Source: a virus. Taken from it: DNA of 64,000 nucleotides. Positions 1-64,000 of the stretch are shown in pieces. The stretch's first letter is position 1. Each line of letters starts with the position of its first letter. A program made the translations under genes and the position numbers. The notes beneath the pieces are model-generated. The model was not told the origin of the DNA and did not search any database. It saw only the letters and a list, made by a program, of their open reading frames with translations. The DNA is taken from the IMG/VR virus record IMGVR_UViG_3300050120_000135; one strand, 5' to 3'.

Positions 1-132
1 ACGGCCGTCACCGAGGTTTGGGGCGCAACCCGGGAGGACCGGGCGAACTTGCTGTCGCCGGAGCAGCTGGATGAGCTCCAGAAGGACAAGACCGCCACGC
101 TGGCGGCGATCAAGCTGAAGGGCGAGAAGTGA
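1..132 (+). CDS. hypothetical protein, 3' fragment (gene starts left of window)
   Basis: Frame 1 is open from the window edge. Stop TGA 130-132 overlaps the next start (TGATG). No recognisable motif. Confidence 0.45.
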   Translation, partial: TAVTEVWGATREDRANLLSPEQLDELQKDKTATLAAIKLKGEK

Positions 133-392
133 TGCGCACGATCGAGGAAATGGTGCTGGCGTTCCTGACGGAGCGCCGGCTGACGGACAGCGAGGCCGCG
201 GCCGTGATGAAGACGGCGAAGACGGACTCGCGGTTCGCCTACCTCGCTGACCAGTGGAGCGAGCCGGCGATGCTGCTGTCGGGCCCGGCGACGCACCGGC
301 TGCAGGAGCTCGTGCGCAAGAAGGTACTGACCTGGATGGACAAGTATCAGGAGAAGCACTCGGCCCGTGCGCTGTTCACGGGGCAAAGCTGA
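132..392 (+). CDS. hypothetical protein (86 aa)
   Basis: ORF track 129..392. ATG at 132 is coupled to the upstream stop. Coding-like composition. Confidence 0.55.
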   Translation: MRTIEEMVLAFLTERRLTDSEAAAVMKTAKTDSRFAYLADQWSEPAMLLSGPATHRLQELVRKKVLTWMDKYQEKHSARALFTGQS

Positions 393-706
393 TGCGCCGC
401 TGGCTTGCCTTTCTGGTCTGCCCGGTGCTGCGCGACGAAGTCGCCGCGCTGCAGTCCGGCAACACCAAGGTCGCTCTCGAAAACGGTCGACTGCTCGACG
501 GGCGATATCCTGACGTCATGCGCGACACGATCGCACGCGCCGTCTACCGATACCAGGAAGGCCCCGGGACGTTCGACCAGCCCGGCAGCGTCAAGGGCGA
601 TCTCATCAAGAATATCAGCATTGACGAGGCGGAAAACATTCGCCGCGCGATCATGGGCGAGCCGGAATTGCCGCTCGAGTCCGACAGCAGCGACGTGGTG
701 TTCTGA
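392..706 (+). CDS. hypothetical protein (104 aa)
   Basis: Internal ATG of ORF 254..706 (MRRWLAFLV...). It overlaps the previous stop (TGATG). The upstream part of the ORF looks out of frame. Confidence 0.55.
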   Translation: MRRWLAFLVCPVLRDEVAALQSGNTKVALENGRLLDGRYPDVMRDTIARAVYRYQEGPGTFDQPGSVKGDLIKNISIDEAENIRRAIMGEPELPLESDSSDVVF

Positions 707-1911
707 TGGATTGGTCCCCGCAACAAAACGAAGCGCTGGAGAAAGTCGCGAAGTGGTACGCGTCCGAAGATCGGCCGCAAATCTTCCGGCTTTTTGGATT
801 CGCGGGTACGGGAAAGACCACGCTCGCGATCGAGATATCGGAAATGGTCTCCGGCGATTGCCTGTTCGCCAGCTTCACGGGAAAGGCTGCGCTGGTGATG
901 CGCAAGAAGGGCTGCCACGGCGCGCAGACGCTGCACTCGCTGATCTACAAGCCGCGTCGCAAGAACCGCGACAATGAGGAGCAGGACAAGGAAATCCCGA
1001 TGTGGGAATTGAACCCTGACAGCGCATTGCGCGAGGCGGACCTTTTGATAATCGACGAGTGCTCGATGGTTGGCGAGGAGCTCGCGCTCGACGTGCTGTC
1101 GTTCAAGAAGCCGGTGCTCGTGCTCGGCGACCCCGCGCAGCTGCCGCCGGTCGGCGGCGCCGGTTATTTCACCGAAGCCGAGCCCGACGCGATGCTAACC
1201 GAGATCCATCGCCAGGCGCTCGACAATCCCATCATTCGCATTGCGACCATGATACGCATGGGCGAGCGGCTGCGGATTGCGCACCACAAAGGCCCGCAGG
1301 CCGGCCAAGGCGTGTCCGTGATGCTGCGAACGAACCTGCGTCTGCAAAGCGAGCTCGCTGCCGATCAAATCCTGTGCGGTAAGAACGACAGCCGTGTGAC
1401 GATCAACAAGCGCATTCGCGAGCAGCTGCGCCGCGAAGGCAAACTGCCGGCCGGCGACAACCTGCCCGTGGTCGGAGATCGCATTATCTGTCTGAAGAAC
1501 AAGCGCGACCGCGGCTTACTGAACGGCGGCATGTGGACCGTGAAAGAACTGCGCGATCGCGACTATGGCGCCAAGAAAAAGGGCCGAGCGGAAGTCAGCT
1601 ACCTTGAAGTCGAATCGCTCGATCAGAAAGACCTGCCGAACTATGTCGCCGTGCCGCACGCCTTCTGGTTCTGGAACAACAAGGAAAACGATCTGAATCT
1701 GCCGGAGAAAATGGCGCGCGGTCACTACGACGAGTTCGACTACGCCTACGCCATCACGTGCCACAAATCGCAGGGCTCGCAATGGGACAAAGTCGTCGTG
1801 ATCGACGAGAGCGCGGTGTTCGGTGGCCGCGGCGATCGCGAGGACATCCCGCAGCGCTGGTTGTACACGGCCGCGACCCGAGCGGCCGAAGCACTCATCA
1901 TCGCGGTGTGA
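706..1911 (+). CDS. SF1 RecD/Dda-like DNA helicase
   Basis: 401 aa. Walker A GFAGTGKTT, Walker B LLIIDECSMV, and C-terminal ITCHKSQGSQWDKVVV motif typical of RecD/Dda-type helicases. Confidence 0.9.
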   Translation: MDWSPQQNEALEKVAKWYASEDRPQIFRLFGFAGTGKTTLAIEISEMVSGDCLFASFTGKAALVMRKKGCHGAQTLHSLIYKPRRKNRDNEEQDKEIPMWELNPDSALREADLLIIDECSMVGEELALDVLSFKKPVLVLGDPAQLPPVGGAGYFTEAEPDAMLTEIHRQALDNPIIRIATMIRMGERLRIAHHKGPQAGQGVSVMLRTNLRLQSELAADQILCGKNDSRVTINKRIREQLRREGKLPAGDNLPVVGDRIICLKNKRDRGLLNGGMWTVKELRDRDYGAKKKGRAEVSYLEVESLDQKDLPNYVAVPHAFWFWNNKENDLNLPEKMARGHYDEFDYAYAITCHKSQGSQWDKVVVIDESAVFGGRGDREDIPQRWLYTAATRAAEALIIAV

Positions 1912-1912
1912 T

Positions 1913-2116
1913 ATGGAACAGCACAATCACCACTGCCTGCTCACCTTCCTTGGCTACAACTGGCGAATCGTGGCGTGCAGGAAAAACGAGATCGACGTCA
2001 TACGTCCGATCGGCTTCGGCCATTGCTCGACGTACCAGACGATTTACACCGCCGCAGTCGATTGGAATGCCTACGGTACCGCGGCCGTCGCGATGGACCG
2101 GAGAGCGCAATGCTGA
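1913..2116 (+). CDS. hypothetical protein (67 aa)
   Basis: ATG 2 nt after the helicase stop (MEQHNHHCLL...), taken from ORF 1823..2116. Confidence 0.4.
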   Translation: MEQHNHHCLLTFLGYNWRIVACRKNEIDVIRPIGFGHCSTYQTIYTAAVDWNAYGTAAVAMDRRAQC

Positions 2117-2340
2117 CCTGGAAAGAACGACAGGAGCGTGTCGAGGCCCGCGGCGCCGAGTACCGCGCCGGCGCCATGTCCGAGGACCAGTTTTCGGCAT
2201 ACCTGTTTTCGATGCGCTACCGCGGTGAGGACATTCGCCACAAGCTGAACGAACACGCGCCGCCGGCGCCGGCCCCGACGTTCGAAGAACGCCGACTCGA
2301 AGTGAGTCGGGAATGGATCAGGAGCTACCATGGCCGATAA
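2110..2340 (+). CDS. hypothetical protein (76 aa)
   Basis: Internal ATG (MLTWKERQERV...) of ORF 1975..2340. It overlaps the neighbouring genes at both ends. Confidence 0.45.
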   Translation: MLTWKERQERVEARGAEYRAGAMSEDQFSAYLFSMRYRGEDIRHKLNEHAPPAPAPTFEERRLEVSREWIRSYHGR

Positions 2341-3289
2341 GTCCGACATTGGCTGGACCGGCGCGACCTGGAACGTCATCACCGGCTGCGCGATCAAGTC
2401 GCCGGCGTGCCGGCTTTGCTACGCCATGGATCTTGCCGGCACCAGGCTAAAGAACCATCCGTCTCGATCCGGACTGACGAAGCAGGTCAACGGCCGCCAC
2501 GTGTGGACCGGCGAGGTTCGCTTCAACGAAGACTGGCTCCGGCAGCCGCTGCAGTGGAAACGGCCGCGCGAGATCTTCGTCGTCGCACACGGCGACCTGT
2601 TCTACGAGGAAGTGCCCGATGCCTGGATCTACAGGGTGTTCGCCGTGATGGCGCTGGCGCAACGGCACACATTCCAGCTGCTGACGAAACGCTCGGACCG
2701 AATGCGCCAGATTATCACGCACATGGGCAAGTCGATCGAGCCGCTCGAACGCGAAGCCCGCGCGCTCGGCTACACGCTGAAGTTTGATGGCGCCGGCATG
2801 GTGTCGTGGCCGCTGCCGAACGTGCACGCCGGCGTCTCTGCCGAGCGGCAGCGCGAGGCTGACGAGCGCATTCCGGACCTGCTCGCAACACCGGCGGCGA
2901 AGCGCTACGTCTCGGCCGAGCCGCTGCTTGAAGACATCGAATTCGAGGGCCGCGGCTGGCTAAAGACACCGGAAAACCCGGGCGGCCTCGACCAGATCAT
3001 CGACGGCGGCGAGAGCGGCAAAGGCGAGAAGCGCAATCCGGTACCGACTCACATCGAGTCGTTCCGTAACATTCGTCGACAGTGTCGCGGCACTGGTACC
3101 GCCTATTTCCACAAGCAGAACGGCTCTTGGCTGCATGAGAGTCAGATGACCAGCGGCGTTCGATCGGCGATGTATCTCGACGGTACCGAGCAGCACCACT
3201 GGCCCGACGGCAGCGTATCGTTCCGGGTCGGCACCGGCGCCGCCGGCGCGCTGCTCGATGGCGTTGCGCACGAGGGGAGGCCGTCATGA
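2330..3289 (+). CDS. phage Gp37/Gp68 family (DUF5131-like) protein
   Basis: 319 aa. N-terminus IGWTGATWNVITGCAIKSPACRLCYA matches my recollection of the Gp37/Gp68 family signature. Confidence 0.75.
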   Translation: MADKSDIGWTGATWNVITGCAIKSPACRLCYAMDLAGTRLKNHPSRSGLTKQVNGRHVWTGEVRFNEDWLRQPLQWKRPREIFVVAHGDLFYEEVPDAWIYRVFAVMALAQRHTFQLLTKRSDRMRQIITHMGKSIEPLEREARALGYTLKFDGAGMVSWPLPNVHAGVSAERQREADERIPDLLATPAAKRYVSAEPLLEDIEFEGRGWLKTPENPGGLDQIIDGGESGKGEKRNPVPTHIESFRNIRRQCRGTGTAYFHKQNGSWLHESQMTSGVRSAMYLDGTEQHHWPDGSVSFRVGTGAAGALLDGVAHEGRPS

Positions 3290-3588
3290 GATTGATCCGC
3301 CGCAAATTCGAAGCATGGCTGAAGGCAAAGCCAGCCGAAGAAATCGTCGGACATAACTGCAACTGTCACGCGTGCCCTCTCGCGCTATACTACGCCGAAG
3401 CAAGCGGCGGCAGCGAGGTTGTCATCTCCAGTCACCGCAACGGGTTTGGATACGTCGTAGACCGCGGCGACGGTCACCGAAGAATGCCGGCGTGGGCCGA
3501 CGCCTTTGCCTTCCTTGTCGATAGCGAAGCGCGGGGCGCGCAGATCACTGCCGGCAAAGCGCTGGAAATCTTGGGAGAGGTTTCATGA
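3286..3588 (+). CDS. hypothetical protein (100 aa, CxC..CP motif)
   Basis: ATGA-coupled on both sides. Contains HNCNCHACPLALYY. Confidence 0.6.
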   Translation: MRLIRRKFEAWLKAKPAEEIVGHNCNCHACPLALYYAEASGGSEVVISSHRNGFGYVVDRGDGHRRMPAWADAFAFLVDSEARGAQITAGKALEILGEVS

Positions 3589-4328
3589 GCTATCGCGCGA
3601 TCGACTTGGAGACGACAGGCCTGCCGAAAGACAACGGCGAGCCGACGGGCATTATGCAGGTTGGCTGGTGCGATATGCGTTTCAATATCATCAAGCCTCC
3701 GCACGGCTTCTTCGTCGACTCCGGGGTCCCGGTCGAGATCGAGGCTCGCGCGATTCACCACATCAGCGACGAGATGGTCGCCGGCGAGATCAAGCCGGAC
3801 GAGGCAACGACCCTGCTTGCGCGGGGCGAGCACGAATACACTGTCGCGCACAATATCGAGCACGAAAAACACTATATCAGTCCCGGCGTCGTCGCGCTCA
3901 CCGGCGAACCGCGGCAATGGATTTGCACCTATAAGACTGCGCTCCGGATCTGGCCTGAGGCGCCCGGCCACAAGCTGCAGGAGCTGCGTTACTTCCTCAA
4001 GCTGGATGACGAGGAAGACTTCGACCCGAAACTTGCCGAGCCGCCACACCGTGCGCCCGGCGACGCTTACGTCTGCGCGCATCTGCTGCGACGAGTGCTG
4101 AAGGAAATCACAGTCGAACAGGCTGTCCGCTGGTCGAGCGGGCCCGCGCTGCTCTGGATGTGCTTCATGAAAAAGTACAAAGGCACACCCTGGAAGGACG
4201 TTCCGAAAGACTATCTCGACTGGATTTTAAACAAGTCCGACATCACCGATCGCGATATCCGCGCGACCGCGAAATACTACTTCACCCGATCGGCGAAACC
4301 GCACACCGGCGACAACCCGTATCCTTGA
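3585..4328 (+). CDS. DnaQ/DEDD-type 3'-5' exonuclease with C-terminal DUF3820-like tail
   Basis: 247 aa. Exo I motif AIDLETTGLP at the N-terminus. The C-terminal KYKGTPWKDVPKDYLDWIL resembles the small domain often fused to such exonucleases. Confidence 0.85.
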   Translation: MSYRAIDLETTGLPKDNGEPTGIMQVGWCDMRFNIIKPPHGFFVDSGVPVEIEARAIHHISDEMVAGEIKPDEATTLLARGEHEYTVAHNIEHEKHYISPGVVALTGEPRQWICTYKTALRIWPEAPGHKLQELRYFLKLDDEEDFDPKLAEPPHRAPGDAYVCAHLLRRVLKEITVEQAVRWSSGPALLWMCFMKKYKGTPWKDVPKDYLDWILNKSDITDRDIRATAKYYFTRSAKPHTGDNPYP

Positions 4329-4355
4329 ACCCTTTTCAACCGGAGGAAGACCACC

Positions 4356-6290
4356 ATGCTTAAAGCAGCCCCAGTTACATCGTTTGCAACCGAAGCAGGC
4401 GCGCCGCCGCCGATCATCATGCGCGCGATCAGTACGCTCTATCTCGCGAGCGAAGCGCCCAAGGGTGCGAATCTCGTCGTGCGCGACTCGAGCAGGGGAT
4501 CACCGATGACCGACGCCGAGCTGAAGGCATCGATTTACGCGAAGGGAATTATCCAGCCGCTGATCTGGAAAAGCTATGAGGGCAAAGACTATGTCGTTGC
4601 CGGCAACCGTCGCCTGCGCTTCCTGCGTGAGATTTTCGCCGACGCGATGGCGTCGCCAGTGCAGACGCAGAACGTCGACACGTTTGGCGGCGACTGGCGC
4701 GAGGTTGCCATCGACACGAATCTGTCGCTGCCGCCGCACCTAGTCGAGCGCTACGAGTTGATCGTGAAGCTGGCGGCCGACATGAAGCTGTCGCCCGAAG
4801 ACACCATGTCGCGCTTCGGTATGTCGACGCAGCAGTACGGCCGCGTAATGGCGCTCGGCAAGATGTCGGAAACAATCCGGAAGGCATGGAAAGACGCGAC
4901 GATCGACGCTAAGACCGCGCAAGCCTTCACGCTCGAGCCGGACCCGAAAGAGCAGGACAAAATCTTCGCCTCGCTAATAAAAAACGCATGGCAGGGGAAG
5001 ATCGGCGAGCACCAGGTCAGGACCAAGATCATCCCGGTGCAGCAGCGGGACATCGGAAAGTTTGTGTCCTTCCTCGGAATCGACACCGTGCGCAAGGCCA
5101 AGCTGCTGAAGCAGGAGGATATGTTCGAGGACAATCACACCGTCACCGACACGAAGGCGCTGAACAAGCTGGTCGGCGATCGGCTGGCAGCCAAATGCAA
5201 GGAGCTGCTCGACGCTGGCTGGTCGTGGGCCATTCCGGAAAGCAAGGTCGAGGTCAGCACCTATCATTACGGCTCGATCGACCCTGCGAAGAAGCCACAG
5301 CCAACGCCGGAGGAGAAGGTAAGACTCGAACAACTGAAGCAGTTGATCGACGGCGATCCAACGGATGGCGAGGAGTACGACGACGAGCCTTACATGGACG
5401 AGAGCAATCGGATTCTCGAAGATGTTAAGCTGCGCGGCTACACTGATCTTCAGCGCAAGAAGACCGGCTGCATTCTCGAAATCGGTCGCGACGGAAAACT
5501 CAATATCTCATACGGTCGCATCAAGCCGTCCGAGAAGAAGTCGGTCGCGGCATCGGAACGCGCGGTCACAACGATAGCGAAGAAGAAGGCCAAGGCGAGC
5601 AAGCCCGGTGCCGCCGTGCTGACGAACGCTCTTGCCGAGCGACTGTCGACGCAACTGGAGAAGGCTATCAAGGCGTCGATGCAGGCAAAGCCGCGAGTTG
5701 CCGCCGCGGCCCTGATCGCGGCCTTCGCCAGCGACGGTCACATCCTCGATGTCGGAATGAACGGCGTGGACCGGCACAAATACAGGTTTGGAAAACCGAG
5801 CACGAACCCGAACAACTTCCTGCAGGTTTTCGAAGGTGCCGTTCAGGCGTCGGCTGAAGCGCAGATCGTTATGCTGACGAAGATCGTGGCAGAAGCTGTC
5901 AGCATCCAAGTCACCAGCGCAACGGATAAGGCGCCGATCGACGACAAGGCCCTGCAGGCCGTGATCGAGGCCATGGACGGCAAGACGCTGAACGCGGCGA
6001 TCGCAGGCGAGTTCGACGCCAAGGACTATTTCGCCGGCGTCAGCTTGTCCGCCAGCGTCGCGGCCGTGCGCTGCTCGATGGGCGACGAGCACGCCGACAA
6101 GGTCGCGAAGATGAAGAAGGGCGAGGCAGCGAAGTTTGCTGCAGCGAACGTAACTACATTCGGTTGGCTCCCGCGCGAACTCCGGACGGTGCATTATCAG
6201 GGACCGACGGAGTCGTCTCCCAGGGCTGCAAAGAAGGACAAGAAGCCGAAGCCGGTCAAGAAGGCTCCGGTACCGAAGAAGCGCAAGTAG
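4356..6290 (+). CDS. ParB-like nuclease domain protein
   Basis: 644 aa. GGAGGA lies 7 nt upstream. ParB/Srx N-terminal motif IIQPLIW..YVVAGNRRLRFLREI. Lys-rich C-terminus. Confidence 0.8.
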   Translation: MLKAAPVTSFATEAGAPPPIIMRAISTLYLASEAPKGANLVVRDSSRGSPMTDAELKASIYAKGIIQPLIWKSYEGKDYVVAGNRRLRFLREIFADAMASPVQTQNVDTFGGDWREVAIDTNLSLPPHLVERYELIVKLAADMKLSPEDTMSRFGMSTQQYGRVMALGKMSETIRKAWKDATIDAKTAQAFTLEPDPKEQDKIFASLIKNAWQGKIGEHQVRTKIIPVQQRDIGKFVSFLGIDTVRKAKLLKQEDMFEDNHTVTDTKALNKLVGDRLAAKCKELLDAGWSWAIPESKVEVSTYHYGSIDPAKKPQPTPEEKVRLEQLKQLIDGDPTDGEEYDDEPYMDESNRILEDVKLRGYTDLQRKKTGCILEIGRDGKLNISYGRIKPSEKKSVAASERAVTTIAKKKAKASKPGAAVLTNALAERLSTQLEKAIKASMQAKPRVAAAALIAAFASDGHILDVGMNGVDRHKYRFGKPSTNPNNFLQVFEGAVQASAEAQIVMLTKIVAEAVSIQVTSATDKAPIDDKALQAVIEAMDGKTLNAAIAGEFDAKDYFAGVSLSASVAAVRCSMGDEHADKVAKMKKGEAAKFAAANVTTFGWLPRELRTVHYQGPTESSPRAAKKDKKPKPVKKAPVPKKRK

Positions 6291-6299
6291 ACCGACCCC

Positions 6300-6323
6300 G
6301 GGGCGGCGTGATATCGCCGCCCC
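6300..6323 (+). terminator. stem-loop downstream of the ParB-like gene (weak terminator or stability element)
   Basis: Perfect 9-bp stem GGGGCGGCG/CGCCGCCCC with a 6-nt loop, followed only by TTCACCC (poor U-tract). Confidence 0.35.
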
Positions 6324-6350
6324 TTCACCCTGACGAGAGGAAGCCGTCAC

Positions 6351-6971
6351 ATGGACCGAAAATCACCGCTCGCGTGGCCGGAAAACGAGCCGCGCACCCC
6401 GCCGCATCGACGCGAGACCAAATCACCGTTCAGCGTCACGCCCGGCCGTACACTGGATCAATTAGACGCCGAGCTCTCACGGTTTCGCGCAAAGAACGTC
6501 ATCCTGTCGATCGACCTTCCGTTCCGCGGCAAGGTGGACGACTCCGCTGCAGCGCTATTTTTCGACCTGCCGGGCGATCGCGCCATTTCCATTTGCTGCG
6601 ACCTTTATCTGAAGCAGGACGACAACGTCCGCGCGCTCTACATGGTCATCCAGGCCATGCGCACGATCGAGCGCTACGGCGGCCAGAACCTTTCGCAGAA
6701 GTCGTTCAGCGGCTTTGCCGCACTCCCGCCGCCGCCTGACATCTGGAAAATGCTCGGCATCAGCAAAGGCGTCGGCGAAGCGCTGAACGACAAGATGCGC
6801 AAGGAATTCGTGATGGACGCATTCCGCAACAAGGCAAAGGAAGGCCACGACGCCGGCCACGACATGCAGGCCTTGGTCGAGGCGCGCGCAGCGCTGGAGA
6901 AGCTGCGCGAGACAGCAGCGCCGGGATATGCCGAAGCGATCGACGAAGTGCTGAAGGGAATCCCGGTATGA
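6351..6971 (+). CDS. hypothetical protein with degenerate J-domain-like C-terminus
   Basis: 206 aa. C-terminal DIWKMLGISKG...FRNKAKEGHDAGHD resembles a J-domain that has lost the HPD motif. This is recollection only. Confidence 0.5.
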   Translation: MDRKSPLAWPENEPRTPPHRRETKSPFSVTPGRTLDQLDAELSRFRAKNVILSIDLPFRGKVDDSAAALFFDLPGDRAISICCDLYLKQDDNVRALYMVIQAMRTIERYGGQNLSQKSFSGFAALPPPPDIWKMLGISKGVGEALNDKMRKEFVMDAFRNKAKEGHDAGHDMQALVEARAALEKLRETAAPGYAEAIDEVLKGIPV

Positions 6972-7471
6972 CGGACGAAATCTGGAGAGACATTCCCGAC
7001 TTAGAAGGCCGATATCAGGTCAGCAATCTAGGTCGCGCACGCAGCTTGGATCGAGCTACGATCGACAAATCGCACCTTACCGCCGACGTAGGTTTAAGGG
7101 GCGAGTCCTTGCGATGCCTCCAGATACTGACGGATATCCGCAGATATGCCTGCCGGGCGGAATGCGTCGGGTTTTGCAAATTGGTTTTGGAGGCCTTCAT
7201 CGGACCAAAGCCGGACGGCACTGAAGCGTTGCACGATGACGGCAACAACAAAAATTCCGAGTTAACCAATCTTTGTTGGGGCACTCACGCAAAAAATATG
7301 CAGGACCGCGTCAAGCACGGCCGAGATGTTCACGCCAAACTTAACCCCGACAAGGTTGCGATCATCCGAACCAGCGGAAAATCTTCGGACGAGCTAGCTG
7401 CTGAATTTGACGTCGACAGCCGAACTGTCCGGCGCGCGAAGGCGCGCAGCACATGGAGGCACGTAGCATGA
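6968..7471 (+). CDS. NUMOD4/HNH_3-type homing endonuclease (middle part apparently frame-scrambled)
   Basis: N-terminal WRDIPDLEGRYQVSNLGRARSL (NUMOD4). C-terminal LVLEAFIGPKPDGTEALHDDGNNKNSELTNLCWGTHAKN (HNH_3). Visibly lower GC than the flanks. Confidence 0.8.
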   Translation: MTDEIWRDIPDLEGRYQVSNLGRARSLDRATIDKSHLTADVGLRGESLRCLQILTDIRRYACRAECVGFCKLVLEAFIGPKPDGTEALHDDGNNKNSELTNLCWGTHAKNMQDRVKHGRDVHAKLNPDKVAIIRTSGKSSDELAAEFDVDSRTVRRAKARSTWRHVA

Positions 7472-7677
7472 CTTTTCGCATCGAACACAACGAGGGAATG
7501 TTTTTTTGCGACAGCTGCCCCGAGCATATCGAATGCGACGGCCGCAGCGACTTCAAGGGCGCGCACATCTTCGCAAAATCGAAGGGCTGGCGGACCTATA
7601 TCGGGCCCGACAAGGAGTGGGCCGCCGCATGCCCTCTGTGCGTCGAGCAGCACGCCGAAGACCAACGTCGGAAATAA
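7468..7677 (+). CDS. small Cys-rich hypothetical protein (69 aa)
   Basis: ATGA-coupled ATG with GGAGG 8 nt upstream. Contains CDSCPEH...CPLC. Confidence 0.5.
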   Translation: MTFRIEHNEGMFFCDSCPEHIECDGRSDFKGAHIFAKSKGWRTYIGPDKEWAAACPLCVEQHAEDQRRK

Positions 7678-7720
7678 TCCCCGCTGCGGACCAGCAGCAC
7701 CACTGAGGAGAGAGACGACG

Positions 7721-7930
7721 ATGAATTACGCGGTTACAAAAATCGAAGAACGCTTCGCGGACGACGGTCACGGATTCGACTTCGATCGGATCGGCGGCAC
7801 GTCGTCGGCTTCGGGCCAAGTCAGCACCGGTTGGTGGGCCGTCCTAAAAGACGGCGCCGTTCCGTGCGGTCCGAACCGACCGGACCTCCGGGAAGGCGAC
7901 CGGATCGAAGTACAGGTCCGCAAGCTATGA
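7721..7930 (+). CDS. hypothetical protein (69 aa)
   Basis: GAGGAG lies upstream. ATGA-coupled to the next gene. Confidence 0.55.
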   Translation: MNYAVTKIEERFADDGHGFDFDRIGGTSSASGQVSTGWWAVLKDGAVPCGPNRPDLREGDRIEVQVRKL

Positions 7931-8568
7931 TCGCCCCGATATCCAGAAGATCAGTCGTCGCCGGTATTACCGTATCGTTAATTGCATCAAGAGGCGCGCG
8001 CGCCGACGATCCGCCGATCATCATCACCGGCGATATGGGCATGGTCGGAACGGCCCTCAAAGCACATTGGGCGTCGCGTAATATCGTCGGCGTCGATATA
8101 AAGCGCGGCGACGATCAAGACCTCATGCTTTGGCGTTGGGAGAACTTGGTGCAGCCAGGTTGCACGGTCGTTCATCTGGCGATCCGTCGAGGGTGGGATT
8201 TCGTAACAGCGGAGTACGACCACCGGCTCAACAATCACGTCCTAGAGACCTGTATTTTCAAAAAGGTTCGCAGGCTCATTTTTACCAGTTCTCAGATGGT
8301 GCGCGCGGCCGATCTGCACATGGGCGCGCTGACGTACTACGCGGCCGAAAAACTCGGCATGGAGGCGATGATCCGCGCCGCCAGTGAGCAGGGAAGTTTT
8401 CAATCGCGCATCCTTCGTCTAGGTAGCTTCGGTCCGTACAAGGCCGATCACGACTGGACGCGGGCCGACGAAGCTACGCTCGGATATTGGTTTGATCTTG
8501 CGGCCGACATGAACGATGTATCACCACTGCAAACGTGGGACGTTATAGGCCGAACCGCCAAAGATTGA
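7927..8568 (+). CDS. short extended-SDR / NAD-dependent epimerase-dehydratase-like protein with Tat-type signal peptide
   Basis: ATGA-coupled start. N-terminus MIAPISRRSVVAGITVSLIASRGARA|DD. Carries GxxGxxG (ITGDMGMVG), VVHLA, FTSSQMV and YxxxK (YYAEK). Confidence 0.75.
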   Translation: MIAPISRRSVVAGITVSLIASRGARADDPPIIITGDMGMVGTALKAHWASRNIVGVDIKRGDDQDLMLWRWENLVQPGCTVVHLAIRRGWDFVTAEYDHRLNNHVLETCIFKKVRRLIFTSSQMVRAADLHMGALTYYAAEKLGMEAMIRAASEQGSFQSRILRLGSFGPYKADHDWTRADEATLGYWFDLAADMNDVSPLQTWDVIGRTAKD

Positions 8569-8624
8569 TTTTTAAGAACGGGGCCGAATCCCTCGGCTCC
8601 GATACCACTAGGAGAAAACGACAA

Positions 8625-9167
8625 ATGCGACGCTTTTTTTTCACGATTCTATTCATGGCCGGGCTCGCCCCGGCGGTCGCGGCCCAAGCGCCGGTCAAAA
8701 CCGACCCCGCCGACGCGATCAATCCCGCGAAACTTACCATCAACGACTGCCTGCTGATCCTGAGTGCGCTGAATGCGCTGGACAGTCATCAGGTGGTGCT
8801 CAATTCCGGAAAAGCCGGAGAGCAGCTGGTGACCGTGCCATACGAGTTCGCGAAGGGCGGCCTCCGCCTGGACATCGCCCATAACATCGCGGTGCTGGTC
8901 GGTGTCCAGCGGGAGTCGCAGGCCGCGCAGCAGAAGATTTTCTACGAGGTCCTCAAAGCGGTTCCGGAGACGAAGCCCGGAGAGGCCGCGATGGAGATCA
9001 AGCCCGGAACGCCCCAAAGCGTCGAGTACGACCGGCAGCTCCGGGAGCTCACCGCCAAACCATGCGGCGCGCCACTGACACGCATCAACGCCGAGGACCT
9101 TAATCTCACCAAGAACCAGATTCCGGTCGGCGTGCTCTCGAACCTGGATAAGATACTCGACCGGTAA
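8625..9167 (+). CDS. secreted hypothetical protein (Sec signal peptide)
   Basis: AGGAGA lies upstream. N-terminus MRRFFFTILFMAGLAPAVAAQA|P. No recognisable family. Confidence 0.7.
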   Translation: MRRFFFTILFMAGLAPAVAAQAPVKTDPADAINPAKLTINDCLLILSALNALDSHQVVLNSGKAGEQLVTVPYEFAKGGLRLDIAHNIAVLVGVQRESQAAQQKIFYEVLKAVPETKPGEAAMEIKPGTPQSVEYDRQLRELTAKPCGAPLTRINAEDLNLTKNQIPVGVLSNLDKILDR

Positions 9168-9245
9168 GGCCTCACGCCGGCCCTGAGGAGCTCAGGAGCG
9201 CGTTATTTCCGTCCGGTCGCTACGACGGTCCACGAACGACAAAAA

Positions 9246-9284
9246 AGCCGCCCCGGGCCCTATAAAAGGGTTCCCGGGGCGGCT
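9246..9284. terminator. bidirectional rho-independent terminator
   Basis: Perfect 12-bp stem AGCCGCCCCGGG/CCCGGGGCGGCT. It is flanked by A6 on the left (a U-tract for the minus strand) and TTTC on the right. Confidence 0.6.
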
Positions 9285-9299
9285 TTCAAACAAGGGGAG

Positions 9300-9476
9300 A
9301 TGGAACACGTGAAACCAAGGCAAATCCGAATTGAGGGAACTATTGCTGTGATCCCCCTCACACAAGGCCGCGTGGCAATCGTGGATGCGGCCGACGCCCC
9401 TCTATTCGAGGGGAACAATTGGCACGCGCACAGGGAAAGAAACGGTGGTACCTCAAAGAAAAAGGGCCGCCTGTGA
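9300..9476 (+). pseudogene. N-terminal remnant of an HNH/AP2-type endonuclease (58 aa)
   Basis: MEHVKPRQIRIEGTIAVIPLTQGRVAIVDAADAPLFEGNNWHAHR... resembles the N-terminal portion of about 150-200 aa HNH endonucleases. It stops before any HNH motif. Confidence 0.45.
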
Positions 9477-9484
9477 AGCGGCCC
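9464..9484 (-). terminator. rho-independent terminator of the minus-strand lysis/late operon
   Basis: Stem GGGCCGC/GCGGCCC. On the minus strand it is followed by TTTTTCTTT. Confidence 0.65.
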
Positions 9485-9566
9485 TAAGTCACAAGGAGGA
9501 AACGCTCAAACCAAGAGCAGCGATAACGCAAAAGCGCTACCGCACCCGGGCTCCATAGTACGCCGG

Positions 9567-9995
9567 TCAGCGAAGCGCCAGCATCAGGACCAGGACGACC
9601 GCGGTCAGCGCCATCGACAACAGCCAGGGACCGTCGCCGTGGTCAGGCCTCGTCAGCGCGCGGATCTTGCATAAGGCGCCGACTACGATCAGCGCGCCGC
9701 CAGCGATCAGCAGCAGCTCCTGCATGGGATTGAATGCACCGCCACCGCCGAAGCGGCGCCATGCCCAAATAGTCACCGATCGGAGACATACGCCGGAATC
9801 GGAAATGAAGACTGCGAGGATCAGATCCATGCTCGGCGGCAGTGCAAACCAGTCCAGCGCGTTAAGACCTCGCCTCCTGGTTTCCCTCATCAGATAAATC
9901 GACAGCAGCACGAGCCAGAGCAGCTCCGGCGTGATGGCTCCTCCGTTCAGCATCTCGAGGAAAAATGCCGACGTCGAAGCTGCCCGCTGAATCAT
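9567..9995 (-). CDS. integral membrane protein (about 4 TM), last gene of the late block
   Basis: Internal ATG (MIQRAAST...) is ATGA-coupled to the upstream gene. Multiple hydrophobic helices. Confidence 0.6.
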   Translation of the reverse strand: MIQRAASTSAFFLEMLNGGAITPELLWLVLLSIYLMRETRRRGLNALDWFALPPSMDLILAVFISDSGVCLRSVTIWAWRRFGGGGAFNPMQELLLIAGGALIVVGALCKIRALTRPDHGDGPWLLSMALTAVVLVLMLALR

Positions 9996-10240
9996 TTGTC
10001 TTCCGGCTTCGGCTCGAGCGGCGACTTCGCTTCCTGCACGGCTTCGAAGACCGTTGTCATGAACGGGATGTTGTGATTGTGCACCCACACGTCGGCCATG
10101 ATCGCCCGCGGTGCATCGGTCGAATGGGAGTATTTCTGCATTTTCACGAGTAGCTCACCGCTGACGTTCATCGCGCGATCGTAGGCGTCCGAGCCAGGGG
10201 ATGGCGAACCAAACACCTTGCGCATGAGAGTTCCAATCAT
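9992..10240 (-). CDS. hypothetical protein (82 aa)
   Basis: Only the C-terminal part of ORF 9992..10465 (MIGTLMRKVF...) looks coding. ATGA-coupled. Confidence 0.55.
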   Translation of the reverse strand: MIGTLMRKVFGSPSPGSDAYDRAMNVSGELLVKMQKYSHSTDAPRAIMADVWVHNHNIPFMTTVFEAVQEAKSPLEPKPEDK

Positions 10241-10440
10241 GCCCTGCGCTCGTTGAACAGAAACTGGTCTAGCCTGGTCGCTACCGCGATGACCTTCTCG
10301 GCCAGGGCCTCGACTTTGCCACCTAACGTCTTGTTCTCCGACAGCAGCCGCAATCGCTCGCGCTCTTGCCATATCACGGCTCCCATCAGCAGCGGCGAGA
10401 TATAGGCGCCCGCCTCTTTCGCCCATGCAATCCAATCCAT
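10237..10440 (-). CDS. small membrane/coiled-coil protein (lysis-associated?)
   Basis: 67 aa. An N-terminal hydrophobic segment is followed by a charged helix. Confidence 0.55.
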   Translation of the reverse strand: MDWIAWAKEAGAYISPLLMGAVIWQERERLRLLSENKTLGGKVEALAEKVIAVATRLDQFLFNERRA

Positions 10441-10473
10441 AGGCCGCCGCCTTTGCTGTTGGCATTTGCGCCG

Positions 10474-10791
10474 TCAGTCGTCGCCGGCATCCTCCGACCT
10501 GGACTTCGCGAGAGCCGCATCGAAGTCATGATCGTAAACCGCGCTCATTTCGCGCAGCTGCTGGATCTGCTCGGCCGTGGTGGCCTTGTTGTTTGACAAC
10601 GCCGTGATGGCGTCGGTGACGATCGGCTTCAGCGCCTTGTACTCCTTCAGCGCCAGCGGACCGTATTCGGTCAGCACCGTGATGACGGTGCCGACGACGC
10701 CGGTGCTCGCGGTGGCGAGCGTCGGCAGAAGTGCCTTGATAAGACTGAAGACGGCCGGAACGCCGGCCGCGGCGATTGCTGCAATGCTCAA
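10474..10791 (-). CDS. membrane protein (105 aa), lysis-cassette member
   Basis: N-terminal TM-like MSIAAIAAAGVPAVFSLIKALL... and an acidic C-terminus. Confidence 0.6.
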   Translation of the reverse strand: MSIAAIAAAGVPAVFSLIKALLPTLATASTGVVGTVITVLTEYGPLALKEYKALKPIVTDAITALSNNKATTAEQIQQLREMSAVYDHDFDAALAKSRSEDAGDD

Positions 10792-11210
10792 TTCGCGCTC
10801 CCGATGTTGTAGGTAGTGAAGATGTTCTGCAGCGTCGATATTGAAATTTTCAACACGTCGTAAAGGCCCTGGTCGCCGATCGCGTCAGGGTGTGCCTCGA
10901 CAAAGCCGAGCAGTTGATCCCGTGACGACCGCCCCGTCAGAATCGCGGTAGCGATCGTCTCGCGAATTGGAACGGACATGCAGGTCGGCTTCTGGATGCC
11001 TTTCGGGCATCGCGGCTGACTGATGTAGACCGTTGCCGTTGCCTCGACAGCGTTGAACGCGCTTACCGCGACCTTGATGGCCGCCTTGTTGACGACGACC
11101 GAAGCCGCCACCGCCCACGTCTGCCGCAGCGTGTCGATCGCGCCGCACCCGGCGACCGATACCGACAGCAGCACCAGCGCTGCCGCCAATCTGAAGAACC
11201 GCATCGCCAT
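10788..11210 (-). CDS. lipoprotein (140 aa), possible outer-membrane spanin-like or exclusion protein
   Basis: Signal peptide with lipobox LSVSVAG|C. Confidence 0.7.
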   Translation of the reverse strand: MAMRFFRLAAALVLLSVSVAGCGAIDTLRQTWAVAASVVVNKAAIKVAVSAFNAVEATATVYISQPRCPKGIQKPTCMSVPIRETIATAILTGRSSRDQLLGFVEAHPDAIGDQGLYDVLKISISTLQNIFTTYNIGSAN

Positions 11211-11239
11211 TTTCTCCCCGTTAGATTTTCGATTGAAAG

Positions 11240-11731
11240 TTAAGCTGTCGGTGCCGGGTTCGGCGGTGCCGGCGGCAATGCTGCAGGCGTCGACACCACA
11301 TTGCCGCTCGTAGCAGCAAGCGGCGCCAGCTCCGCATTGACGACGCCGCGCGATCCGATGTCCGGAGAAGACGCCGCGTTGACGAGCGCCACCTTGGCTT
11401 CAAGGTTCCCTGCCTTCGCCAGAGCAAAGACGCGGTTCACCGCGTTGCCGATTCCGCCAGCATCGATACCCCACTTGGTGAGTACGGCCGCGATCACGGG
11501 GAAAACGATAAACCAGATGTCAGCCGCAGCACCGATGAAGGTCCGCAGCGATTCGTACATCAGGTTCGCGCTTTCGAGGATCGACGCCTGCTGGTCCGGC
11601 GAGAAAGTGCCGAGGAACATGAAGATCGCCATGCCGCCCATGCTGAAGACGGTCGCGTAGCGAGATCCCGTCTTGACCTTGTTCGTCGTGTCAGTGGGCG
11701 CCGGCAGGTTCGCGGTCGTGGTCTCGGCCAT
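11240..11731 (-). CDS. holin-like membrane protein
   Basis: GGGAGAA RBS before MAETTT. Two clear TM helices. Lies directly downstream of the endolysin. Confidence 0.5.
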   Translation of the reverse strand: MAETTTANLPAPTDTTNKVKTGSRYATVFSMGGMAIFMFLGTFSPDQQASILESANLMYESLRTFIGAAADIWFIVFPVIAAVLTKWGIDAGGIGNAVNRVFALAKAGNLEAKVALVNAASSPDIGSRGVVNAELAPLAATSGNVVSTPAALPPAPPNPAPTA

Positions 11732-11796
11732 AGCCGTTTTCTCCCGTGTGGGTGGATGGTCCTTACACGTCCGCGCGCGCGGACGCATCAAGATTC

Positions 11797-12354
11797 TTAG
11801 GCAGCAATCGACAAATCGGTGAAGAAGGCCTTTGCGATCGCGGCAATCTCGGCCGCCTTGTCCGTGCCGTTAATTATGCGCCTTGCGTTCAGCCAGTCGG
11901 TTTTATCCTTGCTGAAATAGTCCGCCAGTTTCTTGCCGGTGAACACGCCGCCGATCATACCCTCGAACATCACGAAGGCCGCGACGTCCGGATCGAGCGC
12001 GAGCTCCGGGTTCGCCATCAGATCAGTCTTGAAGCCGGCAGCCTGGAGCAGCTTCGTCATCTTCTTGTAATTGTAGTCCCACGTCAGCTGCACATAGCCG
12101 CGGCCATACCATGGATAATATCGCTTCGACTTCAGGTAGGCGAGCCCTCCTCCTTCCTTGATCGGCTGCATCGTGTGATCGGTTTCCCACTTCGTCGTCG
12201 CCAGCATGTAGGCGAGCCAGCGCAGGTCCGAAAGCTGCTTGCGCCGCTCCCACTCATCGAGTATCGCGGACGTGCCGGAGACCTGCCCTGTGGTCAGCTT
12301 TCCCGAGAACGGTTGTTGCCGGATGCCAGCAAAAAACTTTTGCCTGTTGATCAT
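11797..12354 (-). CDS. endolysin, glycoside hydrolase family 19 (chitinase-like)
   Basis: 185 aa. YGRGYVQLTWDYNY matches the GH19 signature. Confidence 0.9.
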   Translation of the reverse strand: MINRQKFFAGIRQQPFSGKLTTGQVSGTSAILDEWERRKQLSDLRWLAYMLATTKWETDHTMQPIKEGGGLAYLKSKRYYPWYGRGYVQLTWDYNYKKMTKLLQAAGFKTDLMANPELALDPDVAAFVMFEGMIGGVFTGKKLADYFSKDKTDWLNARRIINGTDKAAEIAAIAKAFFTDLSIAA

Positions 12355-12372
12355 AGCTTCGCCCTTTTTTTT

Positions 12373-12622
12373 CTACTCAACGGAGTCGGTGTTGCCATAG
12401 TAAAGCACGTTTAGGATTGCCCCGGCGGCCTGGCCGGCGAACTGAAGGGCCGAAAGATTGCCGACGTAATGAAGCGACTCTCCGACCGGGAGCGGCATCC
12501 CGACTTTGGCGGTCGGCGGCGGACCGTCGTCACGATATCGGACCGCCGCGCCTTCCGCAATGATCGAGACCAGAAACTCCGATCGCGCTTAGGCCGATCG
12601 CGAAGGAGCCGATAGCCGGCAT
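12373..12622 (-). pseudogene. frame-interrupted paralog of the signal-peptide protein at 28441..28773
   Basis: The ATG at 12622 opens a 30-codon frame (MPAIGSFAIGLSAIG...). The +1 frame (12588..12373) encodes ...FLVSIIAEGAAVRYRDDGPPPTAKVG...LNVLYYGN, matching AFIQAEAQAVRYRDDGTDPSATVG...LNISYYK. Confidence 0.5.
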
Positions 12623-12632
12623 CAGTTGTTTT

Positions 12633-15600
12633 TCATTGCCTTCGTCCAACGTTTTTCATGGCGTCGATTTCGGAGCGCAAATTGTCGTTGTCGGTTTTGA
12701 GTTTTTGGATTGCGCCAGCAAGCACCGCTGTCATTTCCTGATAGCGGACGCCGCTGAGTATGCCCTTGGGGTCGCGACCAACCAAGCGCTCATCAACTAG
12801 CATTACTTCTTCTGCACCGAACCCGAACTGCTCATAATGCCCGCTGTCTCCGTAGCCGGGCTTATAGCGGAACGCGAAAGGATTAAGCCTTGACACAATG
12901 TCGAGGGCTTTTCCCGGTGCCAGATGTTCGGTTATATTTTTTGCCGCCATAATCGAAGTCAGGCATCCGACCGTGGTGTCCACCGTGAACTTGCCGGTCC
13001 CCGTCGTCCAGCAAACAGTTCCGGTTTGTGCTGCCGATGATGTTGTAATGCTTGGCATAAAAATCTGCGCGGACAAACTTAAAGATGGAGCGGTAACTGT
13101 GCCGCTTTGTGAGGTGAGATTGAGGCCGCCGTCTACGGTCGATCGAAAGATCGTCGTTCCACCGCCAATGTCGATGACGCCTAAACCAGGGGCCAAAGTT
13201 AAATTTTGCCCTACTGCGATCGTTAATCCGTTCGTAAACGTTGTCGCAGGCGTAATCGTTACCGCGCCGGTCGAGACTGATCCGATCCCGATCGTACCCG
13301 AGCCCTTTGCGTTTATCGTCACGTTCGCACTCGATCCGGAGTCGATAGCCGCGATCGCGACGGTGCCGCCAGTCACGGCTCCCGTGACCTTTAATCCCGC
13401 CGCCTGCGATGCCGGCGAGGCATCGATAAGAAACGCCGGATTGGTTGCTCCATTAAGCCCGACTGCGAGCGCCGACGCCGACGCCGACGTGATGGTATGA
13501 ACACCACTTCCGAGCGTCGTGAACGTTCCGGCTAACGGGGTCGAAGTCCCGATTATGACGTTGTTGATCTGATTTCCGCCACCCGCGATCGTGCCGCCAA
13601 GCGTAAATGCATTAACGGTAGTCGGAGAGATCGTGCCGAATACCTGCGTTCCCGTGAACGTCTGTCCGGCATCGGTTCTAGCTATCGTCGCACTCGTCGA
13701 CGGAAACGTCATCGTCGTCGTGTCGGTGCCGGAGATCGTGATCGAATTATTAAACGTCAGCGTCTTTCCGGCCGCTCCCGTCAACGTATAGGTGCCGGTC
13801 GTTAAGGTATTGCCGTTATAGCTCGTCGCCGTAATAGCGCCGGCGCCGGAGATATTGTTACTCCCCATCGATATGGTACCGGCGGCCGTAAAGGCGTTGA
13901 TCGTCGTCGCCCCAATCGTCGCGGCGGTTAGCGTTCCGGTGAAGGTCGGGCTCGCGGAGAAGACCAAGTTCGTAGAGGTCGTGCCGGTCGTGCCGGCGGC
14001 CGAAAGTCCGGTGATGTTGTTGAAGCACGTTATGGAGGCGGCGGAGCAATTCGTCCCGCCGTTCGCGACCACCAACGTGCCGGCGAGCGTAATCGCGCCA
14101 GTCGTCGCGGAGTTCGGCGTCAGCCCCGTCGTTCCGGCCGAAAACGACGCAACCGACCCGCCCGTCGTCGCCAGCGTCCCGCTGGTCGGAAACGTGACGT
14201 TGGTCGTGCCGGTCAGCGTTCCCGTGAACGGGAAGGCGCCCGACATCGTGAAGTTGCCGGCGGTGGATAAATTGCCGCCAAGGCTTAGGGTTCGAGAAGC
14301 GTTGTTAATCGCGATCGTCAGTACGCGCTGCGCGGTGTTGCCGGCCTCCGTGTTGGCGATCACCAAATTGAAGCCGGACGTCGGATTGGCGAGCGAGAAC
14401 CCGGTCGCGCCGCCGATCGTGCCGTTGTTGAACGCCCCGCCGTTGATCAGCGTGCCGATCAAACCGTAGGCGCCGCCCGCTCCGCCGCCGACCGGACCGC
14501 TGACGATTCCGTTGCTGGGCGGCGTCACGACGCACGGAGCCGTAACGTCGTTGTCGAACCAGATTCCTGTTCCGGTTACGTTGGCGGTATTGCCCGGGGT
14601 CTCACACTGCGCGTTCCACAGTTTAGTCGACCCGCCTAGCAACTGATAAGCGGTCGTCGTGTGCGCGCTAGTCCCGTCGGCATTGAACGAAACGTAGGTG
14701 TTGCCCTCCGTGGAGTTGTCGAAGAGACCGAACGATCCGCCCCACGTCTGCGCGATACAATTCGTACAGGTTCCCTTGTTGCTGTCAGAACCTTCAATGT
14801 GGAAGCTATCGCCGTAGGAGTGACGACCCAAGACGTTGTCGAGCTGCCAGTTGTCGGCGATCGCTCCGGTCGGCGTCGAGGCCGCTCCCGATAATACCGC
14901 GACGCTGTGGCCGCCGAACCCGGATACTGCCCCCTGATTGCCGACCTGAAGCTGCGCGCCCCTGAAGAACGCGCACTGAATCGTCAGCCCGTTGTTGCTG
15001 CCTGCGCTGGTGTCGCTTCCCAACAGAAAGCCGTTCGCGATTACGCTGAATTGCGCGGCGTTCAGGCAGATCGGTCCGGCGACGCCGGCGTTGAACAGGA
15101 GCGTCGAATTGTTGAGGTCGAGGAAGGTTCGCTTCGATATAACCGGCTGCGTCGCGATGCCGGTGTAGTTGTTCGACAGGAGGACGATCGTCCCGCCGGT
15201 CGCCGGAAGCGCCGCTTCCGCGGCGTTGATCTGTGCGCCGATGTCGGAGCCGGCGAATGAATTGGCTAAAAGGTAGGAGCCTCCCGCGACCGCGATTCCG
15301 TTCACGTAGAGACCGGCCGCATTGATGGTTCCGCTTCCCTGACTCCCGCCCGTGACGGTCGACGGCCAGGTGAGACCACCGTCGTTTTCGACGTGCCCAC
15401 GACTCGTCAGAGTCGTGCTTCCGATAAGCGTCGTAGCAAAATCAATGAAGGTAGGATGGCTGGTGTTCGACCAGGTCGCGGCGGAGAAAATTCGGACCGC
15501 GCCGGCCGGTCCCGCTCGCGTCGCGCCGTCGAAGCCGAAACCGTTCAGCGAGACGATTTCGTTATTCGCAACAAGCGTCGTCGGCGACGCCTTCGTGCCG

Positions 15601-16145
15601 TTGGCGCGAACTCCCGTGAAATGAGACGCCGCCGCGTAGCTGTCCGCCTCTATGCGCGCGACCGCGCCGTTGCCCTGGCTGGCCTGCAGAACCGTCCCGG
15701 CCTGAATCGCGTCGGCGCCGGACGAATTTCGATTGATGATCTGCGTGTCGAGGAACGTGTTCGTCGCGTTCGTGACGGCGCAGACCGGGCAGGCCGCGTT
15801 GATGAGGTCGACGGTCGCGCCGTTGATGCGCGCGAACAGGCCAGCGGTCGTGCACCACTGATCGCCGTTTATCGGGGATGCGGGAGCGGTGCCGCATGTC
15901 AGGTTGAAGCCCGCCGTCGACGCGCCCGGAGCTGCGGTGACGATGCGACCTGAGAAGGTGCCACCGGCGACGTTCATCGGCGTATAGCCAAGCACGTCCT
16001 GCTTGCTGGCGAACAGGTTGTTCCACTGCGCCGGAGTCAGCACTTGGCCTTGCGTAAAATGCGGATTCGTCTGCGCAAGCGCGGGATTCGGCAGCAGCGC
16101 TGCTGCGAAAATGATGCCGGCTAGTAGCTTCTTCAGCGTCTGCAT
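12633..16145 (-). CDS. tail fibre / tailspike-like protein with beta-helix region and C-terminal S74 intramolecular-chaperone domain
   Basis: 1170 aa. AAGGA RBS upstream. The C-terminal 107 aa (SIMAAKNI...FGFGAEEV...VRYQEMTAVLAGAIQKL) fit the Peptidase_S74 chaperone domain. Contains G/T/S-rich fibre repeats. The N-terminus is signal-peptide-like. Confidence 0.85.
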   Translation of the reverse strand: MQTLKKLLAGIIFAAALLPNPALAQTNPHFTQGQVLTPAQWNNLFASKQDVLGYTPMNVAGGTFSGRIVTAAPGASTAGFNLTCGTAPASPINGDQWCTTAGLFARINGATVDLINAACPVCAVTNATNTFLDTQIINRNSSGADAIQAGTVLQASQGNGAVARIEADSYAAASHFTGVRANGTKASPTTLVANNEIVSLNGFGFDGATRAGPAGAVRIFSAATWSNTSHPTFIDFATTLIGSTTLTSRGHVENDGGLTWPSTVTGGSQGSGTINAAGLYVNGIAVAGGSYLLANSFAGSDIGAQINAAEAALPATGGTIVLLSNNYTGIATQPVISKRTFLDLNNSTLLFNAGVAGPICLNAAQFSVIANGFLLGSDTSAGSNNGLTIQCAFFRGAQLQVGNQGAVSGFGGHSVAVLSGAASTPTGAIADNWQLDNVLGRHSYGDSFHIEGSDSNKGTCTNCIAQTWGGSFGLFDNSTEGNTYVSFNADGTSAHTTTAYQLLGGSTKLWNAQCETPGNTANVTGTGIWFDNDVTAPCVVTPPSNGIVSGPVGGGAGGAYGLIGTLINGGAFNNGTIGGATGFSLANPTSGFNLVIANTEAGNTAQRVLTIAINNASRTLSLGGNLSTAGNFTMSGAFPFTGTLTGTTNVTFPTSGTLATTGGSVASFSAGTTGLTPNSATTGAITLAGTLVVANGGTNCSAASITCFNNITGLSAAGTTGTTSTNLVFSASPTFTGTLTAATIGATTINAFTAAGTISMGSNNISGAGAITATSYNGNTLTTGTYTLTGAAGKTLTFNNSITISGTDTTTMTFPSTSATIARTDAGQTFTGTQVFGTISPTTVNAFTLGGTIAGGGNQINNVIIGTSTPLAGTFTTLGSGVHTITSASASALAVGLNGATNPAFLIDASPASQAAGLKVTGAVTGGTVAIAAIDSGSSANVTINAKGSGTIGIGSVSTGAVTITPATTFTNGLTIAVGQNLTLAPGLGVIDIGGGTTIFRSTVDGGLNLTSQSGTVTAPSLSLSAQIFMPSITTSSAAQTGTVCWTTGTGKFTVDTTVGCLTSIMAAKNITEHLAPGKALDIVSRLNPFAFRYKPGYGDSGHYEQFGFGAEEVMLVDERLVGRDPKGILSGVRYQEMTAVLAGAIQKLKTDNDNLRSEIDAMKNVGRRQ

Positions 16146-16157
16146 TGAGCGGTCCTT

Positions 16158-16805
16158 TTAGATCGTGAAGTCTGGAAGCTGCCAGCTGTCGATGGTCTCG
16201 AGCGTAAGATCCTCGATGTCATGGTGCGCCTGCGCTGCTGCCCGCTCTGTCTCGTTGATACGGCGTCGGCGCTCGACTTGCTCGAGCAGATGCTTCGTAT
16301 CTTCGGGCGCACGCCGGCGATCAATCTCGGCGCCGACGTCAACGGTGGCAGATAATCCCGTCGCCTTTGCGATGGTCCTGATCACGCCCTGCTTCGACAA
16401 CTCCGCTGACAGTTTGGCGTCGGCTTCGCGAATGTCATTCTCTCGCAAATTGAGGGCACGGCGCTTACCAAGTGGAACGATGGCAGCGATCGCCGCGGCC
16501 TCCGCGGCCGACACCGCACGCAGAAGGTCGTTTTTCTTCGACTGCAGAACCTGCATTGGCGTCGGATCGTCGTTGACGACTTCGTAATCCGCCACGTCAT
16601 TCTCATTGACGGCCGCCTCGACCAGCGGGTGCGCACTAGGCCGAGGGTACGCGACGTGCCTCTCGATCGCCGGCAGGTCCGGCTTGCCTTCGTCCGCACG
16701 AACGCTTGCCATGTGAGCGCGCCAATTTCGCATCTCGAGCGCGTGCGCGGCCACCGCTACCTCAAAGTCGGCCTGGATTTGGGACTTCAATACTCGGTAG
16801 GTCAT
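16158..16805 (-). CDS. hypothetical protein between the two fibre genes (215 aa)
   Basis: ATGA-coupled to the upstream fibre gene. Charged, helical composition. Confidence 0.6.
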   Translation of the reverse strand: MTYRVLKSQIQADFEVAVAAHALEMRNWRAHMASVRADEGKPDLPAIERHVAYPRPSAHPLVEAAVNENDVADYEVVNDDPTPMQVLQSKKNDLLRAVSAAEAAAIAAIVPLGKRRALNLRENDIREADAKLSAELSKQGVIRTIAKATGLSATVDVGAEIDRRRAPEDTKHLLEQVERRRRINETERAAAQAHHDIEDLTLETIDSWQLPDFTI

Positions 16806-17869
16806 AGCTTGATGTTCCAGAAGACGGTGAGGTTTTGCGAGACGGTGTTGTGCGCGGCATTGGAGCCCGAGGAAGCGTTGTTGATCGTGATCCCGGTCGC
16901 CGCGAACGACGTTGCTGTGGCGGTATTTTGGGCGCTGACCGCTAACCCGCCGGAAGCTGCGTTGACCGTGGTAACGGGCGCCAGCATACCGTGCTGGTGG
17001 GTGGGGTCGGTGAGCGAGTTGGCGTGCGAATGAGCCGCGAGCTCGCCCGTCACGAGCACATGGAGGTTCTCGCCGAGGAATGAACCAGGTGTCGTCGCAT
17101 TCCCTAGGATGATCGGAACGCCGCTGAGCCGCACGGTGGGAGCTACCAGGTTTCCCATCGTGTCTACGCCTACTACCCCGCGCCCTCTCATGTCCGGGGT
17201 TGCCAAAGCCTTGTTGGCGGCAAAATCGGCGTCTGGATTTGCCCCCCTTGTTGTGGGGGTTTGAGTGCTGTCATAGATCGGACAGGCGGTGTTGGAGAAA
17301 CGTAGCCAGATCGACCGGAAGGCCAGCAGCGCGTCGGCGTTCGCGCGACCCATCGCGTTCGACGCCGCGTTGCCGACGGTCAGGGTGTTAGCTGCGACGA
17401 AGCCGGTCGGCACCGTCGAGGAAAACGACGGCACCGGCGTACCCGGGGAGATGCGGCCCGGGTCCGGCACCCAATTCGCCGCCGAGACCGAGTCGGGATC
17501 GGTTGTGTTGTTGTCCGCCGTCGACATCCAGAAGTCGCCGGGGACGACGTTAGACATCACGATCGCATACTTCGGATAGCCTCCGCTGCCCGTCGCAAAG
17601 GTGGCATCATACGAGATCGAACCGCCCGCCTCGACCCACTGACACCATTGCGTGATCTGCTTCAGCAGCCCGTTCATATCCTGACCAAATGGCGGAACGC
17701 CACCGGCGCCTAGCGGCGTAAAATTGTCTGGCACGAAGCCGTCGGTAAGCGATGCCGCGCCGTCCTGGACACCGATCTGCGACGCCACCGGAATTGGTCG
17801 GATGAACGCACCGGCTGCCGCGTTCGCAAAGGGAATGGGGAATGAGGGCGGCGGGCTGGACAGCAGCAT
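16802..17869 (-). CDS. tail fibre protein with phage tail-collar domain
   Basis: 355 aa. C-terminal LVTGELAAHSHANSLTDPTHQHG is tail-collar-like. GAGGGAAA RBS upstream. Confidence 0.8.
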   Translation of the reverse strand: MLLSSPPPSFPIPFANAAAGAFIRPIPVASQIGVQDGAASLTDGFVPDNFTPLGAGGVPPFGQDMNGLLKQITQWCQWVEAGGSISYDATFATGSGGYPKYAIVMSNVVPGDFWMSTADNNTTDPDSVSAANWVPDPGRISPGTPVPSFSSTVPTGFVAANTLTVGNAASNAMGRANADALLAFRSIWLRFSNTACPIYDSTQTPTTRGANPDADFAANKALATPDMRGRGVVGVDTMGNLVAPTVRLSGVPIILGNATTPGSFLGENLHVLVTGELAAHSHANSLTDPTHQHGMLAPVTTVNAASGGLAVSAQNTATATSFAATGITINNASSGSNAAHNTVSQNLTVFWNIKL

Positions 17870-17883
17870 CGTTTATTTTTCCC

Positions 17884-18540
17884 TCAGACTGTGACGACGG
17901 TCAACGATACGCCGGTCGACTTTGGCAGCGCGCCCGACTGTTGAACGATCGCGAGCTCGACCGGTGTTAACGCAAACTCGAACTTGAAGGTCATCGTCAT
18001 GTCGAGACCATCAATGACGTAGCAGTTGCCGCGGTTCGGAAACAGGTTGAGCAAGATCTGGTTAATTGCCGGAATCGAACCGTCGCAGATATTGGCAAGC
18101 GCTTTGGCAAAGATCAGTGTTCGGTACGCCGTGTCCGATAGAATGAAGTTGTTGTTGATCTGCTGACCAGAAAAAAACGGCGCGTTGTTGAAGGGCTGTG
18201 CTGGAATGCCGGCTTCCTCGAACCCCAGGAAATCCTGGTCCCCAGACGTCGTCACCGTTCGACTGACCACAACGATGCGCCCCCACACATCGAGCCCCCA
18301 ACCCTGCGCAGTGTCGACGTTCATCACCAGGTCGTAGAAGCTTTGAAAGTCGATCGTGGTGTCGAGGTAGGAATCCATGTTCTCGATCAGGCGCGTCAGT
18401 GTCGGCGAATTCGCATACTGCGAGATGATCGTCTTCCAGACGTCGAAGCTTGGGATGTCACCTATCGGCGAGACGCCGATGATGAAATTGCCGATCGCAT
18501 TCGAGCCAGCGCGCTGCGCAAAAATATCGGGGCCGCTCAC
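17884..18540 (-). CDS. baseplate protein (DUF2612-like, gpI position)
   Basis: 218 aa. Sits just downstream of the baseplate J gene. The N-terminus resembles the DUF2612 family by recollection. Confidence 0.65.
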   Translation of the reverse strand: MSGPDIFAQRAGSNAIGNFIIGVSPIGDIPSFDVWKTIISQYANSPTLTRLIENMDSYLDTTIDFQSFYDLVMNVDTAQGWGLDVWGRIVVVSRTVTTSGDQDFLGFEEAGIPAQPFNNAPFFSGQQINNNFILSDTAYRTLIFAKALANICDGSIPAINQILLNLFPNRGNCYVIDGLDMTMTFKFEFALTPVELAIVQQSGALPKSTGVSLTVVTV

Positions 18541-19967
18541 GTCAGGGTCACCGCGATGTTGTTGGCATTGATCGTCGGCACCTGGTCGGCGTTGACGTCG
18601 ACGAGCTGCAGCGTCGGCTTCGCCGCCTTCATTGCTCGACTCGAAACGGTCAGCGAATTATTGATGACCCAACTCGACCCCGACCCCGACTGAATAACGG
18701 TGCCGGCAGGTATCGCGCCGAGCAGATCAGAAATCGTCTGTCCAATCGCGATCGTTCCGGTAACAGCGGACGTGGTGAGCGCGGTTCCGGCGATCGAGCC
18801 GGTGAAGGTCGCCCCGGTCGTGTTGTTGGATCCGACCAGTATCGAGATCGGCTGCACCCACGAGCCAAGTGCCGCGATCGGCGCGTAATAGCGGCTTGCG
18901 AAGATCGACGAGGCAATGCGCGCCCGCGTGCCGCCGTCGGCGCCGGCGAAGGCTGCGATGATGGCTGCCTGGATCAGGGCAGCAGCATTTGAGGGGACTT
19001 GCGAATTGTTGGACAGCACCACCGCGAACAGGATAGCCAGCGACGACGGCCGCTCGAAACTGACCGCATACGACGGCAGCGGCGGCGAGTATCCGGAATT
19101 GCTGTCGTAGACCGTAACCGTCGTGTTGCCGTTGTAGCCGCAGCCCGGCGCCTTCTTAGTCCATATCGAATTGGCGACATCCTGATCTAGGCCGCCCACC
19201 GCCGACACATAGAGCGATTTTGCCGCGATCGACACGCCGCGAATTGTGATCGGCGAGGAAGTGGTGTTTTCCGTCACGTAAGCGTCGAGCACGTCCGAGA
19301 CATCGAGCACGGCACCGAGAACGGAGGGAAGCGAACCGCGCGCATTCTTGGCGACCTGCGCCTGCCGCTGCAATTCAAACTCAGCGCGGCTCTGCACAAG
19401 ATTGCCGAGCACGCCGTCGGCAATGTTGGTGATGCTGTCCCATCCGGGGATAGCTTGAAAGATTGTCGACAGGCTACCGGCCGGGCACGCGATCGGCCCA
19501 TTTGTGTTGCACGCAAAAGTCAGCGTGATGTTACCGGTCGAAGGAATGCCCGTTACCGGATCCGTGCCGTCGGTGCACGTATAGATCAGCCCGTCCGTTG
19601 CTCGAGCGGTGGCGCCGGCCGGAATGATGACGCCCTGCCCGCCGGTGCAAAGCGCCTCGACAACAGTCGGCTGCGCCGGCTTGCGCGTGATGAAATAAAT
19701 ACGACCTAGCGCGTCCTGCGCGCGCCCCGACGCATAGGCCGGGTCGAAGTTGTTGAACAGGTTTACGACGCTTGAATTCTTCTCGCCGATGATCGCGGTC
19801 GTCGAAGTTGCCAGCTGTCCTTGCGGCGTGTTCAGCGCCGGGTTGACGCCGCCACCGAATGCCGCATCGATGTCCGTCTGCACGCCGGCGAGCACGGCCG
19901 CGTCGCTCGGCGCGACAAAGCCTCGATCGGTGAAGGTCAGGCCGGGAACATTGGTCGTCACTGTCAT
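18537..19967 (-). CDS. baseplate J/gp47-family protein with extra C-terminal module
   Basis: 476 aa. Position and length fit the Mu/P2 baseplate order. The C-terminus carries the TGSIAG module. Confidence 0.8.
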   Translation of the reverse strand: MTVTTNVPGLTFTDRGFVAPSDAAVLAGVQTDIDAAFGGGVNPALNTPQGQLATSTTAIIGEKNSSVVNLFNNFDPAYASGRAQDALGRIYFITRKPAQPTVVEALCTGGQGVIIPAGATARATDGLIYTCTDGTDPVTGIPSTGNITLTFACNTNGPIACPAGSLSTIFQAIPGWDSITNIADGVLGNLVQSRAEFELQRQAQVAKNARGSLPSVLGAVLDVSDVLDAYVTENTTSSPITIRGVSIAAKSLYVSAVGGLDQDVANSIWTKKAPGCGYNGNTTVTVYDSNSGYSPPLPSYAVSFERPSSLAILFAVVLSNNSQVPSNAAALIQAAIIAAFAGADGGTRARIASSIFASRYYAPIAALGSWVQPISILVGSNNTTGATFTGSIAGTALTTSAVTGTIAIGQTISDLLGAIPAGTVIQSGSGSSWVINNSLTVSSRAMKAAKPTLQLVDVNADQVPTINANNIAVTLT

Positions 19968-19968
19968 G

Positions 19969-20319
19969 TCAGAACGCCGCCGGTGTTACAGTGCCATCCG
20001 GACCCGTGATCTGGATCTGTCCAGACGCGCGACGGTTGGCAAAGGAAGTGAAAAACACGGTGGCCGAGATAACCTCAGGCACCAGCAATGCTTGACCGAC
20101 GTACTTCTGCTTCATCAGCGATGGATTCGGCGCGCGTCCGAGGAACGATTGAAAGTAAGGCACGCCGATAGTGCTGTTGTAGTAGCACTCGCCGAGGAAG
20201 GTCCGCGCTGCGCTCGCAGCGTCCTGCGCCAGTGAATAAGGGTTGCTTGCGACCGCGATGTTACCGTTGACGTCCAACGCCAGATCCCACGTGTTCACGC
20301 CTAGGAAGATCGTTTTCAT
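19969..20319 (-). CDS. small baseplate protein (gpW/gp25 position)
   Basis: Only the last 116 aa (MKTIFLGVNTWDLALDVNG...) of ORF 19969..20838 look coding. The start overlaps the upstream stop (TGATG). Confidence 0.6.
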   Translation of the reverse strand: MKTIFLGVNTWDLALDVNGNIAVASNPYSLAQDAASAARTFLGECYYNSTIGVPYFQSFLGRAPNPSLMKQKYVGQALLVPEVISATVFFTSFANRRASGQIQITGPDGTVTPAAF

Positions 20320-21068
20320 CAGTTGTGCGGTCCCGCCGTGTTGCCGCCGCCGGTCTGAACGCCGCCATGCTTGTGGTTCTTGCCGCTGATGCCGCCGGCG
20401 ACGACGTCGGTGTCGCCGGTCACAGTGCCGCCGACATGGATGTCTCCGACATATAGGCCGCCGCTTACGTTCTCGATTGAGCCGCCGAGCTGCAGCGCTC
20501 CCTCGAGCGTCGCAACACCTTTGACGTCGACCGTCTGGTTGAAAACGACGGGCCCCGTGAACGCCCATCCGGTCGAGCTCGTGACCAAGCTGTTCGAGTT
20601 TTTGTCGTGCAGCTCCATACCGGTGTCGGTGAACTTGATCTCCTGGTCGGGGTCGCCGTTCAGCACGCCGCCAAAATAGATGCCGTCGGCCGCGGCGAAG
20701 CGATTGTCCGAGCCCGGGTTCGAGACTGCCTTGGTCGCCTTCACCGCGGAAATATCGCGATCGGCGCAAGCCATGATTCCGATGTCGCCAACGACCGGGT
20801 CGGCCGAGATTTTGTTCTTGCCGAATTGCCATGCCCAATACGGAATACCGAGAATCGTCCCGTGCGGTGTCGAGCGATTGTCGCCGTCGAGCTGGTTTAC
20901 CATCGGCTGCACGTCGACGGTTTTAGCGTCGGTGTCGACCGCCTTCACCTGAACGATCTTGATCGTCGAAATCTTGGAGATCTGCTGCCAGATCATAAAC
21001 AGCAAGGGGTTCGTTTCCCCGACGCTGTCGCTTGGGTCTTGCTGGCCGAACCCGGATTCGTTCGCCAT
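20319..21068 (-). CDS. baseplate central spike / assembly protein V-like
   Basis: 249 aa. Beta-rich, with a Gly-rich C-terminal needle-like repeat. Position is between the hub-like and W-like genes. Confidence 0.65.
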   Translation of the reverse strand: MANESGFGQQDPSDSVGETNPLLFMIWQQISKISTIKIVQVKAVDTDAKTVDVQPMVNQLDGDNRSTPHGTILGIPYWAWQFGKNKISADPVVGDIGIMACADRDISAVKATKAVSNPGSDNRFAAADGIYFGGVLNGDPDQEIKFTDTGMELHDKNSNSLVTSSTGWAFTGPVVFNQTVDVKGVATLEGALQLGGSIENVSGGLYVGDIHVGGTVTGDTDVVAGGISGKNHKHGGVQTGGGNTAGPHN

Positions 21069-21956
21069 TTATCGGACCGGCGTCGGGAATTTCGGATTGT
21101 AGGCCATGATGGTTGACTCCCACACTCCGCTCGGCGCCTGGGCCTCGAGCTCGTGGCTAAGGCCATAGATGGCCCACTCGCCGGTCGTCAAGACAGAACT
21201 CTCGACGCTTATTTTCTGACCGAGGCCCAAGGTCGGGTCGTAGAGATTCTTCACCATGATGCCGTAGGCGGTATAGGTCGGATAGCCCTGCATCGCGCCC
21301 TTCGGTGGCGGAGCGATCACCGGCACCTTGTTGCTGCGCGCGCCGTTCTTCGGCCAGATGGCCAGCAAGCCGCCCTCGCCGGCGTTCCACGCGATACCGG
21401 CCTGCCTCACCGCTGCGCGCGCCTGGTCGCGCAAGGAGCCGGAGAAGTAACAATTCGGCAGCTTCGTCTGCACGCCGGAATTCTCGAACCGCAGACCCAT
21501 TTTCGTGGCGTAGCCTGACATGATCGTAGCAACATCGGCGGGCCCGCGGAACGTCGATGCGTCCGCCGGCGCCGTGGCGTAAGCGCCTAGCGTGTGCGCG
21601 CTGATGTGAAAAGCGACTTCGGGCTGCGCGTTGTAGTCGGCATAAGCTGCGATGATGTAGCCCTCGAACGCCGTCGACATATTGCCGCCGAGCGTGCCGG
21701 CCAGCAGCGTGATGGGGTTCTTCGGCACCAAGTTGATCTGCATGCCGAGCGTCGAGAGCTGGTTCATGAGCGATCGTGTCATGCCGTAGATCGTAAGATC
21801 CATGGTGCCGTCGGATAAGCCTCCGGCATTCTGCAGCGTCGCCTTCATGCGCAAGCCGTCGGGCAGCGTGACCGTATTTCCTCCTTCCTTGAAGGTGGCA
21901 CCGCTGGCTGCAAGCGTAATCTTGGCGCCGAGCGCGCGTTCGACGAGCTCGACCAT
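21069..21956 (-). CDS. putative baseplate hub protein
   Basis: 295 aa. Assigned by position in the Mu/P2-like order. Confidence 0.55.
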   Translation of the reverse strand: MVELVERALGAKITLAASGATFKEGGNTVTLPDGLRMKATLQNAGGLSDGTMDLTIYGMTRSLMNQLSTLGMQINLVPKNPITLLAGTLGGNMSTAFEGYIIAAYADYNAQPEVAFHISAHTLGAYATAPADASTFRGPADVATIMSGYATKMGLRFENSGVQTKLPNCYFSGSLRDQARAAVRQAGIAWNAGEGGLLAIWPKNGARSNKVPVIAPPPKGAMQGYPTYTAYGIMVKNLYDPTLGLGQKISVESSVLTTGEWAIYGLSHELEAQAPSGVWESTIMAYNPKFPTPVR

Positions 21957-22262
21957 CTAGGCTGCCTCGAAGTAGATCAGCTGGAAGCGATCGCCGAGGC
22001 CGGTATAGAGCGGGTCGATCGGAGTGTCGCCGCCGAGCGTATCGAAAAACGCAAGGTCCCCGGGGAAACCGAGATAGGCATCGCGCACGATCGGATTCCT
22101 GTCCTCGCAAATCACGCCGAGAACGACGACTTCGCCGTTAATAAACACGTCGACGAACAAGCCGCTTGAGAGCTGATAGATGTTCAGGTCGCAGGTTTGG
22201 CCTGCGAGCGGAACGGTCAGCGTCTGGTTTGGTACCGCCTGCAGCGGAATTCTATCGGGCAT
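21957..22262 (-). CDS. tail/baseplate hypothetical protein (101 aa)
   Basis: Tightly coupled within the tail module. Confidence 0.55.
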   Translation of the reverse strand: MPDRIPLQAVPNQTLTVPLAGQTCDLNIYQLSSGLFVDVFINGEVVVLGVICEDRNPIVRDAYLGFPGDLAFFDTLGGDTPIDPLYTGLGDRFQLIYFEAA

Positions 22263-22981
22263 CAGGGTAACGCCTGCGAGAGACTGAAATCGGTTGCCGA
22301 TACCGGGACCGGCTGCACGGTGCCGTCGTTAATCACGGGCGCCGCAGTGGGCGAAAGCGGAGCTACGATCGGCGCCGTCGTCGGGAACCGGTCGTTGAAG
22401 GTGGTCGCGCCGCTGCCGGCGGTGTTGCTGTCGCTGGCGGTCGGGCTGGTCGCGCTCGATGCCGATGTCGAAAAGGTCGATGCCGCGCGAACCCGAACCT
22501 CCTCGCAGAAAACGTCGACCTGGATCAGGCCCACCCCGTTCTGCGCGGTCCGGCGATAGTCGTAGTGCACCGGGTTGACGTTCGGGTAGACCGCCTCCGG
22601 GCTGACCGCGTCCATCAAGCTGAGCGACCGGATGGCCGCCGCCACGCTCTCGAGCAGCGCCTGCCGAGCCGCCGGCGTGTCACCGGTGGCGAACCGCATC
22701 CGGACGTCGTAAGGCTGCTGCACCTTGTTGTAGCTCTCGAACCCGCCGTCCTCGACCGGGAAGCTAGAAATCCGCGCACCCTTCTTGAAATCGAACGAAA
22801 CGACCGACTCCGCGGTCACGACCGGCACCCCGTCGAGAAACAGGCCCCAGGGAGGGCTGTCGAGGCCGCCGAACAGCGAAAGTGCGTCCGCCGTCAGTAG
22901 CTGCACCACGGCGGCGACCGCGCCAGGAGCCCGCGGGAGCGCCGGCACGCCCGGGACGTTGGGAACATTCGGGAAGGCCAT
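22262..22981 (-). CDS. tail protein (239 aa) downstream of the tape-measure-like gene
   Basis: Coupled to its neighbours. No recognisable motif. Confidence 0.55.
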   Translation of the reverse strand: MAFPNVPNVPGVPALPRAPGAVAAVVQLLTADALSLFGGLDSPPWGLFLDGVPVVTAESVVSFDFKKGARISSFPVEDGGFESYNKVQQPYDVRMRFATGDTPAARQALLESVAAAIRSLSLMDAVSPEAVYPNVNPVHYDYRRTAQNGVGLIQVDVFCEEVRVRAASTFSTSASSATSPTASDSNTAGSGATTFNDRFPTTAPIVAPLSPTAAPVINDGTVQPVPVSATDFSLSQALP

Positions 22982-24412
22982 TTACTGCTGCCCGCTGTTG
23001 GCTTGCGCCGCGAAGCTTTGCCGCCTTACCGCGCCCGCGAACGAAGCTGCCCAAGCGTCCGGATTGGCGCCGGCCGGCGGAGTGACGTTTACCGTATTGA
23101 TGTGAACCTCAGTCGAGGTGTTCGATCCTCCGCCGCCTTCAGCGTTGAATCGCTGAACATAGTCAGCCCCGGAAGTTCCGTTCAGGTCGCGAAGATTGGC
23201 CCCGCCGGAAAGCGGTTTACCCGTCAGCCACATTGACGCAGCATCCTGCGGGTTGCCGAACTTCTTCACATAGCCGCCGAAGCGATGGTCGAAGATTTTG
23301 TCCTGTGATTCCGGAGAGGCCATGAATTCTGCGATAGACAGTCGCTTCCCGAGCGCGGCCTGTGACCAATCACCAATGTTGCTGCCCATGATCTGATATT
23401 TGCCGTAGGCTTGGTCGCCTGATCGCGTCGGCGGACCTACGGCAGCATAACCGCCGCTCCCACGGCTTTCGATGTTGGCAATCGCATTGCGCCACGCCGG
23501 GTTGCCCGCATCCGAACCTAAACCGGACGAAGTGCCGGGCAATATCGGGCTCCCCGGCTTGCGAACCTTGGAGTCCGGATTGGTGAGGTAGTCATAAGCT
23601 TCCGATGGCGTCATGTTGAGAATGTCGGAAGCCTTGATGATGCCTGGAATGATGCCGCTCTGGCGACCGCGCTCGTCTGTCTTCAAGAAGATCGCGTTCC
23701 AACGGCGCTCAAGTTCGCCAGCGGCGTCAGCGGATTCTTTTGTCGCGCCGCCGATCTTTTGAATGGCCGCCAGAATCTGCGGAAGCTTGCCGGTTATCAT
23801 TGCGTCATAGAGAGCGGGATCGAGCCCGACTGAGCGACCGAGAAGACCGGCGCGAGCCGGTCCATCAGGACCGCTGTCATGTATCGTCTTCAGGTTTTCG
23901 GCGAGATCGAACATCGATTGCTCAACGCCCTTATTGACATCGATGATTTTACCGCCTGCTGTTGAGATGGCTCGCAAGTCCGCGATCAGCGGAGAAACCT
24001 TGCCTATCTGCCACCCGGCGAAAGCGTCCGATATTGAAGTAAATGACTGCGCCATCCCCTTGGCGTCGCCGCCGAAGACTCGAGCGACCCCCTGCCACTT
24101 AGAAATAACCTGTTCCGAAACTCCGATGTTGCGGCTCACCCGACCGACAGCGGCATCGGCGTTCGTCAGGTCTTTGACAAACTCAAAAGCGCCCTTGCCG
24201 CCAGTAAACACCGCAAACAGCTGCAAGGCCTGTGTGCGCAATTCGCCGATTGCGGCTCCTGCTCGGTCTGAGCCGTACTCGATATTTTTGGCCGAACGCG
24301 TCTGCTGGTCTTCAAGCTTTTTGGCCGAATCGAACGCCTGCTGCTGGCCCTTCGTGAACTTGGCAGGATCGAGACCAAGTTCGACCACAAAGCTGTCGAT
24401 TACAGTCGGCAT
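22982..24412 (-). CDS. tape-measure-like tail protein with soluble lytic transglycosylase domain
   Basis: GAGGAAA RBS before MPTVIDSF. SLT motif NAIANIESRGSGGY...AYGKYQIM in the C-terminal half. Confidence 0.75.
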   Translation of the reverse strand: MPTVIDSFVVELGLDPAKFTKGQQQAFDSAKKLEDQQTRSAKNIEYGSDRAGAAIGELRTQALQLFAVFTGGKGAFEFVKDLTNADAAVGRVSRNIGVSEQVISKWQGVARVFGGDAKGMAQSFTSISDAFAGWQIGKVSPLIADLRAISTAGGKIIDVNKGVEQSMFDLAENLKTIHDSGPDGPARAGLLGRSVGLDPALYDAMITGKLPQILAAIQKIGGATKESADAAGELERRWNAIFLKTDERGRQSGIIPGIIKASDILNMTPSEAYDYLTNPDSKVRKPGSPILPGTSSGLGSDAGNPAWRNAIANIESRGSGGYAAVGPPTRSGDQAYGKYQIMGSNIGDWSQAALGKRLSIAEFMASPESQDKIFDHRFGGYVKKFGNPQDAASMWLTGKPLSGGANLRDLNGTSGADYVQRFNAEGGGGSNTSTEVHINTVNVTPPAGANPDAWAASFAGAVRRQSFAAQANSGQQ

Positions 24413-24957
24413 CGGCAACTTTCCTCGCGCGCCCACTGTTCCGGGTCTTTGGCGCCCTTGCGATGATTGCAGGGCTGGCAAAGCAACTGGATATTTGTGA
24501 TCCAGTTCGAGCCGCCGCGCGACAATGGCTTGATGTGGTCGACGTGATAGCCGCGCTTGATGGACTTCCCGCACTTCGCATTCGCGCAGCAATGTCCCTG
24601 TTTTTCGGCGAGCGCCAGAACCTCGTCCTTGGTATGCGAGCCTTCGGCAGCGCGAAGTCGCGCGGCCCTGTTCCTTGTTCGGGTTCTGCCGCTTTCCGGA
24701 TTAGCGCGACTGGAACGCCGGTCGTTCGCTCTCTTTTGGTCCGGGTTCGCCCGCGCCCACTCTGCTTGATATGAGATCAGTTCGTCGCGGCGCCGCTGGT
24801 AGTACAGCTTTTTGCTCGCGCGAATTTCGTTGCGTTTTTCTTTTTGACGCGCCGTCGATTCCGCAATGCGCGCATCTCGGTTCGCGGCATAGGCCGCTGC
24901 CTTTTGTGCGCGACGGCGCTCTCGGTTGGCGGCTTCCCATGCCTTGCTATCAAACAT
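24400..24957 (-). CDS. HNH endonuclease
   Basis: 185 aa. Basic repetitive N-terminus. C-terminal GYHVDHIKPLSRGGSNWITNIQLLCQPCNHRKG. Confidence 0.85.
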   Translation of the reverse strand: MFDSKAWEAANRERRRAQKAAAYAANRDARIAESTARQKEKRNEIRASKKLYYQRRRDELISYQAEWARANPDQKRANDRRSSRANPESGRTRTRNRAARLRAAEGSHTKDEVLALAEKQGHCCANAKCGKSIKRGYHVDHIKPLSRGGSNWITNIQLLCQPCNHRKGAKDPEQWAREESCRCRL

Positions 24958-24959
24958 TG

Positions 24960-25597
24960 CTACCGGCTTTTGTTAAGACGCCTGCGATTGTAGAGGTCCA
25001 CCAGCGATATTTCCAGCAGATCATAGGCGTCTTTTAGCGAATAGACCGTGCTCAACTCATGCAGGGTCGCCATCCGCATCGATACCACGGAAGCAATTAT
25101 TCTTGGGACGTTCCGGTATTCAATGAGGCCGAGATCTTCGCCGACACCGCCGTCCTCAACATCAATGCGATCTCGGCTGAAGTAAAACCTACGTGCAGTT
25201 CCAGGATCTGTTGCCTCAGCAGCATCAGCGTCGAGACTTCCTCGACCAGCATCTCGTTCCACGGAATCAGGATGGTCGCGCCGGCCGAGTTCTCTCCTGC
25301 CGGCGGCTTGGACTGCACGCACGCCGGCAACATCTCGCGCCAGAGCGGCAGCACCGCGTCCTCGCGCGCGCCCATGAAAGCCTGGTAGCCGATCAGCGCG
25401 AACCCGATCAGGCCCGCGTCCGCGATCTCCTGCGGCACAATGATTCCAGATGTGCCGAGCGCCATCATGGCGCGCAGTCCCCACTCCTCCGCCAGCACGG
25501 CGGAGACTTCGGTCAGGAGAAACGACTTGCCGGCGTCGCGATTCTCCTTCTCGCCGTCGGCCGGTCTGTCGATGATGACAATTTTTGTTCTGCGCAT
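24960..25597 (-). CDS. putative -1 frameshift extension product of the tail chaperone (GT-like)
   Basis: The -1 frame is open through the chaperone 3' end to 24960 and ends ...LIEYRNVPRIIASVVSMRMATLHELSTVYSLKDAYDLLEISLVDLYNRRRLNKSR. The only T-run candidate is GGTTTTA at 25183-25189. Confidence 0.4.
25097..25597 (-). CDS. tail assembly chaperone (gpG/gpE-like by position)
   Basis: 166 aa (MRRTKIVIID...) lying between the tube and tape-measure genes. The rest of ORF 25097..26449 is a shadow of the tube and sheath genes. Confidence 0.6.
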   Translation of the reverse strand: MRRTKIVIIDRPADGEKENRDAGKSFLLTEVSAVLAEEWGLRAMMALGTSGIIVPQEIADAGLIGFALIGYQAFMGAREDAVLPLWREMLPACVQSKPPAGENSAGATILIPWNEMLVEEVSTLMLLRQQILELHVGFTSAEIALMLRTAVSAKISASLNTGTSQE

Positions 25598-25599
25598 GT

Positions 25600-26028
25600 T
25601 TAGCTCGGCGTCGGGACGACGCGCTCCCATTCGATAGTGTGCTTGCGGGGTTGCAGCACTTTCTTGGCATCCGGAATCGGCTGCCACATGGTCATGAACC
25701 CGCGGGTCATCGTCCATTTTGTGCCGACCGACGTCAAGAGCACGACGCCGTTGATCTCGTACTTCGTCTGGTCGGCCTTTTCGCGCAATGCAATCTGGTC
25801 GAAGAAGAAGTTCGAGTCCGAGTCCGCCATCAGCGCGTAGGCCTGCTTCGTCGGTACGTTGGTGAAGCCCGCAGTCAGGTGGCCGTCGACGCCCATCTGT
25901 ACTTCGCCCGTCTGGATTGGGTCGGTACCGAAGATGTCGTCGGCCGCGAACTTCTGCAGCTGCACGGGAGCCGGAAACAGCAACGGGACGCTGAGCAGAA
26001 TCGTCGCGTTGGCGGACGTGATGTTCAT
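25600..26028 (-). CDS. tail tube protein
   Basis: 142 aa immediately downstream of the sheath gene. AAGGAA RBS upstream. Confidence 0.7.
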   Translation of the reverse strand: MNITSANATILLSVPLLFPAPVQLQKFAADDIFGTDPIQTGEVQMGVDGHLTAGFTNVPTKQAYALMADSDSNFFFDQIALREKADQTKYEINGVVLLTSVGTKWTMTRGFMTMWQPIPDAKKVLQPRKHTIEWERVVPTPS

Positions 26029-26061
26029 GGGGCGAATTCCTTGAAGTGAGGGAGGAGAGGC

Positions 26062-27813
26062 TTAGAGCAGCACGATCGACGCCATGTCGAATTCCTGCAC
26101 GGATTCGCCATCGACATAATAGAACGTCATCGGCGGCGAGCCGCGCGCCTGTCGCACGTCGGGAGCCGCCACGCCGATGTCGAGGTACCAGCCCTGGTTC
26201 GTCAGCGTGTCGGCGATGTTCTTGCCGGCCTTTGAGTTGACGTCGGCGATCTGCGAGGCCGACAACGCAACACCGGACCGGTAGGCGCCAAAGTTCAGGA
26301 ACTTGTTGATGGTGTCGGCGAGGCCCGCCTCGATCAAGGCGCGGCCGGCGGCATTGTACGGAATCGAGTAGACCGTCTGCAGCAGGTTCGTCATCGAACT
26401 TCGGAACGAGCTGTTCAGCGCAATCTGGTTGCAATAGCTGTCCATCCACAGGAAGTCGCCGGAGACCACGCCGTCGGCATACCAGACGAAACTGTCCTCA
26501 CCGTCGGCGTAGGCTCCATAGGTATTGTAGCCGTTCGCCTTCAGGTTATCGAAGGTCGTCTGGTCGGTGACGCCCGGCACCAGGCCGGACTGCTGGCGGA
26601 ATTTGAAGACAACGCGGCCGTTCAGCTGGTCGAAGTCGATCGAAGCCGCGGTACTGCAGACGAAACAAGCCAAATTGGCGTAGTCGATCGCCGCAACGGG
26701 ATTGACGATGGCAGACGCCGACGGCTGCCAGTTGCAGCTGACGCCCTGAATCTTCGCCGTCTTGATGCGCTGCGCAAGGCATGACGTCGCCGGCACCGTC
26801 ACGACCGGCGCGGCATCGTCGTCGATCGCGACGAACGCATAGCGGTCGTTCTGCGTGCCGTTCCAGGTCGCGAACGCGTACCTGATGTCGTTGCCGCTCA
26901 CGTCAGGATTGAAGTTCAGCATCCATGTGCCGAACGATCGGTAGTTACCGACCAGCGTATTCATGAACGCTGCCGGCACGGCCGCGTCCGCGCCCTGCGA
27001 GAGCACGGCGCCGGTCACCTGCGTCAGCAGCAGGTCGGTCGCCATGGCTCCGGAGCCATAGGTGATGAGCGACGCCGCGCCGGTCGTCGCCGAATTGATA
27101 ACGAAGGCGCCGGAGACGCTGTCATAGTTCACGGCCGGAGCGTGAGCGGTGACGCTGGTCGAGCCTGCCGTTTGGCTGATGCTGACAGTGTAAGTGCCGA
27201 GACCGCCGACCGGGCCGGTCAGCTGGTTCAGAATGGTGGTGTCCGCGGTAATGCCGGAGCCGACCAGGATCTGACCAGCCGCAAGGATGCCGGTCAAACC
27301 GGAGGCCGCGGTGAAGGTCGTCCCGGCGATGGACCCGGTGACGGTCGCAGCTGAGGCGCCTTCGATGTCGAGTGCAGCCGCGATAATCTCGGCCGCATTG
27401 GTGAACGAAGTCGCGCCGCTGAGATTGACGGAGCCGGTTTTCAGCACGCCGTTAATGGTCACCGACAGCGTGCCGCTGAAGGCCTGCAGCTGAGCGAGTG
27501 TCAAGCCCGACACGTCGCCTCCGCGCACGTAGGCCGCGACCGCGGCAAGCGGATATTGCGCAAACGCCACCTTCGCCGGCTTCTTGTTCGAGTTCAAAAA
27601 GCCCGGGAAATAGTGCTCCGCGTTGTTCTCCTCGGCCGAGCCCGCGCCGAAGAAATCGGTCACGCCCTCGATCGAGGAGAATTCCGCCACGGTGCCGATC
27701 GGAATGCGCGTATTCTGCGTCAGGATCAGCGTGGTCAGCGTCACGGCCGAACCGCCGGCGGGAAGTACCCCGGGAGTGACGCGGACGTCTTCGCTGATAG
27801 GAATCGTGCTCAT
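26062..27813 (-). CDS. tail sheath protein (DUF3383-like) with inserted module
   Basis: 583 aa. CGAGGA RBS upstream. The N-terminus MSTIPISEDVRVTPGVL is DUF3383-like by recollection. The tube gene follows. Confidence 0.75.
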   Translation of the reverse strand: MSTIPISEDVRVTPGVLPAGGSAVTLTTLILTQNTRIPIGTVAEFSSIEGVTDFFGAGSAEENNAEHYFPGFLNSNKKPAKVAFAQYPLAAVAAYVRGGDVSGLTLAQLQAFSGTLSVTINGVLKTGSVNLSGATSFTNAAEIIAAALDIEGASAATVTGSIAGTTFTAASGLTGILAAGQILVGSGITADTTILNQLTGPVGGLGTYTVSISQTAGSTSVTAHAPAVNYDSVSGAFVINSATTGAASLITYGSGAMATDLLLTQVTGAVLSQGADAAVPAAFMNTLVGNYRSFGTWMLNFNPDVSGNDIRYAFATWNGTQNDRYAFVAIDDDAAPVVTVPATSCLAQRIKTAKIQGVSCNWQPSASAIVNPVAAIDYANLACFVCSTAASIDFDQLNGRVVFKFRQQSGLVPGVTDQTTFDNLKANGYNTYGAYADGEDSFVWYADGVVSGDFLWMDSYCNQIALNSSFRSSMTNLLQTVYSIPYNAAGRALIEAGLADTINKFLNFGAYRSGVALSASQIADVNSKAGKNIADTLTNQGWYLDIGVAAPDVRQARGSPPMTFYYVDGESVQEFDMASIVLL

Positions 27814-27847
27814 GGTGCTGGTCCTCGTTTAAGGGGAGAAAGATTAT

Positions 27848-28444
27848 TCAGGTCGCGACGACGGAGACGGTCGAGTTCGGCCAAGAAGCAGGATCCGTGT
27901 CGACGTTGGTCAGATCCAGGTCGAGCGCGCGCGCCGATTGCGCGGTGATGGTTATCTTCTGATTGACCTGCAGGTTCGCTTCAATGATGTAGCGGTCTTC
28001 GTACTGCTGCTCGCCGCTGTTGAACGGCATGTTGCGCGGATGATCCGCATAGAGCGGTGCGATCGTGGCCCCAAGCGCTGCGAAAAAGTCGACCGCATAG
28101 CTTGATTGAAACATTGTCGTGATCACCGACGAATTGTTGAAGGCTTCCGGCCCGTGCACGTCAAGCTGTATCGTGCACTGCGAGGACTGCTCATACGTCG
28201 CCTGCAGGCCGAGCGCGATCATCTTTTCGACGGTGGTCGACAGCTGCGGCATGCGAAGCGGCCACATCACGACATAGTTCGAATTAACTGGCGTACCCGG
28301 ATTTACCGGCTCCGAAACGCGGTTCTCCTGCCCGACGACGACGACATGCAGCACCGTGGGCCCGGAGCTCTGCACCGGCAGCACGTCCTGCAGGAACGCG
28401 CGAATTGCCGTGAAGACATCGTCCTCGGTCGGCGCGACGATCAT
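27848..28444 (-). CDS. neck / tail-completion protein
   Basis: 198 aa. Lies just upstream of the sheath gene. Confidence 0.55.
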   Translation of the reverse strand: MIVAPTEDDVFTAIRAFLQDVLPVQSSGPTVLHVVVVGQENRVSEPVNPGTPVNSNYVVMWPLRMPQLSTTVEKMIALGLQATYEQSSQCTIQLDVHGPEAFNNSSVITTMFQSSYAVDFFAALGATIAPLYADHPRNMPFNSGEQQYEDRYIIEANLQVNQKITITAQSARALDLDLTNVDTDPASWPNSTVSVVAT

Positions 28445-28773
28445 TTGTAGTAGCTGATGTTCAGCTTGGCGCCGGACGTCTGCTCGATAAACTTCACGTT
28501 CTTCAGCGGACCCGTGTAGATCAGCAGCACGCCGACCGCGATCGGCTGGCCGACGGTGGCGGATGGATCTGTACCGTCGTCTCGATATCGCACAGCCTGC
28601 GCCTCTGCCTGAATAAACGCGGTGGTAGCTCCGGTCGGCACCGTCAACCCGGCCGCGGCCGACAGGCTCGTGATCTGCTGATAGCCGAGCGCAGCATATC
28701 GAATGCCGGCATCGGCGATAGCCTGCGTTCCGACGAGCAGTAGCGCAGCAACAAGCGCGATGACCTTCTTCAT
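28441..28773 (-). CDS. small Sec-signal-peptide protein (110 aa) in the neck module
   Basis: GAGG RBS upstream. N-terminus MKKVIALVAALLLVGTQAIADA. Paralog of the interrupted gene at 12373..12622. Confidence 0.65.
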   Translation of the reverse strand: MKKVIALVAALLLVGTQAIADAGIRYAALGYQQITSLSAAAGLTVPTGATTAFIQAEAQAVRYRDDGTDPSATVGQPIAVGVLLIYTGPLKNVKFIEQTSGAKLNISYYK

Positions 28774-28789
28774 GAAAAACCTCGTGGGG

Positions 28790-29194
28790 TTAGACGAACG
28801 GGGTGAGTTGGTCGACCTGCAGCGTGATGGCGACCTTGCACCACTGCAGCCAGCGCTCAAGCACGTGGGCTGCAAGCCACGTCGTGCCTTCCGGAAAGGT
28901 GCCGGACGGGAAGACGAGGAGATCGCCGCCCTGCTGCTGCACGCGCACGATCGACATGACCTGACTATTCGCATAGATGGCGCGGCGAACGCCTTGAATG
29001 TTCAGCCCGTCGAGCTGCTGCAGGTCGGAATACGACAGCGCTTGCGCCTGCACATAGATCGGCAACTTGCTGTAGGTCGGCGCTCGCTTGCCGCTTGCCG
29101 CGGTCGTCGATCCTGTCGAATGCCAGAGCTCGCACCTGACGTTCGGGTTGATCCCGCGCGTCACCAGGTTTGCAGCGGCTCGCAGGTTCACCAT
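28790..29194 (-). CDS. head-tail joining protein (hypothetical)
   Basis: 134 aa. Assigned by position. Confidence 0.55.
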   Translation of the reverse strand: MVNLRAAANLVTRGINPNVRCELWHSTGSTTAASGKRAPTYSKLPIYVQAQALSYSDLQQLDGLNIQGVRRAIYANSQVMSIVRVQQQGGDLLVFPSGTFPEGTTWLAAHVLERWLQWCKVAITLQVDQLTPFV

Positions 29195-29622
29195 CGAGCT
29201 CTCCTGGCCGCGCGCTCCGATCGGCGCTGCTCACGCATCGACTTCGGGCTCGGCCGAGCGCGCAGCGGGATGACGCCCGCCATCGCGTCTTCAATCGAGC
29301 GGTCTTGGTGCAGCAGATCGACTTGGTGCGAGAGCACGCCGTTTGCGAGCCGAGCGTCGAGATCCGGAGACTTTGGATCGAGGTACGGCCGCTGCGGTTT
29401 GCCTTCTTCCGCCAGCGTGATGTTCTGCTCGTAAATCTTCTCGTTGACGTCGATAATCTGCGAGACGATCGACGTCGCTAGAATTTTGATCGGTGCATGG
29501 TCGATCGCGGCCCTGGTCTTCGGGCCGAGGTCCTCCATCGAGGCTAGCTCCATATAACCGGGAACGAGCGCCTGCGCGCCCGGCGTTCCAATTCCTATAT
29601 TGCTGCCGCGTCGAAGTACCAT
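29188..29622 (-). CDS. hypothetical head-tail module protein
   Basis: GGAGGAAGG RBS before MVLRRGSN. Confidence 0.5.
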   Translation of the reverse strand: MVLRRGSNIGIGTPGAQALVPGYMELASMEDLGPKTRAAIDHAPIKILATSIVSQIIDVNEKIYEQNITLAEEGKPQRPYLDPKSPDLDARLANGVLSHQVDLLHQDRSIEDAMAGVIPLRARPSPKSMREQRRSERAARRARW

Positions 29623-29678
29623 GACCGCCTTCCTCCGGTTGCTGGCGTCCGCGATACCACGAACGCCGCCGGAATGCA

Positions 29679-30320
29679 TCAAAGACAGATGTAGCTCCAA
29701 TTTGTATTTGCGAGGACCGCGCCGTTAAAAACGACGCTGGCCGTCGAGGGAGCGCTCACGAAGGGCAGTGTGGTGGCGGCAATCGCCGCAGCGTTCATCG
29801 CCATAAAGACACATGCCTTTGGTGCCGCCGCCAGCGTTGCTGACCACGAGATTGTGCACGTCGTCGTGGCCGCGGCGCCGATGGTGATCGAACCCGCCTG
29901 GTTTGTGCTGCCGGCGACGACGGCCCCGTTGGTGGTAGTGCCGCATGCCCCCGACGCGATCGTTGGTAGGCCCGCACTTGACGTAATCTGGCCGGAGAAG
30001 TTGCCAGTCGTGAACTTGCCGGAATTGGCCGCGGTGGCACCGATCGGGGGAGGAGACGCGAATAGCGCCGTGACGCCGGCACCGCTCGGCGCGATGGTCG
30101 ACGATAGCGTCGTGAAGTTGCCGGGCGCCGGCGTGGTGGCGCCGATGGTAGTGTTGTCGATCAGGGCCGGCGTCGAGTTGGCGCGGTTCGGCGGCGAGAA
30201 CGGGAAGGTGATCGCGCCGTTGCGCTCGGTGAGGAAGTTGGTGTTGCCGGCGATTGCCGGCGAGAGCAGGGCGATCGACGCAATGGCTGCGGCAACGATG
30301 GAAAAACGGGACTTCATCAT
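29679..30320 (-). CDS. Sec-signal-peptide protein with tail-fibre-like repeat motif
   Basis: AGGAG RBS upstream. N-terminus MMKSRFSIVAAAIASIALLSPAIAG. IGATTPAPGNFTTL resembles IGTSTPLAGTFTTL in the 1170 aa fibre. Confidence 0.65.
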   Translation of the reverse strand: MMKSRFSIVAAAIASIALLSPAIAGNTNFLTERNGAITFPFSPPNRANSTPALIDNTTIGATTPAPGNFTTLSSTIAPSGAGVTALFASPPPIGATAANSGKFTTGNFSGQITSSAGLPTIASGACGTTTNGAVVAGSTNQAGSITIGAAATTTCTISWSATLAAAPKACVFMAMNAAAIAATTLPFVSAPSTASVVFNGAVLANTNWSYICL

Positions 30321-30344
30321 CGGGTAGTCTCCTGGTTGGTGGTT

Positions 30345-30857
30345 CTACGGTTTGGCAGCCGCGGCCGTCTTGGCGAAGCCGCCGGCGTTGGTCGTCGGTG
30401 CCGACAGGCTGATTTTCGACGTCGTCACTTCCCAAGCCGCGGCGTTAATCATGTCGCCGTGCTCGATCAGCGGTTTGTCGAAGCCCTTCTTGGCGATCGT
30501 CTTTGGCGAGAGCGGTGGCGCCCATAAGTCGAGGATCGACTCCTGCAGCTGGCCCTTGATGGCTTCGCCGGCTCGCTCCAGCGTCAGCTTGGCGTCGTAG
30601 TTCGTCGCCTTCAGCTGGTGTGCGATACCGTCGGGCCACTCGCCCGACTTCGCCGCGATCATGTTCCGGAAAAAGGGGCGGGGCGGCACGTTGCCGTGCC
30701 CGAATTCATTCATAGCCGCGCGCAGCGGGATGGAGTCGCCGTTCGGCGCCGTGGCGCCTTCAAGGAACCCCACGCGCAGGGTTCCCGGTTGGTCGAGTTT
30801 GGCAGCAAGGGCGGCCAAGGCCTGTCGCAGCTTATGGCCGCCCTTGATCGAAGCCAT
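30345..30857 (-). CDS. HK97 gp10-like head-tail connector protein
   Basis: 170 aa from MASIKGGHKL. Contains the FGHGNVPPRPFFRNM motif. Confidence 0.65.
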   Translation of the reverse strand: MASIKGGHKLRQALAALAAKLDQPGTLRVGFLEGATAPNGDSIPLRAAMNEFGHGNVPPRPFFRNMIAAKSGEWPDGIAHQLKATNYDAKLTLERAGEAIKGQLQESILDLWAPPLSPKTIAKKGFDKPLIEHGDMINAAAWEVTTSKISLSAPTTNAGGFAKTAAAAKP

Positions 30858-30861
30858 GGTT

Positions 30862-31458
30862 TTAGACTTGGTCCGTCCCGGCAACGGGCTGCTTGACGGC
30901 AACGTCCGCGGCCGTAGCGGGGTCCAGAGAGGTCGGGCCGGCGCCGCCAGCGGTATCGGTACCGGAAACGTCGCCAGCCACGCCACCGGTCGCCTCTGCG
31001 CCGGGAGCAGGCGCTTTAAGCGGGTCCGCCTGCTGGTCGACTTCGCCGTCGAGCGACAGCAGTACCTCCAGCCCATCCCGGTTGGCGTCGAACCAGGTCA
31101 GCATGGACGTCATCCGGTCGACCAGGTCCGGCGGCAGCTGCTGCTTGGATTCCTCCAGAGCCGAAATCCGGGTAGCCAAGCCGTCATCGTGGCCGCTCTC
31201 GGCGAAGGCGGTCTCCAGCTTGGTCAGTCGATCGCCGAAACCGTCAAACGTGACCTTCTGCAGTTCTCGGTCCGCGTCCGACATGCCGACGGCGCCGGGT
31301 AACGGCGCTGCGTTGGCGCCCTGCTTGGACAGCGCTGCCAATGCATCAGGGTCAATGCCGAGCTTCTTCAGATACTCGATATAGGCGATCGCGCTCTCAA
31401 CGCGGGTTCGGAACGCCTTCAAAGCGTTCACGTCTTTTAGCATCGCATCGTGATCCAT
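30862..31458 (-). CDS. hypothetical protein (198 aa)
   Basis: AGAGGAG RBS before MDHDAML. Confidence 0.5.
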   Translation of the reverse strand: MDHDAMLKDVNALKAFRTRVESAIAYIEYLKKLGIDPDALAALSKQGANAAPLPGAVGMSDADRELQKVTFDGFGDRLTKLETAFAESGHDDGLATRISALEESKQQLPPDLVDRMTSMLTWFDANRDGLEVLLSLDGEVDQQADPLKAPAPGAEATGGVAGDVSGTDTAGGAGPTSLDPATAADVAVKQPVAGTDQV

Positions 31459-31526
31459 GGTCGACTCCTCTTTGCGCTGTGCGCGGTTGACAGGTTCGGG
31501 TTCTCGGCCGCTTTGGTCGGCCAACA

Positions 31527-31796
31527 CTAAGGGCCCGCGGGCGGGTCCTTTTCGTCGCGGGCGGTGATCATCCCGTTTTGCACCACCGACAGGTTCGGGT
31601 TTTCTGCGAGCCACAGCTCATAGAATTCCTTGTCGATGCCGGAATTGTCGCCCTGCTTCAGCGTCACCATGTCGCCGATCGGCACGCGCGTCTCCTGGCC
31701 CATGAAGCCCTTGTGGATCTGGTGCAGGGCGATCTGCAGGCCGTTCGGTATCGAGCATGACACCGTCACGGTCGGGCGCTTCTTCTGGTCAGTCAT
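31527..31796 (-). CDS. hypothetical protein (89 aa), paralog of the C-terminal part of 32281..32889
   Basis: ATGA-coupled. Shares the TVxVxC..P.G...EF...N.NL....G pattern with the 202 aa protein. Confidence 0.6.
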   Translation of the reverse strand: MTDQKKRPTVTVSCSIPNGLQIALHQIHKGFMGQETRVPIGDMVTLKQGDNSGIDKEFYELWLAENPNLSVVQNGMITARDEKDPPAGP

Positions 31797-32275
31797 CGTC
31801 GTCTCCCTGGAAAGTATGCAGGATAAGCACTGCCACCGATTCCGGTTCCGAACCTGGTCGGGCCCGGCATGTAGCGCGCCATCCGATAGGCAGCGGCTGC
31901 CTGCCAGAAGTTTGCGCCGAACGTGGTTTGCAAAAACCACGCGTTGTTCGCAGTTGTCGGCCAATCTGTGCCGACCGAGACCGAGCCTTCGCTCGCGCTG
32001 TTGACGCGGCCGACGATTCCTGACGGCGGCTCGCCGTTGATACCGAACATCAGTTGCGCGATATGCGCGGTCAGCTGCCACAGCAGCGACTGCTGCAGGG
32101 CAACCGTGCGCACCGGGCTCGTACCATCGTTGCGAAGATAGATCGTCGCGAGACTGAAGGCCTCCGCAAGCTGCGGGTCAGTCAAGGTCGCAAACATGGG
32201 ATACGCGACCTTGAAGGCGGTCGGGTCGAAGACAACGACCGGACCGCCACTGCACACCGGGATGCAAGCAACCAT
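31793..32275 (-). CDS. DUF4054-like head-tail connector protein
   Basis: 160 aa. VFDPTAFKVAYPMFATL is DUF4054-like by recollection. The exact start is uncertain. Confidence 0.6.
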   Translation of the reverse strand: MVACIPVCSGGPVVVFDPTAFKVAYPMFATLTDPQLAEAFSLATIYLRNDGTSPVRTVALQQSLLWQLTAHIAQLMFGINGEPPSGIVGRVNSASEGSVSVGTDWPTTANNAWFLQTTFGANFWQAAAAYRMARYMPGPTRFGTGIGGSAYPAYFPGRRR

Positions 32276-32280
32276 CTTCG

Positions 32281-32889
32281 TTACGCCCTCTTTTGCCGAC
32301 CAGGAACGTCGCTATCGCTGTCGATCTCGATGTCGGTCAGGTTCGGGTTGTTCTCCGGCTCGACGCGCGGATCCTTCTCCTGCGAGAGCGGCTCGAGTCC
32401 GTGCTTCAGCTTTTCGAACTCATAGCAATACGCCGCAGCGTCCGCTTCGGTATCGAACGCCTTCATGAGGCCCGACGTGATGAGCTCGAGGTTCTTGTTC
32501 TGCTCGGCGTAGGTTTTCCAGAACTCGGCATCGACGTCGCGCGTGAGCGAGAAGCCCGCGACGATCGGGTAGTTCGGCATCATGCCGAACGGCAGCACCG
32601 CCGGCTTCAGACGGACCTGCGCACCGACGCGCATCGGCACCTGGCGTTTCTCGACGCCGCCGCCGGACACGCGTACGTCCTGCGAAATGAATTGCGTGTG
32701 CTGCAGATAAACGCCTCGCGGCATTTTGCAGACAACGACCACGGTGCGCGCGGTCGCTTTGACGCCGCCGGCGCCTTTGGTTTCCCTGATGGCAGGAGCG
32801 GCAGGTTCGTTTGACGCCGGGGGAGTTGCTGCAGCGGTCTTTGCGCTGGTAGCTGCTCGCCGGGCCTTCTCGGCTTTCGAGACAGTCAT
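32281..32889 (-). CDS. hypothetical head protein (202 aa)
   Basis: Lies directly downstream of the major capsid gene. Paralogous to 31527..31796. Confidence 0.6.
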   Translation of the reverse strand: MTVSKAEKARRAATSAKTAAATPPASNEPAAPAIRETKGAGGVKATARTVVVVCKMPRGVYLQHTQFISQDVRVSGGGVEKRQVPMRVGAQVRLKPAVLPFGMMPNYPIVAGFSLTRDVDAEFWKTYAEQNKNLELITSGLMKAFDTEADAAAYCYEFEKLKHGLEPLSQEKDPRVEPENNPNLTDIEIDSDSDVPGRQKRA

Positions 32890-32924
32890 GTCGAAGTTCT
32901 TCTTTCAGTTTGGGGAGGGTGAAA

Positions 32925-32949
32925 GGGGCCGCGCCGAATGCGCGACCCC
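32925..32949 (-). terminator. stem-loop immediately 3' of the major capsid gene
   Basis: 10-bp GC stem (GGGGUCGCGC/GCGCGGCCCC with one G-U pair) and no strong U-tract. Confidence 0.45.
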
Positions 32950-32983
32950 TTGGTCGTGTGGTTTCGTACCGTGACCGGCTATA

Positions 32984-34072
32984 TCAGATGCCGATCATGC
33001 TGGCGATGGCGAACGGCTGACGGATAACCGCGCCGAGCGTTCCGCCGACCATCTTCTGCTTGTAGCTCGACAGGTCGGGGATCAGCCGGCCAGCGCGCAT
33101 TTTTACGTTGTAGGCGACGAAGCCGGTCTTCTGGCTGCGGACGTCGGTGCAGATCAGCTGCGCGAAGTTGCCGCCGACAACACCTTGCGGGTTGCTTGCC
33201 GACTGAATGCCGTACTGCACCGCAGACACGATCTTCAGGTTCGGGAAGTTCTTCGACAACAGGTCCGACACGTTGACGTCGAACGAGTTAGTCGCGGTGA
33301 TGGCGCCTTCGGAGATCGGCGACAGCGCGAGCACGAAGTTCGACTTCACGTTGATATTGCCGCCGGCCTGCTGGATCAGCTGCAGGGCGAGCGACTGGAT
33401 ATCGAGGAAGATCTCGTTCGGGGTCGCGGTGATGACGTTGTTCGTCACCCACTGGTTATTGCCGTAGGCCTTCGGCGACGGCGTGATAGCCGCCGTCAGG
33501 TTCGGATCGTTCAGGAAGCCGTAGTTCTGAAGACCGGCGATGCCGAAGAAGTAGCTCTGGTTCTGGAACCGGTTGATGGCCCAGGCCGCAGCCGCGTTAA
33601 GCTGGTTCAGCCAGTTGATCTTCGCGAGGCCGACGACATCGAGCTCGCGATCGCCGTACTGCAGGATCGTCTGGAACAGGAACGGCTGGCGCGAGGGGAA
33701 GTTCGTGTTCGCGTTCACCGACCCGTTGTTGCTGTAGTCGCCATAAGCCGACGTCTCGCCCGTGTGCTCGACGGTCGGGAACATGACCGAGTTCAGCGTC
33801 CAGTCGCCCTTCTGGACTTCGTCGAAGATCGACTTGGCTTCAAGCGGCGAGAATAGAATCTCGTACACCTGCGGGTCGATCATCGTCGACAGCCACACCG
33901 GAATGCCGGTGTTCGGCGTGGTCGTCAGCTGCGGCTGCGCGTCCATCGCCATGCCGATGTCTTCGGACCATCCGTCGGGCACATAGTGACGGACGTCGGG
34001 AAAGACGGCACCGAGCGCTTCGAACCTGCGCTTGTCGCCGGTGAACTGCGTGCGTGCTTCGATCAAATTCAT
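32984..34072 (-). CDS. major capsid protein (DUF2184-like / HK97-fold)
   Basis: 362 aa. Position follows the protease/scaffold and decoration-like genes. Family recalled from the N-terminal and GDYSNNG region. Confidence 0.8.
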   Translation of the reverse strand: MNLIEARTQFTGDKRRFEALGAVFPDVRHYVPDGWSEDIGMAMDAQPQLTTTPNTGIPVWLSTMIDPQVYEILFSPLEAKSIFDEVQKGDWTLNSVMFPTVEHTGETSAYGDYSNNGSVNANTNFPSRQPFLFQTILQYGDRELDVVGLAKINWLNQLNAAAAWAINRFQNQSYFFGIAGLQNYGFLNDPNLTAAITPSPKAYGNNQWVTNNVITATPNEIFLDIQSLALQLIQQAGGNINVKSNFVLALSPISEGAITATNSFDVNVSDLLSKNFPNLKIVSAVQYGIQSASNPQGVVGGNFAQLICTDVRSQKTGFVAYNVKMRAGRLIPDLSSYKQKMVGGTLGAVIRQPFAIASMIGI

Positions 34073-34090
34073 CTGGAGAGCCTTTCATTG

Positions 34091-34120
34091 AAAACAAAAA
34101 GGCGCTCCAGAGGAGACGCC
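34091..34120 (-). terminator. terminator-like hairpin just upstream of the major capsid gene
   Basis: On the minus strand: GGCGUCUCC-UCU-GGAGCGCC followed by UUUUUGUUUU. Confidence 0.5.
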
Positions 34121-34178
34121 TTGGGGGGGTGAAGACAGTTACGGAGCGCGGCCGTTGGTCAGCCGCGCACCGCGGGAT

Positions 34179-35156
34179 TTAGATGACGTTCGAGACCTTG
34201 ACGATCTCGCCGTTGGCGCCGGCCGACTTGGCGATCCACTTCGTCTCGATCGCGTTCTGCGACGTGATGGCGGTGGAGCTGACGACAGTGTTGCTGTCGA
34301 CCACATAGGTACCAGCCGCGCCGGTGGTGCCGGTGAGCTGCTGGTAGACCTTGGTGCCAGTGTCGACACCGGATCCCGAGATGGTTTGCCCGCCAGCGAA
34401 GCCGCTGACCACGGTGCCGCCGACCGTCAGAATGCCGTAGGTACCGGTCAGCGTGGTCGAGGCAACCGTCTGTTCCGGAATCGAGAGTGCATAGGTGCCC
34501 TTGAGTCCGAGGGTGCCGCCCGTTTCGGTCGACGTCAGCTGCTCTACGATCTTCGTGCCGCTCGCCGCACCGACGACGGTCGCGCCGGCGTACAGATTGC
34601 CGGAGCCGACCGCGGTCACCGTCATCACGTTGCCGGCGATCGAGCCGGTGACGGAGAACGTGCCGGCAGCAACCGACGATGCCGAGCCTGAGCCGCCGGG
34701 CGGCGTCGCGCCGGCAGCTGCGAAGTATGCCGTGCCATCGGCGAAGTTCGCGAACGCCTTCATTCCGACCTGCGCGAGCGTGGCGCCGGTGTTCCTGATC
34801 CAGAAGTCGCCGTTGTTGAAAACGACGGCCTGCTGGCCCTTCAGAAGCACAAGACTCGCGGTCGCGAGGTAGGGAGTGATGAGACCGATCTGCTCGCGGT
34901 GGATAAGACCAGCGGGCAGGCCGGAACCGAACGTGTCGACGATCGCGGGCGCGTTGTCGTTGTCGACGCGCTCGTAGGACAGCCACGCGAAGCGGCCGAC
35001 CACGATGCCGTTGACGAGAGCACCAGCAATATAGCCATTGCCGGAAACGAGCGCGCCTTCACCGGCGAGCACGGTGCCGCGCGGGTTGGCCGAGGCAAAG
35101 TCGCCTTCGACCGCCGGGGCCTGCATGGTGTTAACCTGGTTGGGAAAGTCGGTCAT
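34179..35156 (-). CDS. head structural/decoration-like protein with two TGSIAG-type modules
   Basis: AGGAGA lies 7 nt before the ATG (the first M in the track is TTG). 325 aa. The C-terminal half holds two tandem about 60 aa repeats. Confidence 0.7.
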   Translation of the reverse strand: MTDFPNQVNTMQAPAVEGDFASANPRGTVLAGEGALVSGNGYIAGALVNGIVVGRFAWLSYERVDNDNAPAIVDTFGSGLPAGLIHREQIGLITPYLATASLVLLKGQQAVVFNNGDFWIRNTGATLAQVGMKAFANFADGTAYFAAAGATPPGGSGSASSVAAGTFSVTGSIAGNVMTVTAVGSGNLYAGATVVGAASGTKIVEQLTSTETGGTLGLKGTYALSIPEQTVASTTLTGTYGILTVGGTVVSGFAGGQTISGSGVDTGTKVYQQLTGTTGAAGTYVVDSNTVVSSTAITSQNAIETKWIAKSAGANGEIVKVSNVI

Positions 35157-35183
35157 CAAAGTGTCTCCTGGTTTCGATTTTCA

Positions 35184-35210
35184 GAGGGAGGGGTTCTTTT
35201 CCCCTCCCTC
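35184..35210. other. perfect 10-bp stem-loop between the protease/scaffold and decoration-like genes
   Basis: GAGGGAGGGG-TTCTTTT-CCCCTCCCTC. Confidence 0.45.
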
Positions 35211-35241
35211 CGGATGGAGAGAGGGCCGTTCGGTTTTTGCG

Positions 35242-37398
35242 TCAGCCCGCCTTACGGACCTTGGCAGCGTTCGGGAAGCGGCTGTTGAAGTCGCTGGTGG
35301 TGGCGCTGTCCTGCGCGATCGTGGCGTGCTGGCGCGCGCCAGGAGCCGGGATGGCGTCCCACAGGGCCTGCAGCGCCGGGAGCTCCTTGATCTTGGAGAC
35401 GTCGCGGTCCTGCATTTTGAACGCCTGACGATAGACGCCGTCGGCGCTGTCGAAGGCCATGTCGAGAACGCCGACGATCGGCTGCACGTGCGCCTTGGCC
35501 GCGGACACCGCGTTCATGCGCGCGATCGTGGCGTCGGTGTTGGCCTTCAGCGCCGCGTCCATCGCGCCCTTCGACACGAAGTCGGGCTTTTTCTTCTTTC
35601 CGTCGGGCCCGGCTTCGGGTTCGACAACAACGCCATCCTTGGCACCAGCCTTCGCCAGAGCCGCGGCCTTCGCGGCCTCGTCGTCGGGATCGCCTTCGCC
35701 CATGCCGGGCATGCCGGCAATCACGTCGTCGGGGACGCCCTTTTCCTTCAGGTAGGCACGCACGGCCTCCATGGGACCGCCGGCGTCCATCGACGTATCG
35801 TCGCCGTCGATATCGTCGTCGCTGTCGAGTTCGTTCGGGTCTCGCTCGAGGTCGCTATCCTCGACGGTCTTGTCGCCGTCGATCGACGCCATCAACTTCT
35901 CGACGCCCTCGATCACGCCGACCAAGTCGCCGTCCTGCGCCAGCTTGATCTTGCCAAGCGACTTGCGCAGCGCCTTGATGAAGTTCGGAGTCGACTCCTT
36001 GAACTTGCCGGGCTCGAACGTGCCGAGCGCGCCGGCGATATTCGGCATCGCTGCGTCCATTGCCAGCCGCGGCCGCAGGAACGCGGTCAGAGCGCCATAC
36101 GCAACGGTCGCCTTCATGCTCTTGAGTGCCATCTTCATAGTCTCCTGTTGGGGTTGCAGTGCTTCGTCAAGGGCGACGTCCGAACCGGCTCGTCCCTTTT
36201 TAACCAGGCAAACATGGTTTCCGACCATGTTGCGCATCACGCCGTCGTAGGGTTCGCCCTCGTAAGTCCCCGGCGTCATGTCCGCGTCGTATGAATAGGC
36301 GCTGGACAATTCTTTTTGCTTCTTGCTGTCGACGTGATCGCGGCCGTCGCGCGACCAGACTGCAAGGCTGTTGAACAGATACGGGTGCTGGTACTCGGCT
36401 TCGGAGCCGACGGTGCCGACCGTGATATCGCCATCGTGCTCGTCGGCCGAATGCGGCACGTGTCGATCGAGCAGCGGCAGATTGTGAAACGTCGAGGCTG
36501 CCTTCTTGATCTCGTCTGGATGGCGCAGCAACCGGTAGACCCTGCCGGGATCCAGGCCGAGCTCGTTACCCTTCGGGATCTCGCGGCCGTAATACGGATT
36601 GATGCCGGCCTTGGTGATCGGCGCGCGCTTGACGTGCAGCCGCTCGAACCCGTCGACGTTGCGGCCCTGCGACGTGTCTCGATCGAACGCCAGCTTGACC
36701 AGCACCCCCCGGCGCAGATCCTCCAGCCCTTCCGGCGCCCGGTCGAACGCCAGCTCCGGACCGCGGATGCCGGCGATATCGGCCGCCAAAGCGGCGAACG
36801 CCGCGTCCATGGCGCCAAGGCCGGGCTTCATGGGCCAATCGTTCGTGGGGGATATCCCCGACCCGCCGCAGCCAGCGCACCCACGGCCGTTACAAGCTGC
36901 GTGGACGCCGTCCTGCGCCGTATCGTCGGGGTCGTCGATCGCGGCCCACTCGGCAAGTTCCTCGCCGTCGGTGACATTTCGCTCGTCGATCGTCTTCAGC
37001 ACCGCCGGATGCATGGGCTTGGGCAGCATGTCGATCATGGCCCACGTGTAGCCCGTATGCTCGCCGTCGTTCAGCAGCGGAGCGAAGCGCTCGTCGACCG
37101 CCTGCGCGAACGTATGAAACACCATCCCGTTCGGGGTCTTGCGCTGGTCGAGCAGCCGGCGATCGCCGATCGGCGCTGTGCCACCGGTTTCCTCGGCCGC
37201 CTCGCGCTCCGCGCCGCGCAAGATGGACTCGCCGTCGTCGACCTTGCCACCAGGCAGGCACCAGTGCCCCGCATAGTTCTCCTCGGCCGGCGATCGGTGC
37301 AGGAACAGCATCGAGCCGTCCGGCGCCACGAACAGCGTACCCGCGGCATGGCCTTTCGCGCCGGCCTGGTCGACCAGCTGCGGCTTCTTGATCGCCAT
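35242..37398 (-). CDS. Nudix hydrolase fused to DUF2213-like prohead protease/scaffold protein
   Basis: GAGGTG RBS before MAIKKPQLV. Perfect Nudix box GGKVDDGESILRGAEREAAEETGG. The middle region (PITKAGINPYYGREIP...LSSAYSY...YDGVMRNMVGNHVCLVKKGRAG) is DUF2213-like. The C-terminus is acidic and helical. Confidence 0.85.
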   Translation of the reverse strand: MAIKKPQLVDQAGAKGHAAGTLFVAPDGSMLFLHRSPAEENYAGHWCLPGGKVDDGESILRGAEREAAEETGGTAPIGDRRLLDQRKTPNGMVFHTFAQAVDERFAPLLNDGEHTGYTWAMIDMLPKPMHPAVLKTIDERNVTDGEELAEWAAIDDPDDTAQDGVHAACNGRGCAGCGGSGISPTNDWPMKPGLGAMDAAFAALAADIAGIRGPELAFDRAPEGLEDLRRGVLVKLAFDRDTSQGRNVDGFERLHVKRAPITKAGINPYYGREIPKGNELGLDPGRVYRLLRHPDEIKKAASTFHNLPLLDRHVPHSADEHDGDITVGTVGSEAEYQHPYLFNSLAVWSRDGRDHVDSKKQKELSSAYSYDADMTPGTYEGEPYDGVMRNMVGNHVCLVKKGRAGSDVALDEALQPQQETMKMALKSMKATVAYGALTAFLRPRLAMDAAMPNIAGALGTFEPGKFKESTPNFIKALRKSLGKIKLAQDGDLVGVIEGVEKLMASIDGDKTVEDSDLERDPNELDSDDDIDGDDTSMDAGGPMEAVRAYLKEKGVPDDVIAGMPGMGEGDPDDEAAKAAALAKAGAKDGVVVEPEAGPDGKKKKPDFVSKGAMDAALKANTDATIARMNAVSAAKAHVQPIVGVLDMAFDSADGVYRQAFKMQDRDVSKIKELPALQALWDAIPAPGARQHATIAQDSATTSDFNSRFPNAAKVRKAG
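36979..37353 (-). other. Nudix domain of the protease/scaffold fusion
   Basis: The Nudix box lies at 37180..37251 (Gx5Ex7REUxEExGU fully satisfied). Confidence 0.85.
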
Positions 37399-37548
37399 CG
37401 GGCACCTCATGGAATTGGTGCCGGCGGGCGGGGCTAACCCACTCTGCGCGCCCCGTCGGGCCTCGCCGGCAAAGCCTGTGCGCGTCACGCGCGGCTGAAG
37501 TGAGGAAGCACCAAGCCGCCGTCTAAGCCGGCGAACCGGCCACGCACA

Positions 37549-37986
37549 TTACCTCAGAATATCAACCTTCAGGATAACCCCGGTCTCCCGGCGCCCCTGT
37601 CGCGCAGCTATCGTGCGCATAGCCTTATTGTTGACGTGCGTCGCCGACTGAATCGAGCGGACGTTCGGCAGGCCCTGCGCGTGACCGACTAATTCGTTCC
37701 ACATCGCGCTGTAGACGCCGCGACCGCGGAATTCCGGCAGGACGTAAGACTGATGCACCCAAATTCGCGCAGCATCGACGTCCCACGTGATGACGCCGAC
37801 AGGCAGGACGTCGCGACCGTTCTGCGCATAACCGACAAAGGCGTTCAGATTTGCGCCCATGTTCAGCTCGCCGTCGCTGAGACCATTCTCGACGTTTTCA
37901 AGCCACCCACGAACCGCGAGCTCGGCCGCCGGCGTGCTGTTGATGCCCTCGATCAGCTCGACGCGCAACGGTACCGGTAGGTTCAT
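37549..37986 (-). CDS. GNAT family N-acetyltransferase
   Basis: 145 aa. VHQSYVLPEFRGRGVYSAMWNELV...NNKAMRTIAARQG is the acetyl-CoA binding core. Confidence 0.8.
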   Translation of the reverse strand: MNLPVPLRVELIEGINSTPAAELAVRGWLENVENGLSDGELNMGANLNAFVGYAQNGRDVLPVGVITWDVDAARIWVHQSYVLPEFRGRGVYSAMWNELVGHAQGLPNVRSIQSATHVNNKAMRTIAARQGRRETGVILKVDILR

Positions 37987-38147
37987 AGCCTGCCGAGCAA
38001 CAGCAGGATGATAAGGATCACGACGACCAGGCCGAGCCCGCCGCCGAGATATGGACCGCGGCCGTAGAACGGTCCGCCACCGATACCGCTGAAGCCGCCG
38101 AGCAGCAGGATAATCACGATGATGAGTAGAATGGTTCCGAGCGACAT
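37983..38147 (-). CDS. DUF3309-like small membrane protein (54 aa)
   Basis: Not in the ORF track (under 60 aa). GGAAGGA RBS upstream. MSLGTILLIIVIILLLGGFSGIGGGPFYGRGPYLGGGLGLVVVILIILLLLGRL. ATGA-coupled to the GNAT gene. Confidence 0.65.
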   Translation of the reverse strand: MSLGTILLIIVIILLLGGFSGIGGGPFYGRGPYLGGGLGLVVVILIILLLLGRL

Positions 38148-38167
38148 GGTCGTTTCCTTCCGGGGGG

Positions 38168-38362
38168 TTACTCGAGTCTGCCTTTGCCGATCGGCGCCGA
38201 CAACAGGTCCTGCTCGAACTTTTTCTGCGGCATCTTCTTTCGAGCCTCGAGATCCTTGATAGCTTCGCGCATTTGCGCGGCAGTCACGCCCTTCGGCGGC
38301 ACCGGTATATCAGCAGCGATCGCTGGCGCAGCCAGCAGCAACAGGATGGCAATTACGTGCAT
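38168..38362 (-). CDS. small secreted protein (64 aa)
   Basis: Signal peptide MHVIAILLLLAAPAIAA|D. Confidence 0.55.
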   Translation of the reverse strand: MHVIAILLLLAAPAIAADIPVPPKGVTAAQMREAIKDLEARKKMPQKKFEQDLLSAPIGKGRLE

Positions 38363-38366
38363 GGTT

Positions 38367-38558
38367 TCAGCCTGCGTTGTCGCGGTGCTGCACGACGACG
38401 GCGCCGCTGCCCTGCATGCGTTCCATGTTCTCGCGGTGCGATCGCTTGTCGTTGCGGTCGATCAGCCGATAGACCACGACGGCGATCGTTAGGCCCACGA
38501 CCATTGCCGCGATCGGCCAGCTCTCCGAAATAATCTTCAGCGCTTCCATCCTGCTCAA
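38367..38558 (-). CDS. small single-pass membrane protein (63 aa)
   Basis: TM helix WPIAAMVVGLTIAVVVY. Confidence 0.55.
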   Translation of the reverse strand: MSRMEALKIISESWPIAAMVVGLTIAVVVYRLIDRNDKRSHRENMERMQGSGAVVVQHRDNAG

Positions 38559-38899
38559 TCCTGCGTTTCGTGGGCGAAGGGATCGGCAACATGCTCCGGA
38601 ATCGGCGGCATGGCAACTATGTCCGAGCGCCCGTGCCAGCTATCGCAGCAGAATTGAATGCGACCGTCGGCAATGATGTAGTGGCAAACCAGGTCCCGTT
38701 TGCTCTCCCGCGCTTCGGCCGAGCCCGGCTCTCCGGGCCATCGGGCGAATGTCTGCTTGAAGCTCGGTTCGAACGACGGGCGCGTGACGTTGCCGTTGAA
38801 CTTCCATCCGTCAGGCAGCGGGTGCATTTCCTCGCACGCCGGGCACCAGTGAAAATACCGGCTCCGGCCTCGACGAAGGATGGCGCTGACCTGGCTCAT
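38555..38899 (-). CDS. Cys/His-rich protein (114 aa), DUF6527-like, paralog of next gene
   Basis: HWCPAC...WKFNGNVTRPSFEPSF...CHYIIADGRIQFCCDSWHG. Confidence 0.6.
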   Translation of the reverse strand: MSQVSAILRRGRSRYFHWCPACEEMHPLPDGWKFNGNVTRPSFEPSFKQTFARWPGEPGSAEARESKRDLVCHYIIADGRIQFCCDSWHGRSDIVAMPPIPEHVADPFAHETQD

Positions 38900-39207
38900 G
38901 CCTTCAGCTCCGGCTCGTCCGTCTTCTGCACCGAGACACAGCGGCCGGCTTCAATATAACCGTGCCAGCATCCATTGCAGTTGATCGACGGCGAGAATGT
39001 CGGCTTATCGCGATCGCCGTTCCAGTCCCACTGCGCGATACCGCCGTTCAACCCTTGGCCGTCGCGCTTCAGCGACGTCTTGCCGGCGATCACGAGACCC
39101 TCGCAACGATGGCCGCGCAGCGGGCACTTAAATCCGAATCGCTGCTCTTGACCTGGTGTTGCGGGTTCGAAGTCGATCGTCTCGAACTGCACCTTGGCGT
39201 CGCTCAT
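38896..39207 (-). CDS. Cys/His-rich protein (103 aa), DUF6527-like
   Basis: WDWNGDRDKPTFSPSINCNGCWHGYIEAGRC. ATGA-coupled to the MuF gene. Confidence 0.6.
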   Translation of the reverse strand: MSDAKVQFETIDFEPATPGQEQRFGFKCPLRGHRCEGLVIAGKTSLKRDGQGLNGGIAQWDWNGDRDKPTFSPSINCNGCWHGYIEAGRCVSVQKTDEPELKA

Positions 39208-40031
39208 GAGAACCCCGCAATAACCGAGATCGAAACGCACCGGCAGTTCGGCAGCTCGCCGGGGATGATCCACTTCTTGACGTGCGGGTCGAACCAGCCT
39301 TTAGCGACGTCGTACAGCTTGCCGTTGTTCGCAACATGCGTCGGCCGCGGATGCTTGCCGGCGCCGCTATGGCGCCACTTCGCCTTCGTGATGCCGAGCT
39401 CCGTCTGCCGCGCGCGGTTCATGGCGCTGGTGGCAAGATTGTTCTGGCTCCTCGCAATGAACGCCGCGCGCCGTTTCGTGACGCCGTAGTTTTTCTCCAG
39501 CTCCTTCGCCAGATAGCCCATGTCACGGCCGCGCTGAACGGAGCGCATCACCATGCCCTCGACGTTCTTCAGGTACTGCTCCGGAATCGACTTGATGAGC
39601 GCTACGTTCTGCGCGCGGGTTGCGTTGAAGACGTCCCGCATGGGGCGCGTCATCTTGAACTTCACGCTGAAGCCACCGTCTCGCAGGATTTTGCGCAGCG
39701 CCGCGTCAGTGCGATCGCTCACCGCTCCCGTGAAGAAGTCCGCCAGATCCCACGCTGCTCGATCGAAGTTCTTCTGCCACCGGCGCACCAGCGCCCGGAT
39801 GGTCCGCGTGAGTTCGTTCGCCGGCAGGATATCGTCCATCGCCAGCAACGGCTCGTTGTTCTTGTAGCGCTTCAATACCCAAAACCTAACCGAGCGGTCC
39901 ATTTCCGCGATCAGCTTCTCCAGCTTCACGCGATAGGCGGCCTGCAAGCCTGCGTTCGGGTGCAGCGGCCGGAGAACGATCTCCTTGCCGCGAACCGGCT
40001 TGACTTCAGTTGCTCGAAACGTCCCGTGCAT
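39204..40031 (-). CDS. phage head morphogenesis protein (Mu F / SPP1 gp7 family)
   Basis: C-terminal KWRHSGAGKHPRPTHVANNGKLY...IPGELPNCRC. The start is uncertain (the ORF extends to 40130). Confidence 0.8.
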   Translation of the reverse strand: MHGTFRATEVKPVRGKEIVLRPLHPNAGLQAAYRVKLEKLIAEMDRSVRFWVLKRYKNNEPLLAMDDILPANELTRTIRALVRRWQKNFDRAAWDLADFFTGAVSDRTDAALRKILRDGGFSVKFKMTRPMRDVFNATRAQNVALIKSIPEQYLKNVEGMVMRSVQRGRDMGYLAKELEKNYGVTKRRAAFIARSQNNLATSAMNRARQTELGITKAKWRHSGAGKHPRPTHVANNGKLYDVAKGWFDPHVKKWIIPGELPNCRCVSISVIAGFS

Positions 40032-40212
40032 CGAGCTCTCCCGCGATCGAGCGCATCTCGCTGCGCGTCTGCTCGGCGATCGACAGCCCCTTGCGAATTG
40101 CGGTGCGCGCCTGGTCAGGGTGACCGCCATCGAAATGCCTGGCTGCAGTCTCGAACAGCTTCTTCACCTGGTCGACGTAGCCGGCGTCGATCGCGTCGGC
40201 CGCGCTAACCAT
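40006..40212 (-). CDS. hypothetical protein (68 aa)
   Basis: ORF track entry. Helical composition. Confidence 0.45.
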   Translation of the reverse strand: MVSAADAIDAGYVDQVKKLFETAARHFDGGHPDQARTAIRKGLSIAEQTRSEMRSIAGELDARDVSSN

Positions 40213-40468
40213 CCTTCCGAAACGATTCCGACGAACTGCCGGAACCCTCCCCGTTTTTTGAGTTCGAGCCCTCCAGCTCGGACAGCGCCGCTTCCATCTC
40301 GGCCAAGCCGCCTTCGACGTCGTCGAGATTCTCGCGGTGCTTGGCGAACACCGTCTCGCCGCGCCGGCGCAGATCCTCGCGCCGCGCCATCAGTTCGGTG
40401 GCCTGGTCGTCGAAGTTCTTCAGGTCGCCCTTAATCGCCGCGGCGAGCTCGCGAAACTTACCGGCCAT
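40205..40468 (-). CDS. coiled-coil hypothetical protein (87 aa)
   Basis: Internal ATG MAGKFRELAAAIKG... of ORF 40205..40558. Confidence 0.45.
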   Translation of the reverse strand: MAGKFRELAAAIKGDLKNFDDQATELMARREDLRRRGETVFAKHRENLDDVEGGLAEMEAALSELEGSNSKNGEGSGSSSESFRKDG

Positions 40469-40703
40469 CGTGATGCGTCCTTTGTGTCGGTCGATTGTGC
40501 GCGACAGGTGCAGGTCGAGCAGCTGCGCCAGCAGCAAGCATGGTTCGGGCTTCGGCAATGGGAATTCCCATCATGCGCGCGACCTTGACGACTTCCCGAT
40601 TCTGCTGGCGCCAAATCTCCTCGCGAGCGTTCTGGCGTTCACGAGGACCCGGGTGCCGCACAATACGCGGCGTCAGCTGGCGCTTTGCCGACTTCGCGAC
40701 CAT
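40458..40703 (-). CDS. hypothetical protein (81 aa)
   Basis: ORF track entry. Basic N-terminus. The C-terminal composition is doubtful. Confidence 0.35.
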   Translation of the reverse strand: MVAKSAKRQLTPRIVRHPGPRERQNAREEIWRQQNREVVKVARMMGIPIAEARTMLAAGAAARPAPVAHNRPTQRTHHDGR

Positions 40704-40876
40704 CAGTTTTCCTCGGCGTCGTCCTTCGGAGTGCCGCGCTCGCGCTTCACAGGCCGGCCAAGCTCGTCGACGATCTCCGGCTGAAACGGCGGGTCGCCTT
40801 CGTTGACGCGGTTCAGCGTCCCGTCATCGAGCATGCCGGGGGCGCGATCGTCAGGTTCGCGTGGCGACTTTGCCAT
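40703..40876 (-). CDS. hypothetical acidic protein (57 aa)
   Basis: The ATG lies 3 nt after the portal-fusion stop. Not in the ORF track (under 60 aa). Confidence 0.35.
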   Translation of the reverse strand: MAKSPREPDDRAPGMLDDGTLNRVNEGDPPFQPEIVDELGRPVKRERGTPKDDAEEN

Positions 40877-40878
40877 CT

Positions 40879-43800
40879 TCAGACTTCCTGCAGCACGATG
40901 TTGTTGCCGCTGCGCGAGACCACCTTGAACCTCGAGCCGGACTTGAACAGAACCTCGGCCTCGCTCGGGTGCGAGGACAGCTTCTGAATGTCCTTACCAT
41001 TCTTGCCGTGAACGGTAAAGTTGTGGTCTCCGGACCACGTCCCCTGATTTTTGCTCGTGCTCATGAAGCCACGCTCCTCGACCACGTAGCCGACTTCGTA
41101 AAGCGCTGACTGCTGACTATCGAGCGATGCCTTTCGATAGGTCGTCTCGTTGTGCGACGGCAGCTTGTCGAGACCGGCGTTCAGCGAACGCCTGAACTTG
41201 TCCTGTGCTTCGGTCATCTTGCCCGCGCGCAGCTGGTTGTTGACCGAGACGTAGTGCGAGCCACTGTAAGCGATGATCGGCACCGCATCAGCGGCCGTCA
41301 TGTACTTCGTCAGGCCCGCGCTCTTGACCTTGTTGAAGGCGGACTTGATGTACGCTTCGCTCGCCTTCGCCCCGCCGAACATCGCCTCGGCCGCCTCATA
41401 GTGCAGCTTCAGCGCCGGATCTTTGTCGAACTCGGCCTGGAGCTCGGCTTTGTCCTTCGCCAGCTTTGCCTCGGCTTTTTTCTTGGCGTCCTCGACTGCC
41501 TTCTTCTCGGTTGCGGCCTTCTCGGCTTTCGATGCGGAATCGTACTCGGCCTGCACCTTCGGCAGCATCGCCGTCAGGTCCTTGTAGTCCTGCACCTTCT
41601 GGTTCAGCTGCTCCGGCGTGAGATCGTTCTTGCCAGCGTACTTGTCGTTGAACTCCTTGATGAGCGTCACGCCGGCGGGTGCGCTGGTGCTGATCGGCAG
41701 CGTGGTCGACTTCGCGGCCTTCTTCAGCTCGGCCTCGGTTGCCTTCGGCGCCTTCGACTTTTCGCTGATGGCGCCGGGCGCCACCTTCGCGATCGCGGCC
41801 TTGCCAGCGGGAGAAGCAGCGTCGACGAACTTCTCGGCCCATGCCGGATTGTACTTCAGCAGGCCCTCGATCGCGTAGGCGTCCTTTTTGTCGACAGCGT
41901 CGGCGATCGCGCCGAGAAACGCGGGGTAGTCCTTCGGCGGCGTGTACGTCGCGCCCTCGGCCGGCTTCGGCGCTTCATTCAGCTTCGGCGCCGGCTTGCC
42001 AGCCATCGCAGCGAGACCCGCGTCCGCCTGCTTCTTCTCGGCGACCTGCTTGCTGATCTTGTCCTGCTGCGCGGCCTTTTCCGCTGCGAGCTCCTCGGCC
42101 GACATCTTCGTACCGAAATACTTGCCGTCCTTTTTCTCCAGCTTCATGCCGAGCGACTTGGCCTGGGCCGGCATCGAGACCGACGGCCAGCCCATGGTCG
42201 TCATCAGCTCCTTCGGTGTGACGCCGTTGGTCAACAGGTGCGCAATGTGTTCCTTCTTGGTCTTGAACTGCGATGCGGCAGCCTTCGACGCGTTCAGCGC
42301 TGCAGTGTCCGGATGATCGGGGTGACCGGGCAACAGCAGGTTCTCGAGCTCGTCGACGCTGTTGTCTTCCTTCTTCGCAGCGCCGGAGCCACCACCAGAG
42401 CCGAATTTACCATCCGGACTGCGCGGGTGCTTGCTCTCGTCGAACTGGCCCTCGTCCATAGCGAAGACGTCGGGTGCTACCTCGGTCATACCCTCGTCGT
42501 CGTCGCCCGCAAGCGGGCTGAACAGAATGTCCTGCGCGCGCTCGCCCTTCTTCTTGCGTCGGCGCATCGCTGCGATCGGAATGCCTGCGCTCGGCGCGGT
42601 AACGAGCTCGGCCTGGTCGAGCGCTGCCTCCATGATGGCGACGTCAGCGTCTTCGTCCTGCGCGATCGAGAACCGCCTCGCCATGTCCTGCTTGCGCGCG
42701 ATCAGCCGATCGGCCAGCGCCTTGTCATCACCGACGGCGCTCCGGATCTTGTCGTCGGGTATCGACGTGACGCGCTCGATCGAGGACTTCAGGTCCGCGT
42801 CCGACATCGAGCCGAACAGCCGGGCAGCGTCCGGCGACATGCTCTTGTCGCGCATGGTGTCGAGCTCGGTCACCTTGTCGCCGAACGCGTTGCCCTTCGG
42901 GCCGCCCTGTGCGCGGTATCGCAGCGAACCGCCGACGTCGAGCGTGTGCGGCTTGCCGGCCATCATGCCTTGGTTATCACCACCGGTGCCGGCAGCATCC
43001 CAATTCGACAACCACGCGTGCACGGCGAAGTCGGCAGCTGCTGCCTTCTTCTCCTCGGCCGAGAATTTGCTGATGTTGTTCTTGTCGAGGTCCTGCCACG
43101 CAGTCACGACGTGATCGGGCCCGGCCTCGCGATAGTCCAGCGTATTGACGCCGGCCAGCTTATACAGCTTGGCCGCGGTCTTCTCGTTGGTGACGTGGTC
43201 TTTGGTGGCGGGCTTCTTGACGTAGAACTTCTCGCCCGCGTCGTTGGCGTAGACGCCGCCCTCGTTGCTACCGAGCTTGCCGCCCTGCTTCTTCAGCTTC
43301 GACACGTTCAGCGGGTAAGACGAACTCTGCGAGGACCGCGACGCACCGGGCTTTGTCGATCGCGACTTGCCAGCCGTCGACGACTTCAGCGTCGTACCAC
43401 CGCCCCCCGACCCAAACTTGCCGTCGTCCGCTCGTGGATGGTCGCCTTCGGTCCATTCGTCACCTGCCAGTGCGGCCTCGATCATGGCCTCGTCGGTTGC
43501 GACCGTGCGGTCGGGCTCCTCGCCCCCGCCTTCTCCACCACCGTCCCCGCCGCCGCCAAACGGGTCTTCACTGCCGCCTGTCGGCTGCTCCGGCACGTCG
43601 TCGGGGTTGATATCCGAATACCGCGAGTCCGGCTGCGCGGCAACGGCCTTGCGAACCTCGCCCGGGTCGAGCACGCCGCTATCAATGCGGACCTGGTCGG
43701 TCTCGGCTTCGATCTTGTCAATCTCGGCCTTCTCCTTGTCGGTCATCGACCAGAGCGGCTCGAACTCGAACGTGATCTCCTCGTCAATCTCGCCCCACAG

Positions 43801-45333
43801 GTGGAGCATGATGAAGTGAATGCACGCCTGCAGCTGGTCGCGGAAGAACGATTCCTGGTAGGCGTGGATCCAGTCGTAGAACGCCCTGATCTCGCCCTCG
43901 GACGACGCGTTCAGCCCGGTCGGCGTAATGCCGAGCAGGATGATCAGCGGAATGCCCGACACCGACGACATCTGCTCCTGGCTTTGGGCCTGCAGCGCGT
44001 CGAGCGTGCCGAGCGGCGTCGAGACGTTGAAGAACTCCTCGGTATCCTTGTCGAGCGCGAACGCGCCGGCGTTCGAGCGCATAACGTTGAACAGTTCGAT
44101 GCGCTTTAGCGCTTCGACGCCGCCCTCCTGCAGGGAGCCGGCCATGTTCATATAGACGCCGCTGACCGAGAATGACTCGATCAGATCGGCCACCGCCTGC
44201 CTGGTGCGCAGCCAGTTGTCGACGTAGGGCTTCGCCATCTGCGACATCGACAAGCCGCCGAATGCATAGGCGGGCTTGAGAATGTCGGGCACTTCACGGC
44301 CGACAAAGCACATGAGACGCGAGCGATGGACTTCGATTCCGTTCGCGTACCAGCGATCGGGATTGTAGAAGCCCTCGCGCAGCGGGTTAGCGGCCTCGTA
44401 GGTCGCCGGATAGCACCACATCGGCTCGACACAGCGGAACGCCTTGATCGAGCCCTTGTGCACCTTGCCGCGGCTCGTGGCATTGCTGCCATTGCCAATC
44501 GACGACTTCAGCTCGACGTCGGCCTCCCTGCTGTCGTGCTTGAAGAACCGACCAGCACGCGGCTTGATGTCGATGAACAGGTGATATCGACCGAACCAGC
44601 CATCGCCCTCGGCGATATTGTAGAAGGCGTCCTTGAGCTTGAACTTGCGCATCGCATCTTCAAGTTCCTTGATGCGCTTCGCCTTCTCGGCGCTGGCTTT
44701 CGCCGCAACCGACTTCTGCACGCGGTCACGATCGGCCTGCTTCTGCTCTGCCGCCGTTGCGGCCGCGGCCTCCGGACCTTCGCCCGCCTCATCATCGAGC
44801 GGGTCGGCGCCGGCGGTCTCCTCGGTCAGCTGCTGGTCGGTCTCGCCAGTGTCCGCGCTGGTGGCGCTGACGACGTTCAACTTGATCCACTTGCGCGTCA
44901 TCTCGGTCGCAATGCGTTCCGAGATACGACGGTACTCCGGCCGCTGCGTCAGCTGCGCCAGATACGAATAGCCGATAAAGCCGATGCCTTCTTCGAACAG
45001 CGCACCGTCGCCACCGCCCCATTGCATCAGGCCTGCGAACGCGGTGCTGCCGAGCGCCTCGTCCAACGCCATCGGTTTGGTGTTCTTCGGCAGCACACCT
45101 GGCGGTGGCTCGAACGGCTGGAACGGGTTAGTGCCGGCGAACCCCGCAGCCTTCTTGCTCGCGCCTGCAGGCCTCAGCCGACGCGCATGCTCGATGACAG
45201 TGTCGCTGATTTTGAGCGGCTTCTTCTCGGCCGCGGTCGTTGCCGGCGCAGCTGCCTTCGCGCGCGCAGCCACCTTGGCCTCGCGCTTCGCACCCGCGCG
45301 ATTGAACCCGACGGGCAGCCTCGTCACTGTCAT
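40879..45333 (-). CDS. portal protein fused to a kinase-like domain and a C-terminal ADP-ribosyltransferase toxin domain (polyvalent protein)
   Basis: 1484 aa, ATGA-coupled to TerL. aa about 85-560 are portal-like (DUF1073/HI1409-like by recollection). aa 675-870 are kinase-like. aa 1340-1484 are ART-like: AYSGSHYVSVNNQLR, TTYRKA, FMSTS, SEAEVLF. Confidence 0.9.
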   Translation of the reverse strand: MTVTRLPVGFNRAGAKREAKVAARAKAAAPATTAAEKKPLKISDTVIEHARRLRPAGASKKAAGFAGTNPFQPFEPPPGVLPKNTKPMALDEALGSTAFAGLMQWGGGDGALFEEGIGFIGYSYLAQLTQRPEYRRISERIATEMTRKWIKLNVVSATSADTGETDQQLTEETAGADPLDDEAGEGPEAAAATAAEQKQADRDRVQKSVAAKASAEKAKRIKELEDAMRKFKLKDAFYNIAEGDGWFGRYHLFIDIKPRAGRFFKHDSREADVELKSSIGNGSNATSRGKVHKGSIKAFRCVEPMWCYPATYEAANPLREGFYNPDRWYANGIEVHRSRLMCFVGREVPDILKPAYAFGGLSMSQMAKPYVDNWLRTRQAVADLIESFSVSGVYMNMAGSLQEGGVEALKRIELFNVMRSNAGAFALDKDTEEFFNVSTPLGTLDALQAQSQEQMSSVSGIPLIILLGITPTGLNASSEGEIRAFYDWIHAYQESFFRDQLQACIHFIMLHLWGEIDEEITFEFEPLWSMTDKEKAEIDKIEAETDQVRIDSGVLDPGEVRKAVAAQPDSRYSDINPDDVPEQPTGGSEDPFGGGGDGGGEGGGEEPDRTVATDEAMIEAALAGDEWTEGDHPRADDGKFGSGGGGTTLKSSTAGKSRSTKPGASRSSQSSSYPLNVSKLKKQGGKLGSNEGGVYANDAGEKFYVKKPATKDHVTNEKTAAKLYKLAGVNTLDYREAGPDHVVTAWQDLDKNNISKFSAEEKKAAAADFAVHAWLSNWDAAGTGGDNQGMMAGKPHTLDVGGSLRYRAQGGPKGNAFGDKVTELDTMRDKSMSPDAARLFGSMSDADLKSSIERVTSIPDDKIRSAVGDDKALADRLIARKQDMARRFSIAQDEDADVAIMEAALDQAELVTAPSAGIPIAAMRRRKKKGERAQDILFSPLAGDDDEGMTEVAPDVFAMDEGQFDESKHPRSPDGKFGSGGGSGAAKKEDNSVDELENLLLPGHPDHPDTAALNASKAAASQFKTKKEHIAHLLTNGVTPKELMTTMGWPSVSMPAQAKSLGMKLEKKDGKYFGTKMSAEELAAEKAAQQDKISKQVAEKKQADAGLAAMAGKPAPKLNEAPKPAEGATYTPPKDYPAFLGAIADAVDKKDAYAIEGLLKYNPAWAEKFVDAASPAGKAAIAKVAPGAISEKSKAPKATEAELKKAAKSTTLPISTSAPAGVTLIKEFNDKYAGKNDLTPEQLNQKVQDYKDLTAMLPKVQAEYDSASKAEKAATEKKAVEDAKKKAEAKLAKDKAELQAEFDKDPALKLHYEAAEAMFGGAKASEAYIKSAFNKVKSAGLTKYMTAADAVPIIAYSGSHYVSVNNQLRAGKMTEAQDKFRRSLNAGLDKLPSHNETTYRKASLDSQQSALYEVGYVVEERGFMSTSKNQGTWSGDHNFTVHGKNGKDIQKLSSHPSEAEVLFKSGSRFKVVSRSGNNIVLQEV
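40882..41316 (-). other. ADP-ribosyltransferase (R-S-E, C3/VIP2-like) domain of the portal fusion
   Basis: Arg in TTYRKA, the STS motif in GFMSTS, and ExE in PSEAEVLF, in canonical order and spacing. Confidence 0.8.
42724..43311 (-). other. protein-kinase-like domain of the portal fusion
   Basis: GSNEGGVY (Gly loop), FYVKKP (Lys), NEKTAAKLY (Glu), HAWLSNWD (catalytic-loop-like) and LDVGGS (DFG-like). Resembles atypical actin-fragmin/PI-kinase-like kinases. Confidence 0.5.
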
Positions 45334-46994
45334 CGGCGGCGCCGGCGAGGCATGGCAGCCGCAGCCGCGAGAAGCTCGTCTGAAATCTTCATCGGCTTCC
45401 TCTCGACGCGCGCGAACAGCATCATGACGGCGTCCGCAAGGTTGGGCGACTTCACGCCGTCGGGCTGCTTGTTAATCAGCATCTTGCCGATCGTACTTTG
45501 CCCGTAGGTCGGCTGCGTGAGCTCGCCGACCAGCTTCGTGAAGTACGGCATGTTCGACGGTATGCAGATGATATCGTCGTGGCTGCAGGGTTTGCCTTCC
45601 TTGATAAGCCGGTAGGTATTGCGGAAGCGTGTCCGCAAATTCCACCAGCCCTGCGCCTTGCTGTTTTGGTAGTAGTCCTTGTTCTTGCGGCCCTTGACGT
45701 CTTCGCCATCGGGATCGAATGGCGATGCCGAACCGCGGAAGGCGATAACCTCGAGCTCGGCGATCTTCTCGCGCGCACGGGCTTCGTTTAAGATTCGAGC
45801 GTCGCCGCGAGCGCCGGCGCCGAGACCGTCGCCATCGTATTTGAACCGCGTGACGCCGTTCTTATCGGCCATAGCGAAGGCTTGCGCCACGCTGTCGAAA
45901 ATATCGCCGTCCTGCCCGGTCGGCCATTCGCGCAGGTCCGTCAGACGCACGCCATGCGCGGCGACGAACGCACAAAGGTCCGCGCCCTGGTCCGCGATGT
46001 CGAGAGCACCATGGCGATCGCCAGTCGGCACGAGACCGATTTTCTGATCCGCGTCGACCGCGGCCATCACCCATGCGTGCGGAATAACGACGCCGGTGAC
46101 CGACGCGTCGTAGTTAATATCGATCTCCTGCGCGATCACGACAGGGTCGTCGATATCCTCGATCTGCTTTTGATACCACGCCTCGTCTTTGCGTGGATCA
46201 TCACGCCAATGCAGCGTGAAGACTTCGACCTTGCCGCTGTGCCGGCGCACGGAGAACGAATTGCCGCGGCCCTTCGGTGTCGAGATGTCCTGCCGGCAGT
46301 TGGTCGTCTGCGACAGCGCGAAGTCGACCGACTTCGGGTTCAGCAGATGCGAGCTCTCGTCGACGAAGTAAATGCCCTTTCGATCGCCGCGGCCGATGTT
46401 GTCACCCGACTGGCCCGTCATGGTCGAGCCGTTGGGGAACAGAATGCGCATGTGCGGCGCGTGGCGGTCTTTGTCCCAAGTGCCTTTGAACTCCCGCGGG
46501 AGCTCCTGCATGAAGATGCGGGCTTTCCAGAACAGCGACTTCGGCTCGCCGAGCTTGTCGACGTAGTCCTCGGTCACGGAGCCGTAGCCGATGTTCATGC
46601 CTGCGTGAAACAGGCAAAGCGTGCAGCCGAGCGCTACCTCCAACCAGGATAGCCCGCCATCTCGCGACTTGTCGGTGAGACCAGGCTTGCGCTCTTTCCA
46701 TTTGCGCACGACGAACTTCAGCCACTCGACCTGCTTGTCGAACATGACGAACGGCATCATCGGGTCGGCGCCAATTTCAACGCGCCGCGGGTCGACCGTC
46801 ACTCCCCAATCGCTGATGAAGTCCCACGGGTTTTCCCGGTAGTGCTCACGAAGCCCGGCGAGCAGCGCCTCGCGATCGCGCTTCGGCATCGAGCGTATCG
46901 AAGCCAGCCGATCGGCGCGCTGCTGCCAGATGGCAGCGTAACCAGGCTCAGGGTTTTTCCAGTCGAAGGCGACGGCCTTCTTGGCCCTAGCCAC
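45330..46994 (-). CDS. terminase large subunit
   Basis: 554 aa. Lies upstream of the portal. ATPase/nuclease-type motifs such as GIYFVDESSHL. Confidence 0.9.
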   Translation of the reverse strand: MARAKKAVAFDWKNPEPGYAAIWQQRADRLASIRSMPKRDREALLAGLREHYRENPWDFISDWGVTVDPRRVEIGADPMMPFVMFDKQVEWLKFVVRKWKERKPGLTDKSRDGGLSWLEVALGCTLCLFHAGMNIGYGSVTEDYVDKLGEPKSLFWKARIFMQELPREFKGTWDKDRHAPHMRILFPNGSTMTGQSGDNIGRGDRKGIYFVDESSHLLNPKSVDFALSQTTNCRQDISTPKGRGNSFSVRRHSGKVEVFTLHWRDDPRKDEAWYQKQIEDIDDPVVIAQEIDINYDASVTGVVIPHAWVMAAVDADQKIGLVPTGDRHGALDIADQGADLCAFVAAHGVRLTDLREWPTGQDGDIFDSVAQAFAMADKNGVTRFKYDGDGLGAGARGDARILNEARAREKIAELEVIAFRGSASPFDPDGEDVKGRKNKDYYQNSKAQGWWNLRTRFRNTYRLIKEGKPCSHDDIICIPSNMPYFTKLVGELTQPTYGQSTIGKMLINKQPDGVKSPNLADAVMMLFARVERKPMKISDELLAAAAAMPRRRRR

Positions 46995-47493
46995 CGGCTG
47001 CCTTCTTGCCGATCTTCTTGCCGCCGACCAGCTGCGCCGCCGGCGCCACGTCGATCACGTCCGAATCCCGCAACAGCCGATAGGCCTCCTGCGGCGTCAA
47101 CCGATTGCCGGCGCCCTGGCTGTCGCCGTGGTGCACGTCCATCGAGCCCACCGGCATTTCCGGCAGCTGGATAATCCCCTTGAACTTCGGCGACTGGTAC
47201 GGCGCGAGCTCGGCGGCAAAGCCACCGGCCAGCTTCGCATATTCAATAAACTTGGCCTCGTCCGGCTGCTGGCCGTTCATGGCTACAACGCCCGCAGGAA
47301 GCGGCTGGTACTTCGCCGCCATGCCAAGGCAAAGGAACATCAGGTCGTCGAGAACCTCACGGGCGAGCTTCTTACCCGGCCTGCCGGCCTGCTCGGCGGC
47401 AATCCGCTGCGCGATCAGCGCGCGCTCCATGCTCGCCTTGCTCGGCCCCCGCTTTCGACCAGCGTTCGGTCGTGCGCCGCCCTTGCCTGCCAT
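46987..47493 (-). CDS. terminase small subunit
   Basis: 168 aa. N-terminal GGARPNAGRKRGP is typical of small terminases. Overlaps the TerL start. Confidence 0.75.
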   Translation of the reverse strand: MAGKGGARPNAGRKRGPSKASMERALIAQRIAAEQAGRPGKKLAREVLDDLMFLCLGMAAKYQPLPAGVVAMNGQQPDEAKFIEYAKLAGGFAAELAPYQSPKFKGIIQLPEMPVGSMDVHHGDSQGAGNRLTPQEAYRLLRDSDVIDVAPAAQLVGGKKIGKKAAGG

Positions 47494-47559
47494 CTAGCAA
47501 ACTTTCAATCTATTCAATCGCTCGTCCGGCGTGCCCGGCTCGACCTATGGAGCCTACGG

Positions 47560-47703
47560 CTACCAATACTTCACGGCGAAGTGGCCGACGGTGTAAGCAA
47601 CGAAGCCCCAAAATGCGAAAGCGATCAGGACAGCGGCGCCAACGAGGAACGGAGCGGCAGCCATGCAGCGCTGTGCGGCTGTTCTGCGGTAGTTCGGAAA
47701 CAT
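47560..47703 (-). CDS. small membrane protein (47 aa)
   Basis: Internal ATG MFPNYRR... of ORF 47560..47751. One TM helix. Confidence 0.4.
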   Translation of the reverse strand: MFPNYRRTAAQRCMAAAPFLVGAAVLIAFAFWGFVAYTVGHFAVKYW

Positions 47704-47826
47704 GGGGCGGGCCTCGCGAGCGTGGTTAGCGGGGGGCTCCGCCCCCGCCACGGGCCCCGTTAGGGGGTTGTTAACGTCTCTACGCCAATCTGCTCACGGA
47801 CACGATATCAAACCGGAGCGCGCCAA

Positions 47827-47916
47827 ATGCGAAACACCCTTGAATTCTACGCCGTCGGGATCCCCGCCGCCTGCCTGGTCGGCGCCATCCTTGCCGTGGT
47901 GCTGCAATGGCTCTGA
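47827..47916 (+). CDS. possible 29 aa hydrophobic peptide
   Basis: GGAG lies 8 nt upstream. MRNTLEFYAVGIPAACLVGAILAVVLQWL. Isolated on the plus strand, so weak. Confidence 0.2.
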   Translation: MRNTLEFYAVGIPAACLVGAILAVVLQWL

Positions 47917-47942
47917 CGTGCCCCTGCGGAGCCCGCCGCCTG

Positions 47943-48182
47943 CTATGCGGCTGCTGCCTCTCCGGATGTGCCTGCCTCGACCATGCACCGCACCGCGAGC
48001 TCGGCTGCCGCCCGGGCGATAGCCTCCCCCTCGGCCGTACCCTCGAGTCGGCCGTCCACGTAGAGCAGCCACCCGCCGGTGAGCCCGCCCCGGCCCGCGG
48101 CCTCCCGCACGTATAGCTCCGCGGTCCCGGCCTTCAGGTACCCGCCCCTGACCTTGCCGTGCGTGACTTCCCAAAGCGGCAT
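47943..48182 (-). CDS. hypothetical protein (79 aa), divergent from the 48285 operon
   Basis: Internal ATG MPLWEVTHGKVRGGYLK... of ORF 47943..48284. Confidence 0.4.
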   Translation of the reverse strand: MPLWEVTHGKVRGGYLKAGTAELYVREAAGRGGLTGGWLLYVDGRLEGTAEGEAIARAAAELAVRCMVEAGTSGEAAAA

Positions 48183-48224
48183 AGCGCGGCCTCGAACATT
48201 TGCTGTTGCATCGTCCCGCGAACT

Positions 48225-48241
48225 ACTATACCGTGAGTTTA
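48225..48241 (+). promoter_or_regulatory. conserved promoter-like motif, copy 1 (ACTATACCGTGAGTTTA)
   Basis: Identical 17-mer also at 49834-49850. TTGCAT lies 15 nt upstream of TATACC. 44 nt before the ATG at 48285. Confidence 0.55.
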
Positions 48242-48284
48242 GTGGAGCCGGACGGCACCACGCTTTCAAACGGCCGGAGGCCAA

Positions 48285-48527
48285 ATGAACTTCTCACACG
48301 CCCAACTTCGGATACTGCGGCGCGCGGCCGGTCGCGAGACCGGCTACATCTGCCCGACGCCCGGCATTCACGCCGGCGCGCAAGACATGGTGCTTCGCGC
48401 GCTGGAGCGCCGCGGCCTTATCAAATGGGCTGTCGACTTCAACTTCGAACCCGTGCTGCCCGTCATTTCCGGATGCGGCCGATTGATCGACATCGTCGCC
48501 AGCTTGGGAGCGCTCCACAATGATTGA
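48285..48527 (+). CDS. hypothetical protein (80 aa)
   Basis: GGAGG RBS upstream. ORF track entry. Confidence 0.6.
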   Translation: MNFSHAQLRILRRAAGRETGYICPTPGIHAGAQDMVLRALERRGLIKWAVDFNFEPVLPVISGCGRLIDIVASLGALHND

Positions 48528-48765
48528 CCCGGTCGAATATACCCGGCTGATCGCCGTGCTCGAAAACGCCAAGTCGGTTCGCTCGATCGGCCTGACCGAA
48601 AAACGCATCGACATTCTGGTCGACACCCTCACCGTCGCGAGCTCCGGCATTGTCGAAGCGCTAGAGCAGCTGCTGAACTACACCGGCGGATGGGACCTTA
48701 CGGATCCCACTCACCCGATCGTCATTGCGCGAACCGCGCTCGTCAAAGCGCGGGAGGCACGCTGA
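48520..48765 (+). CDS. hypothetical protein (81 aa)
   Basis: ORF track entry. Overlaps its neighbours. Confidence 0.6.
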   Translation: MIDPVEYTRLIAVLENAKSVRSIGLTEKRIDILVDTLTVASSGIVEALEQLLNYTGGWDLTDPTHPIVIARTALVKAREAR

Positions 48766-49457
48766 TGAAGATCCTCGTAGGCTGCGAAACCTCCGGCATT
48801 GTTCGCAATGCCATGGCCGCTCTCGGTCACGACGTCTGGTCGGTCGACCTGCTGCCGGCGGAAGACCGCACCAACCGCCACATCATCGGCGACGTGCGCG
48901 ACTATCTGAACGACGGTTGGGACATGCTCGCCGTCATGCACCCGCCCTGCACGCGGCTTTGCAATAGCGGCGTGCGCTGGCTGCGCGAGCCGCCGACCAA
49001 GTTGGATGCCAGCACCTATCCGCTCGCCACCGTGATGGCGTACCGAACCTGGTCGCGTGCCGAACGGCTCGCGTTCATGTGGGACGAGCTCGGCAAGGGC
49101 GCCGATCTATTCTCAAAATGCTGGAACGCGCCGATCGAGAAGATCGCGCTCGAAAACCCGATCATGCACGGCCACGCCAAGGCGCTGATCGAGAACTACG
49201 AGCCGCCGGCGCAGTTTGTTCAACCTCACTGGTTCGGCCATCGCGAATTCAAGGCGACGGGGCTTTATCTGAAGAAGCTGCGCCCGCTGGTACCGACGAA
49301 CAAACTGATACCGCCGAAGTCGGGCACGAAAGAGCATCGCGCATGGTCGAAGGTGCACAACGCGCGCCCAGGCCCGAACCGCTGGAAAGAGCGGTCGAAG
49401 TTCTTCACTGGAATCGCAAACGCAATGGCCCTGCAGTGGGCCGGGGAGGCAGCATGA
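48765..49457 (+). CDS. C5-methyltransferase-like protein (PPC motif), function uncertain
   Basis: 230 aa from MKILVGCETSGIVRNAM. HPPCTRLCNSG resembles motif IV of cytosine-5 methyltransferases. Confidence 0.55.
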   Translation: MKILVGCETSGIVRNAMAALGHDVWSVDLLPAEDRTNRHIIGDVRDYLNDGWDMLAVMHPPCTRLCNSGVRWLREPPTKLDASTYPLATVMAYRTWSRAERLAFMWDELGKGADLFSKCWNAPIEKIALENPIMHGHAKALIENYEPPAQFVQPHWFGHREFKATGLYLKKLRPLVPTNKLIPPKSGTKEHRAWSKVHNARPGPNRWKERSKFFTGIANAMALQWAGEAA

Positions 49458-49627
49458 AGTTCAAACAGTGCGATCTGGCTGACTGCAGCCGGGACTATCT
49501 CGAACATCTCGCGGCCGAGCTCGAGCTCCAGGCCGCGGCCGGCAAGCCAATCAACCGCGAATTCCTCGACCAAGTGCGCGCTGCCATCCCGACGGCACCG
49601 CCGTACTTTGTCCTGCACGCGTACTGA
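49454..49627 (+). CDS. hypothetical protein (57 aa)
   Basis: ATGA-coupled ATG (MKFKQCDLADC...). Confidence 0.45.
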   Translation: MKFKQCDLADCSRDYLEHLAAELELQAAAGKPINREFLDQVRAAIPTAPPYFVLHAY

Positions 49628-49629
49628 AC

Positions 49630-49818
49630 ATGATGCTCGAACCCTACGACGTCGAACTCCTCGTCGAGGCCCTCGCCCATCGCGCTGGCCGACTCGAGTC
49701 CATGGCTGCCCGCAACAGGTTTGGCCGCAACAACGACGAGAAGGCCGGCGACATGCGCCGGCTTCGTACCCGGATAATCGAACTTCGACCTCGAACAATT
49801 GTTGCAAATAACAGTTGA
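49630..49818 (+). CDS. hypothetical protein (62 aa)
   Basis: ORF track entry. Confidence 0.5.
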   Translation: MMLEPYDVELLVEALAHRAGRLESMAARNRFGRNNDEKAGDMRRLRTRIIELRPRTIVANNS

Positions 49819-49833
49819 TGCGCCGCTCGGCTT

Positions 49834-49850
49834 ACTATACCGTGAGTTTA
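49834..49850 (+). promoter_or_regulatory. conserved promoter-like motif, copy 2
   Basis: ACTATACCGTGAGTTTA. TTGATG lies 15 nt upstream of TATACC. 26 nt before the ATG at 49876. Confidence 0.55.
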
Positions 49851-49875
49851 CTAACCCGCCCATTGGAGGAAGCCA

Positions 49876-50037
49876 ATGTTCAAACTCACCGCCAAAGACC
49901 TGAAGACCGCCCCGCTGTCCCTTCTGACCGCGCTGGCTATCTCACTCGCCCGCGATATCGACCGCGGCGCCACTGAATTGCGCGCCGAGCTCGAACTCGT
50001 GATGGCGCTGGTGCCGAACGCCCCGGTGCTCGCATGA
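49876..50037 (+). CDS. hypothetical protein (53 aa)
   Basis: GGAGGA RBS upstream. ATGA-coupled to the next gene. Not in the ORF track. Confidence 0.5.
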   Translation: MFKLTAKDLKTAPLSLLTALAISLARDIDRGATELRAELELVMALVPNAPVLA

Positions 50038-50465
50038 CGGACGCCGGCAAAATCACCGACGCCGGTCAGGCGCTGAAGTTCATGCTGGCCGGCAACGCCA
50101 CGTTCACCGTGCGAAGCGAAGCCACCGGCAACCATCTGACGTTCCAGGTGCGCAACTGGAAAAAGGCCAAGCACGGCACCATGCACTTCGTCAGCGTGCG
50201 CACCGGCAACGACTACGCCAAGATCGGCGTGGTGCGCGATCGCACGGACCTAAGCCTCGGCGGTAGCCGATCGGACTTGCCGTATGAAGACCCGCGGGTC
50301 CGCGGCTTCGGCTACGTGTTCGACCATCTGAAGCGCGACGTCATGCCGCCGAAGGCCGAGATTTGGCACGAAGGTACATGCGGCCGGTGTGGCAAGGCGT
50401 TGACGGACCCGGTAAGCATTTCTTCCGGCTTGGGACCCGAGTGTCGAAAGAAGACTGGACTATGA
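50034..50465 (+). CDS. hypothetical protein with C-terminal DUF6011-like zinc-ribbon motif
   Basis: 143 aa. CGRCGKALTDPVSISSGLGPEC. Confidence 0.65.
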   Translation: MTDAGKITDAGQALKFMLAGNATFTVRSEATGNHLTFQVRNWKKAKHGTMHFVSVRTGNDYAKIGVVRDRTDLSLGGSRSDLPYEDPRVRGFGYVFDHLKRDVMPPKAEIWHEGTCGRCGKALTDPVSISSGLGPECRKKTGL

Positions 50466-50908
50466 GAAAAGCAACCTGCCAACACTGCGGCGGACCAAAA
50501 GACCGGCGCTCTATTCAGTGCCGCGCATGCAAAGACATGCCGGCGTCGATGACAAAAAGGCCGCATAGCCCCGGAGGCCTGACGACGGACGAGGAGCCCG
50601 GAGCAATTATCTGCTCCGGGCTTTTTCTATGGTGCCGCGGGCCGCCTCGCGCTGGCTTCCCGCGGTCTCGACCGTGCGCCCGGCCGCGAGCCTACTACCG
50701 GATTGTTTTATACCTTCGCCCCGCCGGTTGCGCGTCCAGTGGCAGAGCATGCGAACCCGGATTCGCTTGGCAATCATGCAGCCTTGCGGCTGCGCTCTTT
50801 GACGACCTGCTCGAACGTCTTCTTCGTGCCCTGCAGCATCGCCTTCTTGCCGGTGAACTTGCACCATCGGCGAACCGCGGCATCGATATAGTGCGGCGAC
50901 ATCTCTGA
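50462..50908 (+). CDS. small CxxC protein; 3' end unreliable (frame runs through a terminator)
   Basis: ATGA-coupled MRKATCQHCGGPKDRRSIQCRAC... There is no in-frame stop before 50908, although a strong terminator sits at 50595-50628. Confidence 0.3.
   Translation: MRKATCQHCGGPKDRRSIQCRACKDMPASMTKRPHSPGGLTTDEEPGAIICSGLFLWCRGPPRAGFPRSRPCARPRAYYRIVLYLRPAGCASSGRACEPGFAWQSCSLAAALFDDLLERLLRALQHRLLAGELAPSANRGIDIVRRHL
50595..50628 (+). terminator. rho-independent terminator of the 48285-50590 plus-strand operon
   Basis: AGCCCGGAGC-AATTATCT-GCTCCGGGCT followed by TTTTCT. Confidence 0.7.
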
Positions 50909-52111
50909 TCCGAAACAGGCGATGCCCTTGCGCTCACACGCGATCAGCGAAGATCCGCTCCCCAAAAACAAATCCAGATAGGATTGCGCTTTGGGAGCAA
51001 TTGTCTCGATGACCCACTCGACCAATGCGACCGGCTTTTGTGTCGGATGGACTCGCTTCTCGCCGCGCTCCGAAGCCTTTATCAGGCCCGACCATTGATG
51101 ATGAAAGATGCGCGCTATCGCATCTTGATTGGTCCAGGCCAACTCGACATCAGCGAAGCTGCCGGTGTTCTGCTTGTCCCACACGAGCCAGCATCGAGAC
51201 GCCGGAAGTTCGTTCGCGAAATAGTTGCCGCCCCACAGCACAATCGCTGGGATTCCGATCTCCGACATTAAAGCAAAACTTCGGATGGCAGTCTCGGTCG
51301 TGTCATCGCCGATGATCGGCGCGTAAACCCCGGGCTTGATTATCGCGTTTCGCGCCGGAGCATGTACGGTCCTGCGCAGCGCGGGACCGAGGCGGGCCTG
51401 TCCGTGAACATTGCCCTTCTTACCGAATGCCTTCGGTCCACCGTCGGTGGACCGCTTGACGATGCTGATGCCATACGGCGCATCGCAATTAGCAAGCTGC
51501 GGCTTCTCACCATCCAGCAGATGCTTGACCTGATCGATGTCGAGACTATCGCCGCAAAGAATCCGATGTTGCCCGCACAACCAGATGTCGCCCAGCTTCG
51601 ATATCGCGACAGGCTGCGGTTCGATCTCCTCATCCGGATCAGATTGAGGAGCCGCCGCGCCGACTCCGAAGGTCGCAAGCCTGATGTCATCGAACCCGGT
51701 CAGGTGCAGCGGATAGTCCACCTTCGCGAGTTGCGTGAGGTTGATGCGAAGCAACGTCTGATCCCAGGTCGAATTTTGCGGGATTTGATTGTCCGCGATC
51801 ACGTAGGCGCGCTTCTGCGCGGCCGACCATCCTCTCGCCACCACCACCGGGACTTCGGTGATGCCAAGCTTCTCGGCCGCCGTAACGCGACCATGCCCGG
51901 CAATGATTCCGTTGTCCTCGTCGATTAGCACCGGGACTGTCCAGCCCCACTCCCGCATCGAGGCCGCGATCTCGGCAACCTGCGCATCCGAATGGAGTCG
52001 CGGGTTGTCGGGGTAGACTGTCAGGTCGGTGACAGCCCGGCGCTCGATCTTGTCCGCTGGCCATCGCTCTGACGGCTTGATAGGCTTAGTTTTTGCTTTA
52101 GGTGAAGCCAT
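50774..52111 (-). CDS. ParB-like nuclease domain fused to beta-class N6A/N4C DNA methyltransferase
   Basis: 445 aa from MASPKAK. ParB motif IIAGHGRVTAAEKLG. Motif IV is DAPYG and motif I is DLFLGSGSS (order IV then I). Confidence 0.85.
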   Translation of the reverse strand: MASPKAKTKPIKPSERWPADKIERRAVTDLTVYPDNPRLHSDAQVAEIAASMREWGWTVPVLIDEDNGIIAGHGRVTAAEKLGITEVPVVVARGWSAAQKRAYVIADNQIPQNSTWDQTLLRINLTQLAKVDYPLHLTGFDDIRLATFGVGAAAPQSDPDEEIEPQPVAISKLGDIWLCGQHRILCGDSLDIDQVKHLLDGEKPQLANCDAPYGISIVKRSTDGGPKAFGKKGNVHGQARLGPALRRTVHAPARNAIIKPGVYAPIIGDDTTETAIRSFALMSEIGIPAIVLWGGNYFANELPASRCWLVWDKQNTGSFADVELAWTNQDAIARIFHHQWSGLIKASERGEKRVHPTQKPVALVEWVIETIAPKAQSYLDLFLGSGSSLIACERKGIACFGSEMSPHYIDAAVRRWCKFTGKKAMLQGTKKTFEQVVKERSRKAA

Positions 52112-52760
52112 GAAAACCTGCGAATGCGGCTGCGGCGCCGAGGTGAATAACCGGTTTGTGGTCGGCCACAACGGCGGCAGACCGGGAGAACGAAAACCGC
52201 GCACCATCTTTATCTGCGAGCACTGCGGCGAGGAATTCCGAGTTCTGATGCACCCAAATAATCAGAGGAAAGCCTGTCGATTTTGCTCTCACAAATGTCG
52301 GGACAATTTTCGTCGCGCTCACAAGGGCGCCGAGCATCCCAATTACAAGCGCACCGAGATTAAGTGCTCAGTTTGCCCAACCAAATTTTGGGCAACAGCG
52401 ACGATGATAAAAAACAATGCGACGTGCTCAAAAGAATGCGGTCGCATCGCTCATGATCGCCAGCTAGTCGGTAAGCACCCCCAGCGAATAAAACCGGACT
52501 GGCGCAACGAGGCTAAAAAACGCGATGGGTTCAAGTGCCGCATCTGCGCGTTTTCTGAGGTCATTCACGTTCACCACATCCAACCGAAGCGGTCAGGCGG
52601 CAAACACGAACTCGCCAATCTGATAACACTTTGCCCTAACCACCATGCGATGGTGCACGCGGGCATGATAACTGCAGAACGGCTGGCTGCGGTGATCGCC
52701 ACGCCTTTGCCAGATCAGACCGAGATGCCACTTGGCCGGGTCATCAATTTCCGAAAATAG
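52110..52760 (+). CDS. HNH endonuclease with N-terminal Cys-rich repeats
   Basis: 216 aa. FKCRICAFSEVIHVHHIQPKRSGGKHELANLITLCPNHHAMVH. Lower GC than the flanks. Confidence 0.85.
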   Translation: MKTCECGCGAEVNNRFVVGHNGGRPGERKPRTIFICEHCGEEFRVLMHPNNQRKACRFCSHKCRDNFRRAHKGAEHPNYKRTEIKCSVCPTKFWATATMIKNNATCSKECGRIAHDRQLVGKHPQRIKPDWRNEAKKRDGFKCRICAFSEVIHVHHIQPKRSGGKHELANLITLCPNHHAMVHAGMITAERLAAVIATPLPDQTEMPLGRVINFRK

Positions 52761-52764
52761 TTGA

Positions 52765-52790
52765 AGCCCGCGCTTGCTCGGCGCGGGGCT
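52765..52790. terminator. hairpin between convergent genes
   Basis: AGCCCGCGC-TTGCTCG-GCGCGGGGCT with one bulge, followed by TTCC. Confidence 0.45.
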
Positions 52791-52818
52791 TTCCGGTCGG
52801 TCCTAGTCTGCCGGGGGG

Positions 52819-53235
52819 TCATGAATCGGCGGCCTGCTGTTGCGGCCGCAATCTGTTTTCGTCGTTGCGCGCGCCGGCGACGTCGCGGCGCTTGCCCATC
52901 AAACCGCACTTCTCGGCCCACTCGGCCAGGCGCCGGCGGACCTTGCGCACGAAGATTGAATCCGGAGCGTTATCGTGCTCGGATATGCCGTGCCTCTCGT
53001 GAAGGTGCCGCGCCATCCAGTCGGTGACCAGGCCAGTGAAGTCCTTCAGCATCGAGCCGTCGAGCTCGACCTTCTCCAGTCGCTCCTCGATTCTGGTCGA
53101 TCGCATCGACAGCGTCTTCGAGTCGGCGAACCCGCCCATGCGCTGCATTTGCGCAATCTGCCAATTCGCGTCTTTCAGTCCCTGCTCCAGCTTCGCTATA
53201 CGCTGGTCGGCGGTCGGCTGCTTCTCGTCGGACAT
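52819..53235 (-). CDS. hypothetical protein (138 aa)
   Basis: Internal ATG MSDEKQPTADQRIAKLEQ... of ORF 52819..53343. Confidence 0.55.
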   Translation of the reverse strand: MSDEKQPTADQRIAKLEQGLKDANWQIAQMQRMGGFADSKTLSMRSTRIEERLEKVELDGSMLKDFTGLVTDWMARHLHERHGISEHDNAPDSIFVRKVRRRLAEWAEKCGLMGKRRDVAGARNDENRLRPQQQAADS

Positions 53236-53370
53236 CGGGTTCCCAGGTACCAGAAAGCCCGACCACCGGGTCACGGTAGCCGGGCTCGCCGGAGGATGCA
53301 GACATGGTTCGGGCCACGGGGCTCGCCCGCGTATGGGTGTCACAGTTTGTCATCCCGTCAAGCCGAGCAC

Positions 53371-53420
53371 CGGGTACGAAAACGGGTACATTGACGGGTA
53401 CATGCCGGGTACACGGGTAC
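53371..53420. repeat. array of five direct CGGGTAC repeats next to an A/T-rich stretch
   Basis: Copies at 53371, 53383, 53395, 53406 and 53414. The A/T-rich segment spans about 53425-53500. Confidence 0.8.
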
Positions 53421-53575
53421 ATTCACTACAAAAAAGCGATGCAATTTGATGCAGTTAGCATTTTGTACGGAAATTTTTGCTTTTCGAGGCAACTTTGTGC
53501 TGTTCCGGTGGCGCTAGAAGGCCGATTGCCGCCGCAGGGCGCCTCGCCCATGCGTCGGCCGCGAGCCGCCGGTGG

Positions 53576-53998
53576 TCAGGAGCCCCGGAGAGCCGGGCGC
53601 ATTCTGGCGTGCGCCTGCACGACCTGCACCGCGGCCCATGTGTCGCCGGTCAGGCCCCACAGGACCAGGGCGAGCAGGAACGGATCGATGCCGAACCGGT
53701 TCCAGAACGCGAGCTCGCCGGCGTCCCGGCTGCCATGCTGCTCATCGTGGTGCGCCCGGCAGCCCGGCAAGGTCCAGCGATCGTCAGCCGTCTGCCCGGC
53801 GCCGGCCGGTTCCTTCCCGTGCAAAGCGGAACCGGCCCGGATATGCATCGGGTCGTCGGCCTGCACCACGATGCCGCGGACCATGCAGCAGACGCACGGC
53901 AGCTGCTTGATGAAGTCCAGGTGCCGGCGGTTCTCGACGCGTGGCGTCTTGAAGGGTTTGAGCCGATGGCCGCCTTCGGGGACTATTCTTGATGCCAT
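53576..53998 (-). CDS. DUF968/Ref-like HNH-family nuclease
   Basis: GAGGAG RBS before MASRIV. LPCVCC...PMHIR...TLPGCRAHHDEQH. Confidence 0.6.
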   Translation of the reverse strand: MASRIVPEGGHRLKPFKTPRVENRRHLDFIKQLPCVCCMVRGIVVQADDPMHIRAGSALHGKEPAGAGQTADDRWTLPGCRAHHDEQHGSRDAGELAFWNRFGIDPFLLALVLWGLTGDTWAAVQVVQAHARMRPALRGS

Positions 53999-54366
53999 GC
54001 CGGCTCCTCGTCCGCGAGGATCGACGACAGAGCGCGCGCGATATCGGCCGGGCAATGCTGGTGATCGCCCAACTTCTTAAGCCGGAGCTCCATCCTGATG
54101 TTCTTCTCCAGCGCGGCCTGCAGCCGCTTCGCGATCGACACGTCGACGCGTGCAACGCGACCGTCGGCCGGTTGCCAGTCGTGGATATCAGCCATGGCGA
54201 ACGTGCGCGCAGCGCCCTTACCGACGTCGTAGGCATCGAGCAGCCACTGGCGGTCTCGATGCCATTTGCTGTTGCTGAACCTTACCTGGTGCGGCTCGAT
54301 CTCGCGCAGCTGCCGCACGCCGGCGTGATTCGTGTAATCAATCTGAACTCGTATGTTGTCGGTCAT
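53983..54366 (-). CDS. WYL-like domain protein
   Basis: AGAGGA RBS upstream. REIEPHQVRF...QWLLDAYDVGKGAARTFAMADIHDW. Confidence 0.5.
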   Translation of the reverse strand: MTDNIRVQIDYTNHAGVRQLREIEPHQVRFSNSKWHRDRQWLLDAYDVGKGAARTFAMADIHDWQPADGRVARVDVSIAKRLQAALEKNIRMELRLKKLGDHQHCPADIARALSSILADEEPAWHQE

Positions 54367-54478
54367 CACCAAATCCTCTTGCAGTGACGACAAGCGTGGC
54401 AATCTTGCCAACCCGTACCGTCATCACGTCGATACGACCACCACGACGCACGGTGAAAAAGTCGACACCACCAAACCA

Positions 54479-54934
54479 TCAGAACGGGATCTCGTCTTCA
54501 GGATCACTGCCGCTGGTCGAGCTCGGCCGCTGGTTGCGGTTTGCTGGCGTACCGTAGTCGTCGGGGCTATCGCCACGAGGACCGCTCTCTGCCTTCGTGA
54601 GGCTCGTCAGCACGCCGCCGAAGTTCGCAATCACTACCTCGGTCGCGTAATGGTCCTGCCCTTCCTTGGTGTATTTGCGCGTCTTCTGCTTGCCTTCGAC
54701 ATAGACCTTGTTGCCCTTCTTCAGATATTTTTCGGCAAAGTCGACCAGCGCCTCGTTGAAGATTTTGACACGATGCCAGTCGGTGACTTCCTTGCGCTCG
54801 CCGGTCGCCTTGTCGCGCCAGCTTTCGCTGGTGGCGATCGACAGCGTGCAGAACTTGCCGTTCTGCCCGGTGATAATCTCCGGGTCCTGGCCGAGATTGC
54901 CGATTAGGATGACCTTGTTGACGCTGCCTGCCAT
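54479..54934 (-). CDS. ssb: single-stranded DNA-binding protein
   Basis: GGGGAG RBS upstream. MAGSVNKVILIGNLGQDPE...TDWHRV. Acidic tail DEDEIPF. Confidence 0.95.
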   Translation of the reverse strand: MAGSVNKVILIGNLGQDPEIITGQNGKFCTLSIATSESWRDKATGERKEVTDWHRVKIFNEALVDFAEKYLKKGNKVYVEGKQKTRKYTKEGQDHYATEVVIANFGGVLTSLTKAESGPRGDSPDDYGTPANRNQRPSSTSGSDPEDEIPF

Positions 54935-55197
54935 CAGTGAACTCCCCGCTGCTTGCATGGCAGCGTTATCATGATCGGGTCGTCAGCGCGGCCGGCGACG
55001 CTGACAAGCGCGGTGAAGTGACATCTCCTGCAGACAACCGAATAGGTGCCGACGCGCGGCGCCGGATACGGCAGATTCCACGTGCACGATTCCTGTCCAG
55101 GTTCGGCGACGCTCAGCTCGCGGCCGTTCGGCCATTTCGGGTTCGCCTTCTCGGTCGCGGTGTGACCGCTGTCGTTGAACTTAACGTCGATGGTCAT
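54934..55197 (-). CDS. hypothetical protein (87 aa)
   Basis: ORF track entry. Coupled on both sides. Confidence 0.55.
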   Translation of the reverse strand: MTIDVKFNDSGHTATEKANPKWPNGRELSVAEPGQESCTWNLPYPAPRVGTYSVVCRRCHFTALVSVAGRADDPIMITLPCKQRGVH

Positions 55198-56036
55198 GTC
55201 GGAGCCTTTCCGTCTTTGATGAGACCGGCCACGATCAGCTTCAGCGCATCCTTGCGGTCACGATAGAAGACCTGACGGTGCACGCCGATGTCGGTGCATT
55301 TCTTGCCTATCTTCGCGCCCCACGCTTTCCACATGGCGCCGAGATTGACGAAGCCGGCGAGATCCGGATGCTCGTTGCGTAGATATGCCAGCGACCAGGA
55401 TAACGCCTCCTCGGCGCGACGAACCTCGTCCTGCGATGGTACTCCCTTGAAGCGGTGCGCAATCGCGTTGCGCAGCGACTTGTTGCCGGCCTGTGCGACC
55501 AAGTCCGACATCTGCTTGATCGGTACCGGCATCGCGTTGCCGAACTCCCGCGGAAATACCCCGCCGACGCTCGATCGAAACAGGGTCGCGAACGCTTCCT
55601 CCAGCCGTGCTTCGACCAGATCCACGGTCCACTTCTCGCCAGTCACCCGAGATCGCCGCTCGAGTTCTTCATCGCGCTCGCGCAGCCGGCGCAGCCGCAC
55701 GCCCTCATCGACCGGCACCACGTTGCCGGTGAAACCCTCGTGCGCGTCAGCTTCAGCGCGCAGTGCCACCATCTTTGCGTCGATCACGGCGCCAACCGGC
55801 ACCTTCATATCGTCAGGCAGCGGCGCCATGACGTCCTCGTGATCTAGATCGGCATTCTCGCCGGTGACGGCGTCGATCGGCCAGTTGCGGCCATCCTTCA
55901 TGCGGTGACGTTGCCTTCGTCGAAACTTGCCGAGCTTCTTCATCTCCTCGGCGAGCTCCAGACGACGCCGCTTGCGGTCGGCCAGAATTTCTTTTGTCGC
56001 GTCCGTCGAACTTGCCACTCGGCTCAACCCCTGCAT
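55194..56036 (-). CDS. hypothetical protein (280 aa) downstream of primase-helicase
   Basis: AGGGGTG RBS before MQGLSRV. Confidence 0.55.
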   Translation of the reverse strand: MQGLSRVASSTDATKEILADRKRRRLELAEEMKKLGKFRRRQRHRMKDGRNWPIDAVTGENADLDHEDVMAPLPDDMKVPVGAVIDAKMVALRAEADAHEGFTGNVVPVDEGVRLRRLRERDEELERRSRVTGEKWTVDLVEARLEEAFATLFRSSVGGVFPREFGNAMPVPIKQMSDLVAQAGNKSLRNAIAHRFKGVPSQDEVRRAEEALSWSLAYLRNEHPDLAGFVNLGAMWKAWGAKIGKKCTDIGVHRQVFYRDRKDALKLIVAGLIKDGKAPT

Positions 56037-56046
56037 TTGCGCACCC

Positions 56047-58530
56047 CTAGAACGGCGGAAGATCGTCTTGTGACTCGCCCGGCGCCAGCAACATCGGCTG
56101 CTCCTTTTTCTTCTTCGGCGGCGCCGGCCACTGCAAGCCTCTACCATAAACCGGCCGTCCTGTCGGCCAAACGTAATGGATCATCTTAGGCTTCGAAATA
56201 TCGTCGTTGACAGCGTCGGGGTCCGGCATTTCCGCAATCGCGATCATGTTGTACTTGATGAGCTCCTCGCGGAACCTTCGAACGCGTTGCTTCAGCCGCG
56301 TGCGGTATTTTTCCAGCGATTCGTCCGCGTCCTGCGGATCGGTCTTTTTGTATTCGAGGCCGAGCTCGGTCCACTTGATGACGGTCGCAACCGACGCCGG
56401 AAGACCGAGCACAGGCGGCGGTGGCTTGCCAACATGCTCCATCGCTTTCAACAGCGCGCGGAACACGTCGACGTTGTTGCCCTTCAGCGCGAAGCCTGCA
56501 GGCCGCGGCTTGCCGGCTGCCTCGTCCGCGACTTCGCGCGGCACGTGGCCGGCAGGCTCGACCGATACCATTGACGTAATGTCGTCGCCGTCCTCGTCGA
56601 CTCCAATCTTGACCGACTGCAGAACGAATTCCCACGACGTGCGGTCGTCGCCCTCGCGCTGCTTGCTGATGCGGCCGCGGCGGATAACTCGACCATCCTC
56701 GTCGCGCTTCTCGACCGTGTGCTTGGTATCGGTGTAGACGCGCTCGATCAGGATTGCGGTCTCAATGTTGTTAAAGAACTGCTCGTTGCCGCGGTGGCGC
56801 CCTTCGGCGTTCGTGTGGCCGATGATGATCAGCGGTGCACCGGCGCGCTCCTTCACGACGTCGTAGTTCGACATAATCTTGTTCATGTCGTCGGACTTGA
56901 TCTCGCTCGAACCGCGCGTGGCGCTGTTGTGCGTATCGACCACGATGCCGGCCAGCGGGAGTCTAAACGACTCCGAGATATTCTTGATCTCTTCGGCCAG
57001 CGCGACGACGTTGTCCTCGCTCGCGAACAGGTTCGGCGGCCGGGTCAACCAGGCGAACGAGTGCAGATCTTCGATCTTCATCTCGTGATGGCGCAGATAC
57101 GCACGCAAGCGGTTCTCGAACCCGGTCGCGCCTTCATAGGTGAGATAGACATAACCGCCCGGGATGACCTTGCGGCCGGCGAACGGTTCGCCCTTCATGA
57201 CGTGCATCAGCATATCCAAGCACTCGAACGTCTTGCCCGATCGGCTCGGCCCCATCAGTAGCGCGTTATCGCTCATGGGCAGAATGCCCTTGATGCGCCA
57301 CGGATAGGCGCGCACGGCGCCGCCTAGATCGGTTGCGGTCTTCGCTCCGAACTTCGACACATACGGCGCCGGCGTCCATGGCTTCAGGCCGTCGACAATC
57401 TCCAGCAGCTGATCTTTCGTCCCACCGGCAACGTCGCGCCAGTCCTTGACGTCGCCCTTCACCGGACACGCCGGCCACACGTCGCGGAAGTTCAGAACCT
57501 GCACGAGCTCGACGCCGACGGCCTTTAACATCGGCGCGATCTTCGCCACGCGCTCGGCGCCGGCGCGATCGTTGTCGGCCAGGATGACGACATGCGCGGC
57601 ATTCCGGAAGAACTCGGCGCATGCCGGCGTGAAGTTCTTAGCGCCGCCGGAGTTGGTGACCGCGAGCAGCCCCCATTCCTTCAACACGTCGACCTTGGCT
57701 TCACCTTCTGGAATGAAGATGGTGCGCTGGTCTTCCTTCGGCTCCTGCAGTTCGTCGATCGCCGCGTTCGCGTTGTAGAGCCAATGCTCGACGTTGCCGA
57801 GCTGCTCGAACGTGCGCCGCGTGATGTTAGTCCACTTCAGCCGGTCTTCGGTGACGCGCAGCCACGGCGAATTGGCCGTCTTCAGGAATTCGAGCGGCGC
57901 GTGCGGCTCCTCGCGGTCGATGACGTCGAGGCCGAGAATCCAGTTGCCCTCGCCGTCAGGCCGGCGGTGCAGGAAGGTTTTCCATGGCTTGCCGTCCTTC
58001 GTTCGGAATGAACCGTCCGGCATGCGTTCCTGCATGCGCACGACCTGATAGAGCAGCGTGTTCTCCGGGTCGACGTAGTCCCACGCCTTTACGACTTCTC
58101 GCTTAGGGCGAACGCCTGCCACACCATCGTTAGGCCGATTGTCTCCAGGTGCCTGCGGACCCGGGTCTCCGCTTTCGTGATCTCTAGGGTCGGATGCCTG
58201 TGCATTTCCAGGTCGATCAGACGAAGCAGCAGGCCGTCGAGCTCCGTCTTTGAGGGAGATTCCTGCGCGGTGCGCGAGTTCCTCGACCGCTTCGACGAAG
58301 CTGCTGCAGCCGCCGTGCTCTTGCATGAAGTCGAAGATGTCGTGCGGCTTGCCGTCCCCGCCTTTTCCGAACTCGCACCAGAACTGCTTTTGATCGTTGA
58401 CCGTGAACGACTCGTTGTCCTTGACGACATATTCGGACCCCTTCCGGATCAACGGGAAAACCGAACCCACGACTTCGCTGACCTTGATGCGGTCCTTGAT
58501 CTCGTCAAGCTGGCGCTGCTCGAATGCCAT
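56047..58530 (-). CDS. bifunctional primase-helicase (Toprim + RecA/DnaB-like AAA_25)
   Basis: 827 aa. Toprim motifs IFIPEGEAKVD...VVILADNDRAG. Walker A GPSRSGKT. Confidence 0.9.
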   Translation of the reverse strand: MAFEQRQLDEIKDRIKVSEVVGSVFPLIRKGSEYVVKDNESFTVNDQKQFWCEFGKGGDGKPHDIFDFMQEHGGCSSFVEAVEELAHRAGISLKDGARRPAASSDRPGNAQASDPRDHESGDPGPQAPGDNRPNDGVAGVRPKREVVKAWDYVDPENTLLYQVVRMQERMPDGSFRTKDGKPWKTFLHRRPDGEGNWILGLDVIDREEPHAPLEFLKTANSPWLRVTEDRLKWTNITRRTFEQLGNVEHWLYNANAAIDELQEPKEDQRTIFIPEGEAKVDVLKEWGLLAVTNSGGAKNFTPACAEFFRNAAHVVILADNDRAGAERVAKIAPMLKAVGVELVQVLNFRDVWPACPVKGDVKDWRDVAGGTKDQLLEIVDGLKPWTPAPYVSKFGAKTATDLGGAVRAYPWRIKGILPMSDNALLMGPSRSGKTFECLDMLMHVMKGEPFAGRKVIPGGYVYLTYEGATGFENRLRAYLRHHEMKIEDLHSFAWLTRPPNLFASEDNVVALAEEIKNISESFRLPLAGIVVDTHNSATRGSSEIKSDDMNKIMSNYDVVKERAGAPLIIIGHTNAEGRHRGNEQFFNNIETAILIERVYTDTKHTVEKRDEDGRVIRRGRISKQREGDDRTSWEFVLQSVKIGVDEDGDDITSMVSVEPAGHVPREVADEAAGKPRPAGFALKGNNVDVFRALLKAMEHVGKPPPPVLGLPASVATVIKWTELGLEYKKTDPQDADESLEKYRTRLKQRVRRFREELIKYNMIAIAEMPDPDAVNDDISKPKMIHYVWPTGRPVYGRGLQWPAPPKKKKEQPMLLAPGESQDDLPPF

Positions 58531-59084
58531 CAGGCTGACAACCCTGTGAAGCGAGGACCGCCCGTGTGCTCACGATGCGGGAAATGATACCAAGCGGAAT
58601 TCTCATAGCCGCCGTTCGAACTACCGCCTTTGAACCAGACGACGCGGCCGAGACTGATGATGCGGCTGCACCGATCGACATACTCACAGGCCTGCTGCGT
58701 GTGCATCCAGTCTGCATCGAGCAGCAACCAGGTCGGCAGCAGCCCGGCCAAATGGTCGATCAACGGGTGCAGCACTTCGCGCGTCCACGGTGGATTCGTG
58801 ACGAACATTTGCGCGCCCGCCGATCGGCGCCATCGCTTGTCGAGCTCGTGCGCGTTGCGCTTTTCAATCCAGTCCCGCTGCTTGCGGCCCGGGTTGATAT
58901 CGCACGCGTAGACGCAGCGATGGCCGTACCACTTCATTGACGCCACCAAGTCGCCGTTGCCGGCGCACGGCTCGGCGAACGTGGTGCGCGCCGGCAGATA
59001 CGGCTGCAGCCGGCGGACCGGGTTAGGATCCGTCGTCAGGTACTTGTCCTGCTTAATGCGCGGCATATTCGAGCGTTTACCCAA
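58530..59084 (-). CDS. DNA N6-adenine methyltransferase-like (NPPW)
   Basis: 184 aa. Motif I is FAEPCAGNGDL and motif IV is FVTNPPW. Confidence 0.8.
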   Translation of the reverse strand: MGKRSNMPRIKQDKYLTTDPNPVRRLQPYLPARTTFAEPCAGNGDLVASMKWYGHRCVYACDINPGRKQRDWIEKRNAHELDKRWRRSAGAQMFVTNPPWTREVLHPLIDHLAGLLPTWLLLDADWMHTQQACEYVDRCSRIISLGRVVWFKGGSSNGGYENSAWYHFPHREHTGGPRFTGLSA

Positions 59085-60144
59085 CGTCGACTTCCTTCAT
59101 GAGAAGACCGAAGCCCGGGTAGAATCCGATCGACAGGCCAACGCCGGCCAAAGCGTCGTTCATGCCCAAGCACATTGCGCGCACCATCTGACGATTGTGT
59201 TCGGTGTTCGAGCTCATGACGTTTTCGGCGAGAAACCCTTCGCTGACGTGCCCCTTCCCCATCGCGGCGCGCAGCTTGCCGGCCAGCACATACTCGCGAG
59301 ACGACTGAAGCGTGCACTCGCGATCGCCGTGCTTGAACGTAGCCGTATGCGGACCGCGCGACGGCGGACCGAACTTCTTGCCCGGCGCCGGAGCGCGAGG
59401 GCCAGCTGTCGGCTTCACTGCCGGCATGGGCACACGCGACGGCTCATTCGGCAACACCGAGTCGATTTTTGCCTGCGCCTTCGAAACAAAATTGATCCCG
59501 TCGCGAGCGAGGCCCATGTCGTATAGGCATGCAATCCAGTGGTCCGGCATTCCTGACCAATACTTTTTGCGCAGCCAGTCGCGGATCTGCGGCGCCGATG
59601 CCCGGCCGTCGAGCGCGACAATCGCCTCGTGCGCCATCTCTTTGTTGGTCGGCAGCCCGGCCGGTCGGCCGACCTTCGAAGGCGCACCGCCGACGTTCTT
59701 CTTCAGGGGCGGCAGTGTGACCTTCGGCGTCGGCGGCTGGACAGGCGTTTCCCGGTCGGCGGTGTCGGTACCGGTCGGCTCCGCAGGCGCACCAGCGCCC
59801 GCCCCGCCGAGCGCAGCGACGTCTTCAGCGGATATAGAGACTTCGCTGGCGGTGCCATTGCCATTATCGACAAGCCCGACGAACTCGGACTTTGCGCGGT
59901 GATTTTGGTCGTGCGTGATGGGCTGCCGCGCAACTTTGTCCAGTTCAGCATGGGACGCCCGAACCGGCAGGAATGAAGATATGTCGATTTTTTCGACCGC
60001 CCCGTAGATCAGATTGATCGCGCTCTCGGCCGCGGCCAGCCAGAGCATGCGCTCGTCGAGCGGCCACGCTGTACCAGGCGCCGGCAGTCTATCGAGCAGC
60101 GCACGCATCAACGGGTCGACGATGGCAACCTCTTTTACACTCAC
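59077..60144 (-). CDS. hypothetical replication-module protein (355 aa)
   Basis: GTG start overlapping the upstream stop (GTGA). No confident family assignment. Confidence 0.5.
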   Translation of the reverse strand: MSVKEVAIVDPLMRALLDRLPAPGTAWPLDERMLWLAAAESAINLIYGAVEKIDISSFLPVRASHAELDKVARQPITHDQNHRAKSEFVGLVDNGNGTASEVSISAEDVAALGGAGAGAPAEPTGTDTADRETPVQPPTPKVTLPPLKKNVGGAPSKVGRPAGLPTNKEMAHEAIVALDGRASAPQIRDWLRKKYWSGMPDHWIACLYDMGLARDGINFVSKAQAKIDSVLPNEPSRVPMPAVKPTAGPRAPAPGKKFGPPSRGPHTATFKHGDRECTLQSSREYVLAGKLRAAMGKGHVSEGFLAENVMSSNTEHNRQMVRAMCLGMNDALAGVGLSIGFYPGFGLLMKEVDVG

Positions 60145-60437
60145 GATCGCTTTCCCTTCTTGTCGGCCTCGGCGATCTTCTTCAGTTCGAAGCGATCGGC
60201 CCACTCGACCAGTTCCTTCATGTATCGCATGGCGGCCAACTCCCGGCGCCAACCTTCAAGCATCAACTTCTCGCCGCAGTTCTTGCTGCTGCAGCTGACG
60301 ACCTCGTTCGTCTCCTCGTCACGCGCGCCGCATGTCGGCTCCAGGCAACTGATGGTCGCTCGCACATTCAACGACGCCAACCGATCGAGAATATAGCCGT
60401 AGGCAACTTCTCGCGGCCGATCAGTCGGGGATGTCAA
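60141..60437 (-). CDS. hypothetical Cys-containing protein (98 aa)
   Basis: ORF track entry. Confidence 0.55.
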   Translation of the reverse strand: MTSPTDRPREVAYGYILDRLASLNVRATISCLEPTCGARDEETNEVVSCSSKNCGEKLMLEGWRRELAAMRYMKELVEWADRFELKKIAEADKKGKRS

Positions 60438-60981
60438 GATTTTCCCCCTCGCGTTTCCACATGCGAGCGCCGTAGACCGCGATCAGATAAGCCTCGGCGC
60501 GGTGCTGATGATATTTGAACTTCAGATATTGCGCTGTCGCGGGATAGCGCTGCAGCACCAGCTGCCGCGCGGTGTCGTCCGTGCCGCCCTTACTGTTCTT
60601 GCCGCGCAGATTGAACGCTGCTTTCCAGGTTGCCGGATTGACTTGCCGCAACGGTATATCGAGGACCGACACCAGACAACGCAGCGCATAGTACGACCCC
60701 ATGAAGCGCGCCATCGATGTAGCACCCCATACGTCGGCCTCCATTTCCCCGGTCTCCTCGTTTTTCTTCTTCGGAACAAACGCGACCTGCTGCTCGATAA
60801 AGGCGACCGTCGGCTTCAGCGACCAGATGCTGTCGCGCAGCGCCCGGTAGTCGAGCTCTTTTTTGTTGCCCTCGCCAAGCGTCGGTAGCTCAAACATCCA
60901 GTCGACGTTCGGCACCGGCTCGTCGGGGCAATAGAGCGCGCACGCTCCGGAGATACCCGGATCGATTCCTAGAATGCGCAT
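60421..60981 (-). CDS. RuvC-like Holliday junction resolvase
   Basis: 186 aa. N-terminus MRILGIDPGISGACAL. Confidence 0.85.
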   Translation of the reverse strand: MRILGIDPGISGACALYCPDEPVPNVDWMFELPTLGEGNKKELDYRALRDSIWSLKPTVAFIEQQVAFVPKKKNEETGEMEADVWGATSMARFMGSYYALRCLVSVLDIPLRQVNPATWKAAFNLRGKNSKGGTDDTARQLVLQRYPATAQYLKFKYHQHRAEAYLIAVYGARMWKREGENLDIPD

Positions 60982-60992
60982 CTGCGCCGCTT

Positions 60993-61565
60993 TCAGTGAG
61001 GCTTGGGTTTGTGTTCCGGACCGCGGCCGACGTTGTCGATCGGCTGCGTTTGCGCGCCGGCCCTCGCAGCGAGATCAGCAACCGGGTTAGGCCGCTGCGC
61101 TCCAGGTTCAGCACTGGCCGCGCTGGCGCCAGGCTGGCGAAGATGGTCCGGCCGCATATCGGGCTCGCCGTCCTCGTCGGTACCGCGGGGCGGCTTACCG
61201 TCGTCGCCAATTGTGCCAGCCTTCAGAAACCGCCCCTGCAGGTTGGCATGCTCGTCGAGCTTAAAATGCTCGCGCAGCTTGTCGAAGTTTGCCAACCACG
61301 CGGCGAGCTTCTCCGAAGCGATAGAGGGATTTTTTGCGTTCTTGAATGCGTCGACCAAGCCCTTAACCACCTTGAACGCCGAGATGTTCAGGTGCTTCGA
61401 CTTGGCGTTCTTCGCCGAGTCCTGCAGGTCCTTGTTGGCCTCGTCGACGGTGGCTTTCACGTCGTCGAATGTCGAATTGAAGTTCTTGATCGTCTGCGTG
61501 TCCGGCGTGCGTATCTCTTTGCCGCTCGGCTGCTTGTCGGATTCGATTGTCGTGCGTTTTGCCAT
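60993..61565 (-). CDS. hypothetical protein (190 aa), first gene of the minus-strand replication operon
   Basis: GGGGAG RBS before MAKRTTIESDK. Confidence 0.55.
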   Translation of the reverse strand: MAKRTTIESDKQPSGKEIRTPDTQTIKNFNSTFDDVKATVDEANKDLQDSAKNAKSKHLNISAFKVVKGLVDAFKNAKNPSIASEKLAAWLANFDKLREHFKLDEHANLQGRFLKAGTIGDDGKPPRGTDEDGEPDMRPDHLRQPGASAASAEPGAQRPNPVADLAARAGAQTQPIDNVGRGPEHKPKPH

Positions 61566-61578
61566 GGGGCTCCCCGTT

Positions 61579-61618
61579 GACGGCACCCGGGTACGTGTCG
61601 CGCTTCCCGGGTGCCGTC
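61579..61618. promoter_or_regulatory. perfect 13-bp inverted repeat in the 5' leader of gene 60993..61565
   Basis: GACGGCACCCGGG-N14-CCCGGGTGCCGTC. The left arm plus loop contains a CGGGTAC copy (61588-61594). Confidence 0.6.
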
Positions 61619-61795
61619 TATGCGATTCGCCGGCGGTTGGGCCAACCAGCGTCCGCAAACTGAAATTTTGAGAGGAGCCCAACCTTCTCGACGTCGACCA
61701 AGAATCGGGCGACCACCAACTGATAGGCTGCGACCACGAATTCTGTCAACCGTCATCATTGGATGGTCGATCGAGAGAAGGTGGTGCTGGAGGGA

Positions 61796-61995
61796 CGGGT
61801 ACAAGATTGAGCTAGAGGGGGCGAAGCCCCCGCTCTATCCACCTGTTATGTCGCCGCGCGCGAGGCCCACGTACCCGTTTTGCAGAATCGTCGTCAAGGG
61901 ACGCTGACCGGGTACGCCGACGGGTACGCGGCCTGGTACGGGTACTTGATGCGGAAAAAAAGCGGTGGAGTTCAATGGCTTGCGATTTGTACCCG
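61796..61995. repeat. second cluster of CGGGTAC/GTACCCG repeats in a divergent intergenic region
   Basis: Direct copies at 61796, 61909, 61921 and 61939, plus the variant CTGGTAC at 61933. Inverted copies at 61871 and 61989. An A/T-rich tract spans 61950-62025. Confidence 0.75.
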
Positions 61996-62060
61996 CCGCG
62001 TTCTGATTTATTTTTTCCAAGCCTGTGGACGGCGGGGGAAAACTTCGTAGTGGACAAGCG

Positions 62061-62079
62061 CTATACTGTTGGTTTAGTG
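62061..62079 (+). promoter_or_regulatory. conserved promoter-like motif, copy 3 (degenerate)
   Basis: CTATACTGTTGGTTTAGTG versus copy 1 CTATACCGTGAGTTTAGTG (16/19 identical). About 40-55 nt before the candidate starts. Confidence 0.45.
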
Positions 62080-62117
62080 AATGCAGGCCGGCGAATCGTC
62101 CGGTCATGGAGGAAGCC

Positions 62118-63476
62118 ATGAACGCCCACGTCCCGGCCCCGCTGCGAAGCCTGCCCGACATTGTCGCCGAGTACGACGAGAAGCGCGCGAACCTGACGGC
62201 CGCGCTGGCGGCCTTCGAACGATCGGCCGACGCCCTGAAAATGGCCGCCACGGTGGCCGGCACTCACGGCCAAGAGAACATCGACGTTCGCGGGCCCTAC
62301 TTCTCGAACCTCGAATCTCACCTGTTGAAGTCGGCATGGCTGCACGTCTACGACGGCCTGAACATGAAGACACTGTCGAGCCCGACCGACAAGCGGCTGT
62401 GGGAGCAGGCGATGGCGAAGCCGCCGGCGTTCACGCTCGACAACATCCGGGCGACGTTCGGTAAGTACATTTTGGATCCCCGCGGCAACATCCTGCGCGG
62501 GCTGGCCGAAGTGTTCTGCGGTCTCGACCAAGCCTACAAGAGCCACGACAAGGTCAAGATCGGCGTCGCCGGCCTGCCGAAGCGTGTCGTCATGCGGGGC
62601 TTCGGTGACTTCAGCTACCACGGCCGCGACCAGGTCCAAACCATCCTGAATTCGCTCGCCGCCTACCAGGGCCGGCCGCTGGTCACCTATCCCGAGCTCG
62701 ACGCCCTGATGGCTGACGAGAACGCGCTGCTCGAAACCAAGGTGATCGAGAAGCCGCAAAAGTACGGCAAGCCCGACCTGATCCCGGTCATAGCGCGCGG
62801 CGTGCGGCTTCGTCGTTTCCAGAATGGGAACGGTCACCTGTTTTTCGAGCCCGACACACTGAAGGACATCAACAAGGCGCTGGCCGAGTTCTACGGCGAA
62901 GTGCTGCCGGACACGACCGACGAGAAGCCTACGAAGAAGCAGGCATCGACCGCGGTGTCGAAGGACCTGCAGTTCTACGGCACACCGGCCAAACTGGCCG
63001 CCGATGTCGTCGGCGAGCTCTACCAGATCAAGGGCGCCCAGGTGCTGGAGCCGTCGTGCGGCGACGGCGCGCTCATGGATGCGCTGCGTAAGGCCGGCGC
63101 CAAGGTGCAGGGCATCGAGGTTGACCCCGGCCGCGCCGCGCACGCCTATGCCAAGGGCCACGCGGTGTTGCGCGCTAACTTCCTCGACACGGCGCCGACG
63201 CCGGACTTCGACCACGTGGTGATGAACCCGCCGTTCTACGGCAGGCACTATGCCAAGCACGTTCGCCACGCCTTCAAGTTCCTGAAGCCCGGCGGCACGC
63301 TGACCGCCATCCTGCCGGCAACGGCGCGGTACGATCACGGCGAGCTCGACGACATACTGCCGACGAAAACAGGCTGGAGCAATTCGCCGTGGCGCGACCT
63401 GCCGGTCGGCTCGTTCAGCGAGAGCGGCACGAACATCAACACCAGCGTTTTGATAATCGTCAGGGGGGACAAATGA
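62118..63476 (+). CDS. DUF4942-like N-terminal domain fused to gamma-class N6-adenine DNA methyltransferase
   Basis: GGAGGA RBS before MNAHV (an alternative ATG is at 62106). Motif I is VLEPSCGDGALM and motif IV is VVMNPPFYG. Confidence 0.8.
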   Translation: MNAHVPAPLRSLPDIVAEYDEKRANLTAALAAFERSADALKMAATVAGTHGQENIDVRGPYFSNLESHLLKSAWLHVYDGLNMKTLSSPTDKRLWEQAMAKPPAFTLDNIRATFGKYILDPRGNILRGLAEVFCGLDQAYKSHDKVKIGVAGLPKRVVMRGFGDFSYHGRDQVQTILNSLAAYQGRPLVTYPELDALMADENALLETKVIEKPQKYGKPDLIPVIARGVRLRRFQNGNGHLFFEPDTLKDINKALAEFYGEVLPDTTDEKPTKKQASTAVSKDLQFYGTPAKLAADVVGELYQIKGAQVLEPSCGDGALMDALRKAGAKVQGIEVDPGRAAHAYAKGHAVLRANFLDTAPTPDFDHVVMNPPFYGRHYAKHVRHAFKFLKPGGTLTAILPATARYDHGELDDILPTKTGWSNSPWRDLPVGSFSESGTNINTSVLIIVRGDK

Positions 63477-63709
63477 TCTCGAACAAACAGGCGCGGGTGA
63501 CCAGGGCGGAAACCTGCGAGATAGAATTGAATGCTGTAGACGTCATCGAGCTGGTCCGCAAGGCAGGCCACACCGTGCCCGCGTCGGCAGCCGTGCGCAT
63601 TTACTTTGCAGTGCCCGGCGGTGGCGACTGGTCGAACACTGATATCGACATCGACGACAGGAATCCGGTTCGCATTGAATGGAAAACAACGGAGGAGCGC
63701 AATGCCTGA
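63473..63709 (+). CDS. hypothetical protein (78 aa)
   Basis: ATGA-coupled internal ATG of ORF 63389..63709. Confidence 0.5.
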   Translation: MISNKQARVTRAETCEIELNAVDVIELVRKAGHTVPASAAVRIYFAVPGGGDWSNTDIDIDDRNPVRIEWKTTEERNA

Positions 63710-63911
63710 CAAAAAGCCCGGCGACCGCGGCGTGGCCGACTCGATCGCGAACCTTCGGCACATGCGCTACATGACGAAGGGCCCGGGGCAGTTCGAGCGC
63801 AAGCGCGCCAAGCCATTGCCGGCGCCGTCGATCGCCAAGCTGCGCAACGACGTCGCTAAGGTCGCGAAGAAGGCGGTGAAGAAGAAGCCGAAAAAGAGGA
63901 GCCGCCGATGA
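63702..63911 (+). CDS. hypothetical basic protein (69 aa)
   Basis: Internal ATG MPDKKPGDRG... with a Lys-rich C-terminus. Confidence 0.5.
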   Translation: MPDKKPGDRGVADSIANLRHMRYMTKGPGQFERKRAKPLPAPSIAKLRNDVAKVAKKAVKKKPKKRSRR

Positions 63912-64000
63912 CGATCGACGAGCGCAGTTTGCTCCTGCTGCTCGCCCGCATGGTGCTGACCGGCGTCAGCAACGGGCCCGACGAGCGCGAACTGCGCATC
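63908..64000 (+). CDS. hypothetical protein, 5' fragment (continues right of window)
   Basis: ATGA-coupled ATG. MTIDERSLLLLLARMVLTG... remains open to the window edge. Confidence 0.4.
   Translation, partial: MTIDERSLLLLLARMVLTGVSNGPDERELRI

Follow-up and report, generated by a model that had tools for sequence, protein, structure and literature searches.

Introduction

Enzymatic cargo on phage head proteins has already been predicted computationally, in 2017 and again in 2022 (PMC5512222, PMC9503650). The polyvalent proteins described by Iyer, Burroughs, Anand, de Souza and Aravind in 2017 include ADP-ribosyltransferase (ART), kinase and GNAT domains, and that account predicts their packaging and injection with the DNA; it also describes a kinase clade in which the C-lobe is truncated and an insert separates the catalytic His from the Asp, as well as a portal-InPase fusion in phage BcepF1 (PMC5512222). 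Nudix or ART domains fused to portal, MuF or capsid-processing peptidase, together with head-associated NAD/ADPr enzymes, are reported as well (Iyer et al. 2022, PMC9503650; PMC5512222). In T4, the Arg-specific ART Alt and anti-defence internal proteins enter the prohead core, are processed by gp21 and are co-injected with the DNA (PMC3012670; PMC5512222). Temperate phages encode MuF (SPP1 gp7-like) polymorphic toxins with a variable C-terminal toxin domain, often an ART (Jamet et al. 2017, PMC5576092). A 2026 paper on how portal proteins counter the stringent response deals with the core of the T7 portal and not with enzymes fused to it.

Here we analyse the head genes of an uncultivated virus in a stretch of 64,000 nucleotides (IMG/VR record IMGVR_UViG_3300050120_000135), hereafter the window. 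A preliminary description had read these genes as a delivery platform for a set of NAD- and nucleotide-modifying enzymes.

Results

Setting of the head operon

The window, which is phage DNA throughout and has no host flank, comes from a metagenomic PB1/E217-like myovirus of ~73 kb. TerL, portal, MuF, protease and MCP genes lie in a single late structural operon on the minus strand (Table 1). No match was obtained when the 14-kb head module was compared by megablast with 50,697 phage records, and the best genomic match to the portal was a Bradyrhizobium prophage at 49% identity. A tRNA scan of the window found none, PADLOC returned a weak Nudix match and nothing else, and no domain fell into an NCBIfam equivalog family. 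Database proteins from a 72,870-bp JGI contig, of 1484 aa (P0241) and 718 aa (the Nudix-protease protein, called from a start at 37398), are identical to those of the window, and the gene calls are independent of our reading of the ORFs. The four enzymatic domains first described, ART, kinase-like, Nudix and GNAT, are all present on the minus strand where they had been placed, as established by Pfam and, for the kinase, by AlphaFold and Foldseek.

Table 1. Features of the head operon and its surroundings (positions in the window).
Feature	Position	Strand	Basis or remark
Large terminase	45330..46994	(-)	phrog_2 E 5e-24; upstream neighbour of the portal, same late operon
Portal polyprotein, 1484 aa	40879..45333	(-)	portal, junction, kinase-like, junction, small wHTH-like region with coiled coil, ART
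Portal core, aa ~70-600	43534..45126	(-)	Pfam PF06381 E 1.4e-70
Junction motif 1, aa 620-650, AALAGDEWTEGDHPRADDGKFGSGGGG	43384..43476	(-)	
Predicted atypical protein-kinase-like domain, aa 672-890	42664..43320	(-)	AlphaFold + Foldseek
Junction motif 2, aa 957-987, FAMDEGQFDESKHPRSPDGKFGSGGGS	42373..42465	(-)	
Small conserved region, kinase-ART interval	42064..42276	(-)	possibly DUF3489-like winged helix
Arg-type (R-S-ExE) ART domain, aa 1290-1484	40882..41466	(-)	Pfam PF03496 + PF01129
Coiled-coil protein, 117 aa, role unassigned	40205..40558	(-)	just downstream of ART
MuF / SPP1 gp7-like head morphogenesis protein	39204..40130	(-)	Pfam PF04233 E 2e-14; phrog_324 E 6e-78
Two tandem DUF6527/BubE-like genes	38896-39273 and 38555-38899	(-)	Pfam PF20137, E 2e-7 each
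GNAT acetyltransferase, stand-alone, 145 aa	37549..37986	(-)	Pfam PF00583 (Acetyltransf_1) 31.4 bits, cut-off 20.7
Nudix / DUF2213 capsid maturation protease / scaffold polyprotein	35242..37488	(-)	748 aa from first start
Nudix hydrolase domain, aa 48-162	37003..37347	(-)	Pfam PF00293 E 1e-15
DUF2213, predicted assemblin / T4 gp21-like protease fold, aa 283-441	36166..36642	(-)	Pfam E 4e-42
Scaffold-like C-terminal region	35245..36111	(-)	phrog_2229 spans aa 265-745
Minor capsid/decoration protein	34179-35159	(-)	
Major capsid protein	32984-34072	(-)	

The portal polyprotein

Phage_portal_3 covers aa 123-547 of the 1484-aa ORF (E 1.4e-70), and this core resembles the E217 and Pa193 gp19 portals (8fvh, 9b41; E 1e-35). 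For the N-terminus and the middle region, Pfam and PDB sequence searches gave nothing usable. The full architecture was seen in no cultured phage of our collection, where the top match spans 35% of the query. At the C-terminal end, aa 1284-1481 match the Pfam families ADPrib_exo_Tox and ART (E 4e-9 and 2e-5) with scores above the curated cut-offs (PF03496, 36.4 bits against 23.4; PF01129, 24.5 against 22.3), which places the domain among the R-S-E ARTs (Alt/VIP2/C3-like). The T6SS effector Tre1 (6drh) aligns to this domain at E 4e-17 with YR, STS and ExE kept, and the motifs TYRKAS, GFMSTS and SEAEVLF line up with their Tre1 counterparts.

The kinase-like segment had no sequence match in Pfam or PDB. 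Its AlphaFold model (pLDDT 85.5) returned only kinases from Foldseek, namely CtkA (E 6e-5, TMq 0.61), RIO, PI4K/VPS34, HipA and Bud32, and is predicted to have the bilobal fold of the protein-kinase-like (PKL) superfamily. We found 151 homologues in which the catalytic motifs are invariant; the G-rich loop, K34, E45, H100, D107, D114-N115 and D127 are invariant in 35 kinase sequences. The family has no Pfam entry and amounts to ~4791 representative clusters; the HipA_C, APH and HipA_2 profiles were reached only by a five-copy relative. Cellular homologues are paired with or fused to a PTP-type phosphatase (P0057 is a phosphatase-kinase fusion); the stand-alone ones occur in Methylomonas, Vibrio and other Proteobacteria. 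A phosphatase of this type was sought in the window and not found.

The small region in the kinase-ART interval has a weak Pfam match (E 0.24) and is kept in relatives, where we labelled it 'midX/wHTH'. Homologues of the 117-aa coiled-coil protein are restricted to close relatives, every one of which bears an ART.

The protease-scaffold polyprotein

The N-terminal Nudix domain scores 58.5 bits against PF00293 (cut-off 21.1) and has an intact Nudix box GX5EX7REUXEEXGU (GKVDDGESILRGAEREAAEETGG). The preliminary description had spoken of NAD- and nucleotide-modifying enzymes, and for this domain the comparison did not uphold an NAD-modifying reading: the nearest solved structures are NudG CTP pyrophosphohydrolase (2rrk, E 5e-8) and MutT-like enzymes, while ADPRases aligned at E 0.4-0.9 with the match confined to the Nudix box. 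Among the solved structures compared, the domain is closest to MutT/NudG-type NTP pyrophosphohydrolases and not to ADP-ribose- or NAD-specific enzymes. Its NCBIfam matches all fell far under their cut-offs.

For DUF2213, the 15 top Foldseek matches of the model are the EBV, KSHV and HCMV proteases and T4 gp21 at a Foldseek probability of 0.9-1.0, although the match is modest by other measures (E 1e-3 to 4e-2, TM 0.27-0.36, model pLDDT 74). The model points, with modest strength, to the capsid-protease fold of assemblin and T4 gp21. Across 30 DUF2213 sequences the candidate catalytic residues H98, H106, S150 and H180 do not vary. By sequence, DUF2213 matches Pa193 gp24 (9b40_G, E 3e-13), and the scaffold-like region aligns weakly with the C-terminal part of the same protein. 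Pa193 gp24 has been detected in mature virions, and its C-terminal part binds the capsid interior under the five-fold vertices (PMC11456595). From these homologies, both cargo carriers, the portal C-terminus and the Pa193 gp24-like protease-scaffold, are predicted to be interior-facing or capsid-filling.

Stand-alone genes between MuF and the protease

The GNAT is, as first described, a stand-alone gene between MuF and the protease. The region of its acetyl-CoA motif A (Q/R-x-x-G-x-G/A) reads FRGRGVYSA, in which R-G-R-G is present and the final G/A position is Tyr; similarity to the PDB is weak (YpeA, E ~0.06). We found GNAT homologues at five related loci, in each of which the protease gene follows within 1 kb. 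The proposal that the GNAT is delivered cargo gained nothing from the relatives, where it is fused in 0 of 354 polyproteins and occurs in the closest clade only, with no sign of packaging. We also rejected it as an obligate partner of the ART. All five loci have an ART, but because they are the closest relatives the link is equally explained by phylogenetic inertia, and most ART loci have no GNAT.

The preliminary description overlooked both BubE-like enzyme genes in 38555-39273. The DUF6527/BubE family comprises Ser-His proteases that strip ubiquitin-like conjugates. The MuF protein is bare: its 308 aa end with the MuF domain (aa 189-300), with no C-terminal cargo.

Recurrence and exchange of cargo in relatives

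The phage is one of a large clade of ~70 kb myoviruses, mostly metagenomic, in which portal and capsid protease are interchangeable docks for enzymes. Fusion of enzymes to assembly proteins had been called unusual, yet in the protein database the homologous polyproteins of portal and scaffold number in the hundreds. A Nudix-DUF2213 fusion is present in 101 of the best 120 scaffold homologues, and kinase and ART are both found on 98 of the best 120 portal homologues, counts that are biased because the queries themselves contain the Nudix, kinase and ART domains.

Co-occurrence in relatives, which had been proposed as a check, gave a divided answer. The coordinated set of four enzymes is not conserved: 54 of 83 related head modules have none of them, combinations vary freely, and only one other locus has all four, an outcome that goes part of the way towards the refutation which the preliminary description had itself named. 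Kinase and ART, on the other hand, are tightly coupled, often with Nudix. The kinase precedes the ART in 166 of the 167 proteins that hold both, an ART is present on 77% of the kinase-bearing proteins collected, and the order Nudix-kinase-ART recurs. One protein (P0361) consists of five tandem kinase-ART units. An ART without a kinase is found on 17 of the best 120 portal homologues.

The carrier varies as well. The kinase is on the portal in the window and at three other loci (L030, L031, L033), inserted in the Nudix-protease interval in others (L001, L002, P0193, P0366), and on MuF in a third group (P0383, P0414, P0436); MuF-kinase-kinase-ART proteins exist. Acb1, a validated anti-CBASS enzyme, occupies the Nudix slot of some scaffold proteins (P0156, P0160, P0161) and occurs on portal polyproteins. 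Among cultured phages, the kinase-ART cassette is present in Pseudomonas phages Dolphis and Jeremy, Aeromonas phage ST4 and Yersinia phage fHe-Yen8-01. In Dolphis, an unrelated phage, the kinase-ART protein is encoded two genes from a Nudix gene and away from any head module.

A junction motif at cargo boundaries

Cargo boundaries share the consensus [WF]xE..HPR..GKFGSGGG, of which we counted 193 copies in 120 portal polyproteins versus 0.3 in shuffled sequences. The junctions flank the kinase, with median distances of 39.5 aa on the upstream and 23 aa on the downstream side. Among scaffold proteins the motif is confined to those with extra cargo; the Nudix-protease protein of the window lacks it, as does the kinase-ART protein of Dolphis, which is not linked to a head protein. 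We considered the junctions as DNA repeats that might serve as recombination sites and rejected this, as only 43 of 90 bases match and conservation is at the protein rather than the DNA level. The [WF]xE element resembles the T4 gp21 site, L/I-x-E.

Discussion

Based on these findings, we lean, with some reserve, towards a model in which host-modifying enzymes are covalently attached to procapsid-interior proteins, loaded, released and injected. Twelve kinase and ART copies would hang from the portal C-terminus, and many Nudix copies would be carried at the N-terminal end of the protease-scaffold. At head maturation the assemblin-like protease domain may cut the junctions, of which the Nudix carrier of the window has none; if there were no cleavage, enzymes tethered to the portal would have no way out of the capsid. 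The freed enzymes would stay trapped beside the DNA and, before gene expression begins, would be ejected into the next host. There, the ART is predicted to ADP-ribosylate host proteins on arginine. The kinase, which is without the phosphatase partner of its cellular homologues, may phosphorylate host targets or cooperate with the ART, and the nucleotide destroyed by the Nudix enzyme would most likely be an alarmone or a signal used in defence. Accessory enzymes of the late operon would include the GNAT and both BubE-like proteases. The earlier suggestion of a system for host takeover or anti-defence is reasonable as regards the cargo, because Acb1 holds the same slots in related phages, and it fits the predictions in PMC5512222 and PMC9503650; the coordinated quartet that formed its other half finds no such footing.

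The coupling of kinase and ART raises the question of whether the kinase is an effector in its own right. It could instead serve the ART as a partner or regulator, which would be compatible with virion delivery and which we regard as possible, if somewhat unlikely. As a regulator, the kinase might silence the ART until delivery; alternatively, the two might modify one substrate in two steps, with the Nudix enzyme possibly adding a third in which ADP-ribose is trimmed to phosphoribose. A possible analogy for such regulation is found in Legionella, where the SidE ART is under the control of SidJ, a protein with a kinase fold. The nearly fixed position of the ART downstream of the kinase, its presence on most kinase proteins collected, the five tandem units, the recurrent Nudix-kinase-ART order and the kinase-ART protein of Dolphis, which has a Nudix gene nearby and is not part of a head module, all speak for a partnership. 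However, the partner of the stand-alone cellular kinases is a phosphatase and not an ART, and the portal-ART proteins that have no kinase imply that the ART needs none. The catalytic residues of the kinase are all kept, which fits either role.

Delivery itself might be questioned. The enzymes could act late in the producing cell or inside the head, the Nudix enzyme in sanitation of the nucleotide pool and others in modification of phage protein or DNA or in shielding assembly from late defences, so that fusion would serve late co-expression and stoichiometry. The genes all belong to a single late operon of structural proteins, the GNAT and the BubE-like proteases are unfused and have no evident packaging signal, the Nudix domain is nearest to housekeeping-type MutT/NudG enzymes, and deconjugation of ubiquitin-like proteins by BubE-type enzymes would be useful during virion assembly. 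We nevertheless judge this account to be quite improbable. Covalent attachment to the interior end of the portal and to an internal protease-scaffold would force incorporation into the procapsid, exchange across three head-internal carriers is hard to obtain from co-expression alone, and mature virions of Pa193 contain the homologue of the scaffold carrier. An artefactual origin of the fusions in assembly or gene calling (a chimeric contig, missed stops or frameshifts) is effectively refuted by in-frame homology over all parts of the ORFs, coding-type GC3 and more than 100 independent database clusters with the same single-ORF architecture, even though two related contigs (L001, L002) are full of frameshifts and the high GC yields long spurious ORFs, such as a 985-aa antisense ORF at 41152-44109.

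Within the delivery model, we speculate that Nudix, kinase and ART together make up a portable cassette which has its own protease-cleavable connector, the junction motif, and fits any head-internal carrier and is delivered before phage gene expression for the joint, composite modification of one host target. In this full form we hold the proposal to be unlikely. The modification might consist of ADP-ribosylation followed by trimming or phosphorylation, a combination that could be hard to reverse. If the proposal were true, the connector would be a natural, engineerable tag to load foreign proteins into phage heads. Enzymes pre-loaded in the virion would precede phage gene expression and could disarm early CBASS, Thoeris and other nucleotide-signalling or NAD-depleting defences. 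The Pfam-less kinase family, the candidate release-site junction and the cultured kinase-ART phages provide handles for experiments.

How does the locus compare with known systems? T4 directs its internal proteins with a short N-terminal capsid targeting sequence, whereas the cargo of the window, judged from the genes alone, is covalently fused to the portal or the protease-scaffold; its copy number is therefore tied to that of the carrier, unlike in T4. The cargo is internal or C-terminal on the portal and N-terminal on the protease, and there are no separate leader-bearing cargo genes. The ART is closer to Tre1/VIP2-type toxins than to T4 Alt. Tre1 of Serratia proteamaculans (6drh, 6dre) is the nearest solved ART, with the same YR/STS/ExE arrangement; it has a PAAR/T6SS carrier and is neutralised by an immunity protein, while no immunity homologue was identified in the window. 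MuF toxins bear their cargo on MuF, as in the MuF-ART fusions of phrog_595, whereas here MuF is bare and the cargo is on portal and protease. The cultured Burkholderia phages Bcep781, Bcep43 and BcepNY3 (portal-Nudix) and BcepF1 have one cargo domain and neither kinase nor ART; the BcepNY3 portal is annotated 'NUDIX hydrolase', and the profile phrog_15528 covers portal plus Nudix, while the Nudix of the window is on the protease.

A close likeness is with the polyvalent proteins, which share with the window multi-enzyme polypeptides, portal fusions and Nudix on a capsid protease. Disparate activities are joined here in the same way, portal, kinase-like and ART in one ORF and Nudix, protease and scaffold in another, among the virion genes of a portal-terminase phage. 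The kinases may differ: the polyvalent kinase of 2017 is mainly from Verrucomicrobia/Chlamydiae and Bacteroidetes (pro)phages, whereas that of the window belongs to a family seen in Proteobacteria. The domain in the window is short (~220 aa) and has H-x6-D (HAWLSNWD). The accessible text makes no mention for polyvalent proteins of a fixed kinase-ART order, an HPR junction, swapping between portal and protease, or Acb1 slots. Within the reach of these sources, the near-invariant kinase-then-ART order, often with Nudix, thus appears to be undescribed, as do the junction motif at cargo boundaries, the swapping of cargo among portal, protease and MuF and the presence of Acb1 in the Nudix slot. The kinase family lacking in Pfam (~4800 representative clusters) likewise appears to be undescribed. 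The concept of head-borne enzymes is already published, and our findings refine it rather than overturn it.

Enzymatic domains in the head operon

The preliminary description had placed ADP-ribosyltransferase (ART), kinase-like, Nudix and GNAT domains in the head module, and their presence was confirmed by Pfam searches, structures and model comparison. Next to its portal domain (PF06381, E 1.4e-70), the portal polyprotein contains an ART domain exceeding the cut-offs of both PF03496 and PF01129. Among solved structures, the T6SS effector Tre1 lies nearest (E 4e-17), and the two align at YR, STS and ExE; judged from sequence, the window ART fits an arginine-specific enzyme. The Nudix domain (PF00293, E 1e-15) has an intact Nudix box, and among solved structures it comes closest to NudG and MutT-type NTP pyrophosphohydrolases. 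The set had been called NAD/nucleotide-modifying; the Nudix identity held, and the "NAD" label is not established for this domain because ADP-ribose pyrophosphatases align with it over the Nudix box only. GNAT exceeds the Pfam threshold, and no informative close relative was found among solved structures. It has the weakest claim to a place in the proposed set, because it is never fused to another domain in the polyproteins of this analysis, is confined to the clade closest to the window phage and gives no sign of packaging.

The head interval is part of a single late operon. The entire 64-kb window is phage DNA, with genes for a helicase, a primase-helicase, DUF5131, a ParB-like protein, baseplate J and a sheath protein; no tRNA was found. 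Proteobacterial phages and prophages widely share the head backbone (portal, MuF, DUF2213, minor capsid protein and MCP). In portal and scaffold the window phage is similar to the Pseudomonas myoviruses E217 and Pa193, and no phage record matched the head module at the DNA level. Recorded proteins identical to both polyproteins come from a 72,870-bp JGI contig. A 985-aa ORF antisense to the portal polyprotein (41152-44109, plus strand) was rejected as a high-GC artefact.

Features of the head operon, in operon order
Feature	Coordinates	Strand	Remark
Small terminase (uncertain)		minus	first in operon order
Large terminase	45330-46994	minus	
Portal polyprotein, 1484 aa	40879-45333	minus	
Kinase-like domain	42664-43320	minus	aa 672-890 of portal polyprotein
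Conserved segment MTTMGWPSVSMPAQAKSLGMKLEKKDGKYFG	42064-42276		between kinase and ART
57-aa ORF	40703-40876		directly downstream of ART
Coiled-coil protein, 117 aa	40205-40558	minus	between portal polyprotein and MuF
MuF	39204-40130	minus	stand-alone
DUF6527/BubE-like genes, two	38555-39273	minus	in tandem between MuF and GNAT
GNAT	37549-37986	minus	
Nudix-DUF2213-scaffold protein, 748 aa	35242-37488	minus	
Minor capsid protein, then major capsid protein		minus	last in operon order

The 57-aa ORF and the 117-aa protein directly downstream of ART might encode a protein that inhibits ART or confers immunity to it, or a clade-specific head protein; homologues of the 117-aa protein were seen only in close relatives, all of which have ART. 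The upstream DUF6527 copy probably starts at an ATG overlapping the MuF stop codon (~39204). The DUF6527/BubE family was recently shown to be a zinc-binding Ser-His protease that strips ubiquitin-like conjugates in bacterial Bub operons. A phage copy could reverse host Ubl tagging of virion proteins, and the two BubE-like proteases add further candidate counter-defence enzymes to the picture of the head operon.

The kinase-like domain and its association with ART

The kinase-like domain was the least secure call of the preliminary description, as neither Pfam nor PDB sequences matched it. The call was upheld by catalytic residues invariant among 151 close homologues (glycine loop, Lys, Glu, His-x6-Asp, Asp-Asn and Asp) and by a modelled fold (pLDDT 85.5) that matches exclusively kinases (CtkA, RIO, PI4K/VPS34, HipA and Bud32). 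At E <= 1e-3 the family, which lacks a Pfam model, numbers 4791 representative clusters, the majority within proteins of 800-7000 aa; members include the database proteins P0001-P0120 and P0361-P0474. ART was also present in 167 of the 216 kinase-bearing proteins of this analysis and lay downstream of the kinase in 166 of these 167, and Nudix-kinase-ART is a frequent domain order. Five tandem kinase-ART units occur in P0361 (3416 aa), the only protein in which the kinase matched Pfam families (HipA_C, HipA_2 and APH); the units are also repeated in the giant proteins P0362, P0363 and P0419 (7004 aa). Segment MTTMGWPSVSMPAQAKSLGMKLEKKDGKYFG, with a weak DUF3489 likeness (E 0.24), recurs directly upstream of ART in many portal polyproteins.

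Cellular homologues, from Methylomonas, Vibrio, Desulfobacter and others, are stand-alone 230-aa kinases located 10 nt downstream of, or fused to, a PTP-type (PTP/dual-specificity) phosphatase, and no such partner was found in the window. Twenty cultured-isolate phage records carry the kinase. In Pseudomonas phage Dolphis (locus L112, MT711888.1 84125-89137), gp117 consists of an unknown N-terminal region, kinase and ART, and is labelled only "ADP-ribosyltransferase" in GenBank, the kinase part being unannotated; two genes downstream, gp119 is a Nudix protein annotated "nucleotide phosphatase".

Distribution of the enzymes among relatives

Related loci, 109 in all, were gathered from genomes, IMG/VR and a pair of metagenome contigs; enzyme counts cover the 83 with both portal and DUF2213. 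None of the four enzymes was present in 54 of these; 11 had Nudix only, six ART and Nudix, five ART only, two kinase, ART and GNAT, two ART, Nudix and GNAT, one kinase and ART, one kinase, ART and Nudix, and one (L001) all four. In L030, the closest relative, whose portal is 86% identical, the portal-kinase-ART architecture is unchanged and GNAT is present, but there is no Nudix. Loci L001 and L002 have the kinase placed between Nudix and protease, not on the portal; many frameshifts split their portal and Nudix-kinase-protease genes, and calls such as P0002 and P0004 are fragments. Given these varying combinations and the relocated kinase, the proposed four-enzyme set is not conserved. On this distribution, the four domains behave as exchangeable cargo.

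Database counts of fusions are biased, since the queries themselves contain cargo domains. With this bias, the Nudix-scaffold protein gave 1176 matches, the best 120 of which include 101 Nudix-DUF2213 fusions, three proteins in which Acb1 (anti-CBASS, PF23474, E 4e-27) replaces Nudix, one with Nudix and ART and one with Nudix and kinase. The best 120 of 546 portal polyprotein matches, equally subject to it, range from 834 to 2274 aa and contain kinase and ART in 64, kinase, ART and Nudix in 30, these three plus Acb1 in four, and ART only in 17. Their longer source contigs are mostly ~45-78 kb; among cultured phage records, coverage of the portal polyprotein reaches at most 35%. Fusions of Acb1 involve the capsid protease-scaffold in P0156, P0160 and P0161 and the portal in P0336, P0347, P0350 and P0354, which would imply pre-packaged anti-CBASS activity in relatives.

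Carriers and the junction motif

The same cargo occurs on three carriers, namely portal, DUF2213 protein and MuF. Portal C-termini face the capsid interior. The window DUF2213 domain has a homologue in Pa193 gp24, which was detected in mature virions by mass spectrometry and part of which sits under the capsid five-fold vertices (PMC11456595). The 15 best matches of its model (pLDDT 74) are herpesvirus assemblins and T4 gp21, with modest scores, and the domain has invariant His and Ser residues; we therefore read the 748-aa protein as Nudix, capsid protease and scaffold. The portal and DUF2213 carriers would take cargo into the procapsid.

Cargo boundaries carry a conserved peptide, (A/D)(D/E)xE[WF]xE[SGA][DK]HPRxxDGKFGSGGGG, with 193 copies in the best 120 of 546 portal polyprotein matches versus 0.3 in shuffled sequences. 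It lies at the boundary of portal core and cargo and on either side of the kinase, occurs in scaffold proteins only where extra cargo is inserted, and is absent from the Dolphis kinase-ART protein, which is unlinked to a head carrier. The two window copies are unrelated as DNA, and thus it is the peptide that is under selection. The [WF]xE core is reminiscent of the T4 gp21 cleavage consensus, and we propose the motif as a candidate release site. Precomputed Pfam annotation places Hint_2 (PF13403) in the portal polyproteins P0267 and P0304, which suggests self-cleavage as a possible alternative route. The window Nudix-protease protein is without the HPR junction and has a Cys-rich linker, HAACNGRGCAGCGGSG, between Nudix and protease; this linker is kept in L030 despite Nudix loss. 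Virion delivery, of which we infer every step after translation, is the best explanation of the cargo, at slightly better than even probability.

Comparison with published systems

Our literature search, incomplete in coverage, found no papers on kinase-ART coupling, the junction motif or Acb1 on head proteins. Among the features for which no description was found (junction motif, kinase-ART unit, carrier exchange, phosphatase-linked cellular homologues and the kinase in cultured phages), some look new. The central idea of the preliminary description is already in print as a computational prediction. Iyer et al. [quoted passage not shown] 2022 (PMC9503650) give MuF, portal and capsid-processing serine peptidase as Nudix fusion partners and head or portal proteins as frequent partners of phage ARTs. 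The fusions had been termed unusual, which is not justified in light of these publications. Head-protein enzyme fusions are real and of a known kind, and some features of the window variant are testable; like the window's head proteins, Bcep781-group portals bear enzyme cargo, a Nudix domain that in their case sits on the portal.

Follow-up and report, generated by a model that had tools for sequence, protein, structure and literature searches.

Phage T4 packages an ADP-ribosyltransferase (ART), Alt, in its head; the enzyme is injected with the DNA and modifies host proteins. In the accounts of polyvalent proteins by Iyer et al. (2017, 2022; PMC5512222, PMC9503650), ARTs are the commonest protein-modifying domain of such proteins, and fusions of ART, Nudix, 2H, PBECR and InPase domains to the portal are already reported, the portal-InPase fusion BcepF1.124 of a Burkholderia phage among them. 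Effectors fused to portal or MuF proteins are predicted there to be packaged in the head and injected. The MuF toxins of temperate phages combine a conserved head-protein N-terminus with a variable C-terminal toxin, an ART in 14%; their genes adjoin the portal gene, and delivery with the DNA has been proposed (Jamet et al. 2017, PMC5576092; Zhang et al. 2012, PMC3482391). The portal protein gp19 of phages E217 and Pa193 has a C-terminal barrel that projects into the head; it was modelled to residue 528 of 765, residues 529-765 being invisible in cryo-EM, and the accessible parts of these reports mention no enzyme domain for the invisible residues (PMC10329688, PMC11456595).

The locus analysed here lies in a 64,000-nucleotide stretch of viral DNA (IMG/VR record IMGVR_UViG_3300050120_000135), called the window below. 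Positions 40879..45333 of its minus strand form a single gene of 1484 aa, a genuine "polyvalent portal" in which a portal protein of family PF06381 is extended at its C-terminus by ~900 aa. Like the polyvalent proteins of Iyer et al. (2017, 2022), it joins several effector domains on one polypeptide of the terminase-portal module; a kinase-like domain, an ART and a winged-helix-like domain share one chain, and the gene is the portal gene of the packaging module. The resemblance to the MuF polymorphic toxins lies in a conserved N-terminal carrier followed by a variable C-terminal ART. However, the anchor here is a PF06381 portal, of which 12 copies per virion are expected as against 1-2 for SPP1 gp7, the MuF protein of this phage is separate and effector-free, and no temperate features were found in the window.

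The original prediction, made from the sequence alone, presented effectors sited on the portal as an unusual arrangement. This was overstated, since portal fusions are described in PMC5512222 and PMC9503650 and the present layout occurs in more than 100 clusters. What appears to be new, judged by sequence comparison, is a kinase-like domain that forms a large conserved family strongly co-occurring with ARTs, a swappable ART whose downstream ORF tracks its type, and an HPRxxxGKF boundary motif; the kinase-like and ART pairing, the motif and the covarying ORF do not figure in the available parts of the 2017 and 2022 accounts of Iyer et al. Taken alone, the domain-level description (portal, kinase-like domain, spacer, ART) is close to certain. 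The features of the locus are as follows.

45330..46994, minus strand: large terminase subunit, immediately upstream (PHROG 2, phrog_2, E 4.7e-24)
43579..45333, minus strand: portal module, aa 1-585 (Pfam, PHROG and solved-portal matches)
43321..43578, minus strand: linker 1, aa 586-671, Gly/Asp-rich, with a conserved EDPFGGG, the boundary motif and a Ser-rich tail
43414..43440, minus strand: HPR..GKF part of the linker 1 boundary motif DEWTEGDHPRADDGKFGSGGGG
42655..43320, minus strand: protein-kinase-like domain, aa 672-893 (AF2 and Foldseek)
42382..42654, minus strand: linker 2, aa 894-984, acidic
42403..42429, minus strand: HPR..GKF part of the second (linker 2) boundary motif FDESKHPRSPDGKFGSGGGSG
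41404..42381, minus strand: spacer, aa 985-1310 (AF2 secondary structure and pLDDT)
40882..41403, minus strand: ART module, aa 1311-1484, an N-terminal helical subdomain and a beta core
40879..40881, minus strand: terminal stop codon of the portal-fusion gene
40703..40876, minus strand: 57-aa acidic ORF starting 2 nt past that stop, candidate cognate partner of the ART
40205..40468 and 40006..40212: conserved small ORFs (87 and 68 aa) between the 57-aa ORF and the MuF gene
39204..40031 (or to 40130), minus strand: MuF head-morphogenesis gene, effector-free (PF04233, E 2.2e-14)
35242..37488, minus strand: head protein with NUDIX, a Cys-rich segment and PF09979 (DUF2213 / Pa193_gp24)

The portal module and its genomic setting

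The junction sequence revealed an ATGA overlap between the start codon of the portal-fusion gene and the stop codon of the large terminase, by which the two are translationally coupled. The original prediction of a single 1484-aa ORF coupled in this way to the large terminase, whose strand it did not state, was borne out by this overlap and by the phrog_2 match of the terminase. Every motif it had named is present in the protein: GSNEGGVY at aa 688, FYVKKP at 703, HAWLSNWD at 772 and LDVGGS at 798 in the kinase-like domain, and TTYRKA at 1397, FMSTS at 1423 and SEAEVLF at 1457 in the ART.

The PF06381 core spans aa 123-547 (E 1.4e-70; 238 bits against a cut-off of 33.8); the N-terminal ~120 aa of the portal are basic and Ala-rich, and an acidic insert lies within the core at aa ~160-235. 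The module also matched the PHROG 146 portal family (E 2e-97) and, partially, TIGR01555 (HI1409; 82 bits against a cut-off of 196). Solved portals matched by sequence were E217 gp19 (8fvh, E 1.4e-35), Pa193 gp19 (9b41, E 1.1e-34) and the Pam3 portal (E 1e-11), and the PF06381, E217 and Pa193 matches agree with the earlier assignment of ~560 aa to the portal. The window protein and gp19 of E217 and Pa193 (PDB: 8FVH, 9B41) share a portal family and are all extended at the C-terminus, although the extension is ~240 aa in gp19 and ~900 aa here; their head modules are similar as well, with Pa193_gp24, E217_gp27 and MuF-type neighbours. A scan of genome contigs returned mainly prophages with short portals, the best match being that of Bradyrhizobium sp. 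STM 3843 (49%).

The gene order TerL-portal-MuF-PF09979-capsid is found in the window and in its relatives. The MuF gene, called as a 275-aa gene on a contig with the identical portal fusion, contains a MuF domain alone, in agreement with its earlier description as toxin-free. The product of 35242..37488, with Pfam matches to NUDIX (E 9.5e-16) and DUF2213 (E 4.1e-42), is a second enzyme-bearing head protein of this phage. In the relative P0028, the kinase-like domain lies inside this head protein, in the layout NUDIX, kinase-like domain, DUF2213.

The portal-kinase-like-ART layout was found in more than 100 protein clusters from phage contigs of ~70-76 kb, and of the layouts seen in 247 related proteins, portal-motif-kinase-motif-spacer-ART is the most frequent. 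A tblastn search with the whole protein across 50,697 cultured-phage records returned portal-only matches and no full portal-kinase-ART layout. The kinase-like domain is also carried by other head anchors (HK97-type portal, MuF, NUDIX with DUF2213), and some cultured phages have the kinase-like and ART pair in virion-associated polyvalent proteins that contain no portal. Yersinia phage fHe-Yen8-01, for which a literature search found no paper, encodes such a protein of 2146 aa, annotated in GenBank as "phage particle associated protein". Some homologues contain a Hint autoprocessing domain (PF13403).

The kinase-like domain, boundary motifs and spacer

The domain at aa 672-893 was confidently modelled with a bilobal kinase fold (AF2; pLDDT 92.3, pTM 0.90). 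Its best match in the PDB by Foldseek was Helicobacter pylori CtkA (JHP0940; PDB: 3AKJ, 3AKK, 3AKL; E 5e-5, probability 1.0, TMq 0.58-0.62), with further matches to APH, RIO, VPS34/PI4K (PI3K/PI4K kinases) and LepB. Foldseek probabilities were 0.99-1.0 for CtkA, APH(2''), RIO1/2 and MPH, and 0.96-0.98 for VPS34, PI4KIIIb and LepB; N-acetylhexosamine kinase was another of the small-molecule-kinase neighbours, and matches in BFVD included viral Ser/Thr and PI3K kinases. CtkA, itself an effector kinase, has its gene on the mobile element ICE tfs4. It differs from the present domain in its catalytic-loop motif and in being a stand-alone protein, and no sequence similarity between the two was detectable in a PDB profile search. 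The same search matched Legionella LepB weakly, at the G-loop (E 0.084), which is a hint only, and no match to the domain was found in Pfam (E<=10), PDB sequences, NCBIfam or PHROGs.

Residues that may form the active site are the G-loop G688-S-N-E-G-G693, K706, E717, N777/D779, D786/N787 and D799-V-G-G. The AF2 model places GSNxGG ahead of strand 2, K706 within strand 3 and E717 in the helix that follows, all of them 96-98% conserved, and N777, D779, D786, N787 and D799-x-G-G appear at the places expected of the catalytic loop and DFG motif, with atypical spacing; the catalytic loop reads N-W-D...D-N as against HRDxxxxN. In a set of 257 instances, the most distant with 22% identity to the domain of the window, conservation was 96% for K706, 98% for E717, 100% for N777, 96% for D779, 93% for D786, 97% for N787 and 96% for D799. 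These data suggest a catalytically intact-looking domain and a putative enzyme. The kinase-like domain of the original prediction thus gains support from the model (pLDDT 92), the kinases retrieved by Foldseek and the conserved Lys, Glu, Asp and Asn positions. The same prediction had tied its kinase and ART calls to the recovery of both folds by Foldseek or a profile search, and Foldseek recovered both.

An exhaustive profile search located the domain in 5273 representative clusters, overturning the impression of rarity left by a word-indexed search with 13 relatives. Among 146 representative proteins that carry it, 100 also contain an ART and 45 a NUDIX domain. Kinase-fold enzymes may be AMPylases, glutamylases or small-molecule kinases, and a possible, though doubtful, reading is that the middle domain has the kinase fold without being a protein kinase: a pseudokinase scaffold, an AMPylase-type enzyme, or a small-molecule or nucleotide kinase sharing NAD/ADP-ribose chemistry with the ART and NUDIX domains. 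This co-occurrence is in line with such a role, as are the lack of curated kinase-family membership by sequence, the atypical N-W-D...D-N loop and the small-molecule (APH, MPH, N-acetylhexosamine) and lipid kinases among the structural neighbours. However, the best structural match, CtkA, is a protein kinase, and conservation of 93-100% at the Lys, Glu, Asp and Asn positions makes a pseudokinase improbable. There is also no obvious match to the polyvalent-protein kinase, which, as described by Iyer et al., has different signature residues and is found mainly in Verrucomicrobia, Chlamydia and Bacteroidetes.

The linkers on either side of the kinase-like domain each contain a motif of the consensus (F/W)xExxHPRxxxGKFGSGGG. 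HPRxxxGKF was observed 320 times in the 247 related proteins as against 0.55 in shuffles, and it marks module boundaries. The motif is missing from the Dolphis and Yersinia polyvalent proteins and is therefore not universal to proteins with a kinase-like domain and an ART.

The spacer had been described as a long Lys/Ala-rich region. Such a region is present, but the AF2 model predicts more than low complexity: a winged-helix-like domain (aa ~1011-1076), a long helix, a disordered stretch and a helical bundle (aa ~1136-1184), in this order, with a helix of ~65 residues joining the spacer to the ART. The winged-helix-like part weakly resembles DUF3489 (PF11994; E 0.24 here and E 3e-5 in the homologue P0045).

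The ART domain and its downstream ORF

The C-terminal domain matched the Pfam families PF03496 (aa 1332-1474; E 4.3e-9, 36.4 bits against a cut-off of 23.4) and PF01129 (E 1.9e-5, 24.5 bits against 22.3). Its closest solved relative is Tre1, a type VI secretion system (T6SS) ART of Serratia proteamaculans (PDB: 6DRH, 6DRE), which shares the R / S-T-S / E-x-E residues and was matched both by sequence (6drh_B, E 8.7e-16, 29-30% identity) and by fold (TMt 0.79-0.81, rmsd 2.4-2.6 Å, Foldseek with an AF2 model in which the ART region has pLDDT >90); XopAI, ExoS/T, HopU1, Vis and C3 followed in the Foldseek search. The catalytic residues assigned by motif are R1400, S1425-T-S and E1458-A-E1460, and R1400, S1425, E1458 and E1460 are invariant among 35 homologues, down to 24% identity. 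Together with the Pfam and Tre1 matches, this invariance upholds the complete R-S-E core proposed at the outset. On sequence and model, aa ~1340-1484 are a predicted Tre1/ExoS-like R-S-ExE mono-ADP-ribosyltransferase, probably with Arg specificity. While Tre1 is delivered by a PAAR/T6SS spike, the window ART is carried on the portal, which forms the N-terminus of the protein; Pfam detected no PAAR or T6SS domain on it.

Tri1, the immunity protein of Tre1, is an ADP-ribosylhydrolase. The neighbour of the window ART is instead a 57-aa acidic ORF, and no Tri1/ARH-like or macrodomain immunity gene was found beside the ART. The 57-aa ORF was called as a gene on a contig with the identical portal fusion, has no recognisable fold or family and, like the ORFs of 87 and 68 aa, had no NCBIfam match. 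An 81-aa ORF at 40458..40703 was rejected as a gene, being neither conserved in the relative L030 nor called on the identical contig.

Related backbones carry ARTs of at least four types. Homologues of the 57-aa ORF follow type-A ARTs in 4/4 loci, whereas unrelated small ORFs stand behind type B/C ARTs (5/5 loci) and type D ARTs (2/2), whatever the similarity of the portals; the small-ORF family thus tracks the ART type in 11/11 loci, with three unrelated families for A, B/C and D. Between the window and P0162, identity is 79% for the portal but 36% for the ART, and the downstream ORFs are unrelated; between P0162 and P0208 it is 51% (portal), 71% (ART) and 65% (downstream ORF). The ART end and the tiny ORF behind it behave as an exchangeable cassette, and the 57-aa ORF resembles a cognate immunity/inhibitor or chaperone gene, for which it is a candidate.

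Proposed delivery of the extension and alternative readings

We favour, with moderate confidence, the whole account of a polyvalent portal that includes delivery of its effectors into the host. Incorporation into the dodecamer would place up to 12 effector arrays inside the head at the DNA exit, because the portal C-terminus of the solved homologues points into the capsid. A domain covalently tied to the portal ring would not be injected unless cut, and proteolysis in the linkers would probably detach the array from the core of the portal. The long flexible linkers, the conserved boundary motifs and the Hint domains of some homologues suggest release, the Hint domains being consistent with such a step. 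Once free, the array would exit together with the DNA and act on host proteins as infection begins, through phosphorylation (or a related nucleotide-dependent transfer) and, like T4 Alt, through ADP-ribosylation. The co-translated 57-aa acidic protein would most likely keep the ART silent, or escort it, in the producing cell. T4 Alt is a functional precedent for the proposed mechanism, yet it is a separate internal protein rather than a portal fusion, and none of the searches on the window protein matched it. Points against delivery are that the 237 C-terminal residues of E217 and Pa193 gp19 that are invisible fit disorder and removal alike, and that the PF09979 neighbour, a "protease" in PHROGs, belongs to a family that newer Pfam names after Pa193 gp24, which is a putative scaffolding protein in the structural work (PMC11456595).

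It is also conceivable, although we regard it as unlikely, that the extension stays on the portal undelivered and acts in the producer cell or at the packaging vertex. Its targets there could be host or defence proteins able to sense the portal or terminase, or else it could aid assembly or contact the packaged DNA end via the winged helix. The covalent fusion, in which no protease site was identified, fits this reading, as does the spacer's winged-helix-like domain, possibly DNA-binding in the model; head-associated ARTs may counter immunity against the packaging apparatus, an alternative raised by Iyer et al. (2022, PMC9503650). However, the kinase-like and ART pair also occurs portal-free, in virion-associated polyvalent proteins, and on MuF and DUF2213 anchors, so that a cargo logic fits better than a portal-specific function, and the linkers, boundary motifs and Hint domains argue for release.

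Distinctly less likely is a system that serves chiefly as a polymorphic toxin for competition, in which particles would bring a growth-arresting ART into bacteria that lack immunity and the small immunity protein would shield phage-carrying cells. The joint swapping of the ART and the ORF immediately downstream on similar backbones is a hallmark of toxin-immunity pairs, Tre1, the nearest ART of known structure, is an antibacterial T6SS toxin, and the MuF toxin model of temperate phages (PMC5576092) provides a parallel. In contrast, the phage is not evidently temperate: neither an integrase nor a repressor turned up in the ORFs tested, which come from a window covering all but ~9 kb of the ~72.7 kb genome, and the phage has replication genes of its own (a primase-helicase and a polymerase-exonuclease-like protein) and several methylases. 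The small ORF also lies in the late operon and would thus be unexpressed from a repressed prophage.

Spurious long ORFs do arise in high-GC DNA, such as the 985-aa plus-strand ORF at 41152..44109, rejected as a shadow of the 1484-aa gene, but the notion that the 1484-aa ORF is itself a chance GC-rich ORF, a frameshift or an assembly chimera of a portal and a separate effector gene is refuted and has practically no probability left, since one frame carries significant domain matches along its whole length, GC3 is 0.72-0.88 across all segments, the protein recurs identically on three contigs from independent datasets, and more than 100 diverged homologous clusters keep the same full-length fusion layout. 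The three contigs and the clusters equally contradict the stop or frameshift between portal and extension that the original prediction had named as its possible undoing.

Returning to the delivery account, a more far-reaching scheme, which we put forward tentatively and consider doubtful as a whole, is that the portal C-terminus serves as a dedicated platform that loads a fixed dose of 12 effector arrays, which would be cut loose at the boundary motifs and expelled before or together with the DNA, with a hitherto uncurated PKL enzyme family and the ART acting in concert and the ART and its acidic partner forming a polymorphic toxin-immunity cassette. If this is true, the kinase-like domain and the ART may modify one host target in two steps, or may act together with NUDIX on NAD/ADP-ribose-derived immune signals, and the ART cassette would be a phage counterpart of T6SS/Rhs effector swapping.

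The kinase-like family, which counts ~5,000 representative clusters yet is absent from Pfam, NCBIfam and PHROGs, constitutes a sizeable annotation blind spot in phages, and the strength of its association with ARTs is a hint that the two may have a coupled chemistry on host targets or defences. Portal-fused effectors have so far been a purely computational category. The locus provides a concrete model that gene synthesis can supply, with two putative enzymes of defined catalytic residues, candidate processing motifs and a candidate neutralising partner, and it poses a mechanical question, namely by which route cargo tied to the portal ring would exit.

Gene integrity and the portal module

The portal-effector protein is encoded by a single ORF, whose parts are as follows.

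Parts of the portal-effector gene and its product (all on the minus strand)
40879..45333 (-): portal-effector ORF, 1484 aa
aa 1-585 (-): portal module (PF06381, PHROG 146, solved gp19 portals)
aa 586-671 (-): linker 1, Gly/Asp-rich, with a conserved EDPFGGG and then DEWTEGDHPRADDGKFGSGGGG
43414..43440 (-), aa 633-641: boundary motif, copy 1
aa ~672-893 (-): kinase-like domain (AlphaFold2 and Foldseek)
aa 894-984 (-): linker 2, holding the second boundary-motif copy, FDESKHPRSPDGKFGSGGGSG
42403..42429 (-), aa 970-978: boundary motif, copy 2
aa 985-1310 (-): spacer (AlphaFold2 model, pLDDT 85 overall)
aa ~1311-1484 (-): ADP-ribosyltransferase (ART), PF03496 and PF01129, both above curated cut-offs

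Translation of the ORF placed all seven motifs quoted in the original prediction where they had been reported, and the portal ATG overlaps the stop codon of the upstream gene, a PHROG 2 large terminase, in the ATGA coupling described there. A frameshift or chimera was excluded, because GC3 is 0.72-0.88 in each segment of the minus-strand frame, an identical protein is present on three independent contigs (the longest 72,870 bp, another 72,660 bp), and the full-length layout is kept by >100 diverged clusters. The observation behind the prediction is confirmed. A 985-aa ORF opposite the portal gene (41152..44109, +) is a shadow ORF, as is typical in DNA of 62% GC, and was dismissed as a gene.

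The portal identity of the N-terminal part was supported by three agreeing matches: PF06381 spans aa 123-547 (Pfam, E 1.4e-70), PHROG 146 'portal' is matched at E 2e-97, and the solved gp19 portals of Pseudomonas phages E217 and Pa193 (8FVH, 9B41) are matched at E ~1e-35. The E217/Pa193 portals are modelled only at residues ~94-528 of 765, with no density for residues 529-765, and their C-terminal barrel points into the head (PMC10329688, PMC11456595). Based on this homology, the ~900-aa extension would begin inside the capsid, above the portal channel.

Kinase-like domain, spacer and ADP-ribosyltransferase

No match to the kinase-like domain came from Pfam at a cut-off as loose as E<=10, nor from NCBIfam, PHROGs or the sequences in the PDB. 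An AlphaFold2 model built with 14 sequences reached a pLDDT of 92.3 and a pTM of 0.90, and Foldseek against the PDB returned only kinase-fold proteins, headed by H. pylori CtkA (E 5e-5, probability 1.0, TMq 0.58-0.62) and followed by aminoglycoside and macrolide phosphotransferases, RIO kinases, VPS34/PI4K, and Legionella LepB. The closest predicted viral structures were unannotated parts of large phage proteins: those of Gordonia phages, a fusion to an 'HK97 portal', another to MuF, Nudix fusions, and proteins named 'ADP-ribosyltransferase'. Ser/Thr and PI3K kinases of giant viruses ranked next.

In the model, GSNEGG lies before strand 2, K706 in strand 3, and E717 in the following helix, while N777-W-D779...D786-N787 is followed by two short strands and then D799-V-G-G. 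A G-loop, a Lys-Glu pair, a catalytic loop, and a DFG-equivalent would be expected to follow one another in this order. These candidate active-site residues are 93-100% conserved across 257 instances with identity to the window domain down to 22%, which argues for an active enzyme. Since the catalytic-loop spacing is atypical, we infer both the residue assignment and the substrate class, and one alternative is that the middle domain performs chemistry other than that of a protein kinase. The kinase-like call itself was right, given the confident model, the kinase-fold-only matches, and the conserved residues.

An exhaustive profile search with this domain returned 5273 representative clusters (2128 at E<=1e-30), and the domain was found mostly in proteins of 800-3400 aa. 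Among the best 146 of the 5273 clusters, ART occurs in 100, portal in 48, and NUDIX in 45. What is new here is a large kinase-like family with a conserved active site that is absent from the curated libraries searched and that, by domain co-occurrence, is strongly linked to ARTs and to several kinds of head-protein anchor. The available text of the 2022 NAD/ADPr survey (PMC9503650) does not mention such a kinase, and the family, compared by description, is not an obvious fit to the polyvalent-protein kinase of 2017 (PMC5512222).

The spacer had been predicted as a Lys/Ala-rich region. Its composition agrees, but the segment is more than that: the AlphaFold2 model shows a winged-helix-like unit (aa ~1011-1076), which weakly resembles DUF3489, together with a bundle of helices and one long helix of ~65 residues.

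The R-S-E ART core was likewise correctly recognized. Beyond the two Pfam families, the T6SS toxin Tre1 comes closest among solved structures by sequence (E 8.7e-16) and also leads the Foldseek matches (TMt 0.79-0.81, rmsd 2.4-2.6 Å, 29-30% identity), ahead of XopAI, ExoS/T, HopU1, Vis, and C3. Residues R1400, S1425, E1458, and E1460 are invariant in 35 ART homologues. An E-x-E ARTT motif usually signifies arginine-specific transfer. We consider the domain-level description of the protein nearly certain.

ART cassette and genome context

Between the window protein and its homologue P0162, the portals are 79% and the kinase-like domains 82-92% identical, but the ARTs only 36%, and the downstream ORFs are unrelated. 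P0162 and a second homologue, P0208, are 51% identical in the portal, 71% in the ART, and 65% in the downstream ORF. Across 11 loci, the first downstream ORF belongs to three unrelated families that track the ART type (type A, 4/4 loci; types B/C, 5/5; type D, 2/2). The small ORFs of the window are:

40703..40876 (-): type-A ART partner ORF, 57 aa
40205..40468 (-): 87-aa ORF, coiled-coil-like, between the ART partner ORF and MuF
40006..40212 (-): 68-aa ORF, between the ART partner ORF and MuF

The partner ORFs are tiny and acidic (type D also Cys-rich), and they overlap the portal stop or begin within a few bases of it. These comparisons indicate that the ART end is a swappable cassette, and the pattern is a signature of toxin-immunity or toxin-chaperone pairs, with a putative role for the partner. 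The 87-aa ORF differs from the 57-aa ORF in that it does not vary with ART type; it is kept in both relatives compared (43% identity in locus L030, 64% in L032), and the 68-aa ORF has a 56% match in L030 and none in L032. No family match was found for either. An 81-aa ORF (40458..40703, -) is neither conserved in relatives nor called on the identical contig, so the ~230 bp that separate the 57-aa ORF from the 87-aa ORF are probably a non-coding spacer.

The window is a myovirus-type phage genome with a tail sheath, a tape-measure-like protein, and a major head protein, as well as a primase-helicase and several methylases. The gene order is TerL, portal, three conserved ORFs of 57, 87, and 68 aa, MuF, two BubE-like ORFs, GNAT, NUDIX+PF09979, minor capsid protein, and major capsid protein, and it is the same in a 58%-identical relative. 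This head module is similar to the one found in the Pbunavirus group (Pa193_gp24 and E217_gp27 families). As predicted, the 275-aa MuF carries no effector. Other genes of interest are:

38555..38899 (-) and 38896..39273 (-): two adjacent small paralogous ORFs just downstream of MuF, PHROG 3362, both labelled PF20137 (BubE) on an identical contig
37549..37986 (-): small GNAT-like acetyltransferase (weak match) between MuF and the NUDIX-PF09979 gene, conserved in relatives' loci L030, L032, and L037
35242..37488 (-): NUDIX+PF09979 protein, 748 aa, a second enzyme-bearing head protein
50774..52207 (-): DNA modification, ParB-N and N6/N4 methylase fusion
4356..6290 (+): DNA modification, second ParB-N protein
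48690..49457 (+): DNA methyltransferase (PHROG 757)
62025..63476 (+): DNA modification, DUF4942 and SAM-methyltransferase

DNA-modification genes are unusually dense in this genome. The 748-aa head protein has NUDIX at aa 48-162, a Cys-rich 'HAACNGRGCAGCGG' segment, and PF09979 (DUF2213 / Pa193_gp24); in homologues P0028 and P0002, the kinase-like domain sits in the NUDIX+PF09979 protein and not in the portal.

Distribution, boundary motif and proposed delivery

Searching with the full-length protein gave 546 proteins at E<=1e-20. Of the best 120 of these, all but one are 830-2270 aa long, nearly all carry PF06381, most carry PF03496 and often NUDIX, and many lie on 70-76 kb contigs. Among 247 fetched proteins, the commonest layout in our local domain survey was portal, motif, kinase-like, motif, spacer, and ART. 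Our cultured-phage search found the portal-kinase-ART fusion in no cultured phage; the kinase-like and ART pair occurs in the portal-less giant proteins gp117 of Pseudomonas phage Dolphis and gp129 of Yersinia phage fHe-Yen8-01, the latter annotated as 'phage particle associated protein'. Polyvalent proteins, including portal fusions with PBECR, 2H, and InPase (BcepF1.124), were defined by Iyer (2017, PMC5512222), and MuF polymorphic toxins were described by Jamet (2017, PMC5576092). Taken together, Iyer (2017) and Iyer (2022, PMC9503650) also list ART and Nudix among the domains joined to portals. The premise that portal-borne effectors are unusual was not upheld, because such fusions were already published (e.g., PMC5512222). 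The protein is a portal-anchored polyvalent/polymorphic effector, and the interpretation given in the original prediction is partly supported: it had the domains right and overstated the novelty. In the literature accessible to our search, no experimental study of a portal-fused effector was found.

The boundary motif, (F/W)xE(S/G)(D/K)HPRxxxGKFGSGGG, stands once before each effector module, and the median distance to the kinase-like domain that follows it is 29 residues. In 247 related proteins it was counted 320 times versus 0.55 in shuffles, and it was found neither elsewhere in the window nor in the Dolphis or fHe-Yen8-01 polyvalent proteins. It may serve as a site of processing, as a docking peptide, or in some other way.

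We propose that the assembled portal would set up to 12 effector arrays inside the head, each about 95 kDa and together roughly 1.1 MDa, a volume that would be small relative to the ~72-kb genome by rough estimate. Cleavage in the linkers would free the arrays. Among the homologues (P0184 and P0069 were noted), some carry a Hint autoprocessing domain (PF13403) and others PF23474. Hint is an autoproteolytic module of polymorphic toxins, and its presence suggests that some members of the family are freed by cutting themselves. Freed arrays would leave with the DNA and, like T4 Alt, could modify host targets, adding phosphate (or another nucleotide-derived group) as well as ADP-ribose. In the producer cell, the ART would be held back or escorted by the 57-aa protein. 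As a whole, this delivery model seems to us evenly poised between right and wrong. In its main rival, the extension would remain part of the portal and work at the vertex or within the producer cell, for instance against defences that sense the portal; a role as a competition toxin is another. Experimental follow-up is warranted by three features: the kinase-like family that curated libraries lack, the cassette of ART and partner ORF, and the boundary motif.
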